64,000 nt of DNA, from assembly GCA_963762115.1 (NCBI GenBank), contig CAVXJH010000005.1:96001-160000 (forward strand). The letters run 5' to 3'. Both the position numbers and the translations under genes were made by a program. Position 1 is the stretch's first letter; each line of letters opens with the position of its first letter. Below the pieces are notes generated by a model. The model was not told the DNA's origin and searched no databases. It saw only the letters and a list, made by a program, of their open reading frames with translations. Shown in pieces: positions 1 to 64,000 of this stretch. Origin of the DNA: Candidatus Babeliales bacterium (GTDB lineage Bacteria > Babelota > Babeliae > Babelales > JANWKD01).

Positions 1-7971: not shown

Positions 7972-10148
7972 GTAAGATCGCTCGTTAAAAACTGTTGCAA
8001 TAATGTTTTACGAACAATTGCTTTGTTATTCTTAACAGCCATAGCAATTGCTTTTGTTTGTCCTATTAAAATACACAATTTTTTAGCCCGCGTCAGCGCA
8101 GTATATAATAAATTACGCTGCAACAACATAAAATGTTGCATAAAAATTGGAATAATAATTGCTTGATATTCAGAGCCCTGACTTTTGTGAATAGAAAGCG
8201 CATAAGCAAGCACCAATTCATTTAATTCATCATACTCATACAACACCTTACGCTCAAAATAGGAAACAGTCATTGTTTTATCTTCTAGATGAATCTCTTC
8301 TATAGTGCCCGTATCACCGTTGAATACTAATTTATCATAATTGTTGCGAATCTGCATGACACGATCACCAAGCTTGAATAAAGCACCGTGATAAGTCAAT
8401 TGCACCGATGCATCGGCATTAAGAAACTGTTGCAAATGTTGATTCAAAATTTGCGTTCCGACAACACCACGATTCATAGGCACTAATATCGTTGCATCGT
8501 CAGGAGCAATGCCATACGTTGGCAATGTTGTTGTATACAACGATTTAATGTGCTTCAAAACATTATCTGGATCTTCTTCTTTGATAAAAATAAAATCTTT
8601 TCGTGAATCGGCTAAAAAGGAAGTGGGAAATTCTCCCTTATTAACGCGGTGAGCATTCACCACAATCAAACTATTTTGTGCTTGGCGAAAGATATGCGTC
8701 AATTCTATAGTGGGAATACAACCACTGGCAATGAGATCTCGTAAAAAATTGCCAGCACCAACAGAGGGCAATTGATCAATATCACCAATGAAAATAAGAT
8801 GGGTCCTTAAAGAGACTGCTTTGAGAAGCGCATGAGCCAAAAAGATATCAATCATTGATGCTTCATCAACAATCAAAAAATCTACTTTTAAGGCATTGCC
8901 TTCATTATGCACAAATTGCATAGTACTTACATCAAATTCCAACAAACGATGTAGGGTAACGGCATGCCGATTCGTGCTCTCAAGCATGCGCTTAGCTGCT
9001 CTGCCAGTTGGCGCAGCAAGCTGGTAAGAAAGTTTATTTTCTTCTAATAATGACAATAAATTTTTTATAACCGTTGTTTTTCCCGTGCCAGGGCCACCAG
9101 TAATGATGGCAACTTTTTCTTGCAAGCAAGTCATGATACCTTGTTGTTGATGTTCGTGTAATTCAACACCATTATTTACGTTGCCAATTCTTAATTTTTT
9201 ATAAATCTCTTCAAAATCAAAAGTATGCTGTTTGGGATGAGCAAGCAAATCTTTAATTTTTTTTGCAACCGCTTTTTCAACGCCATAATGTGCAGCCAAT
9301 GATAACCAATGCTCATCGTTAAGAGTAACCAATTTAATTTTTTCAGCTGCATGCAGTTCATGCAATGCCGCTCTAATAGTGACTTCATGTTCAGTATAAT
9401 CAAGTTCTAGAAGTTCAATGACCTTGACTTTAAGATCATTCAGTTCTGCATAAAGGTGACCTTGACTTGCGATATCGGTTAAGAAAAAAAGCATGCCAGC
9501 TTTTATACGCTTGAGCGAATGCTTTTCAAAGCCAAGATTTTGTGCAATCTTATCGGCCGTTTTAAAGCCTATACCCCAAATTTCTTCAGCCAATCGATAG
9601 GGATTTTCTTGTAACAAAGCGAGCGATTCATGACCCCATTTCTTATAAATTTTCACGGCATAAGCAGTTGAAACACCTTTCTCTTGCAAAAAAACCATGA
9701 CTGAAGCTATTTGCTTTTGATCTTGCCATGCAGTAATAATTTGTTCGCGACGCTTTTGACCAATACCGGCGACTTCTTGTAATCGTTGTGGCTGCTGATC
9801 AATAACTTCTAATACCGTCACACCAAAATGATTCACTAATTTTTCGGCATATACAGGACCAATGCCCTTAATTAAGCCTGAGCCAAGATATTTTTTAAGC
9901 CCAACTATCGTTTCAGGAACTTTTGCCGTACAGCTTTTTGCTTCAAATTGTCGACCAAATTTTGCATGACTAACCCAGGCGCCTTGCAAAGAAACATGCT
10001 CACCTGGGTTTATTGCGCTCAAATACCCTTTTACTATTGCCGTGGTATTACTTTTTAATTGCAATACAAATACAGAAAAGCCGTTGTCAGCGCTTTTGAA
10101 AAGTAATCGCTCAACAACTCCCTGTAATTCTTCTTGAAAGGGTTCCAT
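7962..10148 (-). CDS. recD2: ATP-dependent RecD-like DNA helicase RecD2
   Basis: GIGP/GIGFKTAD HhH motifs, Walker A GGPGTGKT, APTGRAA, DEASM, GDIDQLPSVG, IHKSQGSEY, LLYTALTRAK. Confidence 0.95.
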   Translation of the reverse strand: MEPFQEELQGVVERLLFKSADNGFSVFVLQLKSNTTAIVKGYLSAINPGEHVSLQGAWVSHAKFGRQFEAKSCTAKVPETIVGLKKYLGSGLIKGIGPVYAEKLVNHFGVTVLEVIDQQPQRLQEVAGIGQKRREQIITAWQDQKQIASVMVFLQEKGVSTAYAVKIYKKWGHESLALLQENPYRLAEEIWGIGFKTADKIAQNLGFEKHSLKRIKAGMLFFLTDIASQGHLYAELNDLKVKVIELLELDYTEHEVTIRAALHELHAAEKIKLVTLNDEHWLSLAAHYGVEKAVAKKIKDLLAHPKQHTFDFEEIYKKLRIGNVNNGVELHEHQQQGIMTCLQEKVAIITGGPGTGKTTVIKNLLSLLEENKLSYQLAAPTGRAAKRMLESTNRHAVTLHRLLEFDVSTMQFVHNEGNALKVDFLIVDEASMIDIFLAHALLKAVSLRTHLIFIGDIDQLPSVGAGNFLRDLIASGCIPTIELTHIFRQAQNSLIVVNAHRVNKGEFPTSFLADSRKDFIFIKEEDPDNVLKHIKSLYTTTLPTYGIAPDDATILVPMNRGVVGTQILNQHLQQFLNADASVQLTYHGALFKLGDRVMQIRNNYDKLVFNGDTGTIEEIHLEDKTMTVSYFERKVLYEYDELNELVLAYALSIHKSQGSEYQAIIIPIFMQHFMLLQRNLLYTALTRAKKLCILIGQTKAIAMAVKNNKAIVRKTLLQQFLTSDLTCR

Positions 10149-10232
10149 ATAATGCTCATATTTTTTTCAATTAATCTAACTCACTTTGATCACACCGACA
10201 TTTCATTTAAAGCAAATTAGATACACTACAAC

Positions 10233-10363
10233 GTCATTATGAGGAAATTTACTTAAGTAAATTTCCGTAGTAATCCAGAACTAATTATATTTCCTAATTT
10301 ATTTTAGGAATAATTTTTTATAGACTGGATTCCTACGCCATGCTGCGCAAGGCTCAGAATGAC
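10233..10363. repeat. Palindromic element family B, copy 2
   Basis: gtcattatgagg...taatccag...ctggattcctacgcc...ggctcagaatgac with nested inverted repeats. Confidence 0.8.
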
Positions 10364-10433
10364 ATGTATATCTTTTAATGCTTTTGCTTTGCATAAAGTT
10401 ATTTACTTTACAAATTAATGTACATTCATTTAA

Positions 10434-11396
10434 TCATTTTTTTGGTTTTGATAATTCAAGAAATTGCTGCCAACCTCTAGGACAACTATCAATAACATCT
10501 TTTAAAAAATGAGTAAGATCGGTTGAAAATTCATCTAAAACTTTACAACTTGTCATCGTCTTATTAAAGATAACAAATTCCTGGCCATCTGCAATAGTTG
10601 ACCACTGCAATAAAAAGCTTTTTGGCCGATTTCTTTTTTGACAAAATTCTTCAACTAATTTAAAAAGAAACTTTTTTGCACCGGTCATTTTTTTACTAAA
10701 CGGTTGTAATATTTTTAAAACATCTTCTTTAACGATGATAAACACTGGCGCAAGATCTTCTCGATAGATCGCATGTTCTTTTTGCAGACTCGTATATGCT
10801 TCTTCATACCCCTCGATATCTTGAATATAAGCACGCTTCAACATTTCTTCCTGCTCTACTACCGCATTTTGATAGCTTTCATACAAAGCTTCTTCCATTG
10901 AAATTTGCTCTCGAACAACATGTTCATCTTCCAAAGTACGCTCAACAACCTCTTGTCGTTCACAACACTCTTCTTCAAATTTTTTTTCTAATACCGCCAA
11001 AGCTTCGGCAAGCTCCTCTTGATACTGCTCATATGCCATTTTATCTATATAGCGACATTCAAGTTCGTATTTTTTTGCATAATATGCTGCATCGTTCATT
11101 CGCTCATATTCAGCCAATGTATGCAAGGTATACCGCTTTCCTTGAAAAACATATTTTCCTTCATAGATGTTTTTTTCAGGATTTAACATACCAAACTGAA
11201 CCTTTTTAATGCCATGCCTAATACGCATCATATCCCAAATAGTTGCGCCATCAAGCGCAAATGGTATGCCATCAAGCAATTTTAAAACAGCGTTGGTAAG
11301 CGGTGGTGGCCCCAAGATGACAGCGGCAAAAATAACAGCCGATGAAAAATACAAGACTAAATATGCCAAACCTTTTTTTCTTGAACAAACTTTCAT
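10434..11396 (-). CDS. Hypothetical protein with N-terminal hydrophobic segment and acidic coiled coil
   Basis: 320-aa ORF with strong RBS (aggaggag); E/Y-rich helical centre. Confidence 0.75.
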   Translation of the reverse strand: MKVCSRKKGLAYLVLYFSSAVIFAAVILGPPPLTNAVLKLLDGIPFALDGATIWDMMRIRHGIKKVQFGMLNPEKNIYEGKYVFQGKRYTLHTLAEYERMNDAAYYAKKYELECRYIDKMAYEQYQEELAEALAVLEKKFEEECCERQEVVERTLEDEHVVREQISMEEALYESYQNAVVEQEEMLKRAYIQDIEGYEEAYTSLQKEHAIYREDLAPVFIIVKEDVLKILQPFSKKMTGAKKFLFKLVEEFCQKRNRPKSFLLQWSTIADGQEFVIFNKTMTSCKVLDEFSTDLTHFLKDVIDSCPRGWQQFLELSKPKK

Positions 11397-11424
11397 ACTA
11401 ACTCCTCCTTTGCATTATTATTTT

Positions 11425-13029
11425 TTATACCTCTGCTGCAAAGCGTAGTGTTACGTTAAAATCTTTCCCAATACCACTACTCAGAAAGGTATAATCCCCA
11501 TATAACGTCAAACACCAATCAAATTTCTCCCCCCTTCCCTCATAATTAGTCGAAATAAAAATTTTATTCTGATAGGCACCAGGCTTCACGGCAATATCAG
11601 TTCTAATTTCAGCAACTTGCCATGGTGTTGCATAAATAGTCCCTAAGCGCTCTCTATCTTGCCACCACAAATCAAATCCTAATCCAAGCTTCCATCTTTT
11701 TCTTTTGCCCAAAACAGAATCTATACATGAGGTAAATTTAAAAATAAATCCTGGATAAATCATCGTCTGATATACTTTTGGTATTAAGGTATTGATTAAT
11801 TGTTGATTTAAAAATGCTAATTTAAACGGAGCATCTGCTGGATTAGCGGGTGGAACTTGAGATGTTGTATAAGGCTCCAATGCGTTAAATTCCTGACTAA
11901 ATTTTTTGGTGATATAAAACCGCGTATCAAGCGCAGGACATAAATACTCTAACGCGCTTCTGGTTGTCATGCTAAAACGATCATTAAATTGTAAAAATTT
12001 TTCTGCAAAAATCATAAGACCCAAATGGCCATTATTACCTAACGAAGTTTGTAATAAATTTGCCGATAGTTTGTCAAAAGCAGAAAGTAAAAAATTCACT
12101 GAAATTGCTTCAATTTGCATAGGATCATTCACTTCACAGAAAACCAACTGAAATAATTCTAAAATATTGAATATTGGATGATTAGAATTTTTTTTGAAAT
12201 GAGAACCAAGCAGCCCCTTTTTAAAAGAGATCTGTGTTGGAATTGTTGCTTCAACGCCAACATTAAGCTGCAAGCTCTCATGCTCAACGACAAAATAACC
12301 AAGAGTCAACCGCGTATCGCCAAAGCCAATTCGATCACTAATAAAATGTTTTTGTTGCTCTGGATCACTTGGACCAAAAAATGCTTCTAAGAGTTTTTGT
12401 TCTTCAGGAGTCACAAAAAAATTGCGCTCAAGATAATATAATGGCGTTTTGAATTCTAGATTAAAACGACCATTTGCATGCGCAACACCAAACATAAATC
12501 CCCCCCGTCGCTCTTGCATCTTCAAAAGGCCAAATAATTCAATCGCCGTTGGAATATTAATACCCAAATCAAGCTGATCAATATTTTGTATAAAATTAGC
12601 ATTTTCAAGGTCCCAATAAGAAGTAATATTTATTCCTTCATCAGTAAAATTTGCTCGTGTTGTTTCATTATAAAAAAACCAACTATTAATTTGCCAGCGT
12701 TGAGGCAAACAATATTCATGAATTAAAAATTGAGGCATATCAAGCAGGGATCTTTGATTAACATTATAAGTATGTAAATATAAATTCTGCTGTAATTTAC
12801 TTTGCGCATCAATAGTTGCCGGATCTGCAATAAAATCTAAAACACCTTGTGCATCAATACAAGCAGTCGCTCGTAATCCTTCATGATCTTCCAGCATAGT
12901 TGCATAATTATCAAGCTCATCAACTATATATTCATCATAAGCTTCATCTATTGAATATACCGAGGCACAAGCAAAAAAAACAACAAAAACACACCCTACT
13001 ATTCTCTTTTTCATATAAACTGCTTTCAT
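11425..13029 (-). CDS. Hypothetical exported protein, possible outer-membrane beta-barrel
   Basis: Signal peptide (likely start 13014, MKKRIV); amphipathic aromatic strands, GFGDTRLTLGY; shares a LG.NxH.G motif with 26655-28184. Confidence 0.6.
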   Translation of the reverse strand: MKAVYMKKRIVGCVFVVFFACASVYSIDEAYDEYIVDELDNYATMLEDHEGLRATACIDAQGVLDFIADPATIDAQSKLQQNLYLHTYNVNQRSLLDMPQFLIHEYCLPQRWQINSWFFYNETTRANFTDEGINITSYWDLENANFIQNIDQLDLGINIPTAIELFGLLKMQERRGGFMFGVAHANGRFNLEFKTPLYYLERNFFVTPEEQKLLEAFFGPSDPEQQKHFISDRIGFGDTRLTLGYFVVEHESLQLNVGVEATIPTQISFKKGLLGSHFKKNSNHPIFNILELFQLVFCEVNDPMQIEAISVNFLLSAFDKLSANLLQTSLGNNGHLGLMIFAEKFLQFNDRFSMTTRSALEYLCPALDTRFYITKKFSQEFNALEPYTTSQVPPANPADAPFKLAFLNQQLINTLIPKVYQTMIYPGFIFKFTSCIDSVLGKRKRWKLGLGFDLWWQDRERLGTIYATPWQVAEIRTDIAVKPGAYQNKIFISTNYEGRGEKFDWCLTLYGDYTFLSSGIGKDFNVTLRFAAEV

Positions 13030-13224
13030 TCTACAAAGGGATTATTTTTTACCAGATAAGATTAGGCTTATCTTAACTAATTTTTGAGATCATGACAAAA
13101 ACGATACTAACAAATCAGTCAAAAAACTATCATTGAAATTATCCTTTTTACCATGCTATAGTTGTGCTACTGTCAACAGAGCAATGTAATAAAAAAAATA
13201 ATCTTCTCTTAACAAGAAACAGGA

Positions 13225-14625
13225 ATGATTATGATCAAAAAGATACCATTTTTCTCACTCTTTATTCTCCTTTTTTTAGGCACAATCTATACCCAACGAC
13301 ACACAAACAAATCATTAATCCCGCAAGTTAAAAAAACCACTTTTTTCAAAGCTCAAAATCTTAAAGATCAACGCCTCTTTAAAAAAATAATGAGTGATGT
13401 AGGAAAAAAATATAAAAATGATAAAAAAGCATATTATACTTTTATAACAAAAAAAAATGATGATGGCATGACGCCGCTCATGATTGCTTCAGTAACCTTT
13501 GACACAGAACAAGTTATTTTCTTACTTGATGAAATAGCAAAATATTATGGCAATAAAAAAACAAGCGAAGACAAAAAACAAATTTTTAATTATCTCGATT
13601 CACGTGGTCCAGAAGGTAATTCTGCATTTTTTTTCGCAACACAAAATGGTGATTATAAAACTATTAAGGCAATGATTAAACGCGTGCCAAAAATGTTAGA
13701 TGATAAACAATTATTTCTTAAATTTTTGACGGCAACGACCTATTCAGATAAATGGACTCCCTTACATTGGTTGGTTTACGACGGTGCAACCCAGACATTA
13801 GAATATCTAGTCACTTCAGCTGAAAAAATTCTTGGAAAACATTCACCAGAATTTGATGCATTCATAAATCCAATAAACGAAGATGGCGGAACACCGCTTA
13901 ATTATGCACTCAAAGGCAATAATAGAAAATTCCTTTTAGAACAAGGCGCAAACACTATTCATCCATTCAATCAAGATATTCAAGATGCACGTGCATTGTC
14001 GACACAATTCTTAGAAGCTCTTCATGATGCTGCATTTGGCAAAATGCAAAAAATCATGTATCAAGCTCAAGAAAAATTTCAATCAAATCCAAATCTATTT
14101 TACGAATTCATCACCGCAAAAGATGATGCTGGATGGGACCTTTTAATGCATGCCGTCACCCAAGGACGTTATGAATATGTCGCTTTCATACTCTATGCGA
14201 CAGAAAAATATTTTCATAATAAATCACAATATATTTATGATGTATTAAGCAGTGTTGCAATAGATGGCAATAGCCCTTTACTGCTTGCAATATTACGCAG
14301 AAATTTTGAAATCGCTAAACTGCTTATCGAAAAAATAAAAAAATATTCAAAAAATAAATATTTTTTTTACATGATCATGAATACAACAAATTATCCAAAG
14401 GGATTAACACCACTCTTTGCAACGGTTTTCTTTGGATCTGATAAAGATGAATTTTATGATACAAGCAAATTAATATTAGAATCTATTGCAGAGCGATTCG
14501 GCAAAGTTTCCCATGTCATGGATCTTTTTGTCAATAAAAGAAACTTGGATGGGTTTACGGCACTTTCCTATGCTTCTTCGGATAAATTAAAAAAATTATT
14601 GCGAGAGTATGGTGGGCATGAATGA
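13225..14625 (+). CDS. Secreted ankyrin-repeat protein
   Basis: Repeated DGMTPLMIA, GNSAFFFA, WTPLHWL, GGTPLNYA, GNSPLLLA, GLTPLFA, GFTALSYA; N-terminal signal peptide. Confidence 0.9.
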   Translation: MIMIKKIPFFSLFILLFLGTIYTQRHTNKSLIPQVKKTTFFKAQNLKDQRLFKKIMSDVGKKYKNDKKAYYTFITKKNDDGMTPLMIASVTFDTEQVIFLLDEIAKYYGNKKTSEDKKQIFNYLDSRGPEGNSAFFFATQNGDYKTIKAMIKRVPKMLDDKQLFLKFLTATTYSDKWTPLHWLVYDGATQTLEYLVTSAEKILGKHSPEFDAFINPINEDGGTPLNYALKGNNRKFLLEQGANTIHPFNQDIQDARALSTQFLEALHDAAFGKMQKIMYQAQEKFQSNPNLFYEFITAKDDAGWDLLMHAVTQGRYEYVAFILYATEKYFHNKSQYIYDVLSSVAIDGNSPLLLAILRRNFEIAKLLIEKIKKYSKNKYFFYMIMNTTNYPKGLTPLFATVFFGSDKDEFYDTSKLILESIAERFGKVSHVMDLFVNKRNLDGFTALSYASSDKLKKLLREYGGHE

Positions 14626-15118
14626 GTTATATTAAGGTATTTTGCTTGCCAAAAATACCTTAAACAAAAGCATAATATTCTGTTTGATAATTTTAAGCTT
14701 TTCATATTTTTGTTTCTTATTTTAAATCAATTTTTCTTTTTTTATTTGGCCTCATGTCGGCCAGACACAAAGGTATTGTTTGCCCAATACCTTTGATACA
14801 AGGGCACCAACGTTCCGTTGGATCTCTCTCCCACGCTCACATGAACCACTCACTCATTGATGCCTTCAGCATCAACGATTTCAGATTCATGGCGCGCTAC
14901 CGGAGTTACATTTTAAATTTTCCGTTGAGCAAAACTGTTGAATGATTTGCAAAATTTTTGTGAAGATGCACCTATCTGTCAAAACCTCGTTCGAAGACTA
15001 AAGAACTTGAAATATTATAGATATTGCATGGTGAAATTTTTATAAATAAGTTAGTCCGGTAGCGCGTCGTGCACCCGAAAGAATGATGCGAAGCATCATG
15101 ATGTGTGGTGCATATACG

Positions 15119-16580
15119 CTACTCTTTACCCACATTTTTACTATAATTAACGAGATACAGAGTTAATATATCAAAAAAAGAAAAGTAAAAAATGATTAAA
15201 GAATTGTGGGCAGCAAATGAGACTAATCGTATGTCATTAAAAGATAAACGCAGAAATGAAAGAGTTAGAATACTTCTAGAGGCCGTTGCCGATAGCCCAT
15301 CAGCAAGCATTTTACAAGCTTGCAACGGAGAAAATGCACAAGCAAAAGGTGCTTATCGTTTTCTTGCCACAACAGAAATTGATGAACAAGATATTCTCGA
15401 AGGACATTATCAAGCAACCGTCGAAAGAGCTGAAAATGCTGATGGAAAAGTCATTATTGTTAGCGATGGCATGGATGCATCTTTTAAAAATCTTAAAAAA
15501 ACTTCAGGGTTAGGAACTCTATCTAATACAAAAAGTTCACTTGGAATAAAAGTTCAAAATACGTATGTATTTAGTGAAAATTTTATTCCATTAGGGCTAA
15601 TAAATCAAAAGTATTGGATACGCAATAAAGAAGATTTTGGCAAAAAAAAACATAAGCTAAGGTTGCCTACAAAGGAAAAAGAATCTTATAATTGGATTGA
15701 ATCAATTTATCAAATAGAAAAAAAGCTTCCTATAAATAAAAGCTATTTATTTATAGGTGATGGTGGTGCCGATATTTATGATTTATTAACAGCAGAAAGG
15801 CGTGTAAATAGCGATTTACTCATTCATCTTGTGCAAAATAGAAATATACAGAACGAAGAAGAGCGTCTCTTTGAATTGCTGGAAAAACAATCAGTATTAG
15901 GCGTTATAACGAAAGAATTAGAACGTACAAAAACTCATTCTAAGAGAACTGCAAAGTTAGCGATTAGAGTCAAAGAAGTCGAAATTTGTTCTCCTTTAAA
16001 TCGAAAAAATGAAAAATTACCAACCATACATTTAACAGCGATTTATGTGCAAGAAATAGAATATGACAACTCAGTAAATGATCCAATAGTATGGCGACTT
16101 ATTACTACGATTAAAGTTCAATCATTGGAAGAAGCTGAAAAGCTTATTGCCCTTTACTCAAAACGTTGGCTCATTGAACGCTATCATTATATTTTAAAAG
16201 AAGGTTGTCGCATAGAAAAATTTCAAATGGAATCGGTTGATAACCTAAAAAGAACCTTGGCTGTTTACTCAATTGCTGCCTGGCGTTTAATTTATATCAC
16301 TTATCTTGCAAGAATTAAACCTGATGCCCCATGTAATTTAATTCTTACAACCGATGAAGCTGATGCGTTATATTGCACGCATCATAAAACTCTTACATTG
16401 CCCCCCAAATCTTTTTCTGTTAAAGAAGCAACTCAAATGATAGCAAAATTAGGAGGTTTTCTTGGCAGGAAAAACGATAAAGATCCTGGTGCAAAAGTTT
16501 TGTGGCAGGGATTATTTCGGCTAGAAGCCATTACACAAGCTTATCTTTTATTTAAAGAACTAAATGTGGGTAAAGAGTAG
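15119..16580 (+). mobile_element. IS4-family (IS50/Tn5-like) insertion sequence, 1462 bp
   Basis: Perfect 19-bp terminal IRs CTACTCTTTACCCACATTT; 8-bp target duplication CATATACG at 15111-15118 and 16581-16588. Confidence 0.95.
15192..16580 (+). CDS. IS4-family DDE transposase
   Basis: LKDKRRNER/AKGAYRF DNA-binding region, KESYNW, YSKRWLIERYHYILKEG (YREK-type), IAKLGGFLGRKND..PG. Stop codon coincides with the right IR end. Confidence 0.95.
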   Translation: MIKELWAANETNRMSLKDKRRNERVRILLEAVADSPSASILQACNGENAQAKGAYRFLATTEIDEQDILEGHYQATVERAENADGKVIIVSDGMDASFKNLKKTSGLGTLSNTKSSLGIKVQNTYVFSENFIPLGLINQKYWIRNKEDFGKKKHKLRLPTKEKESYNWIESIYQIEKKLPINKSYLFIGDGGADIYDLLTAERRVNSDLLIHLVQNRNIQNEEERLFELLEKQSVLGVITKELERTKTHSKRTAKLAIRVKEVEICSPLNRKNEKLPTIHLTAIYVQEIEYDNSVNDPIVWRLITTIKVQSLEEAEKLIALYSKRWLIERYHYILKEGCRIEKFQMESVDNLKRTLAVYSIAAWRLIYITYLARIKPDAPCNLILTTDEADALYCTHHKTLTLPPKSFSVKEATQMIAKLGGFLGRKNDKDPGAKVLWQGLFRLEAITQAYLLFKELNVGKE

Positions 16581-16728
16581 CATATACGCGCGGAAGATTT
16601 GATCCAACAGAATGTTGGGGCCCTTGTATCCAATGTATTGGGCAAACAATACATTGGTGCTGCCCGCATAGGGCCGATAGATTTTATTTAAAAAAATTAT
16701 GAAAAAAATAAAAATTCAAAATAAGTAT

Positions 16729-17394
16729 TTAATTTTGGCCCTCTAACGCAACATCATACAAATTTTTAAGCGCAGCAATCTGATCAGCTTTTGAAAAAAT
16801 CGCCGAAGCAACGGCAAACGAAGTGGCACCATGTTGCACAAGCTCATGAATATTAGTTTCATTAATACCACCATCCATGCCAATTTCAAATTTCAAACCT
16901 TGTTGCAGCTTATAAGCATGCAATGCTTTGAGCCTCTCAATCGACTCTTTCAAAAACGATTGTCCAGAAAAGCCTGGTTGCACAGACATCAACAAGACTT
17001 GATCAATGGATATCAAATGAGAAAAAATTTGTCTCAGCTCAGTTTTGGGGCTTATTGCAAGACAAGTTATTGCTTTTTTTTCTTTTATGATTTTATTTAT
17101 GCTTTCGATATCTGCATTTGATTCAATGTGAAATGATACAATATCACCAGCTCGTAACGCCAATTGTTTGATAATTTTTTCAGGATTTTCTGCCATTATA
17201 TGAACAAAGAGTGTTTTTTTTGAAAATTTAGCAATTGCATTAACCATCAGGGGCCCCCAGGTTAAATTTGGCACAAAATGATTATCCATAATATCAAGAT
17301 GAAATCCATCGCAATAGAATTCTAATGCCATAATAATTTTTGCAAGGTGTAATTGATCTGCCGCAATTAATGAAGGGAAAATTTTAATACTCAT
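16729..17394 (-). CDS. rpe: Ribulose-phosphate 3-epimerase
   Basis: PSLIAAD, HLDIMDNHFVPNLTWG, LLMSVQPGFSGQ, DGGIN. Start taken at MSIKIF. Confidence 0.95.
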   Translation of the reverse strand: MSIKIFPSLIAADQLHLAKIIMALEFYCDGFHLDIMDNHFVPNLTWGPLMVNAIAKFSKKTLFVHIMAENPEKIIKQLALRAGDIVSFHIESNADIESINKIIKEKKAITCLAISPKTELRQIFSHLISIDQVLLMSVQPGFSGQSFLKESIERLKALHAYKLQQGLKFEIGMDGGINETNIHELVQHGATSFAVASAIFSKADQIAALKNLYDVALEGQN

Positions 17395-17478
17395 ATTTTT
17401 CTCGTTTTGTACTATATTAATGTAAAATAACCTCAAATTCACAAAAATAACTTAAATGAGATAAAAAAAATCGCAAAT

Positions 17479-17576
17479 GTCATCCTGAGGCGTAGCCGTA
17501 GGGATCCAGTCTATAAAATTATTTCATAATAAATTCTGGATTCCTACGCTCTCGCTTTGCTCGAGCTCAGAATGAC
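17479..17576. repeat. Palindromic element family B, copy 3
   Basis: gtcatcctgaggcgtagccgtagggatccag...ctggattcctacgc...gctcagaatgac. Confidence 0.85.
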
Positions 17577-17702
17577 AGTCGTATGCAAATTTCTCATGTC
17601 ATTTTTCCTGATAATCATCCAATCTTATACATAAACAATATTACTAAAATACTGTATACTATAAAGGGACACAAATCATAGATTTATAATGAAAGTATCA
17701 GA

Positions 17703-18155
17703 ATGGCCAATCAACAAATCTCAGTTAATATGTTTATTTTAATGGAAAATGATATCTCAAAGGCAGTTGCCTTTTATCAAGATTTAGGCTTAAAACTCAA
17801 TTTTCATAGCTCAAATCGATGGGCTGAATTTGATATCAATGGTGTCAAAATGGGATTAGCTCAAACAACCCAAGAATTACCTGAGCGCCGCACAGGCATA
17901 GTGCTAGAAGTTGAAGATATTCAAAAATTTTATGATGAGCATAAGGATTCTGGTATTTCATTTTTAAGTGAGCCCGTTGAAGCGGTCCACGGTCTTATTT
18001 TAAGCTTCAGGGACCCAGGTAATAACATTTTAGATCTCTATCAACCAACACCTGAAAAATTAAAAGAAGCCATTAAAAAAGCAGCGGAAGAAGCTGAAAA
18101 AAAGGGCGGTTGTTGCCAATCAGAAAAAGCAGATGATAAAGGCTGTTGTAAGTAA
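17703..18155 (+). CDS. VOC/glyoxalase-family protein with Cys-pair tail
   Basis: DISKAVAFYQDLGL, LEVEDI, FRDPGNNILDL; tail GGCC...GCCK. Confidence 0.85.
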   Translation: MANQQISVNMFILMENDISKAVAFYQDLGLKLNFHSSNRWAEFDINGVKMGLAQTTQELPERRTGIVLEVEDIQKFYDEHKDSGISFLSEPVEAVHGLILSFRDPGNNILDLYQPTPEKLKEAIKKAAEEAEKKGGCCQSEKADDKGCCK

Positions 18156-18355
18156 AAATGTATAAAAACAAGCATATAAAATCTTCATAGATTTACTCTG
18201 TTTTCTTATATTTTTATTACAAAAAATATGAGTCACTTACTGTAAATCTTGAATTACTTATTTTTTATTGTATACTATTTTTTATCAGTGAAATACCCTT
18301 ATTTCGCTCTCTGTTTTTGTATAATTTTTTATTCCTTTTTAAATAGGAGAAAAAC

Positions 18356-18652
18356 ATGTCAGAATTTGAAAACATGCAACCATTAAGCGATAAGGCTTTG
18401 GTAAAACGTCTTGAAAATGAAGCAATGACACCAGGCGGACTCTTTATTCCTGATGCAGCCAAAGAAAAAGGCCAAAAAGGCACCGTTCTTGCTGTTGGTC
18501 CCGGTCGGACTACCCCAGAAGGAAAAACTATTCCTCTTGCTATTAAAGCAGGTGATATTGTTTATTTTGGCAAATATGCCGGCACTGAAGCTGGCAGTGA
18601 TTATCTCATTATCCGTGAAGATGAGATTTTAGGTGTCGTTAAAACAGCATAA
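18356..18652 (+). CDS. groES: Co-chaperonin GroES
   Basis: [43 protein letters not shown]. Confidence 0.97.
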
Positions 18653-18677
18653 TATAAAAAACAGATTAGGAGTTATT

Positions 18678-20327
18678 ATGGCAGGAAAACGTATCGTTTT
18701 TGGCGTGGAAGCCCGCGGAAAAATTCGTGATGGTGTTGACATATTGGCTGATGCCGTAAAAGTCACCCTCGGACCTCGGGGTCGCAATGTTGCTTTTGAA
18801 AAAGCATTTGGCTCACCAACAATCACCAAAGATGGTGTTACTGTTGCAAAAGAAATTGAACTTCCCAATAAACTTGAAAACATGGGCGCACAAATGGTGC
18901 GTGAAGTTGCTAGCAAAACTGCTGAAGTAGCTGGTGATGGCACCACAACAGCAACAGTTTTAGCGCAAGCAATTTTCCGCGAAGGTAACAAATATGTTAC
19001 TGCAGGCGCAAATCCAATGGAATTAAAACGCGGCATCGACAAAGCTGTGCATGCTGTTGTTGAATTCATTAAAAATAATGCAAAAAAAGTAAGTTCAAAA
19101 AAAGAAATTGAACAAGTTGCAACGATTTCTGCAAATTCTGATACCATTATTGGTCAACAAATTGCTGAAGCAATGGACCGTGTAGGCCGCGATGGCGTTA
19201 TCACCGTTGAAGAAGCAAAAGGCATGGAAGATTCATTAGAAGTTGTTGAAGGTATGCAATTTGATCGTGGTTATCTTTCACCTTATTTCATCACTGATGC
19301 AGAAAAAATGGAAACGGTGTTACATGATGCAATGATTCTTCTTTATGAAAAGAAGATCAGCAGCATGAAGAGCTTGTTACCTCTTCTTGAACAAGTTGCA
19401 CGTTCTGGTCGTCCACTTTTGATTATTGCTGAAGATGTTGAAGGCGAAGCTCTTGCAACGCTTGTAGTGAACAAAATTCGCGGCACTCTTAATGTTGCTG
19501 CGGTAAAAGCTCCTGGCTTTGGTGATCGTCGCAAAGCGATGTTAGAAGATATCGCCATGTTAACCGGCGGTAAATTAATTACTGAAGATATCGGCATCAA
19601 GCTTGAGAACGTTACCTTGGATGATCTTGGTCATGCAAAAAAAATAGTAATCACCAAAGATACCTGCACCATTATTGAAGGCCAAGGAAGCTCTGAGAGC
19701 ATTAAAGGACGTATTGCATTAATCAAAGCGCAAATCGAAGCAACAGCTTCTGATTACGACAAAGAAAAATTGCAAGAACGCCTTGCCAAACTTGCTGGCG
19801 GTGTTGCTGTCATCAAAGTTGGTGCTGCAACTGAAACAGAAATGAAAGAAAAAAAAGATCGCATCGACGATGCATTGAATGCAACCAGAGCTGCTGTTGA
19901 AGAAGGTGTTGTTGCTGGTGGCGGTGTTCTTTATATCAGAGCACAAGAATCTGTAAACGCACTTAAACTTGAAGGCGATGAGAAATTTGGTGCACAAATT
20001 GTTGCACGTGCTTTAGAAGAACCTTTGCGAGTAATCGTATCTAATGCGGGCGACGAAGCATCAGTTATTGTCAATCGCATAAAAAACGAAAAAGGCACTA
20101 TTGGTTATGATGCAAAAAACAGCAAATTCGTTGATATGTTCGAAGCTGGCATCATCGATCCAGCCAAGGTTGAGCGCACTGCATTGCAAAATGCTGCATC
20201 AATCGCTGGTCTTTTGTTAACAACAGAAGTTACCATTTCTGATTTGCCCGATGACAAAAAAGAATCGCAAGGTCACGCTGGCATGCCTCCAATGGGTGGT
20301 ATGGGCGGCATGGGTGGCATGTATTAA
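18678..20327 (+). CDS. groEL: Chaperonin GroEL
   Basis: [31 protein letters not shown] tail. Start moved to ATG 18678 after RBS aggag. Confidence 0.98.
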
Positions 20328-20353
20328 TTTTTAAATTAATTCTTTCCGCGTAC

Positions 20354-20396
20354 AAAAAAAAGAAGGCTCGCAACGTTATGTGCGAGCCTTCTTTTT
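20354..20396 (+). terminator. Rho-independent terminator after groEL
   Basis: aaaaagaaggctcgca-loop-tgcgagccttcttttt. Confidence 0.85.
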
Positions 20397-20423
20397 AAAA
20401 TTATATTTTAATAAAGACATATT

Positions 20424-21077
20424 ATGAATTTTAAAACCATTTTTTTATCACTTTCATTATTCAGCTTAATTGCGTCAATTTACGCTGGCAAAATTAGAAA
20501 AATTACAGAGACAAATAATACAGAAGAACCCGTCCCTCAATTTCTAGAAACAGAAAGTGCAATAACTGCTAAAGAGTTAATACGTGCACATATATCTTGT
20601 TTTGGTGCTGAGTGTAATGACAAGAATACATTACTAAAAAATGCAACTGTATACAGCATTCACAACCTCATATGCTGGACATTCGAAGATGAAGGGTTAG
20701 CTGAACAGGAGCGTAAAAAAATTATCGAATTACTACAAAATATTCAACAAGAGCGGCCCGATTTAATACAAGAAGCACTTGATAAAAGCATTTGTGGTTG
20801 TTCCAGGATTGATGGCTGTTCCAGGATTTGTAGATGCTATCCAGGATCTTTAGATTTTGAATATATTACAGCTCTTATTAACCTTGGAGCAAACCCTCAC
20901 AAAACCTTCAAAGATAAAAATTACAGTGCAATAGAAAAATTAGAAGCACGGTTTGGATCAATAAAAATAAAAAATGTAGAATCATTAGATTGCGATCATT
21001 GGTCTTTTGGACAAGATAAATCCGAAAATTACGAATGTAAAGAAATTGAAAAACTCATTAACTTTATAAAAAAATAA
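20424..21077 (+). CDS. Hypothetical exported protein, possible degenerate ankyrin element
   Basis: Signal peptide; LINLGANP motif; internal 18-bp triplication. Confidence 0.7.
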   Translation: MNFKTIFLSLSLFSLIASIYAGKIRKITETNNTEEPVPQFLETESAITAKELIRAHISCFGAECNDKNTLLKNATVYSIHNLICWTFEDEGLAEQERKKIIELLQNIQQERPDLIQEALDKSICGCSRIDGCSRICRCYPGSLDFEYITALINLGANPHKTFKDKNYSAIEKLEARFGSIKIKNVESLDCDHWSFGQDKSENYECKEIEKLINFIKK

Positions 21078-21151
21078 GAGAAATAAGCTAAAAGTATCAT
21101 AGTAAAAGCGAGCTCTCTTTTTTGAAATATATTTTAACATAAGGACATATT

Positions 21152-21811
21152 ATGGATCTTAAGAAACTATTTTTATCATTAGTATTAACATGCTCAATCG
21201 TATCACTCAGAGCTGAAGAAACAAAACAACAATCAGAAACTAAAGCACCATTTGTTTTCAAAGTTTTCAATAACGAAGAAGAATGTAAAAATTTTACTAG
21301 AGGATTCTGGAGCCTTGGAACGCTTATCCTTATAAGCAACTTTGGCAAGGAACAAGCTGCAGAACGTAACATTAAAAATTTACCAGAAAATTTCAGAGAA
21401 AAATGTAATGAGGCTATCAATTATTTAGCACATACAAGACCTCTTAACGGTGATGCCCTCAAAAATGAATGGCGCACATTATTTTTTACCCTTAATGGCC
21501 AAAAAATAGAATCTCCCGAAAAATATAAAGATTCTCATTTATTAAATCCTGATGCTGCTATTTTACTTCTAACAAAAGGCGCTGATCCATTAAATGTTAA
21601 TGGTAGCACAGAATATGATGTTGTTTTTTATGTTGCTAAAGAAATCACCGGATTAAATTTCGAACAATCGCTTGATAAACTTCACGCAAAATTTGAATGT
21701 TACAAAAAAGAAAATGTATCAACCCAAGATTGCAAAGATCTTGTAAAAGTACAAACAGCGATCAAACGATTAAAAAAAGAACAAGAAAAAACGGCATCAA
21801 CAGCTTCTTAA
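21152..21811 (+). CDS. Hypothetical exported protein, possible degenerate ankyrin element
   Basis: Signal peptide ending LRA; LLLTKGADP motif. Confidence 0.7.
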   Translation: MDLKKLFLSLVLTCSIVSLRAEETKQQSETKAPFVFKVFNNEEECKNFTRGFWSLGTLILISNFGKEQAAERNIKNLPENFREKCNEAINYLAHTRPLNGDALKNEWRTLFFTLNGQKIESPEKYKDSHLLNPDAAILLLTKGADPLNVNGSTEYDVVFYVAKEITGLNFEQSLDKLHAKFECYKKENVSTQDCKDLVKVQTAIKRLKKEQEKTASTAS

Positions 21812-21817
21812 AAAGAT

Positions 21818-21854
21818 GAAGGCCCTGCATATATTGCACAGGGCCTTCTTTTTT
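21818..21854. terminator. Rho-independent terminator between convergent genes
   Basis: gaaggccctg...cagggccttctttttt. Confidence 0.8.
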
Positions 21855-21880
21855 GAAAATAAATTATATTACTTATTTGA

Positions 21881-22651
21881 TCATTTCATATAATAATGCA
21901 TAAGCGCTGCATTAACTTCTTCTGCTTCATTATAATTTTTTGCATCAAGCAATTTTTGTGAAAAATCAAAATAAAATTCCACGATCCTTCGTTTAAAATG
22001 GTGGTTATCTTCAGGTTTATCCAAATAACTCAATGCCTTTATAAGGTATGGCTGTCTTTCAAAAAGTTCCTGTTTAACGCTCTTATAGCTTTCTTCATAT
22101 AACTGCTGAAGTAAAAAATTCAGATTTATATCAATATTCATTTTTGCATTCAAAGCACATTGCCTTAAAAAAGTTTCACTTTTATCAACTGAAAGCTTCC
22201 TTGTTGGTTCCAGTTCCCCGTTACATAACACGCTTATAGGCGATTCATTATTATTTGAAAAACCTGTATTACTCAATTGCTGCAGAGAATTCTTACCTAA
22301 ATTTTCTCTATTACTTTCACTTAGCTTAGATTTTTGTTCTTTACGAAATTTTACTACTGCATCTAAGCCTGCAGTATCATACATATATCTCTCAAATGGA
22401 TCTTCCAGTATTTCATACGCCTCTTTCAATTGCGCATGTTGCTCTTCAGCTTCTTCATAAACAGTAAAGGGCAATCTCATGGTAATTCGAAGATACTCTT
22501 GAGTATAAATACGAAAACTCTTTACTACTGCTTCATGATTTGCATCTTTGTTAAGTCCCAAACGAACATATAAATCATCATTATGGTGTTCCATAGCGTT
22601 TAAGATTTTGAAAAAGATTAAAACAAAAATAAAAATTATTTTTCTGCTCAT
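21881..22651 (-). CDS. Secreted J-like domain protein lacking HPD
   Basis: Signal peptide+MEH; LYVRLGL..A...VVKSFR ... LKEAYEILEDPFERYMYD. Confidence 0.85.
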   Translation of the reverse strand: MSRKIIFIFVLIFFKILNAMEHHNDDLYVRLGLNKDANHEAVVKSFRIYTQEYLRITMRLPFTVYEEAEEQHAQLKEAYEILEDPFERYMYDTAGLDAVVKFRKEQKSKLSESNRENLGKNSLQQLSNTGFSNNNESPISVLCNGELEPTRKLSVDKSETFLRQCALNAKMNIDINLNFLLQQLYEESYKSVKQELFERQPYLIKALSYLDKPEDNHHFKRRIVEFYFDFSQKLLDAKNYNEAEEVNAALMHYYMK

Positions 22652-22774
22652 ATTAAAAACAACCTAGAAAAATTATTAATACGACAATATGATGTTGTAG
22701 TATATAATGTTTAATAATATTGCAATAGATTTACACAAAAGATGCTTCTCGTAATGATAAAAATATTTTTTTTA

Positions 22775-23317
22775 TTATGTATTCTTTAAAAATTCTGGTA
22801 AATCAGAAAGACCTTCATTCAAAAAATCTATATTTTCTTCCATTTCTGTTATATCGATTATTTCTTTATCAAATGTATCATGATGAATATTTTCAGTTGT
22901 TTGATTTTGTTGCAATGCATCTAATGGCATCATTGGTATCAACTTCACGCTAGGATTCAATAACTGTGCAACATATGACATATGTTCATAAAATTCATTT
23001 GGCTCTTTCACTTCAGAAGTAGTCAATCCCATCTTCTCATCATAGGCTTTCCTCTTTTGCCGATCTGATAGAATATTGTATGCCATTCTAATAGTATCAA
23101 ATTTTTCCTCGACTTTTTCATCTATTACATTTAAAGATTGCATCGTTTTATGCAAAAAATATTTTGTTAACCTAAGGTAACGTTTCTCTATTGCATAAGG
23201 AGTTGCATTACGAGCAACCCCCAAAATTTTATATAAATTAATTTCCTTTTGCTGCTCCATAGCTATCAAGCCTATAGAACAAGTCAAAAAAGCTAAAAAT
23301 AACATTATTTTCTTCAT
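22775..23317 (-). CDS. Secreted J-like domain protein lacking HPD
   Basis: Signal peptide+MEQ; LYKILGV..A...IEKRYLRL ... AYNILSDRQKRKAYD. Confidence 0.85.
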   Translation of the reverse strand: MKKIMLFLAFLTCSIGLIAMEQQKEINLYKILGVARNATPYAIEKRYLRLTKYFLHKTMQSLNVIDEKVEEKFDTIRMAYNILSDRQKRKAYDEKMGLTTSEVKEPNEFYEHMSYVAQLLNPSVKLIPMMPLDALQQNQTTENIHHDTFDKEIIDITEMEENIDFLNEGLSDLPEFLKNT

Positions 23318-23387
23318 AAGAGTCCCTATTAAAAACTATACTTCAATATAAAATGAACAAAAAAATGATGTACAACAAACATATCAA

Positions 23388-25673
23388 TTACAATGATAAA
23401 TCAATGACGTCTCCCAATATATCTTGCGTATCTTGCTCAGAAAGACCTTCTTGATTAGACAAATCTTGCGCTAATTGGGCTTGTACTTTTATTGCATTTA
23501 ATTTTTCGGTCAAAATACCTGTTTGATAAGTGGTTAGTGCAGCATCAATAACTTGAATTGCATTGTCATAACGATTTTCTTGAAGCAATTCCCTGGCAAA
23601 ATTAAGATAAAAACCAATAATTTCTTGTTCTAATCCATTTCTATAATGAGGTTCTAGATTAGATATTAATCGTATAAAATGTTGTTGTTCTGCTAAAAGA
23701 GCTGATTGAACATAAGAAATGGTTTTATTACTGCATCTCATTACATGCACACTAGTTTGTAATACTTCCAATTTCTTTAAAACTTCATTAGCAGTAGAAC
23801 TAACAAAACGATAAAGATGAACCGCTTCTATTCTTTGTAAGGCAGAAGGCTCACTCCATTTGACACCACAAACATATTCCAAAAGATCATGCGCTCCATT
23901 GATGATACCGTTATTGTATAAAGTAGTAAAAAATTTAAAACAATTATCAAACGCCTCATATTGTAAATCTAAAGGAATTTCTAAAAAATTCTTCATCGTA
24001 TCAACGAATTTTATCGATGGGTTAAAACGATATTGATCTATTAATGCTTTAATTCGGTTATGATAGTTATCTATTTTCTGAGAATAAAATCCCTTTTCCT
24101 TATCCATTGATAATGCTATTTGAAGTGTTATTAGACAACTGTTAGCATTCTTGATCCTATCTTGAACATCAACATAATTTCTATTTTTGGTATCGATATC
24201 ATTTTTTCCTTCAAGACGAATAATATTTTGTAATTGAAAACATTTTTTTTTAAATTCATCATTACTCGCTGCATAAGAACTCCGACAAAGATTCTGAATA
24301 ATTCTCATAGCTTCATTAAATTTTTTATTTTTAGCCAATCGTTCAGCAAGTAAATAACTAAATTTAAAAACATAATCATTAAGATAAGTAAGCTTGAATT
24401 CCATTACATGCTTACAAAAAAGAAGTAACCCTTTATGCACAAAATCAAGTGGCATTGTTGAATTAGCAAAAGAAAAATTCAAATACCCCAAATCATTATA
24501 CCAACCCATTAAAATGTTTTTTATGTTTCCTTGAGCTTTTTCCACTTCCAATTGCCATACCTTGTCTTCTTCACTCTGAAAAGATGAAACATGTTTTAAA
24601 ACTTCACCACATAATTCATAGGCACTCTGAACAAAAAATAAAAAATCTGGTTGATTTTCATGCTTCTGATAAAGCATTTCAGCAGCATTAAAAGCAAGTC
24701 TAAGAAATTCTTTTTTTGCTTCTAAAAAGTTAGGATTGACTCTCAGCTCAGAAGATCTTTCAGAAATATAATATTTATTTGCAACATTTTTAAATTTTTC
24801 ATGAAAAAACAATGGATCAATTTTTTGAGTTTTAGCGAGCTCTGTTTCCCGGCGTAAATCAGCATTAGCCTCTTGCACTGCTTCAATAGTTGCTTTAACA
24901 TTTTTTGGATCTACAATTTTTCTTTTTTTCACAGGAGGAGCATGTTTTTTCATTGCTTCTTCAATCAACCGTTTTTCACGTGATTGAGCATAAGTAGCAT
25001 GAACTGCTGGTGTATTATTTTTTTGCACATATAATGCATACAAATTTTTTAATCTATCAGCAAAGTCTGTTTCTGAACCCACATACCGTAGCCCATTGGC
25101 AATATAACACTTTGCCTCATCAATACAATCTCTTTCATATAACAATTGAGCAAATTGAAGACAATTTTCTAAAAAATTCACCCTAAGTGCTTTGCAACAA
25201 TCATCATCATTATTATTCATTATATATTGTCTATATAATTCATTGGCAGCATCAATCTCAGGTTTCAATACATTAATATCGGGTTGCATAGAAAAAATAC
25301 TTCTAATTTTTGTTTGATACGCATCTCTTTTATGCAGAATATCTTCAAACGCAACCTTTTGGGCAACATTATCACGATTATGTAAGTCGTAATACCTTTT
25401 CCAATGATCACCATATTTATCATAAAAGTTTCTTTTTTCAGGATCACGCAAAACATCATGAGCATTATTTATCTCTTTAAATATCTCTCCCCCATAAAGA
25501 TTTTTACTAGGATGATATTGTTTTGCTAAAGCACGGTATTTTTCCTTAATGCTTTCTTGATTTGCAGTTCTTTCAACACCTAAAATAGTATAATAATCTC
25601 TCGGTTGCCCCTCCATGCCTTGTAACCCTTTAAAACAGGCTAAAAAGAGTAAAAAAACTATTGTTTTTTTCAT
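23388..25673 (-). CDS. Large secreted J-domain protein (HPS variant) with helical region and NLS-like motif
   Basis: DYYTILGV...YRALAKQYHPSK...INNAHDVLRDPEKRNFYD; PPVKKRKI. Start set at MKKTIV because the track start overlaps a -10 box. Confidence 0.85.
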   Translation of the reverse strand: MKKTIVFLLFLACFKGLQGMEGQPRDYYTILGVERTANQESIKEKYRALAKQYHPSKNLYGGEIFKEINNAHDVLRDPEKRNFYDKYGDHWKRYYDLHNRDNVAQKVAFEDILHKRDAYQTKIRSIFSMQPDINVLKPEIDAANELYRQYIMNNNDDDCCKALRVNFLENCLQFAQLLYERDCIDEAKCYIANGLRYVGSETDFADRLKNLYALYVQKNNTPAVHATYAQSREKRLIEEAMKKHAPPVKKRKIVDPKNVKATIEAVQEANADLRRETELAKTQKIDPLFFHEKFKNVANKYYISERSSELRVNPNFLEAKKEFLRLAFNAAEMLYQKHENQPDFLFFVQSAYELCGEVLKHVSSFQSEEDKVWQLEVEKAQGNIKNILMGWYNDLGYLNFSFANSTMPLDFVHKGLLLFCKHVMEFKLTYLNDYVFKFSYLLAERLAKNKKFNEAMRIIQNLCRSSYAASNDEFKKKCFQLQNIIRLEGKNDIDTKNRNYVDVQDRIKNANSCLITLQIALSMDKEKGFYSQKIDNYHNRIKALIDQYRFNPSIKFVDTMKNFLEIPLDLQYEAFDNCFKFFTTLYNNGIINGAHDLLEYVCGVKWSEPSALQRIEAVHLYRFVSSTANEVLKKLEVLQTSVHVMRCSNKTISYVQSALLAEQQHFIRLISNLEPHYRNGLEQEIIGFYLNFARELLQENRYDNAIQVIDAALTTYQTGILTEKLNAIKVQAQLAQDLSNQEGLSEQDTQDILGDVIDLSL

Positions 25674-25728
25674 AAAACCCCTAAAAATCATATTTTTTAT
25701 AGTAGTATAATCAAATTTACATAATTTC

Positions 25729-25756
25729 ATTATAGCTATTTATTTATATTTGTCAA
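25729..25756 (-). promoter_or_regulatory. Sigma70-type promoter for the J-domain cluster
   Basis: Minus-strand TTGACA-N16-TATAAT. Confidence 0.65.
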
Positions 25757-25830
25757 TTTTAAAAAAAATAAATAAAAAAATTAACCAATAAGTAAGCCAT
25801 AATCATTATGGAAACCAAAGCTCGATTTAA

Positions 25831-25858
25831 TTGACAAATAACGGCTGATCATTATATT
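25831..25858 (+). promoter_or_regulatory. Divergent sigma70-type promoter
   Basis: TTGACA-N16-TATATT upstream of 25937. Confidence 0.5.
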
Positions 25859-25936
25859 GTGACTAAGATTCCTAAAAAGAGTCTTCTAGAGCTGCTACCT
25901 TAAGCAAAGCAACTTTTATCTTGACTAGGAGAATCT

Positions 25937-26326
25937 ATGAAAAAAGTAACATTACTCTGTTTATCATTATTATCAGCAAATGCTTTGCTTGCAGATGTAA
26001 AACTTATGATGGATGTTTGTGTTGGCGAAATGTGCATGAAAGGCGAATTCGTTCTTGATGCAAATAACCCAGTTGCAACACTTTCAGACGATGCAGCAAA
26101 CATTGTTGTAGCAGTACAACAAGTTGAAGCAACCGAACAAGCTACAACCGAAGAAAAACAAGAAGTCGTTGTTGATGCTTCAACAGAAGTTGCTCCTGCA
26201 CCAGAATTTGAAGTAACCATCCAAAATGATGGCGTAACAACAACCCACATGGTACAAGGCCAATGGGGATGCACAATGCAATGCAACAATGAAATGGTTA
26301 TGGTAACCATGATGGCAAATCAATAA
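25937..26326 (+). CDS. Small exported hypothetical protein
   Basis: RBS aggaga; signal peptide ending LLA; acidic E/A/T/V linker. Confidence 0.8.
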   Translation: MKKVTLLCLSLLSANALLADVKLMMDVCVGEMCMKGEFVLDANNPVATLSDDAANIVVAVQQVEATEQATTEEKQEVVVDASTEVAPAPEFEVTIQNDGVTTTHMVQGQWGCTMQCNNEMVMVTMMANQ

Positions 26327-26382
26327 AATAATCTTAATTTTTTAGCTTTGTTGCTTAAGGTACATAAAAAAAGCTCTTGTAA

Positions 26383-26421
26383 TTTGTATTGTCAGGTCAT
26401 AATTAGATCTGACAATACAAA
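26383..26421. terminator. Long inverted repeat (terminator-like)
   Basis: tttgtattgtcag...ctgacaatacaaa, 13-bp arms. Confidence 0.5.
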
Positions 26422-26486
26422 CAAATACCTCACCTCTTGCATATAAAAATTCTTTTTTGTTATCGTAAAAATAAAAAGGAAATTTT

Positions 26487-26651
26487 ATGACCAACAAAAA
26501 AAATCAAAAACCATTCTCACCTAAAAAAGAAGAAAAATCTCAAAAAGAGCAAGCACCTTCTCAAGAAAAAAAGAAACAAAATACACCACATGATATATAT
26601 GAAGATGATGAAAATACTCATGGTGTTTATGAAAGTGAAAGCGATTATTGA
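26487..26651 (+). CDS. Small 54-aa charged protein (not in ORF track)
   Basis: RBS aagga; MTNKKNQKPFSPKKEEK...HDIYEDDENTHGVYESESDY*. Confidence 0.5.
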   Translation: MTNKKNQKPFSPKKEEKSQKEQAPSQEKKKQNTPHDIYEDDENTHGVYESESDY

Positions 26652-26654
26652 TAA

Positions 26655-28184
26655 CTAAAAGCCACAACCAATTTTTGCCCATACTCCATACCGCTTAAAA
26701 TCAGTATTATAATGAGGAATTTCAATAAAGCCACCAAAGCCTAAAAAGAATAATGCATGTGGGCCATATAAGGTATAACCTCCCGCTACATGAAATCTAA
26801 AGTTGATAGCACCACGTGCTGCTGCTGAATTAAGTTCTATATCATTATCAGTAATTGGAACAAAGATTTGCTGACGCGTTATCAGGTCAACATCATTTGG
26901 CTCAAGCACACCAATCGTACTCAAACTTGCTGTTGCCGGTACCCCAGTACCATCAATAAAACCGACACCCTGTATCCCATAATCACAAGGAAAGCAATCT
27001 TTTAAACGAACATCTTCACGTCCGCGTGCCCATAAATCAAATCCTGCTTCAACTTCAAATCCACCCATTTGAGAACGTAACCCCGTTGCCATATCAACTT
27101 TATTATAAGGTCTCACGCGCACAGGACGAGTCAAAATATTTACTGCAGGAATATTAGTCCTACCATCCCTATTAACCAATAATAAATAACGTGACCAAGT
27201 CTTTGATTTAAGATCTAATGTTCTTAGCTGTGAATCTTTGAAAAAATAAATATTTTCTATTTCCAAAAACAACGCAATAAAACAACAATCACTATCTCTG
27301 GTTAATGGTAATTGCATCAAAAAACCCGAACCATACCCAAAATGCCTGTTCGTACCCAACGATGGGCTAAAAACAAATTCAGGATCTGAGTAACCATGTA
27401 AAGGAGCAACAAACGTTGAATAAAGACCAAGTTGAAAACCATCACGATCTAAAAAATTACTTCCTATTTTTATATCAAGTTCTGCAACACTAAAAATCTT
27501 TTTTGATGGACCAAATTTTGCAAAATTCCAAGCAGGATTGGATAAGGCTTCAACGATATTAGTTGGGGCAATTGGCCTCATTGCCGGTTCAGTGTGCGAT
27601 AGATATTCCACCAAGTTAATACTATTTTTTACATATTGAACAGGTAAACCCACACCAATCCAAAAGCCCTTTAAAAACTCCGTCTCAAAGAAGTCCCTCA
27701 AACTACAATACCCTTCTAACCAGAGGCCAAATTGTTCTTGTTTTGGCTTAACGGTAAAACTACCCGTAAAATTACTTGGTAGATTAATCCATTCAGCACG
27801 AATATCGCGACTATATTGATTATTGGCGATTGCAGCATCACCTTTTACTACCAGAAAATTTTTATCATCTTCGCCACAAGGAGCCTCATCAAATAAAAAG
27901 TAGCGAGCAACACCGCGCGAGCTCATAGATCTTTGATAAAGGGGTAATGCCTGAAATGCAACATTATGGGGCTCACAAGCATTAAAAATCATATCATGCC
28001 ATAGTGATTGCTGTGCTGCAATATTGCGATAGACGGGACGCGTAGAGATGAAAGTACGCGCAACGCCACAACAAGGCGGGCAATATGCTAAGTTTTCTGA
28101 GCAACAAGTTGTTAAATTAGTATTATAAGAAAGAGTTGTTTGTAACCAAGTACAAAACACAATACATAAAAGAATTTTTTTCAT
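26655..28184 (-). CDS. Hypothetical exported protein, probable outer-membrane beta-barrel
   Basis: Signal peptide; C-terminal strand GVWAKIGCGF ending in Phe; many alternating hydrophobic strands. Confidence 0.65.
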   Translation of the reverse strand: MKKILLCIVFCTWLQTTLSYNTNLTTCCSENLAYCPPCCGVARTFISTRPVYRNIAAQQSLWHDMIFNACEPHNVAFQALPLYQRSMSSRGVARYFLFDEAPCGEDDKNFLVVKGDAAIANNQYSRDIRAEWINLPSNFTGSFTVKPKQEQFGLWLEGYCSLRDFFETEFLKGFWIGVGLPVQYVKNSINLVEYLSHTEPAMRPIAPTNIVEALSNPAWNFAKFGPSKKIFSVAELDIKIGSNFLDRDGFQLGLYSTFVAPLHGYSDPEFVFSPSLGTNRHFGYGSGFLMQLPLTRDSDCCFIALFLEIENIYFFKDSQLRTLDLKSKTWSRYLLLVNRDGRTNIPAVNILTRPVRVRPYNKVDMATGLRSQMGGFEVEAGFDLWARGREDVRLKDCFPCDYGIQGVGFIDGTGVPATASLSTIGVLEPNDVDLITRQQIFVPITDNDIELNSAAARGAINFRFHVAGGYTLYGPHALFFLGFGGFIEIPHYNTDFKRYGVWAKIGCGF

Positions 28185-28261
28185 TCTTGTTTTCCTTTTT
28201 TAAGCAAATGCTGTTCATTAGCTTAGGATAGGTTGTTAAGAAAAACAAGGTCTAAAATACT

Positions 28262-29194
28262 CTAGGTAATAGCTTTAGGTAATAGCTTTATTGCATCATC
28301 AAGAGAACTCTTTGAAAAAACTATAGCAGAAATTGCTTTTGTCATAGCAATTGCTTGCGCTAAAGATCTTTGATGAATATTGCGACCAGTTGCATTACCC
28401 ATCGTGCCAGCGCTATAAATTTGTTCATGCAATTCTTGTAGAAATTCTCGTGGATCTTGTGCTAAACCGCCTGCCATAATAACTTTGGTTCTGCCCGCCG
28501 CCTGCACAGCGATTTTTAGTGCATCAATATTCGATTGTTCTTTGGTTGCATGAGGCATATTTAATTTTACAAAATCAGCACCTAATGATGCTGCAAGCCC
28601 TGCTGCACCGGCAATAATCTCAGGTGCTGTTTCATCATTCACTGCTTTACCACGAGGATATACCCATATAATTGCTACCAATCCATGTTGATGCGCCTGA
28701 TAAATAAGTTGAGAAACTTCTTGCAACATTAACGATTCAAATTCACTGCCAGGATACAACGTATAACCAACACCACAAATCGATAATCCGGTATTTTTTT
28801 TGAATGAAACAACCTGCTCAACTGTCCATAATTGTCGGCTCAACGGATCTTTTTGCTGCGTTTTAACAAGATCAGTTTTTCCGTTCATCTTAACAATATA
28901 ATTACTATTCTGATAAGAATTACCATAGTGTGCAATAAGACCTAAATGAGTGGCAAAAGCGCCAATATCACCTTCTGATGCAATTCTAAAAAGATGTTCT
29001 GGATCATTATCTTCAAGATCAATTCCTTGACCATAAAAATCTCTATTTAAATGTTCAATTTTTTGATCACAGGCAAAAAGCATAAGCTTTCCTGTTCCCC
29101 GAGTAATTTTCGTATAGTTTTGAATAAAAACATCTCGCTGCTGCTCTGGCACATCAGCAGGAACTATCAGTATATTTTTTTTTTGACTATTCAC
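28262..29194 (-). CDS. Class I fructose-bisphosphate aldolase (DhnA/archaeal type)
   Basis: FACDQKIEH, VGYTLYPGSE, WVYPRG, LGADFVK (Schiff-base Lys), AGG, GRNIHQ. GTG start 29194 with RBS aagga. Confidence 0.9.
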   Translation of the reverse strand: MNSQKKNILIVPADVPEQQRDVFIQNYTKITRGTGKLMLFACDQKIEHLNRDFYGQGIDLEDNDPEHLFRIASEGDIGAFATHLGLIAHYGNSYQNSNYIVKMNGKTDLVKTQQKDPLSRQLWTVEQVVSFKKNTGLSICGVGYTLYPGSEFESLMLQEVSQLIYQAHQHGLVAIIWVYPRGKAVNDETAPEIIAGAAGLAASLGADFVKLNMPHATKEQSNIDALKIAVQAAGRTKVIMAGGLAQDPREFLQELHEQIYSAGTMGNATGRNIHQRSLAQAIAMTKAISAIVFSKSSLDDAIKLLPKAIT

Positions 29195-30839
29195 TTGTTT
29201 CCTTAGTAATAAGAGTATCATGAAGTAACACATCATAAGCAATACGCTCAAAAAGCGGGACGGCAACGGTTGATGCATACACATTACGAGCAACCTGTGC
29301 ATCATTTATAAAAGTAACAATCACTCGCTTATAATCACCTTTTTCAATAATGCCTGCAAAGGTATAGATACAATGAAGAGGGTCATATTCACCATTAATC
29401 ACCTTAATTGCCGTACCTGTTTTACCCATTACTCGATACCCTTCTAATTGAGCTTTATGCGCCGTTCCTTGCGTTACGGTATTTTCTAAAATTGTTCGTA
29501 ATTGTTCAATCGCCACGGTACTGTATAATGGACAACCTTCTTTTTGCACCAAAGCATCTTTAAATAATGTTGGTTTAATAAAAATGCCATGATTTGCAAT
29601 CATTGAAAAAAATTGCGCCAATTGTAAAAGCGTTGCTCTACTTTCATAACCAAATGATAAGGAGATGAGCGATGATCGAGACCAATGTTCAGGCGGATTA
29701 ACAAATCCAGCTTGCTCACCAGGCCAACCCAATGCCGTTTTATACCCAAAACCCATTCTGCGGTAATGATCATATAATTTTGAACCAAGTCGCAACGACA
29801 CTTTTGCAGAACCAATATTATTTGAACGCTGCACTACCTCCGCAAATGGCAATAATCCATGCGCTTTCCATGTTGAAAAAGTTACTCCATTAACTGTACC
29901 CTTTTTTGTATTTTCACAATCAATAAGTTCATTAAGGTCAACAAGCCCTTCCTCCAATAATGCTAAAGTACCAACAATTTTCATAACTGAACCTAATTCA
30001 TATGCCTCAGTCACCATTTTATTTTTTGTTGTTGCAAGATCAAGCTCTTGACGCACATTCGAATCAAAACAAGGATAACTCACCATAGCAAGTATATGAC
30101 CATTACTTGGATCCATTACCAAAACAGCACCATCAAGAGCATGCAACGAAGTAACACTTTTTTTTAATTCTTCATAAGCCAGATGTTGAATATCTGCATC
30201 AAGGGTCAAATAAACAGGAGCACCTTCATTGCCTTCAACTTTAGTTTCTTTTGCAAAATAAAAATGACCCGAACGAGCATCTTTTTGCAGCGAAACGGTT
30301 GTCGGCTCGCCTGCTAACTGTTTGTTGTATAACAATTCAACACCAAACAACCCATTATTATCACTATCAGTAAGACCAATCACTGGTGAAGCTGACTGAA
30401 AAGGATAAAAACGACTCGGCTCTTTCAAAATTTTAATATCGGGAAGATTATATTTTTCAAATAATGCTCTTTGTTCAGGCGTTAAACGGCGTTTTACATA
30501 CATGAAATTTGCTTGGGGGTTTGCATGCAAACGCTCTAAAGCTTTGGGAAAATATTTTTCTAGAAATTGCTCAATTTTTTCGAGCGCAATAAGTTCATGT
30601 GGGGTAATAAATGCTGCATAACTATCTTCATTTATGGCTAAATACTGCCCATTTCGATCATAAATAGAAGCTCGTGCAGGCATTGTTTTTAACGTTATCG
30701 TATATTGTTGCTTACCCAGTTGAATAAAAAAATCACGTTGATGAACTTGTAAAATATATAAATTACCAATAATTATGAAATACATTACGACAAATACAAA
30801 AAAAATAACGGCGCTTCGCAGTTTATAATATTTAATCAT
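29187..30839 (-). CDS. ftsI: Class B penicillin-binding protein (FtsI/PBP3-like)
   Basis: RASIYDRNG, RFYP, GLFGVE, LTLD, SVMK (SxxK), SNN (SxN), KTGT. Confidence 0.9.
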   Translation of the reverse strand: MIKYYKLRSAVIFFVFVVMYFIIIGNLYILQVHQRDFFIQLGKQQYTITLKTMPARASIYDRNGQYLAINEDSYAAFITPHELIALEKIEQFLEKYFPKALERLHANPQANFMYVKRRLTPEQRALFEKYNLPDIKILKEPSRFYPFQSASPVIGLTDSDNNGLFGVELLYNKQLAGEPTTVSLQKDARSGHFYFAKETKVEGNEGAPVYLTLDADIQHLAYEELKKSVTSLHALDGAVLVMDPSNGHILAMVSYPCFDSNVRQELDLATTKNKMVTEAYELGSVMKIVGTLALLEEGLVDLNELIDCENTKKGTVNGVTFSTWKAHGLLPFAEVVQRSNNIGSAKVSLRLGSKLYDHYRRMGFGYKTALGWPGEQAGFVNPPEHWSRSSLISLSFGYESRATLLQLAQFFSMIANHGIFIKPTLFKDALVQKEGCPLYSTVAIEQLRTILENTVTQGTAHKAQLEGYRVMGKTGTAIKVINGEYDPLHCIYTFAGIIEKGDYKRVIVTFINDAQVARNVYASTVAVPLFERIAYDVLLHDTLITKETSE

Positions 30840-31111
30840 AATGATTGCATAGGTAAAATTTTAATCTGCTTTCTGTCCAATTTTTGCATCTTTAATTCAC
30901 CCTGGGCATATTCTTGAATATGCGCACGATTTTGCAATAAACATAGTTGTGCGCGTATATGTTCTTTGTTTTTTATAAGAGCAACTTTTTGTTTTTCATA
31001 TGTTTGTTTTTGAAAAGAAAGTTGTATCATTACACTATTTTTATACACTAAAAAAAATATAAAAAATAGATTAGTACCCAAAAAAAGTGTTATGAAATAT
31101 GCTTTTTTCAT
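30836..31111 (-). CDS. ftsL: FtsL-like cell division protein
   Basis: Short TM + coiled coil, IQEYAQGELKM; overlaps the ftsI start by 4 bp. Confidence 0.7.
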   Translation of the reverse strand: MKKAYFITLFLGTNLFFIFFLVYKNSVMIQLSFQKQTYEKQKVALIKNKEHIRAQLCLLQNRAHIQEYAQGELKMQKLDRKQIKILPMQSL

Positions 31112-31282
31112 GCGAAGGTAATCCTTTTTTATTGTTTTTTTTCTTTTTAAGTCTAAAATACTCCATTCATTTTTTTAAAGAGATTTTTTACACATCCCTC
31201 CATTTTCATAAGCAACATAAAGACTTCACTTGAATTTTAATGCATAAAAATGCTACAAATAACTCAAGAGAACTAGGGGAAA

Positions 31283-32947
31283 ATGCTCTTGGGGGGCAAG
31301 AAAATGATCTTTATTTTCTTTTATAAAAAAAACATCATTCTGCTCATTTTTTTCCTGACGGGAAATAGCGTAATGCTTTTAAGTATGCAAAATGATGATG
31401 AACTGTTATTAAGAAATTTAGCAATAACTCCTCCAATAGAAAAAAGTATCTTAACAAACTCACAAGCTCGCGGTGCTCTCATAAAAAAAAATCAAAAAAA
31501 AAGAAAAAAACGCAGAACCAGAAAAGAATATCAATTAAAAGAAAAAAAGACCTCAAGCGGTGAAAGCAGTTTTGAATTCACTGAAGAGGATATTCATCCT
31601 GATGCTTTTGATCCAACCAAAAAAATTCAGGATTATACCGCCTTCATAAAAGATCTTGAATCCCTTATTCAAAAAAATAATATTTTGGAATATTGCAATC
31701 AAATGAATCATCTGGCCAATCAAATTGCAGATCTTGAGCCACAACAACAGCTTGAAAAATATTTTACTCTTTTATTAAATAATCTAAATTCTGAAGCAGA
31801 AATAATACATTATTTTTGCCTTACTATCATAAAAATATACTCAAGTCATTTCAAGGAACATGACAAAAAAAAACTACTCAAAACCCGTATTAGTGACCTT
31901 TTTGAAACTTTTGTTTTACCCCTTACGCACCCCAAAGCTCAAAAAAAATTAGAGCAAGTCATGCAAAAATTTATGTCATTACATCAAAGTAATATTCATG
32001 ATGAAATTAATAATACAAAAAATGATGATTTTCTTTATACCTTTTCACCCTCATTACCATCTTTTTCACCCACAGAAGATCATGCTATTTGGAAAAATCC
32101 AACCCAACTTACCTTACCAAGAGATACTACGTGCTATACATTACTTAACAACCAGGAACTTGTTGCATCAACATATGATGGCAACCTTTTTCAAGTCGAT
32201 CTCAAAGACAAAAAGCAAAAAACAATCCACACAAAAAACAATCCAAAACATACCAACATTCCCTATTATATTTTCGTAAAACTGCACAAAAAAGGTAATA
32301 AGAAGACCGAACATCTAAAAATATTAAAAGCAAAACCTGCCTCAACGCCAACATATTTTCTCAATGCATTTCATTGTTATTTTCTCGGAAAAGAAAGCGG
32401 TAAAATTATTGTTCAAAATCGAAAAGCAAAAAAAATACATAAACTCATCGGGCATAAAAATAAAATTTCTGGTCTTGTGCCTCTTAACGATTCCTCACAT
32501 CGCTTCCTTGCATCATCATCACATGATACCACCATTAAAATTTGGGATTTTGCAAGCGAAATTTGCGTTCAAACATTAAAAAGTAGCATAGGCGAAATTG
32601 AAGCACTCGCACAAACATCGCCTGAACTTCTTATTGCACTTTCCAAGAGAAAATTTCTTGAAGTATGGAACGTGAGCAACAAACGCATAAGCAATAAAAT
32701 ACGAGTCATTGAAACGGTTTATTCACCAGTCCTCAGTATGGTTGGTTATGAAAATTACTGCCTAACAGGACTATCAAATAGCACTCTTCTTGTTTGGGAA
32801 CCAAAAAAAGGCCTTTGCATTGAAGAAATAGAAATTGAAGGTCAATTACCCATTGCAAAATTATCAAGCGACGGTCATAGGGTGATTGCCGCTCAAGAAA
32901 CTAAGGACAAAAAAATCTTAACGCTTTTCATGAAAAAAGATGAGTAA
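31283..32947 (+). CDS. Exported WD40-repeat protein with basic cluster
   Basis: LIGHKNKISGL...LASSSHDTTIKIWD; EVWN, LVWE; KKNQKKRKKRRTRK. Confidence 0.85.
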   Translation: MLLGGKKMIFIFFYKKNIILLIFFLTGNSVMLLSMQNDDELLLRNLAITPPIEKSILTNSQARGALIKKNQKKRKKRRTRKEYQLKEKKTSSGESSFEFTEEDIHPDAFDPTKKIQDYTAFIKDLESLIQKNNILEYCNQMNHLANQIADLEPQQQLEKYFTLLLNNLNSEAEIIHYFCLTIIKIYSSHFKEHDKKKLLKTRISDLFETFVLPLTHPKAQKKLEQVMQKFMSLHQSNIHDEINNTKNDDFLYTFSPSLPSFSPTEDHAIWKNPTQLTLPRDTTCYTLLNNQELVASTYDGNLFQVDLKDKKQKTIHTKNNPKHTNIPYYIFVKLHKKGNKKTEHLKILKAKPASTPTYFLNAFHCYFLGKESGKIIVQNRKAKKIHKLIGHKNKISGLVPLNDSSHRFLASSSHDTTIKIWDFASEICVQTLKSSIGEIEALAQTSPELLIALSKRKFLEVWNVSNKRISNKIRVIETVYSPVLSMVGYENYCLTGLSNSTLLVWEPKKGLCIEEIEIEGQLPIAKLSSDGHRVIAAQETKDKKILTLFMKKDE

Positions 32948-34826
32948 AAAAAACAAAAGGAAGCAAATGATTAGGAAATTCAAAATAAGTAATATCAGGT
33001 ATGTTATAGGCATTATGCTACTGTTTCAACCAGCAGATTATATCTATTGCATGGAAGAGGAACCAGGCAGCAGCAGCCCTGATCGCATAGATGGTGCAGC
33101 ACATTATTATACCGAGACATTAAATACTTACGACACACAAATGCCAGAAAAAAGAGCTGAATTCAAAGACCATTTAAAAAAAATTACTGAAGCTATACAA
33201 GAACAAACTCCTGAGGAACAACTGCAAATATATCTTTCCATGATAGAAAAAGCAGTAGATTATAACAATAAATATCTCACTTCATATATATGTTCACAAA
33301 TAATTACTCTTTATCAACAACAGTTACCAATAACAGAAGAAGCACGCCAAGTCATGCAAGAAATAATCAACAATGCTGCACAACAACAGTTCAATTGCAA
33401 AGGATTTGAAAATATCAAAAAACAGTTATTATTAAAAGCACATGATTCCCGCAAAAAAAACAAAAAAAAAATGAACTCATCACTCCATGATGCAATGCAC
33501 CAATCAAACCTCATCGATGATACAACATTATTAGAACTGCTTAAGGGATTCATCGATAATGGGGCCGAATCAAAAGACCTTATATTTGAAACCCTTACTA
33601 ACTATTCACCCGCAACACAATTTAATGCACTTACTTCATGTATAGAAATGTCATTAGCAGAAAAAAACAGCTCTCAGGCAACTGAACTCTATGAAATGCT
33701 CGAAGATATCTATACAACCTATATTGCAGGAACTGAACAAGCGTATGTATACAAACAAAAATTTGAAGCTCTTGCAAAACAACATCCAGAATTACCTTCT
33801 AAAAAACTTAGTACCGGAAATATTTATTTTCCCCATGAATTAACGCATTTTTTTGACCCAACAGAATACGTCATACAAGAAATAAAAAGTCCAAAGAGAT
33901 CTGCTCAATCACCAAGAAAAATCATTAAAAGACATGACTTTGACTGGCACAATCCGCTCAGCATCGCTCTTACTGATGCAGCATGCATATTTCATCTTCG
34001 CGGACCTCTGTTACTTGCAGCAAATAAGAAAGGCGCTATAGATTGTTATGATATAAAATCAGGCAGTTGGAAGAAAACGTTACAATATCCAGGAAAAAAC
34101 CCCCTTCTTTTTTCTCCAGTTTTAATGGAAATTCAAAATAAATCACTTACGAGTACTCCAGTTGATGATATCGTTAGCCTTCTTTCAAGCAATCAAGCAG
34201 CCCCTCCACACTGTGTTTTACATAAAGCAAAAAATGATATTGATACAAGCTATGTATTACAAGGAAACGAAGATGGCACCCTTATTTTACATAATTTAAC
34301 GTCAAGCAAAAAACATCATTTTGATGAAAAGCATGCAGATACCGTCACCGCATTTTTAACTTTTCCTCATTATGCCTACTCAGGATCAAAAGATAGAAGT
34401 ATAAAAAAATGGAACATAAAAGAAAGAAAATGCGAAAATTCTCTTGAAGAGATGGAAGATACGGTGCGCTCTATCGTTACCTTAAGAAGTAATATTATTA
34501 CCTTAATTGGTACCAAAAAACTAGTACATTGCAATTTATCAGAAAAACCTGCAACGCATCTCACGCTATTTCAATTATCACAGAAAGAAAAAAATAATGC
34601 TCTTGAAACCATAGTCACTTTTAATGATGAATATCTTATCGCTGGCACAAAAAGTGGACAAGTAAAAATTTTTACTTTCGGTAACGGTTTTGCAAATATT
34701 CGCAACATAGATCAAGAATCGATAGAAGTACCAGTCATATCATTAACCAATTTCAATGATGAAAAACTGTTAGTGCATTATGGCAATGATACGGCGATGA
34801 TTTTTTCTAAAGAAAAAGGCTCTTAA
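32940..34826 (+). CDS. Exported WD40-repeat protein
   Basis: HADTVTAF...YSGSKDRSIKKWN; IAGTKSGQVKIF; RKKNKKK. Confidence 0.85.
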   Translation: MSKKNKRKQMIRKFKISNIRYVIGIMLLFQPADYIYCMEEEPGSSSPDRIDGAAHYYTETLNTYDTQMPEKRAEFKDHLKKITEAIQEQTPEEQLQIYLSMIEKAVDYNNKYLTSYICSQIITLYQQQLPITEEARQVMQEIINNAAQQQFNCKGFENIKKQLLLKAHDSRKKNKKKMNSSLHDAMHQSNLIDDTTLLELLKGFIDNGAESKDLIFETLTNYSPATQFNALTSCIEMSLAEKNSSQATELYEMLEDIYTTYIAGTEQAYVYKQKFEALAKQHPELPSKKLSTGNIYFPHELTHFFDPTEYVIQEIKSPKRSAQSPRKIIKRHDFDWHNPLSIALTDAACIFHLRGPLLLAANKKGAIDCYDIKSGSWKKTLQYPGKNPLLFSPVLMEIQNKSLTSTPVDDIVSLLSSNQAAPPHCVLHKAKNDIDTSYVLQGNEDGTLILHNLTSSKKHHFDEKHADTVTAFLTFPHYAYSGSKDRSIKKWNIKERKCENSLEEMEDTVRSIVTLRSNIITLIGTKKLVHCNLSEKPATHLTLFQLSQKEKNNALETIVTFNDEYLIAGTKSGQVKIFTFGNGFANIRNIDQESIEVPVISLTNFNDEKLLVHYGNDTAMIFSKEKGS

Positions 34827-34852
34827 ACAATTCTCATTGCTTAAGAGCCCTT
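34817..34852. terminator. Probable bidirectional terminator
   Basis: ggctcttaa...ttaagagcc between convergent genes. Confidence 0.55.
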
Positions 34853-34875
34853 TTAAAAATTTTCTATGACCAATC

Positions 34876-35700
34876 TTACCGAATAACCACAGACACAGAA
34901 CTTGAACTATGATGACAATTATGTTCACAATAACGATTATGAACATGAATTTTTGGTCTGTTCATTGCATTAATGCGCTCACGCTCACGCTCATCTTTAC
35001 GTTTTTCTTTTTCTTCTTTTTGACAGCGAGGAAGACGAACAACACGCACCAAAAGAGTTCTTAACTGTTCAAGCAAAGCTGTTTGTTTATCGTGTAATGC
35101 TTCTAAAGATCTTTTAGTAGCACGTGCCAAGGTGTAATTAAATGCTTCATCTTCATTATAACCTTGTAATTTTTTAGCAAGCGTTCTGATGCGCTGAGCA
35201 ACACCTTTACGATCGTTACTGAGCTGATTAATATCAGCCTCAAGCTGACGTTTATACGACAATATGCGATAGGTTGCATGCACAATAATATGATCTTCTA
35301 AATCATCATTAGAAAGATGACCATGCAACATGCGCCCGTAGCCATTTTTGATATCATAATAACGATTTTCACTAGCACGCAAAAAATTTTCATCAGAAAC
35401 AGTAAATAACTCAGAAAGTAGTATTCCTCCAAAAACTACTGCACCCACTAAACACACCGCGGCAGCACAAACGCCAAACACACTTGATGTTTCAGATTTC
35501 TTTTTTGAAAAAGTTTTTGTAGTATCAGGATATGAATAACCTTGATCAGGAAAAGGTGATCGATGATGAGAGTAGACATGAAGTGGATTTGAACTACAGA
35601 AAAAAAGTAAAAGAGCGATAAGAGAACATGAACGTTGTGACGTGGTTAGCATAGAAAACTCCTCTGCAAAATTGTCACGTTTTATAATTATTTTTTTCAA
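34876..35700 (-). CDS. Hypothetical membrane/coiled-coil protein
   Basis: Signal-like segment, TM helix, charged coiled coil; start may be ATG 35651. Confidence 0.7.
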   Translation of the reverse strand: MKKIIIKRDNFAEEFSMLTTSQRSCSLIALLLFFCSSNPLHVYSHHRSPFPDQGYSYPDTTKTFSKKKSETSSVFGVCAAAVCLVGAVVFGGILLSELFTVSDENFLRASENRYYDIKNGYGRMLHGHLSNDDLEDHIIVHATYRILSYKRQLEADINQLSNDRKGVAQRIRTLAKKLQGYNEDEAFNYTLARATKRSLEALHDKQTALLEQLRTLLVRVVRLPRCQKEEKEKRKDERERERINAMNRPKIHVHNRYCEHNCHHSSSSVSVVIR

Positions 35701-35739
35701 AAATCATGCTAATAGTATCATGCAAAAAGGTAGAAGTCA

Positions 35740-36516
35740 ATGTTGTACTTTATTAGACGATTAAAAAACACAAAGCCAACCACCAAAAAGAAAACATTAA
35801 AGAAAAAAAAACGCTCAACAATAACGCTCGTTAGCACCCTCATTCTCTCCTTATTTGTGCGACCCACTGTTGCTAAAGAGAAAATAAATCCTTATGAGCC
35901 TGCGACATGCATAAAATATACACAAAAGAAATTACTTTCATATGGAAAAAAGGTTAAACACGTTTTTTTTGTCCCCGATGAAGATGTAAAAGTATTATTA
36001 CTTGGCCTTATTCATATGAGCAAACCAAGAACAAAAATTCGTATTGCCGTCTATCAATTAACCGACAAAGATATTGTTGAAGCATTAGCACTTGCACATA
36101 AAAGAGGTGTGGCTATAGAAATTATCACCGATCAAAGTTGTGTTTACAATCGGTATGAAAAAATTACCACTCTACGCCGTTTGGGAATCCCCATTCATGT
36201 ATATGGCGGAAAATATTATTCAATTATGCACAATAAGTTTTTTGTTTTTGAAAACACTCTTGGCGGCAAATCAATCATTTTCACCGGATCAGCTAATGCA
36301 ACTATTGGTGGCACTACAAGAAATGAAGAAAATGTCTGGATTGTGGAAAATCAAAAAATTATCGATCAATACAAACTTAAATTTGATACACTCAAAAAGA
36401 AAATTTCTCTCATGCCATTGCCAAAATCACCAGAGATTCGACTTTCAAGAAAAATGTACAATCACCTGATCAATAAAATGAATAATGTTCTTACATTAAC
36501 AGGAATTTTTGGCTAA
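35740..36516 (+). CDS. Phospholipase D-superfamily protein (single motif, Nuc-like)
   Basis: IAVYQLTD..IVEAL..AHKRGV; HNKFFVFE...TGSAN...NEEN. Confidence 0.85.
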   Translation: MLYFIRRLKNTKPTTKKKTLKKKKRSTITLVSTLILSLFVRPTVAKEKINPYEPATCIKYTQKKLLSYGKKVKHVFFVPDEDVKVLLLGLIHMSKPRTKIRIAVYQLTDKDIVEALALAHKRGVAIEIITDQSCVYNRYEKITTLRRLGIPIHVYGGKYYSIMHNKFFVFENTLGGKSIIFTGSANATIGGTTRNEENVWIVENQKIIDQYKLKFDTLKKKISLMPLPKSPEIRLSRKMYNHLINKMNNVLTLTGIFG

Positions 36517-36640
36517 AAACAGTGTCTTAAGAAGGAATCGAAACACATGCTAGAATGATTTGCTTCATTACTACAATTCCTTCTTAGCTTCGAACTTATG
36601 CTATTCATCTTTATAAAAAAATCAAGAAATCTTTTTTATG

Positions 36641-37597
36641 TTATTGAAGCTGCATTATTAAATTTTTGAAATCTTCAGGTGGTTCTTGGGTGAAAGAATA
36701 CAATTTTCCTTCAAAAGTAAACTCTAAAGACTGAGCATGCAATGCCTGCCGTCTCATGATTTTTGATTGGTTGCCATATAATGAGTCACCAAATATTGGA
36801 TAGCCTAAAGCGGCACAATGTACACGAAGTTGATGAGTACGACCTGTCAGTGGTTTTAATTCAACCAGAGAGGTATCTTTGAAATATTCTAGCACCATAT
36901 AATGAGTTACTGCAGCACGTCCCACCGCCACATGATGACTCATTTTAATCCGATGTATTGGATCACGTCCAATGGGCATATCAATGGTCCCCGTTTTATC
37001 CGGATGACCTTTGACCACAGCCAAATACGTTTTTTTGATTAAACGCTGTTTGAACATATCGCTCAAAAGCTCATGCGCGTATCTGTTACGAGCAACTAAC
37101 AAGAGCCCTGAAGTATCTTTATCAAGCCTGTGCACAATACCAGGCCTATCTTCTTGACCAACCAGCCTAATCTCTTGAAAATGGGCCAAAAGCCAATCAA
37201 CCAAGGATGCTTCTTCAGTGCTTTTTGATGGCGCATGAACTGATAATGCGGCAGGTTTATTGATGACTAAAAAATGCTCATTTTCAAAAACTTTAGTAAT
37301 TTTCAAGGCAGGATCAACTATTTTATCTGTTTTTTGAGCATCTAAAAGGGGAAATTGCACCGTAACAACATCTTCAGGCTTAAGCGAAATGCTTGGCTTT
37401 TTCACCTTATTACCATTTAAAAAAACCTGTTCTTTTGCAATAAGATCCTGAAAATACGTGCGTGAATAGGCGGCATGCTGAGCGGCAAGAAATACATCAA
37501 TACGCTGTAATGCATCACCTGAAAAAATGTACTGCCCCGTTGAACCAGGAGCAATTAATGAGCTTTTTTCTTGTATCATGGTCAAATCCTTAATCAT
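36641..37597 (-). CDS. rluD: RluA-family pseudouridine synthase with S4 domain (RluD-like)
   Basis: RIDVFL, INKPAAL, GIVHRLDKDTSG, TGRTHQLRVH, GDSLYG, LHA. Confidence 0.9.
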   Translation of the reverse strand: MIKDLTMIQEKSSLIAPGSTGQYIFSGDALQRIDVFLAAQHAAYSRTYFQDLIAKEQVFLNGNKVKKPSISLKPEDVVTVQFPLLDAQKTDKIVDPALKITKVFENEHFLVINKPAALSVHAPSKSTEEASLVDWLLAHFQEIRLVGQEDRPGIVHRLDKDTSGLLLVARNRYAHELLSDMFKQRLIKKTYLAVVKGHPDKTGTIDMPIGRDPIHRIKMSHHVAVGRAAVTHYMVLEYFKDTSLVELKPLTGRTHQLRVHCAALGYPIFGDSLYGNQSKIMRRQALHAQSLEFTFEGKLYSFTQEPPEDFKNLIMQLQ

Positions 37598-37642
37598 ATA
37601 ACTCAGATTAAGGATTTATGAATTTAGAGTCAAATTGAAACA

Positions 37643-38188
37643 TTAAAGAGCGGCTTTATAGACTATTTTACCCTGAACGGTGCGAGGGGATTGACAAATA
37701 AACCCTTCTTCTTTCAATATATTAAAAAAAGCATACAACGTTTTTATCTGCTCAAACTGCTCATCAAATAATTCTTGATTAATTTTGTTTTTTTTCAATA
37801 AAGTTTCCCAAAACGATAGGACGCGCACATTACTTTTTGGCGGTGTTGAGAAAAGAGAACTCATTTGTTTATAAACAGCATGCCGATTATTATCTACTTT
37901 AAATTGCATAGATTTATTGGCTGCAATACAATGATGCAAAAAATCACCTTGAGTATCATTAAGTGGTTTATGCGCTTTGCGATCCATAGTTAAGGTTTTT
38001 TCAGCAATGTGTTCAAAACCCTTTAAATAACCAATAAAAGTTGCTGCATCTTGACGTTCTTTTTCACTGGTGATTTTCATGCGCGCATTAAAGGCAAATC
38101 GAGGGGCCTGTTCAATTTCTTGCATGGCATTGTTCAAAAAAGAGATTAAAAAAAGAAAAAACAGGGAAAAATGGAAAAGATAGCTCAT
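37643..38188 (-). CDS. Hypothetical exported protein
   Basis: RBS aggag; signal peptide then MQE. Confidence 0.7.
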   Translation of the reverse strand: MSYLFHFSLFFLFLISFLNNAMQEIEQAPRFAFNARMKITSEKERQDAATFIGYLKGFEHIAEKTLTMDRKAHKPLNDTQGDFLHHCIAANKSMQFKVDNNRHAVYKQMSSLFSTPPKSNVRVLSFWETLLKKNKINQELFDEQFEQIKTLYAFFNILKEEGFICQSPRTVQGKIVYKAAL

Positions 38189-38359
38189 TACATCTCCTTA
38201 TACTCGTTTTTCAAAAAGCACCCACAGTTTTACTTTTCTTTCCTTCGATGTCAACCCTAAAAGCACAGAGTTTCTCTGATTATATAAATAATACATAATT
38301 GTCAAAATTTATAATTAATATATAATAAAGAGTATATTGCTGCATATTTTCAGCCTGAA

Positions 38360-38863
38360 ATGGGGATTTCTATGTTATATCGAAATTATCTTTTTTTAAC
38401 TTTATTTTTACTGGGGCTTGCCCAAAATAAAGCAATTTTTGCTGGAAAAACAGAGGAAAACCAACAAATATCGTGGTTTCAACAAATAAAAGATACATTT
38501 TCTAATGGCATATGCATTGGACAAATTACACAGTTCATAGAACCAGATCACCATGAGCGGCAGCATGTCGATAAAAATCCTCTCGATAAAAATGCCCCCC
38601 ATCATATCCGCACAATTGATTTAACCCGAAAAGATCGTCAAGCCTCAACAATTCGAAAACCTTTTTTATTCATTATTCAATCACCAGTTAGACCGAATAA
38701 TAAAAGGATATATATTATTGGCAAAGTGAATACTGAAAGGTTTATCAACCTGATGTACCGCACTACACGATACAATTTAATGCCCGGCGACTGTTTATTA
38801 GCTGCAACTGCACTAGGTACCGCAGCATTCGGTTACTACAAATATTTTCATAATAAAAGTTAA
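38360..38863 (+). CDS. Exported protein with C-terminal TM tail, paralog 1
   Basis: NYLFLTLFLLGLA..FA signal; tail LLAATALGTAAFGYYKYFHNKS. Confidence 0.7.
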   Translation: MGISMLYRNYLFLTLFLLGLAQNKAIFAGKTEENQQISWFQQIKDTFSNGICIGQITQFIEPDHHERQHVDKNPLDKNAPHHIRTIDLTRKDRQASTIRKPFLFIIQSPVRPNNKRIYIIGKVNTERFINLMYRTTRYNLMPGDCLLAATALGTAAFGYYKYFHNKS

Positions 38864-38874
38864 AGGATCATACA

Positions 38875-39333
38875 ATGAATTTTATTAAAATGCGTCAAAA
38901 CTTTCTTTTTTTAACCATATTTTTATTAGGCCTTGCCCACAGTACATCTGTTTTCGCTGAAAAAACCTGGTCTGAATGGATAAAAGATTCTTTTTATAAT
39001 GGCATAATCATTAAACAAGATCTTAAGGGTAAAAAATGGGAAACTTTTAAAAACGAAAAAAATCATACAAGCCTATATTCTTCATTAAGCAATTTAATCT
39101 CAAAAAAAGAAATAATTACCCTAGGGAAAGAAGTCTTTATTATACCAGAATATCGCCTGCCTTTTTATAAAAAAAATCAAGCAATAAAGGTAAAACATTC
39201 CTGTCAATCCGAACAATTTACCTCAACATTCAAAAATTATAAAACATCACATCATATACTATTGAGCGATACAATAATTTTAGGCGCTGTTGCTATAACA
39301 GGATACTTTGCCTATAAAAATTGGATTAAATAA
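38875..39333 (+). CDS. Exported protein with C-terminal TM tail, paralog 2
   Basis: NFLFLTIFLLGLA..FA signal; shared W..IKD.F.NGI; tail IILGAVAITGYFAYKNWIK. Confidence 0.7.
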   Translation: MNFIKMRQNFLFLTIFLLGLAHSTSVFAEKTWSEWIKDSFYNGIIIKQDLKGKKWETFKNEKNHTSLYSSLSNLISKKEIITLGKEVFIIPEYRLPFYKKNQAIKVKHSCQSEQFTSTFKNYKTSHHILLSDTIILGAVAITGYFAYKNWIK

Positions 39334-39586
39334 AACCAACAACAACATATTAAAACAATCTACACAAAATTCTTGCATTACCTTCTTATATCGTGTATCA
39401 ATTAAAATTCCTAAGAAAGTTATTGTCAATTAAAAAAAGGAGCAAAGAAGCAATCTCCTAACTTATTGATCTGATTTTTAACTCAAATGGACAATACCAG
39501 ATCAGTTTGTTAGACTCATAGAAAATGCACAGACAATGCTGAAAGATCTAATAATGTCAAACCAGTAAAACTGAAAGAGATGCATA

Positions 39587-40942
39587 ATGAACTCAAAAAT
39601 GATTTTGGAACATGTTGAGGATAATATGCAAGCGGTGATCAAACAAGAAACACCCGAAACAAAAACTTTATGGCACCAATTCTTATCAGTCCACCCTGCT
39701 GACATCGCACAATTTCTCACTAATATTGAAAAAGATTCTGCAGAGGAACTCATAGTTCATTTGCCCAAACGACTCAAAGTCGGTGTATTTACCTATCTCT
39801 CAGATGCTATGAAAATCTTCATGCTCTCAATTTTGGAAAAAAGAGACAAAATTATTGTTTTGAATGCTACTTCTGTTGATGAACTTACCGACCTTTTTGA
39901 TTCATTATCAAACGAAGAGCTAAAAGCTTATTTAGATCTTCTTAATGCTCATGATCGACAACAAGTGATCTCTCTGCTCAAATTTGATCCTCAATCGGCT
40001 GGGGGCATCATGGATACTGATGTTATTACCCTAAGAGAAGATTTCACGGTTGAAAAAAGTATTAATATTTTACAACGCTTAAAACCCCGTCTTGACTTGC
40101 ATCAACAAATTTATGTCACCAATCATGAAAATAAACTCGTCGGTCATATTGGGCTAGAAGATCTAGTACTCAAAAGTCCGCAAGCACGGCTCAGCTCTTT
40201 TATGCTCAAAAATGATCTCATTGCTCATGTTGATGAAGACCAAGAAAAAATCGCCAAAGAGATGATTCACTATCAAATGATGACCGTACCTGTTGTGGGG
40301 AAAAATAATTTTTTTCTAGGCGTTATTCCTAGTGAAACATTAGTTAACATTATTGAGCAAGAAGCAAGCGAAGACGTCTATCGTATTTCTGCAATGGTAC
40401 CCATCACAAAAACTTATTTTGACACTTCTTTTTTCAGAATTCTTTATGAGCGCAGTTATATTCTCATCATTCTGTTGCTTGCACAATCACTTTCCACCAT
40501 GATTATTCGCAATTATGAAGCAACATTAACTGGCTTTTTGATGCTTTTTATCACCATGCTCACGAGTACCGGTGGCAATTCAAGCAGTCAAACCTCTGCT
40601 TTAGTTATTCAAGGCATGGCATCAGGCGAAATTAATGCTTCAAACATTCCACGCTTTTTGCGCAGAGAATTAGGCATGGCAGGTATGATGGCAATTTTGT
40701 TGGGAATTTTTTCATTTGCGCGCGTTTATTTTACGTATGGTCAATTGCTCGGCAGCATTGTGGTGAGTATTTCTCTTGCCTTAATCGTGCTTGTTTCTGT
40801 CGTTCTTGGAAGTGGCATCCCTATCATTTTGAAAAAATTACACTTTGATCCGGCTTTTGCAGCTGGTCCTTTTTTGGCAACGATTATGGATATTCTGGGA
40901 TTATTTATTTATTGCTACATCAGCAGTATTTTCCTGCAATAA
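39587..40942 (+). CDS. mgtE: Magnesium transporter MgtE
   Basis: HPADIA, SAGGIM + CBS pair, GGNSSSQ, DPAFAAGPFLATIMD. Confidence 0.95.
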   Translation: MNSKMILEHVEDNMQAVIKQETPETKTLWHQFLSVHPADIAQFLTNIEKDSAEELIVHLPKRLKVGVFTYLSDAMKIFMLSILEKRDKIIVLNATSVDELTDLFDSLSNEELKAYLDLLNAHDRQQVISLLKFDPQSAGGIMDTDVITLREDFTVEKSINILQRLKPRLDLHQQIYVTNHENKLVGHIGLEDLVLKSPQARLSSFMLKNDLIAHVDEDQEKIAKEMIHYQMMTVPVVGKNNFFLGVIPSETLVNIIEQEASEDVYRISAMVPITKTYFDTSFFRILYERSYILIILLLAQSLSTMIIRNYEATLTGFLMLFITMLTSTGGNSSSQTSALVIQGMASGEINASNIPRFLRRELGMAGMMAILLGIFSFARVYFTYGQLLGSIVVSISLALIVLVSVVLGSGIPIILKKLHFDPAFAAGPFLATIMDILGLFIYCYISSIFLQ

Positions 40943-41560
40943 ATCAACACAATCGTTTTCCACACCAATATCACCAAAATCAAGATGCAAAGTATAAAGA
41001 ATTTTCGATGGCTTAGTAAAAGGGATATGGAAACTACTTTTATTACTTAACTTGAAAGAAACTTTAGGCATTTTCCCTGAAGCTATTATTTTTTCTAGTT
41101 TTTTTAACTCTTTATCCAATTTCTTCTCATCGCGACTATAAAAAGTCGGCAATGCATGCAAAAAATGCCAATAATAACTGTTTTCCAATTGAAGGTAAAT
41201 ACAGTTAAAAGGACGATTTCCATTATTATCAACATTATAATACGTAATTCTAATATGATCTAAAGCTAAATGTTCTGACTGCAAATATCCCAAAAGCAGT
41301 TCATTTTCATGAAGAATTCTCAAGGCATTAGCCTTATTTGGTTGATAAGGGCGTTGTTGTTGAGCTATTATTGCCAAAACTCGCTTTCTTGAAGCAATTT
41401 GTTCCTGATGATAGGTGATTTTCTCCTGATAAGCATCCGCTATTAATTCTTGCCAAGGAACAAGAAACGCTTTATGATCAAAAGCTTGCAGGGAAAAACA
41501 GGTTAGGAAAAAAAGAAAAAAGATATAATTTTTTTGCATAATAACCTCCTTAATATACAA
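40901..41560 (-). CDS. Hypothetical exported protein
   Basis: RBS ggagg before MQKNY (41539); signal peptide ending LQA. Confidence 0.7.
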   Translation of the reverse strand: MYIKEVIMQKNYIFFLFFLTCFSLQAFDHKAFLVPWQELIADAYQEKITYHQEQIASRKRVLAIIAQQQRPYQPNKANALRILHENELLLGYLQSEHLALDHIRITYYNVDNNGNRPFNCIYLQLENSYYWHFLHALPTFYSRDEKKLDKELKKLEKIIASGKMPKVSFKLSNKSSFHIPFTKPSKILYTLHLDFGDIGVENDCVDLLQENTADVAINK

Positions 41561-41624
41561 TATATTATTCAGTTTATCACAAGAAATAAAGAGTGTAAAA
41601 AGGCTATAATGTATAAAAAATTAC

Positions 41625-42440
41625 TTATAAAATTGTAATTTCAACTATTTCCAAATTACCTTCAACCCTAATGCCACGTTGCTCTAGAAGATCTTTCATT
41701 TTTTCAAGAGCATCAGTAAAACCGCCAAGCGCATCAATTAAGCCAAGTTCTAACGCTTCTGTGCCAACAAATTCTTTTCCGTCAGCCCATATTTTTTCAT
41801 CTTCTAATGATAAGCCTCTTGCTTGTGCAACATCGGTTATACATTGCTTATATATTTTTGCGCTATTCTGTTGCATATACTCTCTATGTTCATCACTCAA
41901 AGGCACATAACGGCAACTTGAATTTTTATAAGAGCCTGAAGTAATAACTATGGTTTCCATAGTTCCTGAGACGCCATTCTCATTAAACTTTAGATCTTTG
42001 TACTGTCGCATAGTTCTTATTACTCCAAGGCACCCCACCTCTGAAGAAGGCAAAGCAAAAATAAAATCAGCAGCAGTTGCTAAATAATAAGCACATGAAT
42101 AACAATAATTTTCAACAATAACAATGACAGGTTTCGATTTCTTAATTTTTTTTATTTCATTAAAAACCGCTTGCGTCGTTCCAAAGTTTCCCCCAAAACA
42201 ATTTATATGAATAAGTATTCCTTTAATCTTAGGATCAGCATGCAACTGTAATAATCCCTGTATAATAGTTCTTGCACTTTCTAAGTCGTTTTCAATGCTC
42301 ATTAAACCAACATAAGCGGGTGAAACCTTTTCTTCTGTATTAGTGGTTACTTTTTTTATGAAATAATCAAAACTAAAGATACTTTCAGATGCATGCATAT
42401 TGAATAAAAACATACACAGAAACAATACTATTTTTTTCAT
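41625..42440 (-). CDS. Peptidase S49 (SppA-like)
   Basis: IHINCFGG, KPVIV, SCAYYLA, VGCLGV, SGSYK, ADGKEF.G.EALELGLID.LG. Confidence 0.9.
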   Translation of the reverse strand: MKKIVLFLCMFLFNMHASESIFSFDYFIKKVTTNTEEKVSPAYVGLMSIENDLESARTIIQGLLQLHADPKIKGILIHINCFGGNFGTTQAVFNEIKKIKKSKPVIVIVENYCYSCAYYLATAADFIFALPSSEVGCLGVIRTMRQYKDLKFNENGVSGTMETIVITSGSYKNSSCRYVPLSDEHREYMQQNSAKIYKQCITDVAQARGLSLEDEKIWADGKEFVGTEALELGLIDALGGFTDALEKMKDLLEQRGIRVEGNLEIVEITIL

Positions 42441-42624
42441 CTACAAAAAATCCCTTCTTGATTTATGCTATTAGTTTCAATTATAAATATTAACAAGATA
42501 AACAATATTTAACTAGGAATCATATCTTAAACATCTTAAATTTTACACGAAAAAGTAAAATTGGTATAAAGAAAATCACCTAACAAGTTATTGTCTAGGT
42601 AAAAAAAACAAAGGAGAAAAGAAC

Positions 42625-43311
42625 ATGAAGATACTTATGGTATTAACATCTCACGATCAACTGGGCAACACTGGCCGCAAAACCGGTTTCTGGCTTGAAG
42701 AATTTGCAGCCCCTTATTATGTATTCAGGAATGCTGGTGTTGAACTAACATTAGCATCACCAAAAGGTGGGCAACCGCCTATTGATCCGAAGAGCGATCT
42801 GCCAGAGAATCAGACTCCCGCGATGACACGATTCAAGCAAGATAAAACGGCGCAAAAAGCACTTTCACAAACGGTTAAGCTCGCCGCTATGAAGGCGGAA
42901 GATTTTGACACTGTATTTTATGTGGGTGGTCATGGGCCTATGTGGGACCTTGTCGACAATCCCGATTCAATAGCCCTCATCGAATCTTTCTACAATGCAG
43001 GCAAGCCGGTTGCCGCAGTCTGCCATTCATCAGCTGTGCTCCATAAAGTGACCTATGAGGGAGCTCCACTAATTAAGGGCAAGCGCGTGACAGGTTTTAC
43101 TAACGGTGAAGAGGAAGCTGTACACCTTACCAAAGTTGTGCCATTCCTTGTTGAAGATGAACTGAAAAGACTAGGCGGCCTTTATGAGAAAGCGCCCGAT
43201 TGGGAGAGCTTTGTGGTCGTTGATGGTCAACTTGTTACCGGACAGAACCCTGCATCATCGACCGCTGCGGCGCGTGCGCTTTTGAATTTATTTGCAAAAA
43301 AATCTGCTTAG
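42625..43311 (+). CDS. DJ-1/PfpI (type 1 glutamine amidotransferase-like) protein
   Basis: TGFWLEE, ASPKGG, GGHGPMWDL, AVCH, VTGQNPAS. Confidence 0.92.
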   Translation: MKILMVLTSHDQLGNTGRKTGFWLEEFAAPYYVFRNAGVELTLASPKGGQPPIDPKSDLPENQTPAMTRFKQDKTAQKALSQTVKLAAMKAEDFDTVFYVGGHGPMWDLVDNPDSIALIESFYNAGKPVAAVCHSSAVLHKVTYEGAPLIKGKRVTGFTNGEEEAVHLTKVVPFLVEDELKRLGGLYEKAPDWESFVVVDGQLVTGQNPASSTAAARALLNLFAKKSA

Positions 43312-43371
43312 TTGTTTGATCGGATCAACAGCAAATTGAATCAGATTTTTTTATTATACTGTTTTTTATAT

Positions 43372-43731
43372 TCAATCATTTTTTTTATTTTCGCTGTTTT
43401 TTCTCTTGTCTTTATAAAATTCTTTACTCGTCACCGCTACGAGAGAAAAAGCAGCAAAGCCAGCCGAAAGTGATTGCAAAATATCACCAGACCATGCGTA
43501 CATGCAGGATGACGTTCCTAAACAAGCACTGCAGCCTGTGGTAGTACAACAAACAAAATGCTCACAATCAAGATCATCTTTAAAGTTACTTTTTATAAAA
43601 GATGCTATTAAACCTGGCTTCTCATTAATGCCCGTATTACACATACAAAAATTTTCATTAGCTATATTCGATGATAAAAATAACAGTACAAACAACCATA
43701 GCTTCATTAATGTCTCCTTAATTAATACCAT
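43372..43731 (-). CDS. Small Cys-rich exported/membrane protein
   Basis: Signal peptide, Cys-rich paired hydrophobic segments, basic tail. Confidence 0.6.
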   Translation of the reverse strand: MVLIKETLMKLWLFVLLFLSSNIANENFCMCNTGINEKPGLIASFIKSNFKDDLDCEHFVCCTTTGCSACLGTSSCMYAWSGDILQSLSAGFAAFSLVAVTSKEFYKDKRKNSENKKND

Positions 43732-43853
43732 ACTTCATTTCATCGCACCGTAAACACATTTTAATATAAACCATTACTGTCATTAAAAGCAATTTTAATT
43801 ATCCGTGTCAATAAAAACGAGCAACTCTGCACCAATATAAATAACGCGACTTG

Positions 43854-43908
43854 GCAAAGAAAAGTTTATTGTATTATTTGGATAAGCTGGAATCAAAGCT
43901 GCCTCTCT
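43854..43908 (+). pseudogene. Relic fragment of the rep gene
   Basis: gcaaagaaaaagtttattgtattatttggataagctggaatcaaagctgcctctc aligns to rep 58053-58106 (AKKVLLHYLDELESKRPL). Confidence 0.7.
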
Positions 43909-43976
43909 TGCAAGCATTCAATTGATTATAAGAAAAGAATTAATAGAAATTAAGCCATTATCTTTAATGAAAATTC

Positions 43977-44393
43977 CTATCGAACGATAAGCTTTCCTTT
44001 TTGATCAGTAGTAACTTGATAATTCTTTTTTTGAGGGTCAGTAATTTTTACTTGTTGTTTAGATGGCGGTGCTTGCATCTCAATAATTAAATTATTTCCT
44101 GGCATGGAGACGGTAGAATTATTTCCAGGGATTGGGAATTTTGATATTGCATTATTAAATTCTTCTTGTTCTTTCGGTGTTGAATCTACCGTAAGAAGCA
44201 AGGGGGATATGGTTTTATTTGAATCTAAATAGTATTTTAGTCCTTTTCCATTATAAGTAACAGTTATAGCAAGTGTAAAAAAGGTATTATTTGTAAGACT
44301 ACTTTTATAGAAGGGTATGTCTTTTGTTGTGCCCATTAATGGAGTAATAGATATTATGAACATAATAATACAAAAGGCATGTTTAAAATTCAT
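43977..44393 (-). CDS. Hypothetical exported protein
   Basis: Signal peptide; 138 aa. Confidence 0.65.
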   Translation of the reverse strand: MNFKHAFCIIMFIISITPLMGTTKDIPFYKSSLTNNTFFTLAITVTYNGKGLKYYLDSNKTISPLLLTVDSTPKEQEEFNNAISKFPIPGNNSTVSMPGNNLIIEMQAPPSKQQVKITDPQKKNYQVTTDQKGKLIVR

Positions 44394-44450
44394 TATTTTT
44401 CCCTTTAGAAGTTATACGTGAGCAACTTATTGCTTTTAAGTCTTTATCGC

Positions 44451-44903
44451 TTACAAAGTAATTCCATATTTAGATTTGAATTTATCAATTATCGATTTAT
44501 ACACTGTTTTAAGCTCATCCATTTTTTGTTTTAATCGAAGATATGTATCAAGATCTATAGTACCTAGTTGATGTGTAAGAGTGTTATTATTGAACATAAG
44601 ATTAATATTATTGGTTTGCAGCACTCCTCCTTTAAAACTTAGAGACCCTGTTAATTTATCAATTTTTTCAATTGATGAAATTAAATCACGCCCATTTCTG
44701 ATTAATGCATCTATATTTTCCTCTACTAAATCAATAGTTGTTTTTTTATTTTCAAAATTTATTGTATTAAGCTTTTCTGTAATTTCATCCATATTTTCAA
44801 GACCAATTGAAAAACTAGAAAGATCACGCCATAAACTCTCATCATTAGCCATAATTACAAACATTCCACTGATTAAAATCATACTCAACGAAATATTTCT
44901 CAC
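44451..44903 (-). CDS. Hypothetical exported protein
   Basis: RBS aggag, GTG start, hydrophobic N-terminus. Confidence 0.65.
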   Translation of the reverse strand: MRNISLSMILISGMFVIMANDESLWRDLSSFSIGLENMDEITEKLNTINFENKKTTIDLVEENIDALIRNGRDLISSIEKIDKLTGSLSFKGGVLQTNNINLMFNNNTLTHQLGTIDLDTYLRLKQKMDELKTVYKSIIDKFKSKYGITL

Positions 44904-45086
44904 TACCAGCTCCTTTTTTAAATAAGAAAAATAATTACCATCCTGTCTTTATTATAATATTTTTATTTCCAGTATGGCAATAATTTTGCCTTTTGCTTAA
45001 TCGCGTTTAATAAATATATTGACTCACACTCGCAACTTTCTATATTATTAATTTATAATAGAAAATTATCAAAAAATAATAATAAT

Positions 45087-45929
45087 ATGTCGTCGATCAA
45101 AAAGGAGCCTTCCACAATGAACTTAAATAGTAATAAAAATCATGCATTGATGCTGATCTTAATATTGCCAAATTTAATACTCCAAGCTGATGAGCTTGAA
45201 AGGTGTGTTGTTTTAAACAAACGAATAACAGAATTAAAAGAACGATTCAATGAATCTGATGAAAATATTATTAAGCGCCACAAAGAAGGAATTCAAAAGC
45301 AATTAAGCTCTCTCGCGGATGAAATGCCATCATTGAGTAAAAAACGTGCTAACGCTAATCAATTGTTAAATGAAGCTCGTAAAAATGAAGAAAGAAGGAT
45401 TATTAGTTTCAGTGAGTTTTTATCAGACAAAGAAAAAGAACTTGCCCAACCAGATGATATCATTTTACGAAACAAAAAAGAAATCCTTCAAAGCCAAATT
45501 TCTATGGGCAATAATCGACTTACGCAAATTTATCAAGAGCAATTGACTAAACAATCAGATGAAAATGTTAAAAAACCATTAACATTAACAATAGAAAAAA
45601 ATTTAAATGAACTTTTGAAATTTCAATTATTACCTGATAGTGAACTACTAAAAATAGAAAAAACAGAAATTCAAAATGATATTGCGATTATAAAAAACGA
45701 AATTGAACAAGCAAAAAAAATTGTACAATCTGATGCTTTGCTTATTGACAGGGAACAAAAAGGTATTGATCAATCAATAGAATTTTTAAAAGATAGACGT
45801 GAAAGATTGCAAAAACAATTAGACTTGCCAGATCAAATATTATTGCAGAATGCAAAAGATGATATTCAGCAGCGGTTTCAAATGAGCATGCGAAGAGCAT
45901 TTCAAAATAATTGTCCAGTTGATTTGTAG
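45087..45929 (+). CDS. Exported coiled-coil protein with internal repeats
   Basis: Signal ending LQA; recurring (S/P)Dxx(I/L)(I/L) units. Confidence 0.7.
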   Translation: MSSIKKEPSTMNLNSNKNHALMLILILPNLILQADELERCVVLNKRITELKERFNESDENIIKRHKEGIQKQLSSLADEMPSLSKKRANANQLLNEARKNEERRIISFSEFLSDKEKELAQPDDIILRNKKEILQSQISMGNNRLTQIYQEQLTKQSDENVKKPLTLTIEKNLNELLKFQLLPDSELLKIEKTEIQNDIAIIKNEIEQAKKIVQSDALLIDREQKGIDQSIEFLKDRRERLQKQLDLPDQILLQNAKDDIQQRFQMSMRRAFQNNCPVDL

Positions 45930-45936
45930 ACGAAAT

Positions 45937-45978
45937 AAAAATAGCACTATGAATAACTATTTTCATAGTGCTATTTTT
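45937..45978. terminator. Bidirectional terminator
   Basis: aaaaatagcactatgaa...ttcatagtgctattttt. Confidence 0.75.
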
Positions 45979-45991
45979 GTATCCAATATAA

Positions 45992-46336
45992 TCAATCAGA
46001 TTTTTCTTTTTTATTAAATTCTCTATGGGAAGTTCCTCGACCTGATAGAGCATTAAGAGCTAATCCCATAAAAGTAACGCCCACGAATGCAACTGGGGCA
46101 GCAACATTATTAGAAAAAATTTGATGAGCGCTGTATGCCGATGCTAAGCCAGCACAACAACTTGTACAAAGATCAACAGTTAAATCGCTGCAAAAAGAGT
46201 CTTCTTCAAACGTATCTTTTGTAAAAGATGACAATGGTTGAGATTTACAACTTTGTTGTAATTCTTTTTTCATAGAAAAATTTGTATTGGGCATATTCAA
46301 CAATAAGAATAAAAAAGCAAGTGATAATTGTTTCAC
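45992..46336 (-). CDS. Small exported/membrane protein
   Basis: GTG start; signal then MKK; paired hydrophobic segments; similar layout to 43372-43731. Confidence 0.6.
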   Translation of the reverse strand: MKQLSLAFLFLLLNMPNTNFSMKKELQQSCKSQPLSSFTKDTFEEDSFCSDLTVDLCTSCCAGLASAYSAHQIFSNNVAAPVAFVGVTFMGLALNALSGRGTSHREFNKKEKSD

Positions 46337-46342
46337 TGAGGT

Positions 46343-46414
46343 TTCCTTTTAAGTACATTATGTATGGAATAGAAGCATGCACAGCATACAAAAAAAATTA
46401 ATAAAAATCATCTA
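46343..46414. repeat. ~72-bp leader block duplicated at 59517-59588
   Basis: ttcctt.taagtacattatg.atg.aatagaa.catgcacagcatacaaaaaaaattaata.aaatcatcta in both. Confidence 0.9.
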
Positions 46415-46513
46415 TATCTCACGAAAGTGAACGTTATTTGCAAATATTTTTTAGTTCAGAAATTTTCATAATATGATATTGATAGGATAAAAGTTTATAA
46501 TAAAAATTAAATT

Positions 46514-47614
46514 ATGTTAAAATATATTGTTGTTTTTAGTTGTATTTTGTCTATAACTATGGATGTAGATGCTATGAGTAAAAAAAGTTTTGCCAGTGAT
46601 AATTATGCTGGTATCCATCCTGAGGTACTTAAGGCTATAATTGATGCTAATCAGGGGCATGATAAGGCTTATGGTGGAGATGCGCTTACTCAGAAAGCTG
46701 TCGAAATTTTTAAAAAACATTTTGGACCACAAATTGACGTGTATTTTGTTCTAACGGGAACTGCTGCAAACGTTTTAGGGTTATCAACCTTATTGAAATC
46801 TTATCAAGGGATCATCTGTGCAGAGACTGCTCATATTAACGTGGACGAGGCGGGTGCTCCTGAAAAATATACCGGATCCAAATTACTTACCATAAAAACC
46901 GCTGATGGCAAGATTACTGTTGATGATATTAAAAATCAATTATTTTCCATGGGCGATCAGCACAAAGTGCAGCCAAAGGTAGTGTCTATTACGCAAGGTA
47001 CTGAATTGGGTACGTTATATACACCAGATGAAATCAAGAAGATAACTGACTTTGCTCACGCACATACTATGTTTGTTCATATGGATGGTGCAAGACTGTG
47101 TAATGCTGCTGCGGCTTTAAATCTGCCCTTAGCGGAAATAACTACTGATGTCGGTATTGATTTACTATCATTTGGTGGAACTAAAGATGGCATGATGCTT
47201 GGCGAGGCTGTCATCTTTTTTAATAAAAATTTATCTGAAGATTTTAAGTTTATTCGTAAACAAGGTATGCAGCTTGTTTCAAAAATGAGATTTATTTCCG
47301 CGCAATTCATAGCACTTTTGTCCAATGATTTATGGAAAAAAAATGCTCAACATGCAAATGCCATGGCACAATTATTAGCGGAAGAGCTCAAAGCTGTTCC
47401 TGAAATTGGACTAAGCAGAAATGTACAAGCGAATGCTGTATTTGCTTATGTTGATCCAGTATTAATCCCTATTCTTCAAGAAAAATATTTCTTTTACATC
47501 TGGGATGAGATTACGTCCGAAGTTCGTTGGATGACTTCGTTTGATACAACACAGGAAGACATCTTGGAATTTGTTAATTTCATTAAGCAAACAATATCAA
47601 AAAAATCTAGTTAA
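46514..47614 (+). CDS. ltaE: Low-specificity L-threonine aldolase (PLP) with N-terminal signal-like extension
   Basis: SFASDNY, TGTAAN, HINVDEAGAPE, HMDGARL, SFGGTK, RKQGMQL.SKMRF. Confidence 0.9.
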   Translation: MLKYIVVFSCILSITMDVDAMSKKSFASDNYAGIHPEVLKAIIDANQGHDKAYGGDALTQKAVEIFKKHFGPQIDVYFVLTGTAANVLGLSTLLKSYQGIICAETAHINVDEAGAPEKYTGSKLLTIKTADGKITVDDIKNQLFSMGDQHKVQPKVVSITQGTELGTLYTPDEIKKITDFAHAHTMFVHMDGARLCNAAAALNLPLAEITTDVGIDLLSFGGTKDGMMLGEAVIFFNKNLSEDFKFIRKQGMQLVSKMRFISAQFIALLSNDLWKKNAQHANAMAQLLAEELKAVPEIGLSRNVQANAVFAYVDPVLIPILQEKYFFYIWDEITSEVRWMTSFDTTQEDILEFVNFIKQTISKKSS

Positions 47615-47744
47615 CCGCCGAGTACTACTTTATACGGCCCTTGTTTTTTATCAGCAATTACTTTACCTTTAAATCATCTTGTTTACATCCAATGCTAACT
47701 CGTTTCATAAGAATGCAAACCGCGTTTAACTTTGCAAAAGCGAA

Positions 47745-50174
47745 TCAATGCTCAGTATATGGTTTAGTTATCAAATATTCTTGAATTAGATATTTTATCC
47801 AATCATTGATGACTAAAGAAAATACAAATGCATAACTCATTATAAAAAAAGTATATGCTATCGGTATTGGTGTAAATTCTAATAAGCCAAGTGTTGTAAT
47901 TAAAAAAGCTCCCACTATATCGATTATTATCGCACTCAGCAATGTTTTGCTTGGCATTGTGCGCCAAAAGTGCCCTCTTTCTCTCACCACAAAAACAGAA
48001 AATATTGCAAAATAAAAGAGTATTTCAAAGCAAAAGGTATTAAGAGAATGCTTATCTACTTGAAGATAGGTAATTCCTATGTATAAAAGTCCAAGTGCTT
48101 CTATTACCATTGCAATTCCTAAAATAAACGCAATGCGACTTACCTGAGCAATATTCCAAGAACATGGCTTTTTTGATATTTCTTCATTATCTGTAGCAAG
48201 AGAGAGTTTTATAAAATCAGTCATAAAAATAAGTAAAAGCATCTCTAATGATGAGATTACATATTCTCCAGTTATTAAAAATGCAATGACAATGAAACCG
48301 GTTTTTAAAACTGTGCGAGAAATTTTATTGATAATCCAAGTATTAACTCGTCGAAAAATGAGTCGCCCCATTTTTATGAGATAATTAATATGATAAAGAC
48401 CAGCTTCAGTTAATACAATGCTGGCTGCTTTTTTTGCTGCATCTGTAGCATCCTGCACAGCAATGCCAACTTCTGCCTGCTTTAAAGCTGGCGCATCATT
48501 GACGCCATCGCCCATCATACCAACAATCTGTCCCTCAATTTGTAATATCTTAACAATTTTGTATTTATCTTCCGGAAAAATTTCAGCAAAAATATTGTTT
48601 TTTTTAACTATTTCTTTAATCTGAACTTGATTTTGATTTTTATAGATTGAAAAATTAACAGCATCCCCTTCAAGATCAACAATTCTAGCTATTTCCTGAG
48701 TAATTGCTAAAGCATCCCCTGTTAATAATTTAATGCTTATTCCCAAGTCTCTTAGTTCAGCTAAAACTTTTTTTGATTCAGGCCTTGGAGGATCTTGTAA
48801 TGCACTAAGACCTACAATAGTTGGTATATTATTAATAGTTTTTGCTATGGCGATAGTGCGATATCCTTTTTTTGCAAAAGAATCTGCATAATTGGTCAAT
48901 TTATTACTTTCTGCATCAGACAATTCAAAATGTTGTATCATTAAATTCAATGAACCCTTATAAACATGAAGAGTCTTTCCATCTTTTTCAAGAAGCACAT
49001 CAGTTCTTTTAGTCGTTGGTTCAAATGGTATCAACTCTTTAATAGTATATGATGCAAGCGATAATTTTTTTTGTTTGGCAGCTTCAATAAATGCAAGGTC
49101 AATCGGATCTAGACTTGCCTCTTGTGAGGCTAATGCACCATAAAGCAGTACGTCATCAGATGAAGTATCAGCAAAGGTAACAATCTCAACAATGGCAAGT
49201 TGATTCAATGTTAAGGTACCAGTTTTATCTATACACAAAGTTGTTAACAGTGCTGCATCTTCAAGAGCATTTAAACGTGATACAAGTACATTCTTCTTTG
49301 ATAAATTTCTTGACCCTATAGCCATACTAATAGTAAACATAGCTGGCAATGCAACTGGTATACCACCTAATAAAAGTACAAGCATAAGCGGTAAAATTTC
49401 TAAGAAAGGAATGCCCTGCTTCAATGAAATCAAAATCACGATTAAAATTATTCCCGTCACAATTGCCAAGAGCCATTTAGTTATTACCGTAATAATTAAA
49501 TCTACATGTGGTTCTGGCGCAGCCTTTTGCACTAATTCTATAGTTTTACCAAAATACGTTTTAGAACCAGTGAGAACAACAAGACCTTTTGCTTGACCAT
49601 GAGTCACGATTGAGCCTGAATAAACATAGTCATTGATATTTTTTTCTATCATTAACGATTCACCAGTTAGCGCTGATTGATCAACTTCCAATGAACTAGA
49701 AATTATCTTTATATCAGCAGGAATAAAATCACCGGTTTTAATACTAATAACATCGCCTGGTACAAGTTCTTTTGCTGGTATTAATAACCATACTCCATCT
49801 CGCAATACCTTAACGTGGATAAATAACTTTTTCTTCAAACCTTCAACAGCATTGGAAGCTAATAATTCTTCCATAAAACTTATAAGAGCATTCAAAAACA
49901 GTAGGGCAGTAACAATATAAAGATCAAAAAAGCGATGCAAAATCCATGAAAGTACAATTATAATTTCAAGCATCCAAGCAGTAATATTCCAAAATTTTTG
50001 TAAAAATTTTTTAATAACACTCGTTTTTTTCTCAGGAATTTCATTATAACCATATTGCTTTAATCTTTGCTGAACTTCTGCTTTATCAAGACCGTTATTA
50101 AAGTCTGTATTGAGTGTTTTTATCAGTTGATCTATATTTTGATGTAAAATTTCTTCGGCAGACATAAGATACAA
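47745..50174 (-). CDS. P-type ATPase, plasma-membrane H+-ATPase-like (P3A)
   Basis: DQSALTGES, GIPVALP, LCIDKTGTLTLN, DPPR, TGD, GDGVNDAPALK, ATDAAK.AA.IVL. Confidence 0.9.
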   Translation of the reverse strand: MYLMSAEEILHQNIDQLIKTLNTDFNNGLDKAEVQQRLKQYGYNEIPEKKTSVIKKFLQKFWNITAWMLEIIIVLSWILHRFFDLYIVTALLFLNALISFMEELLASNAVEGLKKKLFIHVKVLRDGVWLLIPAKELVPGDVISIKTGDFIPADIKIISSSLEVDQSALTGESLMIEKNINDYVYSGSIVTHGQAKGLVVLTGSKTYFGKTIELVQKAAPEPHVDLIITVITKWLLAIVTGIILIVILISLKQGIPFLEILPLMLVLLLGGIPVALPAMFTISMAIGSRNLSKKNVLVSRLNALEDAALLTTLCIDKTGTLTLNQLAIVEIVTFADTSSDDVLLYGALASQEASLDPIDLAFIEAAKQKKLSLASYTIKELIPFEPTTKRTDVLLEKDGKTLHVYKGSLNLMIQHFELSDAESNKLTNYADSFAKKGYRTIAIAKTINNIPTIVGLSALQDPPRPESKKVLAELRDLGISIKLLTGDALAITQEIARIVDLEGDAVNFSIYKNQNQVQIKEIVKKNNIFAEIFPEDKYKIVKILQIEGQIVGMMGDGVNDAPALKQAEVGIAVQDATDAAKKAASIVLTEAGLYHINYLIKMGRLIFRRVNTWIINKISRTVLKTGFIVIAFLITGEYVISSLEMLLLIFMTDFIKLSLATDNEEISKKPCSWNIAQVSRIAFILGIAMVIEALGLLYIGITYLQVDKHSLNTFCFEILFYFAIFSVFVVRERGHFWRTMPSKTLLSAIIIDIVGAFLITTLGLLEFTPIPIAYTFFIMSYAFVFSLVINDWIKYLIQEYLITKPYTEH

Positions 50175-50437
50175 TTTCCTTAACTAATGCATAGATATTG
50201 TTTTCTTAATACAAAATCTTGTCAAAAGTAAAGAGACTCTTTTATCTTTTTTATTCGCTTTTCTTATTTATTAATTCATGTAAGAGATTTTCGCATTGCA
50301 GTAATATGTTTATGGCTTATGGTTATTTATAAGCGGCTTGAGTATAGTATCATGCATTGGAGATCGGCTTTGAAAATGGTAATAGTGTAGGTATATTAGG
50401 ATTAAGCTTTACCATTATTCATATTTATAATCCCAAT

Positions 50438-51049
50438 CTATCGTTGCTTCTTGTTTAAGGCTCTTCTTCTAATAAAAAATTTACTTATAAAAAATATCCA
50501 ACATATAACAAAAGAAATAATGGAAATGAGAATGAGAATGGTAGCGGTAATTTTTGCATACCACGTTGGAACAATAAGCCACACCATAATCCATTGGGTA
50601 ATAACAATTATTCCAAGTAAGCTAGCTGTTAGTAAACTACTTGCACGCACAAATAAAGGAAGCAGATTGGTATATGGAGTAATTGCAAGAACAAAAAAGA
50701 ATATCGCAGAGCACATTAAAATAACAAAAGGTATGTATGCATTGCCGCATGAAAATTTTCTACTACTATATCTTCCATCGCTTTTGTAAAAAGCAAGTTT
50801 TTCATTTAAAATTTTCCTATGATCATGCAATTCTTTAAACTTTTCTAAGTGTTTCATCGTCTTCGGTTGTTTCATAAGAATATCTATTTCTTTTTCTAAT
50901 GCTTTCAATTGTACTTCAATTTCATATTGAGCAAGTAATGTTTCAGCAAAAGCTGTTGGTTTTAAGGAAATAGATAAATTGCATACACTAACAATGCAGA
51001 AGAGTATTATTAATAACCATATAAGCGAGTATTTCATGTTCATAACCAT
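50438..51049 (-). CDS. Hypothetical membrane protein
   Basis: N-terminal hydrophobic segment plus 3 C-terminal TM segments. Confidence 0.7.
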   Translation of the reverse strand: MVMNMKYSLIWLLIILFCIVSVCNLSISLKPTAFAETLLAQYEIEVQLKALEKEIDILMKQPKTMKHLEKFKELHDHRKILNEKLAFYKSDGRYSSRKFSCGNAYIPFVILMCSAIFFFVLAITPYTNLLPLFVRASSLLTASLLGIIVITQWIMVWLIVPTWYAKITATILILISIISFVICWIFFISKFFIRRRALNKKQR

Positions 51050-51600
51050 AAGCTACCAAAATATTTTGCAAATAAATCTATTCCCTCTTGCACCTTTTGA
51101 TGATGCTCTTCAAATTTTTTGTGAAAAATCTCAAAAGTAGGTTGCATAATTCCTGAGCATCGATTCCATTCCAAAGATTCTAAGGCAATAGGTTTTTTAG
51201 CATTCTTAAATCGTTCACGATCTTCTTGTTTTAATTTTTTTAATTCTTTTTTATGAATCTTACTGATCCTATTATATTCTTTATAATACTCTTTTTCAGC
51301 TGGTCCATCCCAACCACGATTCTTAGTTATCCATTCAAAAGAGTAAATCATTGTATCAAGACATACTAACCATTCATCAAATCTATCTGGATTATCTGGA
51401 CCTTCTGGTTTTGCTGGATCGGGAGCAAAAGGCATAGGATATCCTTGATACTCATATGTATCATATCTTTTACGGTATTTTTTTAAGAAAGGATAAATAA
51501 CGCAAGCTAAGGTAACATCTCCATTCCACAAATCATCGTATGTCACAGATACTTTTACTCTATCTTTTTCTTTATCTTTATAGGTGATTGATACTTTCAT
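51040..51600 (-). CDS. Hypothetical protein (possibly phage-associated family)
   Basis: DLWN.D.TLA..IYPFL, W...LD.MI.SF, EGIDLFAKYF.SLW; family assignment from memory only. Confidence 0.6.
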   Translation of the reverse strand: MKVSITYKDKEKDRVKVSVTYDDLWNGDVTLACVIYPFLKKYRKRYDTYEYQGYPMPFAPDPAKPEGPDNPDRFDEWLVCLDTMIYSFEWITKNRGWDGPAEKEYYKEYNRISKIHKKELKKLKQEDRERFKNAKKPIALESLEWNRCSGIMQPTFEIFHKKFEEHHQKVQEGIDLFAKYFGSLWL

Positions 51601-51625
51601 AAATATTTTGTTTAAAAGTTTCTTT

Positions 51626-52060
51626 TTAAGATAACGACTTTATAGACAAAATTAATGCGATAAATCCAGTTAATCCTAATATACAATATGCTAAATCTGG
51701 AACTGGATGATTTTTGCGAGCCGGTAAAAATCGTAATGTGCATTTGTGATCGATTGTAATGTCTTCAATAAACACTTTTGGCCATCCAAATAAATAGGGT
51801 AACCACCAGGTGTTAATATGACCAAACATAAATAGAAATAAGCCTAAGATAAACAACAGTTTGGTGTAAAAATTACCGAATGTATAACCAATCGTAAGAA
51901 GTATTATTATGCACCAATTGATAAATAATGTTCGTTTCCAAGAAGGTGTATTGGGAAATTTATCAATATCATTTAAGGGGGGAATTGGAATAAAATGGAT
52001 AATAAAGAACCATAAGGCAAAAATAATTTGTGAAAGAAATGTGTAGAAATTTATATTCAT
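51626..52060 (-). CDS. Hypothetical membrane protein
   Basis: Four hydrophobic segments; WWLPYLFG. Confidence 0.7.
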   Translation of the reverse strand: MNINFYTFLSQIIFALWFFIIHFIPIPPLNDIDKFPNTPSWKRTLFINWCIIILLTIGYTFGNFYTKLLFILGLFLFMFGHINTWWLPYLFGWPKVFIEDITIDHKCTLRFLPARKNHPVPDLAYCILGLTGFIALILSIKSLS

Positions 52061-52214
52061 TAGAAAAACCTAAAAAAGATATTGAAGAACTATAATTAGT
52101 ATAATATTTTTTTAGCAAAAGCTCTAATAGCTCGGTTAGGATTATTGAAAACGATAGAAATAATAAGTATCCAAGATCTATAATGTACTGATTGAATTTT
52201 AATTAATGTTTCTT

Positions 52215-52262
52215 ATGAGACTTGAACTCACATAGCCAATATAGGCATTTTACCCAGATTTT
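52215..52262 (-). pseudogene. Possible decayed tRNA fragment (T-arm + long variable arm)
   Basis: Minus strand GTGAG-TTCAAGT-CTCAT T-arm preceded by GCC-tatatt-GGC; no acceptor stem found. Confidence 0.35.
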
Positions 52263-52306
52263 CCAAAGGAAAACTACACCTTAAAGTGTGTTAAATTAAA
52301 GAAACA

Positions 52307-52567
52307 CTATACATTATTATCAAGAGATAAAAAATATCGACGTAAAAATATTCTGCCAGCGTTTGATTTTAAATATCATTCAAATTTTAAAGCTTTTGCT
52401 TCTTGATCAAATCCCAGAAAACCTACCAAGTCCCACGGCTTAAAACCTTTAGTATATACTGATTTTCCTGCATTATGAGCTAAAAATCTTTGTTTTAAAT
52501 TAGAAGTAAAACCTATGTAAGTTTTATCGGGAAACGTTCGAGATTTGATATAATAAACATAAAACAT
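52307..52567 (-). pseudogene. GIY-YIG nuclease with premature TGA
   Basis: FYVYYI...TYIGFTSNLKQR..AHN; homology to 59831-60073 continues past TGA 52376-78 (FE*YLKSNAGRIF) to TAG 52307. Confidence 0.85.
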
Positions 52568-52651
52568 ATTTTTTATCTAATTATTGGTTTGCCAGGGGCA
52601 TTAAAGAGTAAGATTTTGACTGGCCTGCCAGGCATTTCCTTCAGAAATGCC

Positions 52652-52759
52652 TGGCGTTACCTAGTAGAGACAGCCCTTAACCATGAGCTCGAATTTAGCA
52701 CTGGTGTGCAAGTCATAAAAACCGTTTGTTCTAGCTTAAATATTGAAATTAATAAATAA
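52652..52759 (+). repeat. att-like direct repeat with start-less conserved reading frame, copy 1
   Basis: WRYLVETALNHELEFSTGVQVIKTVCSSLNIEINK*; homolog at 60222-60332. Confidence 0.8.
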
Positions 52760-52843
52760 TAATTTGCTCTATTTTATTTTGCTTTTTTTGCCATCTCTTG
52801 CTAAAATATACTAAAACTGGCATAATTTAAGTGAGTAGTATAT

Positions 52844-53206
52844 ATGAAACACAAACAACTAATTTGGATTGGTTCTAGCAAAAAAGACCTTAAAGATCTT
52901 CCTGATGAAGTTATAGACACTATGGGATATGGGCTCTACCTCGCACAGAAAGGTGAGCAGCATGAAAATGCTAAGGTGCTCAAAGGCTTTGGAAGCGCTG
53001 GGGTTCTTGAAATAAAAGAATCTGATGCAGCTGGCACCTATCGAGCTGTTTACACAGTTACTATGCCTGAGGTAGTATTTGTATTACATGTATTTCAAAA
53101 AAAGTCTAAAGAAGGAATTAAAACACCGCAACAAGATATAAAACTTATAAAAAGTAGACTTAAATGTGCTCAAGAAATTTATAAAGAAAAATTTAAAAAG
53201 AAATAA
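52844..53206 (+). CDS. RelE/HigB-like (Gp49-type) toxin
   Basis: WIGSSKKDL, GVLEI, GTYRAVY, VLHVFQKKS..GIKTP. Confidence 0.88.
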   Translation: MKHKQLIWIGSSKKDLKDLPDEVIDTMGYGLYLAQKGEQHENAKVLKGFGSAGVLEIKESDAAGTYRAVYTVTMPEVVFVLHVFQKKSKEGIKTPQQDIKLIKSRLKCAQEIYKEKFKKK

Positions 53207-53211
53207 GTGTT

Positions 53212-53640
53212 ATGAAAAAGAATAATGATTATATCATAAGTTCAGGTAATGTATTTGCTGATCTTGGTCTTTCAAATCCAGAAGAAAGACTTGCAAAAGC
53301 AGAATTAGCACGTCAAATTAATAACATTATTAAGCAAAAAAAACTTACTCAAGTTGCCGCAGCTGAACTGCTGGAAATAGATCAACCAAAAATATCTGCT
53401 CTAAGCACTGGAAGATTATCAGGCTTTTCTCTCGAAAGACTTTTTCGTTTTTTAAATATCTTGGGCCAAGATATTACCATTAAAGTTACGCCAAAAACAC
53501 GAACAAAACAAAAAGCTGAAGTTAGAGTCAATGTTCCCAAAACAAAGAAACCTGTAATGATAAAACAACCTCAAGCTGAATCTTCAAGCGTTCGAGCTCT
53601 TCATGCAAAAAAAAAAATAAATAGTTCTCGCTATGGCTAA
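53212..53640 (+). CDS. XRE-family HTH antitoxin
   Basis: SSGNVFADLG, LTQVAAAELLEIDQPKISAL..G.LSGFSLERL. Confidence 0.88.
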   Translation: MKKNNDYIISSGNVFADLGLSNPEERLAKAELARQINNIIKQKKLTQVAAAELLEIDQPKISALSTGRLSGFSLERLFRFLNILGQDITIKVTPKTRTKQKAEVRVNVPKTKKPVMIKQPQAESSSVRALHAKKKINSSRYG

Positions 53641-53926
53641 AGAATTAAAAGAATTTAAACATTATTTTTCAGAAAAGCTCAAAGATCTTAGGTATGCAAT
53701 TGCGTATCTTAATGAAGCATTAGCAAATGAGGATAAGCGAGTTTTATTAGTAGCATTAACAAATGTTTGTGAAGCTCAAAAGGGAAATATAAAAACAAAA
53801 AGTTTCCAAAAATATCTTGAAAAACGCTTGGATAAAGACGAGATTACCGAAATTGAAAGACAAGCACTGTTAGAAATTGATATTCTTCAATCTATGCAAA
53901 ATTCAATATCAGACGCTATTGACTGA
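53633..53926 (+). CDS. Antitoxin-like fragment/chimera
   Basis: EKLKD..YAIAYLNEAL...LLVAL resembles addiction-module antidote N-termini; no HTH visible. Confidence 0.45.
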   Translation: MAKELKEFKHYFSEKLKDLRYAIAYLNEALANEDKRVLLVALTNVCEAQKGNIKTKSFQKYLEKRLDKDEITEIERQALLEIDILQSMQNSISDAID

Positions 53927-54043
53927 TTAACATTGGTTTTATCAAATTTAAATTTTAATGATTTTTTTGCATACTCATTTTTATTGAGTGAATAAGGGCA
54001 AACACCGGATCGCATACAATGGTTGGGCCATAATAAGTGTGCA

Positions 54044-54394
54044 TTAAGGGATTACTATAACCATAAATGATGGAAAATGCAGAGGGAAATGGGTATATAA
54101 TGGAATATAGTAATGATGCAATTTTTTGGGTAAAAAAACTGCAATGATTCCTGAAACCGCAAAAAGACCTGCAGCAGTCAATCCTGAATATGGCAATTTA
54201 CTTTCATAGGCAGTACATCCGGCAATGCTAAAACTAAGTGCTGTTGCTGCCAAGAGTATGTTGGTAATTTTTATGCTTAGCGTTGTTTCTTCTTCTGCAA
54301 CTTGACAGTCACTTTCATGAGCGAGCAAAGTATAATTCTGACCGCTAAAGCATAAAAATATAAAAATTAACATTCTTAATTTGAACGTTGTCAT
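54044..54394 (-). CDS. Small exported/membrane protein
   Basis: Signal peptide plus two TM segments. Confidence 0.6.
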   Translation of the reverse strand: MTTFKLRMLIFIFLCFSGQNYTLLAHESDCQVAEEETTLSIKITNILLAATALSFSIAGCTAYESKLPYSGLTAAGLFAVSGIIAVFLPKKLHHYYIPLYTHFPLHFPSFMVIVIP

Positions 54395-54396
54395 AT

Positions 54397-54960
54397 TTAG
54401 TTACTTTCACTCGTATTGTGTTTTTTGAGAAATCGCTGAGCCTTCTCTTTATCTTTTTCAAAACCACTAATTTTGTTTACTGTATAAAAATAGCTTATAT
54501 CTTCATTACTATAATTTAACAATATTCCAATGAGATAATGATTTAAATCCTTTTGAGGATTACGAGCATATTTTCTTGCAAATATATGTTCATACTCCTC
54601 AAGCATTAATGCCTGTTCTTTGCCTTCAGAGGTATAAAGAATTAATGAGGCTTCTTCCGGCTTATTATTAAAATTAAGGCCATTTTTTACTTCAATACTA
54701 TGTATTCCTAAATTTTCGATAGGTAAAAATTCTTTTGCAATATATGAAAAATCTTTTTTAGTTCCCCAATATACTTTTTTATACCCAGCAATCATACATT
54801 TTATTCGACAATTAACATTGTCATTACCACTCAAATCATCATGTACATTTCTTGCTGCCCCGCAACATTGTTCCGAAGGAATGAAATCTTTATGCCAAAT
54901 ATTTGAAGGAAAATAAGCAAAGACAGCTGAGCTTAAAATGAATAATAGAAATTTTATCAT
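54397..54960 (-). CDS. Hypothetical exported protein
   Basis: Signal ending VFA; IGILLNYS.EDI motif. Confidence 0.65.
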   Translation of the reverse strand: MIKFLLFILSSAVFAYFPSNIWHKDFIPSEQCCGAARNVHDDLSGNDNVNCRIKCMIAGYKKVYWGTKKDFSYIAKEFLPIENLGIHSIEVKNGLNFNNKPEEASLILYTSEGKEQALMLEEYEHIFARKYARNPQKDLNHYLIGILLNYSNEDISYFYTVNKISGFEKDKEKAQRFLKKHNTSESN

Positions 54961-55217
54961 AAAGTTTATCTTATTTTTAATATGTTTTTTTATTTTAAAA
55001 GTAGCAATACTGATGCATTAAGTAAAGATCATTTAATTAAAACAAGGTCCTTTTATTCTTTTTTATTGCCAATATAGGCTCTTCAAATAAGCCAACCATG
55101 TTAAATTATTACTGTTTTAACCTGTAAAGCTATAGGCATCTAGAACTTTTTTGATTTTCTGTTAAACTAATAAATGATTATTAATCATAAAAATAACAAA
55201 TTAAATGAGGTTATAAC

Positions 55218-55619
55218 ATGGATTATCACAGATTTTTGGCTATATTAGCTGTCTTTTTCTTATTTCAGAATACTTTTCCGGGAAATGATGAAGTTTCACA
55301 AACTTCCTTCAATACAAGATCAGAAAACCCTATACAAGCCCCCGGTCCTATTATGATCCCATTAAACAATAGTCTCCCATTTTATTCCGTCTCAATCGCT
55401 AAAAAATTGTACAACGGTACTCCCTTAACTCAAGAAGAAAAAAGATTTCCCAAAATAGCATTAGGCCTTACTTGTGCTATAAACGCACTTTTTATACCTG
55501 CCTGTTTAAAAATGCAAGGTCACCCCGTTTCTGTCGGTAATGTTGCTGCGTTAACTATTGTTGCATTGCCAATAACTTGGTTCTTTTCTGAATTTTTAAA
55601 TTGTGAATGGGATGATTAA
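55218..55619 (+). CDS. Small exported/membrane protein
   Basis: RBS gaggt; signal plus two C-terminal TM segments. Confidence 0.65.
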   Translation: MDYHRFLAILAVFFLFQNTFPGNDEVSQTSFNTRSENPIQAPGPIMIPLNNSLPFYSVSIAKKLYNGTPLTQEEKRFPKIALGLTCAINALFIPACLKMQGHPVSVGNVAALTIVALPITWFFSEFLNCEWDD

Positions 55620-55675
55620 AAAATAAGAAATTTTAATAACACATTATTTCGGTCTAATACTACTGGGAGAGTTTC

Positions 55676-56145
55676 TTGCATTTATTTCCAAATCGCATAT
55701 ACTCTCCGATTGTAGCAATCAAAGCACTCTCTTCATCAAAAGGAACAATCATGTTCTTGTTCAACAGAACGCAGATTCTGTCTCTCACCTCACAAAATCA
55801 AATTACATCCATCCTCATTACCTTTCGAATTTCCGAAACATATATCGGGCTCGATGAGCAGGAAAGCTGCTACACAGCTTAATTCCAATTAATTTGTTCC
55901 TACATTCAAGAATGGTTTTATAAAACCATAAAACTAAAAAAAGAAATTAAGATATTTCTAAAATATCTTGAGGAGATTTATTTATATGAAGAATCCCCCT
56001 AGAGTAAATATATTGTTATCTGTTGATGATAAAAACGATTTACTGATTTTTTTGTGATACTTATCGCCGTCGATAGAAGAGTTAATGCAAAACCAAGAAA
56101 TAAACCTAAAGCAAAGAAATAGGCTCGCAATCGCGGGCCTTGTTT
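55676..56145 (+). pseudogene. Degenerate copy of the element backbone block (two frameshifted small ORFs + hairpin)
   Basis: Homologous to 63237-63738 with single-base indels in A-runs and a 30-bp deletion between gcaaagaaa direct repeats. Confidence 0.85.
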
Positions 56146-56235
56146 CTTGTGAGCAATTGCGCTACCTTTGAATACATTCGAACATCGCCTGTTAACATAT
56201 GCTTTACCATGTGTGCGTTATCATTCTGAGTGTGT

Positions 56236-57024
56236 TTAAGAATACTCTTGTTGAAAGCCCGCATTATGCTCGGCGATACTTTCTTTTAATTTATTAATCT
56301 CAGATTGTATGTATCCATTAAGTGTTCTAGATGAGCGAGGAGTCGTTTTAGCATATAAAGCATTAATTTGTTGTATATTTTTATTACGTAAAGCTTCTCT
56401 TATTCTTATATCTTCATCACGACTGTTTTTTACAATCTGAATCATTTCTTCAGCCTGTGCACAAGATGCTTCCATTTTAACTCGTGTACTATCCATTGCT
56501 TTCATATACAGTCTTTTTTCTTCATTACCATCAACCCTTTTTGCTTTCATAAATACTTGAAGCCTCTTAATTTGTAAAAAGAATTTATCTTCCTCATCAA
56601 GATTTTGTAATAAGAGTAATCTATGTTCTCTTTTTTTGGTTTTTAATAAAAAATCAATATCACGAATTATAAGTCGTCCTATAAAATTATTGGTAGTTTC
56701 ATGTAATTCTGACAAGTGAGAAAATCGTGCCGGTACTTTTGATATTTGTGTGAGGTAACAAAGTAATCCATATGTTGATTCCAAAGATAGCATAGACTCA
56801 GAGAATGAAGCTTGTGGATTTTTAAAAAATATATTTTGTTCATCTGAATGTAGCCCTCTGTTAAGTAATGCATCAGCAAAACAGTTTAGAAGATGCAAGT
56901 CTTCAAAAAATTCTTTTTTATGCGAAGACTCTTCTCTTGAGGAATTTTCGAGTTGCTTTTCCATTGCAGCTATGGATGTTGAAATAAATAATATAAAAAA
57001 GAATGTTTTTTTGAATGTAAACAT
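56236..57024 (-). CDS. Hypothetical exported helical protein
   Basis: Signal ending IAA then MEK. Confidence 0.75.
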   Translation of the reverse strand: MFTFKKTFFFILFISTSIAAMEKQLENSSREESSHKKEFFEDLHLLNCFADALLNRGLHSDEQNIFFKNPQASFSESMLSLESTYGLLCYLTQISKVPARFSHLSELHETTNNFIGRLIIRDIDFLLKTKKREHRLLLLQNLDEEDKFFLQIKRLQVFMKAKRVDGNEEKRLYMKAMDSTRVKMEASCAQAEEMIQIVKNSRDEDIRIREALRNKNIQQINALYAKTTPRSSRTLNGYIQSEINKLKESIAEHNAGFQQEYS

Positions 57025-57275
57025 AAAAACCTTTCATGAAAAAATATTGCAGCAATAATGTAGGTCGAATATATCACAATTTTTTCTTTATGTTAGCATG
57101 CCGCTATTTTTTTTATTCGGTTCAAAAAATAAACATGATTCAAAGTTACTTATACCATATTTACGCATATTAAAAATAAGCTCGCAATCGCGGGCCTTGT
57201 TTTTTGTGATCAATTACACTACCTTTGGATACCTGAGAGCATCATATGTCAACGCATATTCACAGAATGCAACGA

Positions 57276-58394
57276 ATGATCGACACCATAGTTTTTACTT
57301 TAACCAAAGACAAATTTCACATCATTCAGCCCGATAAATTCCAACCATCTGCAACACTTTTGTTATCGCAGTTTTCTCACACAATTCAAGCAAAACAGAA
57401 CCCAACACAAAAAGAACTCCTGAAAGGGGAATGCAAAAAACCTCGCTTAACATTGCAAAAGCGCATTAACGCTCAAGGATTGTTTGATCTCATGCTGAAA
57501 GCTGAACTCTCTTTGCCAAAGCTTTTATTTGGCAATAATGTCGATGAGCTTTGCTATAAAGATTTTCCGGCAATCATCAAAAAATTAGTTGTTGTGTTGC
57601 AAGAAATGGGCATTGAAACAACAGCAAAAGCTCTAGAGAATGCACCGCTCTCTAGCGTTCATTATGCAAAGAATATCCCCCTAACTGACGGCTCTACGCC
57701 CTATCATTTCATCAACAAAATTAAAGAAGCAAATATCAAAATCTCTCTCGACACAAATCAAACTGATTATCGCAACGATGGCCACAGTTATAAATGGCAC
57801 TGCAATTCATATGAAATTGTTTTCTATGACAAGATTTTGGATCTTGAAAAGGCCAAGAAGAGCGGCAAAAGATCGATTGATAAAGAGAGTGGAATAAACC
57901 ATTCGCTTTTCCCCTTTTTCAGGAAAAAAAAGAAATTTGAGATCCTTCGGATGGAAGTTCGATTAAACAAGCGACAGAAAATAAAACAGCTGTTTAAAAC
58001 ATTGGGAATAAAATCGGATTTGACGCTGAAGAAATTGTTCAAGCCTGCCATTGCAAAGAAAGTGTTGTTGCATTATTTGGATGAACTGGAATCAAAGCGA
58101 CCTCTCATACTTGATTATAAATCAGATAATGAAACAGCATTGCTTGCTGATTTAGTTTTCTATAATCCTGAGTTAAGCCCAACGAAGATTTTGCAGCTGT
58201 TTGGATTAAAGCAAGCGCTCAATGTTATGAGCCCTAGGGAGTTAAGAATGTTGTTTGCAAAGTATAATCAAAGATCCTGGTATAAAATTATGGCTGATGC
58301 AAATAAAGTTAAGTTGCCGATTGTGCAACAACCTTTAGATGTTATTCGTAAACAATTGATTGTATTTAAATCCTTAAAATACTTAAATCTATAA
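57276..58394 (+). CDS. Putative rolling-circle replication initiator (phage/plasmid gene II/X, Phage_CRI-like)
   Basis: MIDTI start (shared with copy at 63815), ELSLPKLLFGNN, FYDK, LRMEVRL. These motifs are typical of gene II/X-type Reps (by eye). Confidence 0.65.
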   Translation: MIDTIVFTLTKDKFHIIQPDKFQPSATLLLSQFSHTIQAKQNPTQKELLKGECKKPRLTLQKRINAQGLFDLMLKAELSLPKLLFGNNVDELCYKDFPAIIKKLVVVLQEMGIETTAKALENAPLSSVHYAKNIPLTDGSTPYHFINKIKEANIKISLDTNQTDYRNDGHSYKWHCNSYEIVFYDKILDLEKAKKSGKRSIDKESGINHSLFPFFRKKKKFEILRMEVRLNKRQKIKQLFKTLGIKSDLTLKKLFKPAIAKKVLLHYLDELESKRPLILDYKSDNETALLADLVFYNPELSPTKILQLFGLKQALNVMSPRELRMLFAKYNQRSWYKIMADANKVKLPIVQQPLDVIRKQLIVFKSLKYLNL

Positions 58395-59054
58395 CATTTC
58401 TCGTGGGTCAAGTTCTTTGTTCATCTGCTTTGACATTGCTTTTTTACATTCTTTTAATTGAGGCATGATAAAGCTTGCTCGATTAATTATATTCATTAAT
58501 TGTTCATATGAATAACTTGAGTATTGATCAGTATAAATCTCATTTTTTACTAATCGATATAAATCCATTTGGTGCTCACGTGCTTCATTCGCATATTTAT
58601 CAACTTCAGATGAGATAAATAAAGCAGATTCCTCATGATAATTGTGAAAAGAAGCAATATTATTTAACCCAAGGAAATTATCAGCATCGTCTATTCTTTC
58701 TAGACACATTCTAATCAAATTTCTTAAATCTTCTGCCGTGATTAGTGTATCGTTAGCTTGTTTCTCTATTATTTTTCTGTTTATAGTTTCAAAAATTATA
58801 TAAAGTGATCCAGCTTCTCGCAGTAGTTGATAAAGTTTAGGATAAATTTCATATAAATTTTTAGTCCTAATCTGTAAATGCAAATAATTTCGTTGCATTT
58901 CAAACTTTATTTTTTCAGCTTCTTTATTAATTAAGATTACAGCCCTTTTATAAAGCAAATAATTACAAATAACTCCTGTAAATATAGCAAAGATTGCTCC
59001 ATTTATTACTGGAGTTAATTGATAAGTTTCTATAAGTGAAAGAATATAATTCAT
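58389..59054 (-). CDS. Hypothetical protein with N-terminal TM
   Basis: 221-aa ORF, one TM then helical domain. Confidence 0.7.
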   Translation of the reverse strand: MNYILSLIETYQLTPVINGAIFAIFTGVICNYLLYKRAVILINKEAEKIKFEMQRNYLHLQIRTKNLYEIYPKLYQLLREAGSLYIIFETINRKIIEKQANDTLITAEDLRNLIRMCLERIDDADNFLGLNNIASFHNYHEESALFISSEVDKYANEAREHQMDLYRLVKNEIYTDQYSSYSYEQLMNIINRASFIMPQLKECKKAMSKQMNKELDPREML

Positions 59055-59102
59055 TATTATATTTTCTGTTTGAGAATAATGGAAATGGTTTACTGCAGTT
59101 AA

Positions 59103-59510
59103 TCATGAAATTAAACATCTATTTTCTGATTTATCAGTTTTTGGATCTTGTGGAGGGTGAATAAATCCTGTTTCAGCTATTTGTTGTGCAAAAATAATAC
59201 CAATATAATCTTTTTTTATTATATTTTTTTCAGAATCAATAATATTCATCTTTGTTAAAGCAACTTCCACGTCTGGATCAAATTCAATTGAAGAACATTT
59301 ATATTTCATAATCAATTGCATCAAGAGGTCTGATTTTTTCTCAACAGGCCAATCTAAAATCTCAAAATCTTTATTAAAATTGGCAACAAAAACTTTAAAG
59401 TTTTCATTTGCATGAACATCCTCAACAGTTTTTTTTGCTCGCTCCATGGCTAAACATTCTGTCAAACTTAAACTAAAGATTACAAAAAGCATCATTTTTT
59501 TTATAACCAT
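59103..59510 (-). CDS. Hypothetical exported protein with C-terminal CaaX-like motif
   Basis: Signal ending CLA then MER; ends CLIS*. Confidence 0.7.
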   Translation of the reverse strand: MVIKKMMLFVIFSLSLTECLAMERAKKTVEDVHANENFKVFVANFNKDFEILDWPVEKKSDLLMQLIMKYKCSSIEFDPDVEVALTKMNIIDSEKNIIKKDYIGIIFAQQIAETGFIHPPQDPKTDKSENRCLIS

Positions 59511-59654
59511 GAATTATTCCTTATAAGTACATTATGAATGAAATAGAATCATGCACAGCATACAAAAAAAATTAATATAAATCATCTACTATCCCTCCCC
59601 CTTTTCGTGATATGCTAGGCACGTTTTAACATAACCCACTAAGCAAGAGCAATC

Positions 59655-59816
59655 ATGAAAGCAATTTTAATCGCCCGTGTAAGCACAGAAGAACAAAAAG
59701 AAGCTGGCAATTCACTCCCAGCACAAGTAGCTCGTCTGGAGAAATACTGCCAAGTCAAAGATTTTCCAATTATTAAAAGCTTTAGCTTTGATGAAAGCGG
59801 TTATAAAAACCTGTGA
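59655..59816 (+). pseudogene. Serine recombinase N-terminal fragment (53 aa)
   Basis: Hand translation MKAILIARVSTEEQKEAGNSLPAQVARLEKYCQVKDFPIIKSFSFDESGYKNL*; catalytic RVST motif. Confidence 0.9.
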
Positions 59817-59830
59817 GAATTCCCCTGTGA

Positions 59831-60073
59831 TTACCAGAACCTTTTTTTAGTGAATGCTCTTCCAGAACCGGATTTAAGATATTTTTCAAATGCTACAGCC
59901 TGATCAAGATTATTAAAAGTAATCGACGAAATAAGTTCCCATGGTCTGAATTGAGCAGTGTGAGCTGACCCGCCTGAATTATGAGTTTTAAGACGTTCTT
60001 GAAGATTGTCAGTATGGCCAATATAAGTTTGTTTGGAAAAATTTAGAGATCGCAAAAGATATACGTAATACAT
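59831..60073 (-). CDS. Small GIY-YIG nuclease
   Basis: YYVYLLRS...TYIGHTDNLQERL..HNSG...RPW.L...FEKYLKSGSGR. Confidence 0.92.
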   Translation of the reverse strand: MYYVYLLRSLNFSKQTYIGHTDNLQERLKTHNSGGSAHTAQFRPWELISSITFNNLDQAVAFEKYLKSGSGRAFTKKRFW

Positions 60074-60221
60074 AAAACCTTTTTTGAAAAAAGGGCCGTG
60101 CCAGCCCGCCTCCGTTAAAACTTCGGCGCGCAGCTTTCGCCTTTGTTATTAATACTTCTTTATAAAATATAAATCATTTTAAAGAGAAGACTGGCCTGCC
60201 AGCTGAAGCCTTGGCGAAAGC

Positions 60222-60332
60222 TGGCGTTACCTAGTAGAGGCAATCTTAAACCATGAAGTTGAATTTAGCACGGGTGTGCAAGTCATAAAAACCGTTTGTT
60301 CTAGCTTAAATATTGAGATTGACAAACAATGA
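60222..60332 (+). repeat. att-like direct repeat with start-less conserved reading frame, copy 2
   Basis: WRYLVEAILNHEVEFSTGVQVIKTVCSSLNIEIDKQ*. Confidence 0.8.
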
Positions 60333-60343
60333 TTTGTAATATT

Positions 60344-61726
60344 TTATTTTGCTTTTGAAAGTTCATTCTGTGCACTTGTGCTTGGTGGTAAAGATACTTT
60401 TTTAGTAGGAATAGGAAATTTTGATAAATTATTTACAGAAGAACTTGTTGCCATAAGGATTTTGGCATTTATATTTAATACTTCTTTGCCATCACTTTTT
60501 TTATCGTAAGGCTTATCAGAATTAGATAAAGTTAATGCGGAAGAATTTTGTAATTGACAAAAGTAGGCAAACATTAAAGGATATGAATAAAAAACATTTT
60601 CTTGAAATCCAATTTCATGGATTTTCCATACATGTGCATTATTAAGAATACTTTTTGAATCTGATTTTTCTTTTATATCTTCTAAAAAACTGCATGCTCG
60701 TAAAATATTTGCCTTTATTATCATTAACTTTATAGCCTTAAATAATTGTTTATTATAAGTGAATATTTGAAAGCTATTTTCAAATTTTAACTTATTTGGA
60801 TAATCGGCTACCACAAAGCCATAGTTATCTAAATTTTCTAAAGTTTTATTATCAAACAATTGTGATTTTGTCATTGGTTTTGCATCAAAGTCAGTATAAA
60901 CAAAACATAAATCTCTATTTTGTCGAGTAGATTCTTCAGCTATAATAACTCTTAATAGATCTGCACGAAAAAAAACCGGAATTTCAGAAGAAAAAATTTC
61001 AGGATTTTTCTTAACTCTGGTTAATGTTCTTATATCGTTTAGTTCTATTTTGGCTATTTTGCTCCCATGTGCTGCAACTTTTTGATTGATGAGAAGTTGA
61101 GTATTTTCAATCATTTTATCGGCTGTAAAAGAACTATCAAACCACAAATTGATAGTTCCTTCGGGATTTTTTTTTGACCACATTATAATTGTATCCAAAA
61201 ACTGTAATCCAAAATTATTTTTATTATTTGATGGGTATATATAAGTTTGATCAATAGTAGCTTGCCTATTGATCCACATTAAATTAATCGAATATTGTTT
61301 TGGATAATTTTTATGTTGGGTGAAAAAAAATTGTTTTATTTTTGATCCCAAAGAACAATTTTCTTTATGGTCGGAACAAGATTTTGATGAACCATTAGAG
61401 TGCTTGTTCGGTTGATCGGCGTAATATTCTTCTTTTAAATAAGCTCCTATGGAAGTTCCCAATATTATAGGCAACAGAAAGTTTCTTGATGAATAATCAT
61501 TATTATCTTTTTCTTGGGATGCAAGAATTACAAGAGGTCGAGAAGAGCGCTTAGTAGAATATAATCTTGAGAGAAGCCTAGAATGAAAGAGATTATTAGT
61601 AATCTGCTTTGCATTGAACGGTGCTAATCGGTTGAATTGCCATATGCTGCTACGTTTATTCATCGCGAAGGCAGATTGATTTAATAAACAAAGTGATAAC
61701 TTTATAATTAGTATTTTTTTTATCAT
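60344..61726 (-). CDS. Exported DxD glycosyltransferase-like protein (GT-A, toxin/effector-like)
   Basis: INLMWIN, INLWFDS, RADLLR, FVYTDFD, FENS; signal peptide, basic Ser/Arg-rich segment, one TM. Confidence 0.7.
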   Translation of the reverse strand: MIKKILIIKLSLCLLNQSAFAMNKRSSIWQFNRLAPFNAKQITNNLFHSRLLSRLYSTKRSSRPLVILASQEKDNNDYSSRNFLLPIILGTSIGAYLKEEYYADQPNKHSNGSSKSCSDHKENCSLGSKIKQFFFTQHKNYPKQYSINLMWINRQATIDQTYIYPSNNKNNFGLQFLDTIIMWSKKNPEGTINLWFDSSFTADKMIENTQLLINQKVAAHGSKIAKIELNDIRTLTRVKKNPEIFSSEIPVFFRADLLRVIIAEESTRQNRDLCFVYTDFDAKPMTKSQLFDNKTLENLDNYGFVVADYPNKLKFENSFQIFTYNKQLFKAIKLMIIKANILRACSFLEDIKEKSDSKSILNNAHVWKIHEIGFQENVFYSYPLMFAYFCQLQNSSALTLSNSDKPYDKKSDGKEVLNINAKILMATSSSVNNLSKFPIPTKKVSLPPSTSAQNELSKAK

Positions 61727-61747
61727 AGTGATTAGTTTTAAATTAAG

Positions 61748-62077
61748 TTAAACCTTTTTAGATTTTGTTTTATTTACCGATGTCTTTTTAGGTGACAAAG
61801 AAATTTTAATTGAATAACCCAAAGCATCAGCAACCTGAGCTAATTTTCCAACAGATGTTGTGGTGTATCCACCCTTTTCTAACCGTGCAATAGCAGGTTG
61901 TTGAAGATGAAGGCGCTCAGCTAGTTCTGATTGAGAATAACGTGCTTTTTTTCTTGCCTTTATAAATTTTTCAAGTAATGCAAATTCTGGTTCCAATAAG
62001 TCATATGCTTTTTTCACTTCTTCATTTTGCAAAGCTCTTTTTTTGAATGCTTCAAAGCTTGGTCTTTTATTCTTCAT
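61748..62077 (-). CDS. XRE-family HTH antitoxin (HigA-like)
   Basis: ARKKARYSQSELAERL...QPAIARLEKG. Confidence 0.9.
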   Translation of the reverse strand: MKNKRPSFEAFKKRALQNEEVKKAYDLLEPEFALLEKFIKARKKARYSQSELAERLHLQQPAIARLEKGGYTTTSVGKLAQVADALGYSIKISLSPKKTSVNKTKSKKV

Positions 62078-62399
62078 TTTTTACCTCTTTCATACGACGT
62101 ATTGCTATTTCCATTTCTCTTGGTGGAGTTTTTTGTGTTTTCTTTATAAATTCGCTCAGTACTATTACAATTTTCCCTTTTATAATACAAAAAGGAGCCC
62201 GAGCGATACCTTCAGGGCCTTTTACTCTAATCTCAAAAAGTCCTTTTTTTAATGGCTTAATATGCGGCATGCCTAATTCATCAGGGCCCATTTTTTCAAT
62301 AAGTTCAGCTATTTTTAAAAACTTAACCTTTAGATGTATCGGCCATTCATCAATACCCTTTTCAACCTTAGTACTATAAAACTCAACTTTCCAGCTCAT
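62067..62399 (-). CDS. RelE/HigB-like (Gp49-type) toxin
   Basis: Start MSWKVEFY; LGMPHIKPL..GLFEIR, FIKKTQKTP.RE. Confidence 0.88.
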   Translation of the reverse strand: MSWKVEFYSTKVEKGIDEWPIHLKVKFLKIAELIEKMGPDELGMPHIKPLKKGLFEIRVKGPEGIARAPFCIIKGKIVIVLSEFIKKTQKTPPREMEIAIRRMKEVKNEE

Positions 62400-62543
62400 A
62401 TAAATCTCGCTTTTTTTAACAAAACACCTTATAATTATAACAAATATATTATATTTTCGCAATATAATTAGCAACAACTTAAGAAAGCCAGAAGCCGTAA
62501 TATTAAGCAAAAATAATTTTGATAGAGTAAAGGAATAAACAAA

Positions 62544-63221
62544 ATGCTTCATGATATAGAGAAAAAAATAATAATTTTAAAAAATAGTTCCCCCAAATCA
62601 ATACCAATGGCTATCTCTCCAAATATAGATCTTGCTAGAGCAACCGTATTAAGAGAATGTATTTTTAAAAAGATTGAAGAGCTAGCAGAGAGCATACATG
62701 AAATGTGTAGCAAGAATAGATTAGTATCTGCTATGTCCTTACAAAGGGCATTGATGGAAACCCAAGCATTATTTTGGGTATTCTTGAAAAAAATTGAAGA
62801 GGCAATCAAAACAAATAAATTGGATGATTTTAAGAACTTTTTAACCAAAGCTTTATCTGGTGCGCGTTCAGATGTAGCGACTAAGAAATTTGGTAGGCCA
62901 CAATCAAACAATGCATTAACATATATTGATCAAGTGAATAAAATAATACCTGGTTATCGAGAATGTTACGATCTTCTTTCTGAATTTGTACATCCCAATT
63001 CTGCAGGTGTGCGTAATGTATATAATAAACTTGATTGGAATAATAGAGAAATTCATTTTGGTGATAATAGAGAAAAAATAAACATTGATTTTGTTATAAA
63101 GAATCTTGATATTTCTCTTGATTGGTTTATTAGTGAATATAACCGATCTGCAGATTTACTTAACCAATATAGTGTTTTAAGCTTTACTAATTTTGATAAT
63201 AATGAGAAACAATTAAGATAG
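62544..63221 (+). CDS. Hypothetical helical protein (DUF5677/HEPN-like motif)
   Basis: RALMET ... YDLLSEFVHPN. Confidence 0.6.
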   Translation: MLHDIEKKIIILKNSSPKSIPMAISPNIDLARATVLRECIFKKIEELAESIHEMCSKNRLVSAMSLQRALMETQALFWVFLKKIEEAIKTNKLDDFKNFLTKALSGARSDVATKKFGRPQSNNALTYIDQVNKIIPGYRECYDLLSEFVHPNSAGVRNVYNKLDWNNREIHFGDNREKINIDFVIKNLDISLDWFISEYNRSADLLNQYSVLSFTNFDNNEKQLR

Positions 63222-63236
63222 CTATATAAAACTTCC

Positions 63237-63452
63237 TTGCAAATATTTCCAAATCGTATAATATCTTCCTTTGTAGTAATCAAAGCACTCTCTTCATCAA
63301 AGGAACAATCATGTTCTTGCTCAACAGAACTCAGATTCTGTACTCCAACTCACAAAATCAAATTCCATCCAGCCTCATTATCTTTCAAACATCTGAAACA
63401 TATATCGGGCTCGATAAGCAAGAAAGCTGCTACACAGCTTAATTCCAATTAA
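63237..63452 (+). CDS. Small element-backbone ORF (uncertain)
   Basis: TTG start; homolog at 55676 is frameshifted. Confidence 0.35.
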   Translation: MQIFPNRIISSFVVIKALSSSKEQSCSCSTELRFCTPTHKIKFHPASLSFKHLKHISGSISKKAATQLNSN

Positions 63453-63545
63453 TTTGTTCCTAATTCCTAGAATGGTTTTTATAACCATAAAAATTAAAAA
63501 AAGAAATTAAGATATTTCTAAAATATCTTGAGGAGATTTATTTAT

Positions 63546-63788
63546 ATGAAGAATCCCCCTAGAGTGAATATACTTTTGTCTATTGATGATAAAAAACGAC
63601 TTACTGATTTTTTTGTAATACTTATCGCCGTTGATAGAAGAGTTAATGCAAAACCAAGAAATAAACCTAAAGCAAAGAAAAGCGCAAAAGCAAAAACTAA
63701 GCGCAAAGAAATAGGCTCGCAATCGCGGGCCTTGTTTTTTATAATCAATCGTATTACTCTTGAGTTTTTGAAAAGCCTTTTATTTTAG
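63546..63788 (+). CDS. Small basic element-backbone protein
   Basis: MKNPPRVNILLSIDDKKRLTDFF...; RBS gagga; frameshifted homolog at ~55986. Confidence 0.55.
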   Translation: MKNPPRVNILLSIDDKKRLTDFFVILIAVDRRVNAKPRNKPKAKKSAKAKTKRKEIGSQSRALFFIINRITLEFLKSLLF

Positions 63789-63814
63789 CAATGCTTTAAA
63801 GAACACAACAGCGA

Positions 63815-64000
63815 ATGATCGACACCATAGTTTTTACGTTAACCAAAGACAAGTTCAACATCATTCACCCCGATAAATTCCAGCCCTCTGCAACACTTTT
63901 GTTATCAACGCATTCTCACACAATCCAAGCAAAACAAAACCCAACACGAAAAGAACTCCTGAAAGGGGAATGCAAGCCTCGTTTAACATTGCAAAAGCGC
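63815..64000 (+). CDS. Second rep copy (5' part)
   Basis: MIDTIVFTLTKDKFNIIHPDKFQPSATLLL..., close homolog of 57276. Confidence 0.85.
   Translation, partial: MIDTIVFTLTKDKFNIIHPDKFQPSATLLLSTHSHTIQAKQNPTRKELLKGECKPRLTLQKR

Follow-up and report, generated by a model that had tools for sequence, protein, structure and literature searches.

Two related islands of 7-8 kb each were found by sequence comparison to lie head-to-tail at the 3' end of a tRNA-Glu gene, within and just downstream of a window of 64,000 nucleotides from a Babeliales-type bacterium that is likely a protist parasite. We consider it probable that they represent a tandem of two 5-13 kb tRNA-end cargo islands, with a split large serine recombinase (LSR) that likely mediates integration and excision and a Rep protein of the Rep_trans fold that likely supports rolling-circle replication. 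The preliminary description proposed a small integrative element that combines a gene II/X-like Rep with a serine recombinase; the predicted Rep_trans/gene II-type fold and a full-length LSR2 bear this out, and all features named there are present at their positions (Table 1).

Tandem islands and the split integrase

Table 1. Features of the tandem array. Positions beyond the window are extended coordinates (contig position, G000:C5, minus 96000).
Feature	Coordinates	Strand	Remarks
Decayed older-unit remnants: LSR-start-like stretch, then rep fragment	43775..43907	+	sequence comparison; LSR-like start read by eye
Remnant of DNA upstream of LSR1	46343..46418	+	92% identical to 59517-59593
Remnant: rep promoter-like motif and 15-codon rep fragment	47635..47755	+	
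Host-side cassette: GIY-YIG gene 0, truncated by a stop at codon 64	52376..52567	-	PF01541 E 2e-10
B arm of attL1: palindrome starting at the former tRNA CCA end	52617..52654	.	DNA fold z -4.16, 0/200 shuffles as stable
attL1: 35 codons of LSR tail, preceded by a 6-bp core (52652-52657) identical to the tRNA-Glu end	52652..52759	+	
Unit 1 TA cargo: Gp49/RelE toxin, HTH_37 antitoxin, HI1420-like antidote fragment	52844..53926	+	
Unit 1 cargo: three ORFs, no known family	54044..55619	.	signal-peptide-like starts
Backbone 1: SD-like motif then 43-aa ORF, frameshifted small ORF, terminator-like hairpin, promoter-like motif	55672..56196	+	
262-aa cargo gene between two module copies	56236..57024	-	
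Terminator-like hairpin overlapping promoter-like motif, upstream of rep1	57174..57226	+	
rep1, 372 aa, predicted Rep_trans/gene II-type rolling-circle initiator	57276..58394	+	D3, H129, Y184, K186, R225, E227
Right-hand cargo of unit 1: two ORFs (221 aa, 135 aa), no known family	58389..59510	-	
LSR1, clipped after codon 52	59655..59811	+	PF00239; no amino-acid change vs LSR2, pS 0.26
GIY-YIG gene 1, 80 aa, intact	59831..60073	-	PF01541 E 2e-15
Two imperfect palindromes between GIY-YIG gene 1 and old tRNA CCA end (B arm of attL2)	60090..60224	-	
attL2: 6-bp core (60222-60227), then 36 codons of LSR tail	60222..60332	+	
460-aa cargo, predicted GT-A glycosyltransferase, candidate host-directed effector	60344..61726	-	invariant DxD
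Unit 2 TA cargo: Gp49/RelE toxin, HTH antitoxin	61748..62396	-	
225-aa cargo	62544..63221	+	DUF5677
Backbone 2: intact small ORF (63549-63788) and terminator/promoter module	63233..63788	+	
rep2 start (372 aa; end at 64933 beyond window)	63815..64000	+	
533-aa PaaK-like CoA-ligase cargo	64940-66541 (beyond window)	-	E 1e-11, far below family cut-off
LSR2, intact, 484 aa	66741-68195 (beyond window)	+	PF00239 and PF07508; phrog_95 E 3e-63
tRNA-Glu(TTC)	68184-68261 (beyond window)	-	3' end is attR core 68184-68189

The repeat formerly called att-like (52651-52786 versus 60221-60356, 88% identical, spacing 7570) is attL, and it encodes the cut-off C-terminal tail of the LSR. Accumulation at one site, as had been suggested, is supported; an intact LSR and the tRNA-Glu(TTC) gene close the array downstream of the window. 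LSR2 contains Resolvase, Recombinase and zinc-ribbon/coiled-coil domains with Ser10 and cysteines 282-285 and 302, and its 3' end runs into the tRNA gene. The serine recombinase N-terminus recognized earlier at 59655-59816 (Resolvase) matches LSR2 over 52 codons, with the DNA match ending at 59811. Unit 2 keeps both borders and an intact LSR; unit 1 is without attR and most of its LSR. Decayed remnants lie further upstream, including a stretch (43854-43907) that is 83% identical to rep1 at 58053-58106. The contig looks chimeric past about 70,050. In two relatives the island has the opposite orientation.

Throughout the family, both borders have a core of 6-8 bp that is identical to the tRNA end. 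The chromosomal LSR lacks its tail because the final 30-36 codons are stranded at attL. The LSR C-terminus runs into a tRNA end (Glu, Asp, Arg, Gln or Asn) at 30 junctions picked out of 40 fetched loci, and in 23/23 pairs the attL core agrees with its cognate tRNA end for 6 nt or more (shuffle mean 7.0, maximum 15). LSRs joined to their tail occur naturally at loci L056 and L062 (522 aa). Circle formation would restore the full LSR, and the loss and regain of the tail may regulate the direction of recombination; the attP joint was not found in the contigs of four runs, which drop rare forms.

The two backbone copies are 90% identical (55672-56119 versus 63233-63680), as the conserved backbone of the preliminary description would have it, but searches recovered this segment from no genomes outside this genome family, and it is not a core common to the whole element family. 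A promoter-like motif, defined after the data had been seen, occurs in 33/50 loci against a shuffle mean of 0.5. Unit 1 is a mosaic in which the 262-aa cargo gene is flanked by two copies of the terminator/promoter module.

GIY-YIG cassettes and the clipped LSR1

Left of each attL lies a GIY-YIG gene with a palindrome (52376-52567; 59831-60073), which the preliminary description did not include. The two palindromes on the attL2 side fold no better than shuffles, and the stop codon of GIY-YIG gene 1 is 19 bp from the LSR1 break. In 25 of the 30 best loci, the GIY-YIG gene immediately follows a tRNA/tmRNA end (20) or an attL (5). Next to 11 of 60 distinct GIY-YIG genes lies the 5' part of an LSR that breaks off at codon 16-173, a count biased by 20 loci that were fetched for their short LSR frames, and an intact LSR end directly abuts none of the 60. 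Such a junction was seen at only 2 of 29 non-self best GIY-YIG loci. Nine junction nucleases share 41-80% mutual identity.

A passive origin of the LSR1/GIY-YIG junction, by ordinary decay or by uptake of an empty-site allele from a relative that replaces the tRNA-proximal DNA, and without any role for the nuclease, comes close to an even prospect. LSRs often decay through internal deletions or frameshifts in the absence of a nearby GIY-YIG gene (14/20 short-LSR loci), fragment and nuclease are separated by 440-850 nt at two loci, the sample is enriched for short LSR frames, and ComEC is present in the genome. In contrast, the 11 breaks fall within 110 nt of the nuclease stop, the nucleases are divergent, three tRNA targets are involved, and no 3' LSR piece stands directly beside any nuclease stop. 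Moreover, a contig from run X1 matches the GIY1-attL2-cargo segment at 584/586 letters and has a different left flank from the GIY stop onward, so that the flank switch falls at the stop itself. That the nuclease itself causes the clipping is possible, though we lean against it; loss of most of the LSR beside the nuclease gene, a recurring pattern, may be what froze the older island. On our reading of the array, unit 1 would have integrated first, and a second GIY-YIG/palindrome cassette would then have come to the tRNA end. Meanwhile the part of LSR1 beyond codon 52 would have disappeared along with attR1. This would have locked unit 1 in place and exposed a new tRNA end, at which unit 2 would have integrated.

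By gene arrangement, the cassette can be set beside the Ssn nucleases, since both comprise a stand-alone small (single-domain) GIY-YIG gene next to hairpin repeats, and hairpins without the gene occur in both systems (PMC11893778). However, the cassette hairpin begins at tRNA CCA ends, and the main text on Ssn does not mention tRNA (PMC11893778). A ratchet between two selfish elements sharing a tRNA 3' end, the LSR/Rep element and an Ssn-like GIY-YIG cassette, is conceivable but rather unlikely. The LSR/Rep element would bring cargo and use loss and gain of the integrase tail as its integration/excision switch, while the cassette would home into occupied tRNA ends, clip the resident integrase, fix the cargo and rebuild an empty target.

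Rep, family distribution and cargo

The rep pair noted earlier (57276-58394 and 63815-64933) encodes proteins that are 91% identical. The proposed Rep identity held for structure but not for profile searches: the window Rep matches nothing in Pfam, PHROG or NCBIfam, while its predicted model (pLDDT 89.8) has a Rep_trans (TBP-like) fold. The best structural match, top among 48,161 chains, is RepDE (4cwc; Z 9.0, rmsd 4.7, 228 aligned), followed by RepSTK1 and TBP; the top two Foldseek matches have probabilities of 0.89-0.92 with an E of only 0.011. RepDE, RepSTK1 and gene II/G2P proteins (PF05144) share with Rep the TBP-like fold, a catalytic-type YxK and residues matching D46, R212 and E214 (PMC4797284). 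The invariant YxK offers a candidate catalytic Tyr with a Lys two residues on. Y184, K186 and E227 are kept in 134/134 diverse relatives and correspond to RepDE Y191, K193 and E214 (PMC4797284), as mapped by motif and secondary structure rather than residue-level superposition. Among the acidic positions, D3 is kept in 120/121 and E227 in 134/134, whereas the middle one (RepDE D142) is His in 128 and Asp in 6 of 134. The Rep family also differs from these initiators in the absence of both arginines (RepDE R140 and R189; PMC4797284) and in overall sequence, with 9-12% identity. Y54 is kept in 79/81 aligned Reps; both window Reps may be impaired, because they differ there. A k-mer search of non-coding DNA at family loci found no shared origin motif.

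Rep was found in 62/261 Babelota genomes and also in Patescibacteria, and the expected synteny of rep with a large serine recombinase was recovered as a co-oriented downstream LSR at 61/79 rep loci; in 9 of the remaining 18 the flank is under 2.1 kb. Elements without this Rep occupy the same kind of site at L185 and on another contig of the genome (G000:C3). The near-identical architecture and 51-57% Rep identity in two phyla imply transfer, as judged from sequence. The elements contain no genes encoding transfer between cells, and ComEC is present in G000; we tentatively suggest that cells take up free circles or DNA through natural competence, a route that falls somewhat short of an even chance.

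An IME whose Rep acts mainly as a MobT-like relaxase, with transfer through a helper conjugation system, is unlikely. Many streptococcal IMEs use Rep_trans proteins as their relaxases, in some cases lacking a coupling protein, and tandem arrangements of IMEs with decayed elements occur (PMC5704250). The architecture shared between two phyla likewise implies transfer, and unit 2 has its own integrase and both att borders, as used to define an IME. Nevertheless, neither VirB4 nor a coupling protein was found in G000 (95% complete) or among 128 cargo proteins, no oriT was identified, and Rep would lie nearer the gene II branch by Pfam share (PF05144 is found on 25-31% of members in Atlas clusters).

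The cargo is swappable, as proposed: no BLAST match connects the two units, and at family loci it differs freely to the left and right of rep. Each unit has its Gp49/HTH_37 pair, in opposite orientations (31% and 33% identical over 55-residue stretches); the TA pairs are missing from most relatives and are cargo. The view that most cargo has signal peptides holds for 6/9 non-TA ORFs of at least 100 aa by a heuristic (7/9 by eye), although this is about the local background (20/32). Specialization for delivery of secreted, host-directed effectors is improbable. The look of these 6-7 ORFs, the predicted resemblance of the 460-aa protein to YeGT, SetA, PaToxG and SseK1, and the six ankyrin and one WD40 proteins among the 128 would fit it. 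On the other hand, signal-peptide-like starts occur in 40/147 family cargo proteins, compared to 35/72 on the host side and 574/1265 genome-wide (44% genome-wide in Chromulinavorax, PMC6561590), and the same 128 include 14 nuclease/R-M, seven TA and three Fic genes. The glycosyltransferase is found in 15/261 genomes, with rep or LSR at 0/11 other loci within short (1.5-kb) flanks.

Defective filamentous prophages or inovirus satellites are very unlikely. The element size is compatible and a few Rep relatives match PF05144 (only 4/81) or phrog_702, but the alignment of Rep to M13 gene II is not significant (E 0.04-0.07), and no relative was found in IMG/VR or 50,697 phage records. As initially noted for the two units, no capsid, morphogenesis or conjugation gene was found, and the 128 cargo proteins include no capsid or morphogenesis family; G000 has no Zot, and scans for inovirus coat/morphogenesis genes, which very short coat genes could escape, found none. 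Apart from rep, LSR and small regulators, no gene cluster is conserved across the family. Segmental duplication or an assembly artefact, to which the chimeric look of the contig and the inverted island might point, is negligibly probable: rep1 and rep2 are, on sequence grounds, old and selected homologues because of their pS of 0.39 and dN/dS of 0.115, the cargo is unrelated, genome G109 has a similar tandem with TA modules in swapped order, and run X2, which may be the source sample, contains pieces of both attL versions and the junction region.

Related islands and implications

A literature search found no published description of this family. Dehalococcoides ssrA islands are likewise arranged in tandem at one stable-RNA 3' end without transfer genes, and the LSR (DsiB) 3' end overlaps att, so that the gene may be complete only in circular form or once another island lies next to it (PMC3146451). 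They differ in their tmRNA target and 20-bp repeat, compared to tRNA ends only and 6-8 bp here, in a six-gene module with DsiA and RecF-, ParB- and Mom-like genes that is absent here, and in lacking a replication gene (PMC3146451). Bacillota IMEs/CIMEs (Rep_trans/MobT or serine recombinase) share an own integrase, a rolling-circle-type initiator and tandem accretion with decayed elements, and those with serine recombinases have very short repeats (PMC5704250). However, the site-specific ones disrupt dispensable genes, whereas insertion in this family spares the tRNA and splits the integrase gene, and no helper conjugation system was found in G000 (PMC5704250). Tycheposons are also small tRNA-gene cargo elements with swappable replication modules and tandem islands but no transfer genes; they mostly use tyrosine recombinases, an att of about 40 nt, an inward-facing integrase and primase/helicase replication, in contrast to the serine recombinase facing the tRNA and the 6-8 nt core of this family (10.1101/2020.12.28.424599).

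Both Babelota and Patescibacteria live bound to hosts, and most of their members are uncultured. For gene gain in these phyla the family provides a defined vehicle, present in 62/261 Babelota genomes and with mappable borders. It offers a tRNA CCA-end integrase with a 6-bp core, a natural pair with and without tail for work on the directionality of serine integrases, a Rep_trans active site with a His variant, and potential components of genetic tools for both phyla. If the recurring junction of nuclease and clipped integrase is causal, it would represent a new means by which one element immobilizes another. If the ratchet is true, obligate intracellular Babelota would build defence and effector islands without phage or conjugation.

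Unit layout, attachment sites and genome context

Two tandem islands, each built of an attL, cargo, a rep gene and a large serine recombinase (LSR; only its start in unit 1), occupy a tRNA-Glu(TTC) site in the source genome (1.53-Mb, 95% complete; window at C5:96001-160000). Repeat, BLAST, Pfam and sequence comparison upheld the positions that the preliminary description had assigned to the repeats, spacings, TA pairs, reps and recombinase start, and reading onward in the genome revealed the full recombinase anticipated after unit 2 (LSR2), beyond the window. Unit 2 extends for 7,962 bp from attL to attR, and 7,160 bp of unit 1 remain. A duplication of one unit was rejected on the divergence of rep1 and rep2 (pS 0.39, dN/dS 0.115). 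Among the loci compared, the 470-bp backbone was restricted to the genome family of the source genome. It contains a 43-codon ORF preceded by a good Shine-Dalgarno-like motif. Across seven copies the start, with the first ten codons, is conserved but the frame is not, so this ORF was not called a gene. An Rfam search of 43-64 kb gave no match.

Coordinates of the described features (values above 64000 are position on contig C5 of the source genome minus 96000; C3 and C5 prefixes mark contig positions; L numbers are fetched family loci)
Feature	Position	Strand	Remark
attL core, unit 1	52652
attL core, unit 2	60222
tRNA-Glu, last six bases	68184-68189	+	as read on + strand, the tRNA itself lying on -; repeated at both attL cores
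rep2	63815-64933	+	unit 2, runs past window end
533-aa PaaK-like CoA ligase	64940-66541	-	unit 2 cargo
LSR2, full 484 aa	66741-68195	+	ends within tRNA-Glu(TTC) of opposite strand
460-aa cargo protein	60344-61726	-
Threonine-aldolase-like gene	46514-47614
43-codon backbone ORF	about 55751-55882, 63311-63442
190-nt direct repeat pair	999-2501		1313 bp apart
28-90 nt direct and inverted copies	3923-4261, 14736-15137, 16562-16660
Palindromes with no nuclease gene	C3:44493-44536, C3:68969-69020, 68316-68391		after tRNA-Phe, tRNA-Leu and tRNA-Lys 3' ends
Third element (L223)	C3:125930-135679		tRNA-Gln
Decayed island	C5:2893-12775		around tRNA-Arg(TCT)
LSR/GIY-YIG junctions	L155, C5:10499, L129, L135, L159, L177, L195 (x2), L200, L205, L209
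Inverted segment	~41,000-68,600		island with tRNA-Glu/tRNA-Lys
Plastid-like DNA	~70,050 to contig end

Each attL core is followed by 35-36 codons in open frame. A profile of 10 LSR C-terminal tails located the same tail to the left of rep in most relatives. The attL core matched the end of the cognate tRNA over 6-8 nt in all 23 pairs, a pair being a tail that starts at the tRNA-end triplet plus a tRNA within the locus (tail hits without either were excluded), against a mean of 7.0 matches and a maximum of 15 in 10,000 rounds of shuffled pairings. In two loci (L056 and L062) the LSR is fused directly to the tail, one of them as a whole 522-aa protein. Taken together, the tRNA-end cores, stranded tails and natural fusions argue for an attP within the LSR gene, so that integration would cut off the LSR tail and leave the tRNA whole. 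Integrases split by their own attachment site are also found in phage Mx8 and SSV1. The circular (attP) joint was not seen in the assembled contigs of four sequencing runs, which as contigs cannot show its absence; X3 and X4, with small shares only, were left unused, and X2, possibly the source sample, was not counted as independent.

The contig beyond the island is probably a chimeric assembly, in which algal plastid-like DNA is joined to the bacterial contig. This stretch carries accD-like carboxyl transferase, cysA-like ABC ATPase, ycf3-like TPR and minD-like ORFs (named by eye), four tRNAs and many short repeats. The segment with the island, tRNA-Glu and tRNA-Lys is inverted relative to two related genomes (G109 and G110), in both of which mgtE lies just upstream of tRNA-Lys; this is either a real inversion or a misassembly.

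Predicted replication protein and family distribution

The AlphaFold model of Rep (pLDDT 89.8) matched RepDE best (Z 9.0, rmsd 4.7, 228 aligned), followed by RepSTK1 (Z 7.3) and then TBP; Foldseek also ranked RepDE first (E 0.011). The RepDE active-site residues D46/D142/E214 and Y191/K193/R212, as numbered in PMC4797284, map to D3/H129/E227 and Y184/K186/R225, respectively. With Y191 placed at Y184, a Rep lacking the catalytic tyrosine was rejected. Among 134 diverse Rep relatives Y184, K186 and E227 are invariant; at position 129, 128 of them have His and six Asp. In archaea, a distant branch of the fold tolerates loss of the middle acidic residue (PMC13107129). Another conserved tyrosine, Y54, is retained in 79 of 81 aligned proteins and differs in both window Reps, which counts against activity of these copies. 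Alignment with the M13 gene II profile was not significant; it placed Y184 opposite Y197, the catalytic tyrosine of that protein. A k-mer search for the replication origin gave no shared motif.

Named homologues of the window Rep belong to Candidatus Babeliales/Dependentiae, so the host would be a member of Babelota, whose species live inside protists as parasites. Of 261 genomes of this phylum, 62 contain Rep, and 1,279 relatives were counted among 50%-identity representatives. Solved sequences, phage records and IMG/VR yielded no relatives, and plasmids none beyond one chance match. Patescibacteria-group names were attached to 11 of the 79 fetched loci, with Rep identities of 51-57%. Downstream of rep, 61 of these 79 loci have a co-oriented LSR. 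The targets seen in the family are tRNA-Glu, -Asp, -Arg, -Gln and -Asn, and its elements are 4.7-13.4 kb long (median 8.0, n=45 with a mapped attL). A SpoVG-like gene occurs in 25 loci, an Xis-like gene in 21 and a gene of roughly 350 aa in 18, mostly in Patescibacteria-type copies (names assigned by eye). Ahead of rep, most Babelota-type copies carry no more than a small ORF plus a terminator-like hairpin and a promoter-like motif. The motif, defined post hoc, was present in 33 of 50 loci (shuffle mean 0.5); a simple promoter scan made no call at the rep promoter. The two units of the window are the reduced, Babelota-type form.

At tRNA-Glu, G109 has a similar tandem with its two TA modules in reverse order, and G110 a 4.3-kb element that lacks rep and whose LSR is 95% identical. 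In the source genome, we also observed a third element with an attL tail and a 67% identical LSR, where a Toprim/DUF3987 protein takes the place of rep, and a decayed island with separate 3' and 5' LSR pieces, the latter next to a GIY-YIG gene, along with a backbone copy in inverted orientation.

The clipped recombinase of unit 1 and the GIY-YIG cassette

In a plain tandem, LSR1 would run on into the unit 2 tail. The LSR1 found here keeps only its first 52 codons; 19 bp further on lies the stop of a GIY-YIG nuclease gene in inverted orientation, and this gene is followed by palindromes and the second attL. The cassette of nuclease gene and palindrome belongs to the host side: it occurs in 162 of 261 Babelota genomes, and among the best 30 loci 25 lie just downstream of a tRNA or tmRNA end or attL. 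The two palindromes at the second attL folded no better than shuffles. Palindromes of the same kind also occur with no nuclease gene, and six loci (L165, L169, L178, L179, L180, L196) have two to three tandem GIY-YIG genes or pieces behind one tRNA or tmRNA end.

In the fetched loci, 13 of 60 distinct GIY-YIG genes have a converging LSR match within 110 nt, two of them with a tRNA in between. The other 11 adjoin LSR 5' fragments that end at codons 16-173; as two pairs are local duplicates, they amount to about nine events in six genomes, plus a remnant in L050. L200 is laid out as in the window, its nuclease being followed by an attL tail. This sample is biased, as 20 loci were fetched for a short LSR frame (14 decayed without a nearby nuclease, two with a nuclease 440-850 nt off), and the junction is present in only two of the 29 non-self best GIY loci. 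In run X1, one contig shares 584 of 586 letters with 59830-60415; from the nuclease stop leftwards its sequence is different, and this flank had no match in the window or in 210 loci.

Judged from the layout, unit 1 would have integrated first, the cassette would then have arrived with loss of LSR1, and unit 2 would have followed. Hypothetically, the nuclease itself could have caused the clipping. SsnA cleaves ssDNA at a point a few bases ahead of its hairpin (PMC11893778); if by analogy the cassette were Ssn-like, such a cut would fall near the tRNA end.

Cargo content and relation to known elements

The preliminary description proposed an element delivering candidate host-directed effectors, most cargo having signal peptides. 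By a simple heuristic, signal-peptide-like starts characterize 574 of 1265 ORFs in the source genome (45%), nearly the same share as the 44% reported for Chromulinavorax (PMC6561590), compared with 40 of 147 Babelota element genes (27%), so that specialization for effector delivery was not borne out. The corresponding numbers are 35 of 72 for host genes beyond the tRNA and 4 of 82 for Patescibacteria-type element genes. Two cytoplasmic-type enzymes, the threonine-aldolase-like protein and the CoA ligase, have such starts, as do many other genes of this genome.

The Pfam scan covered 128 of the 147 cargo genes; the 19 set aside were TA repeats, near-duplicates, rep pieces and likely spurious frames. 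No family was assigned to 60 proteins; 14 are nucleases or R-M, seven TA, six ankyrin, three Fic and one WD40, and the remainder are enzymes, transporters, regulators, transposases and families of unknown function. None of the 128 is a capsid protein, Zot, VirB4 or canonical relaxase. Similarly, Zot, VirB4 and coupling protein were not found in the source genome, in agreement with the earlier remark that no capsid, morphogenesis ATPase or conjugation gene is visible; ComEC is present. These negatives, with the lack of relatives in IMG/VR and phage records, speak against the units being a phage. Overall, the cargo resembles a sampling of the accessory genes of the host rather than a dedicated effector payload. 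Elements of the family elsewhere (L115:972-3546, L143:11811-12347, L106:3323-5236) carry APH-like kinases, an aminoglycoside nucleotidyltransferase-like gene and a beta-lactamase-fold gene.

One candidate effector is the 460-aa cargo protein, a predicted GT-A glycosyltransferase. Its model (pLDDT 89.8 across the last 334 residues) resembles the effector glycosyltransferases YeGT, Legionella SetA, PaToxG and SseK1 (E 1e-6 to 3e-4, TM 0.3-0.4) and also matches glycogenin; the DxD is invariant. It has 27 database matches and occurs patchily across the phylum, in 15 of 261 genomes.

Literature searches found no description of the element family, and no paper on Babeliae with a serine recombinase or on a tRNA-linked GIY-YIG gene with palindrome; subscription journals and supplements, outside these searches, may cover the integrase clade. 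The nearest published systems are Rep_trans-type IMEs, tycheposons and the Dehalococcoides ssrA islands, the last being alike in the split serine integrase and tandems. The family works like these systems but departs from, or leaves open, some of their membership features. It is a real, widespread and apparently undescribed variant of tRNA-targeting integrative elements.
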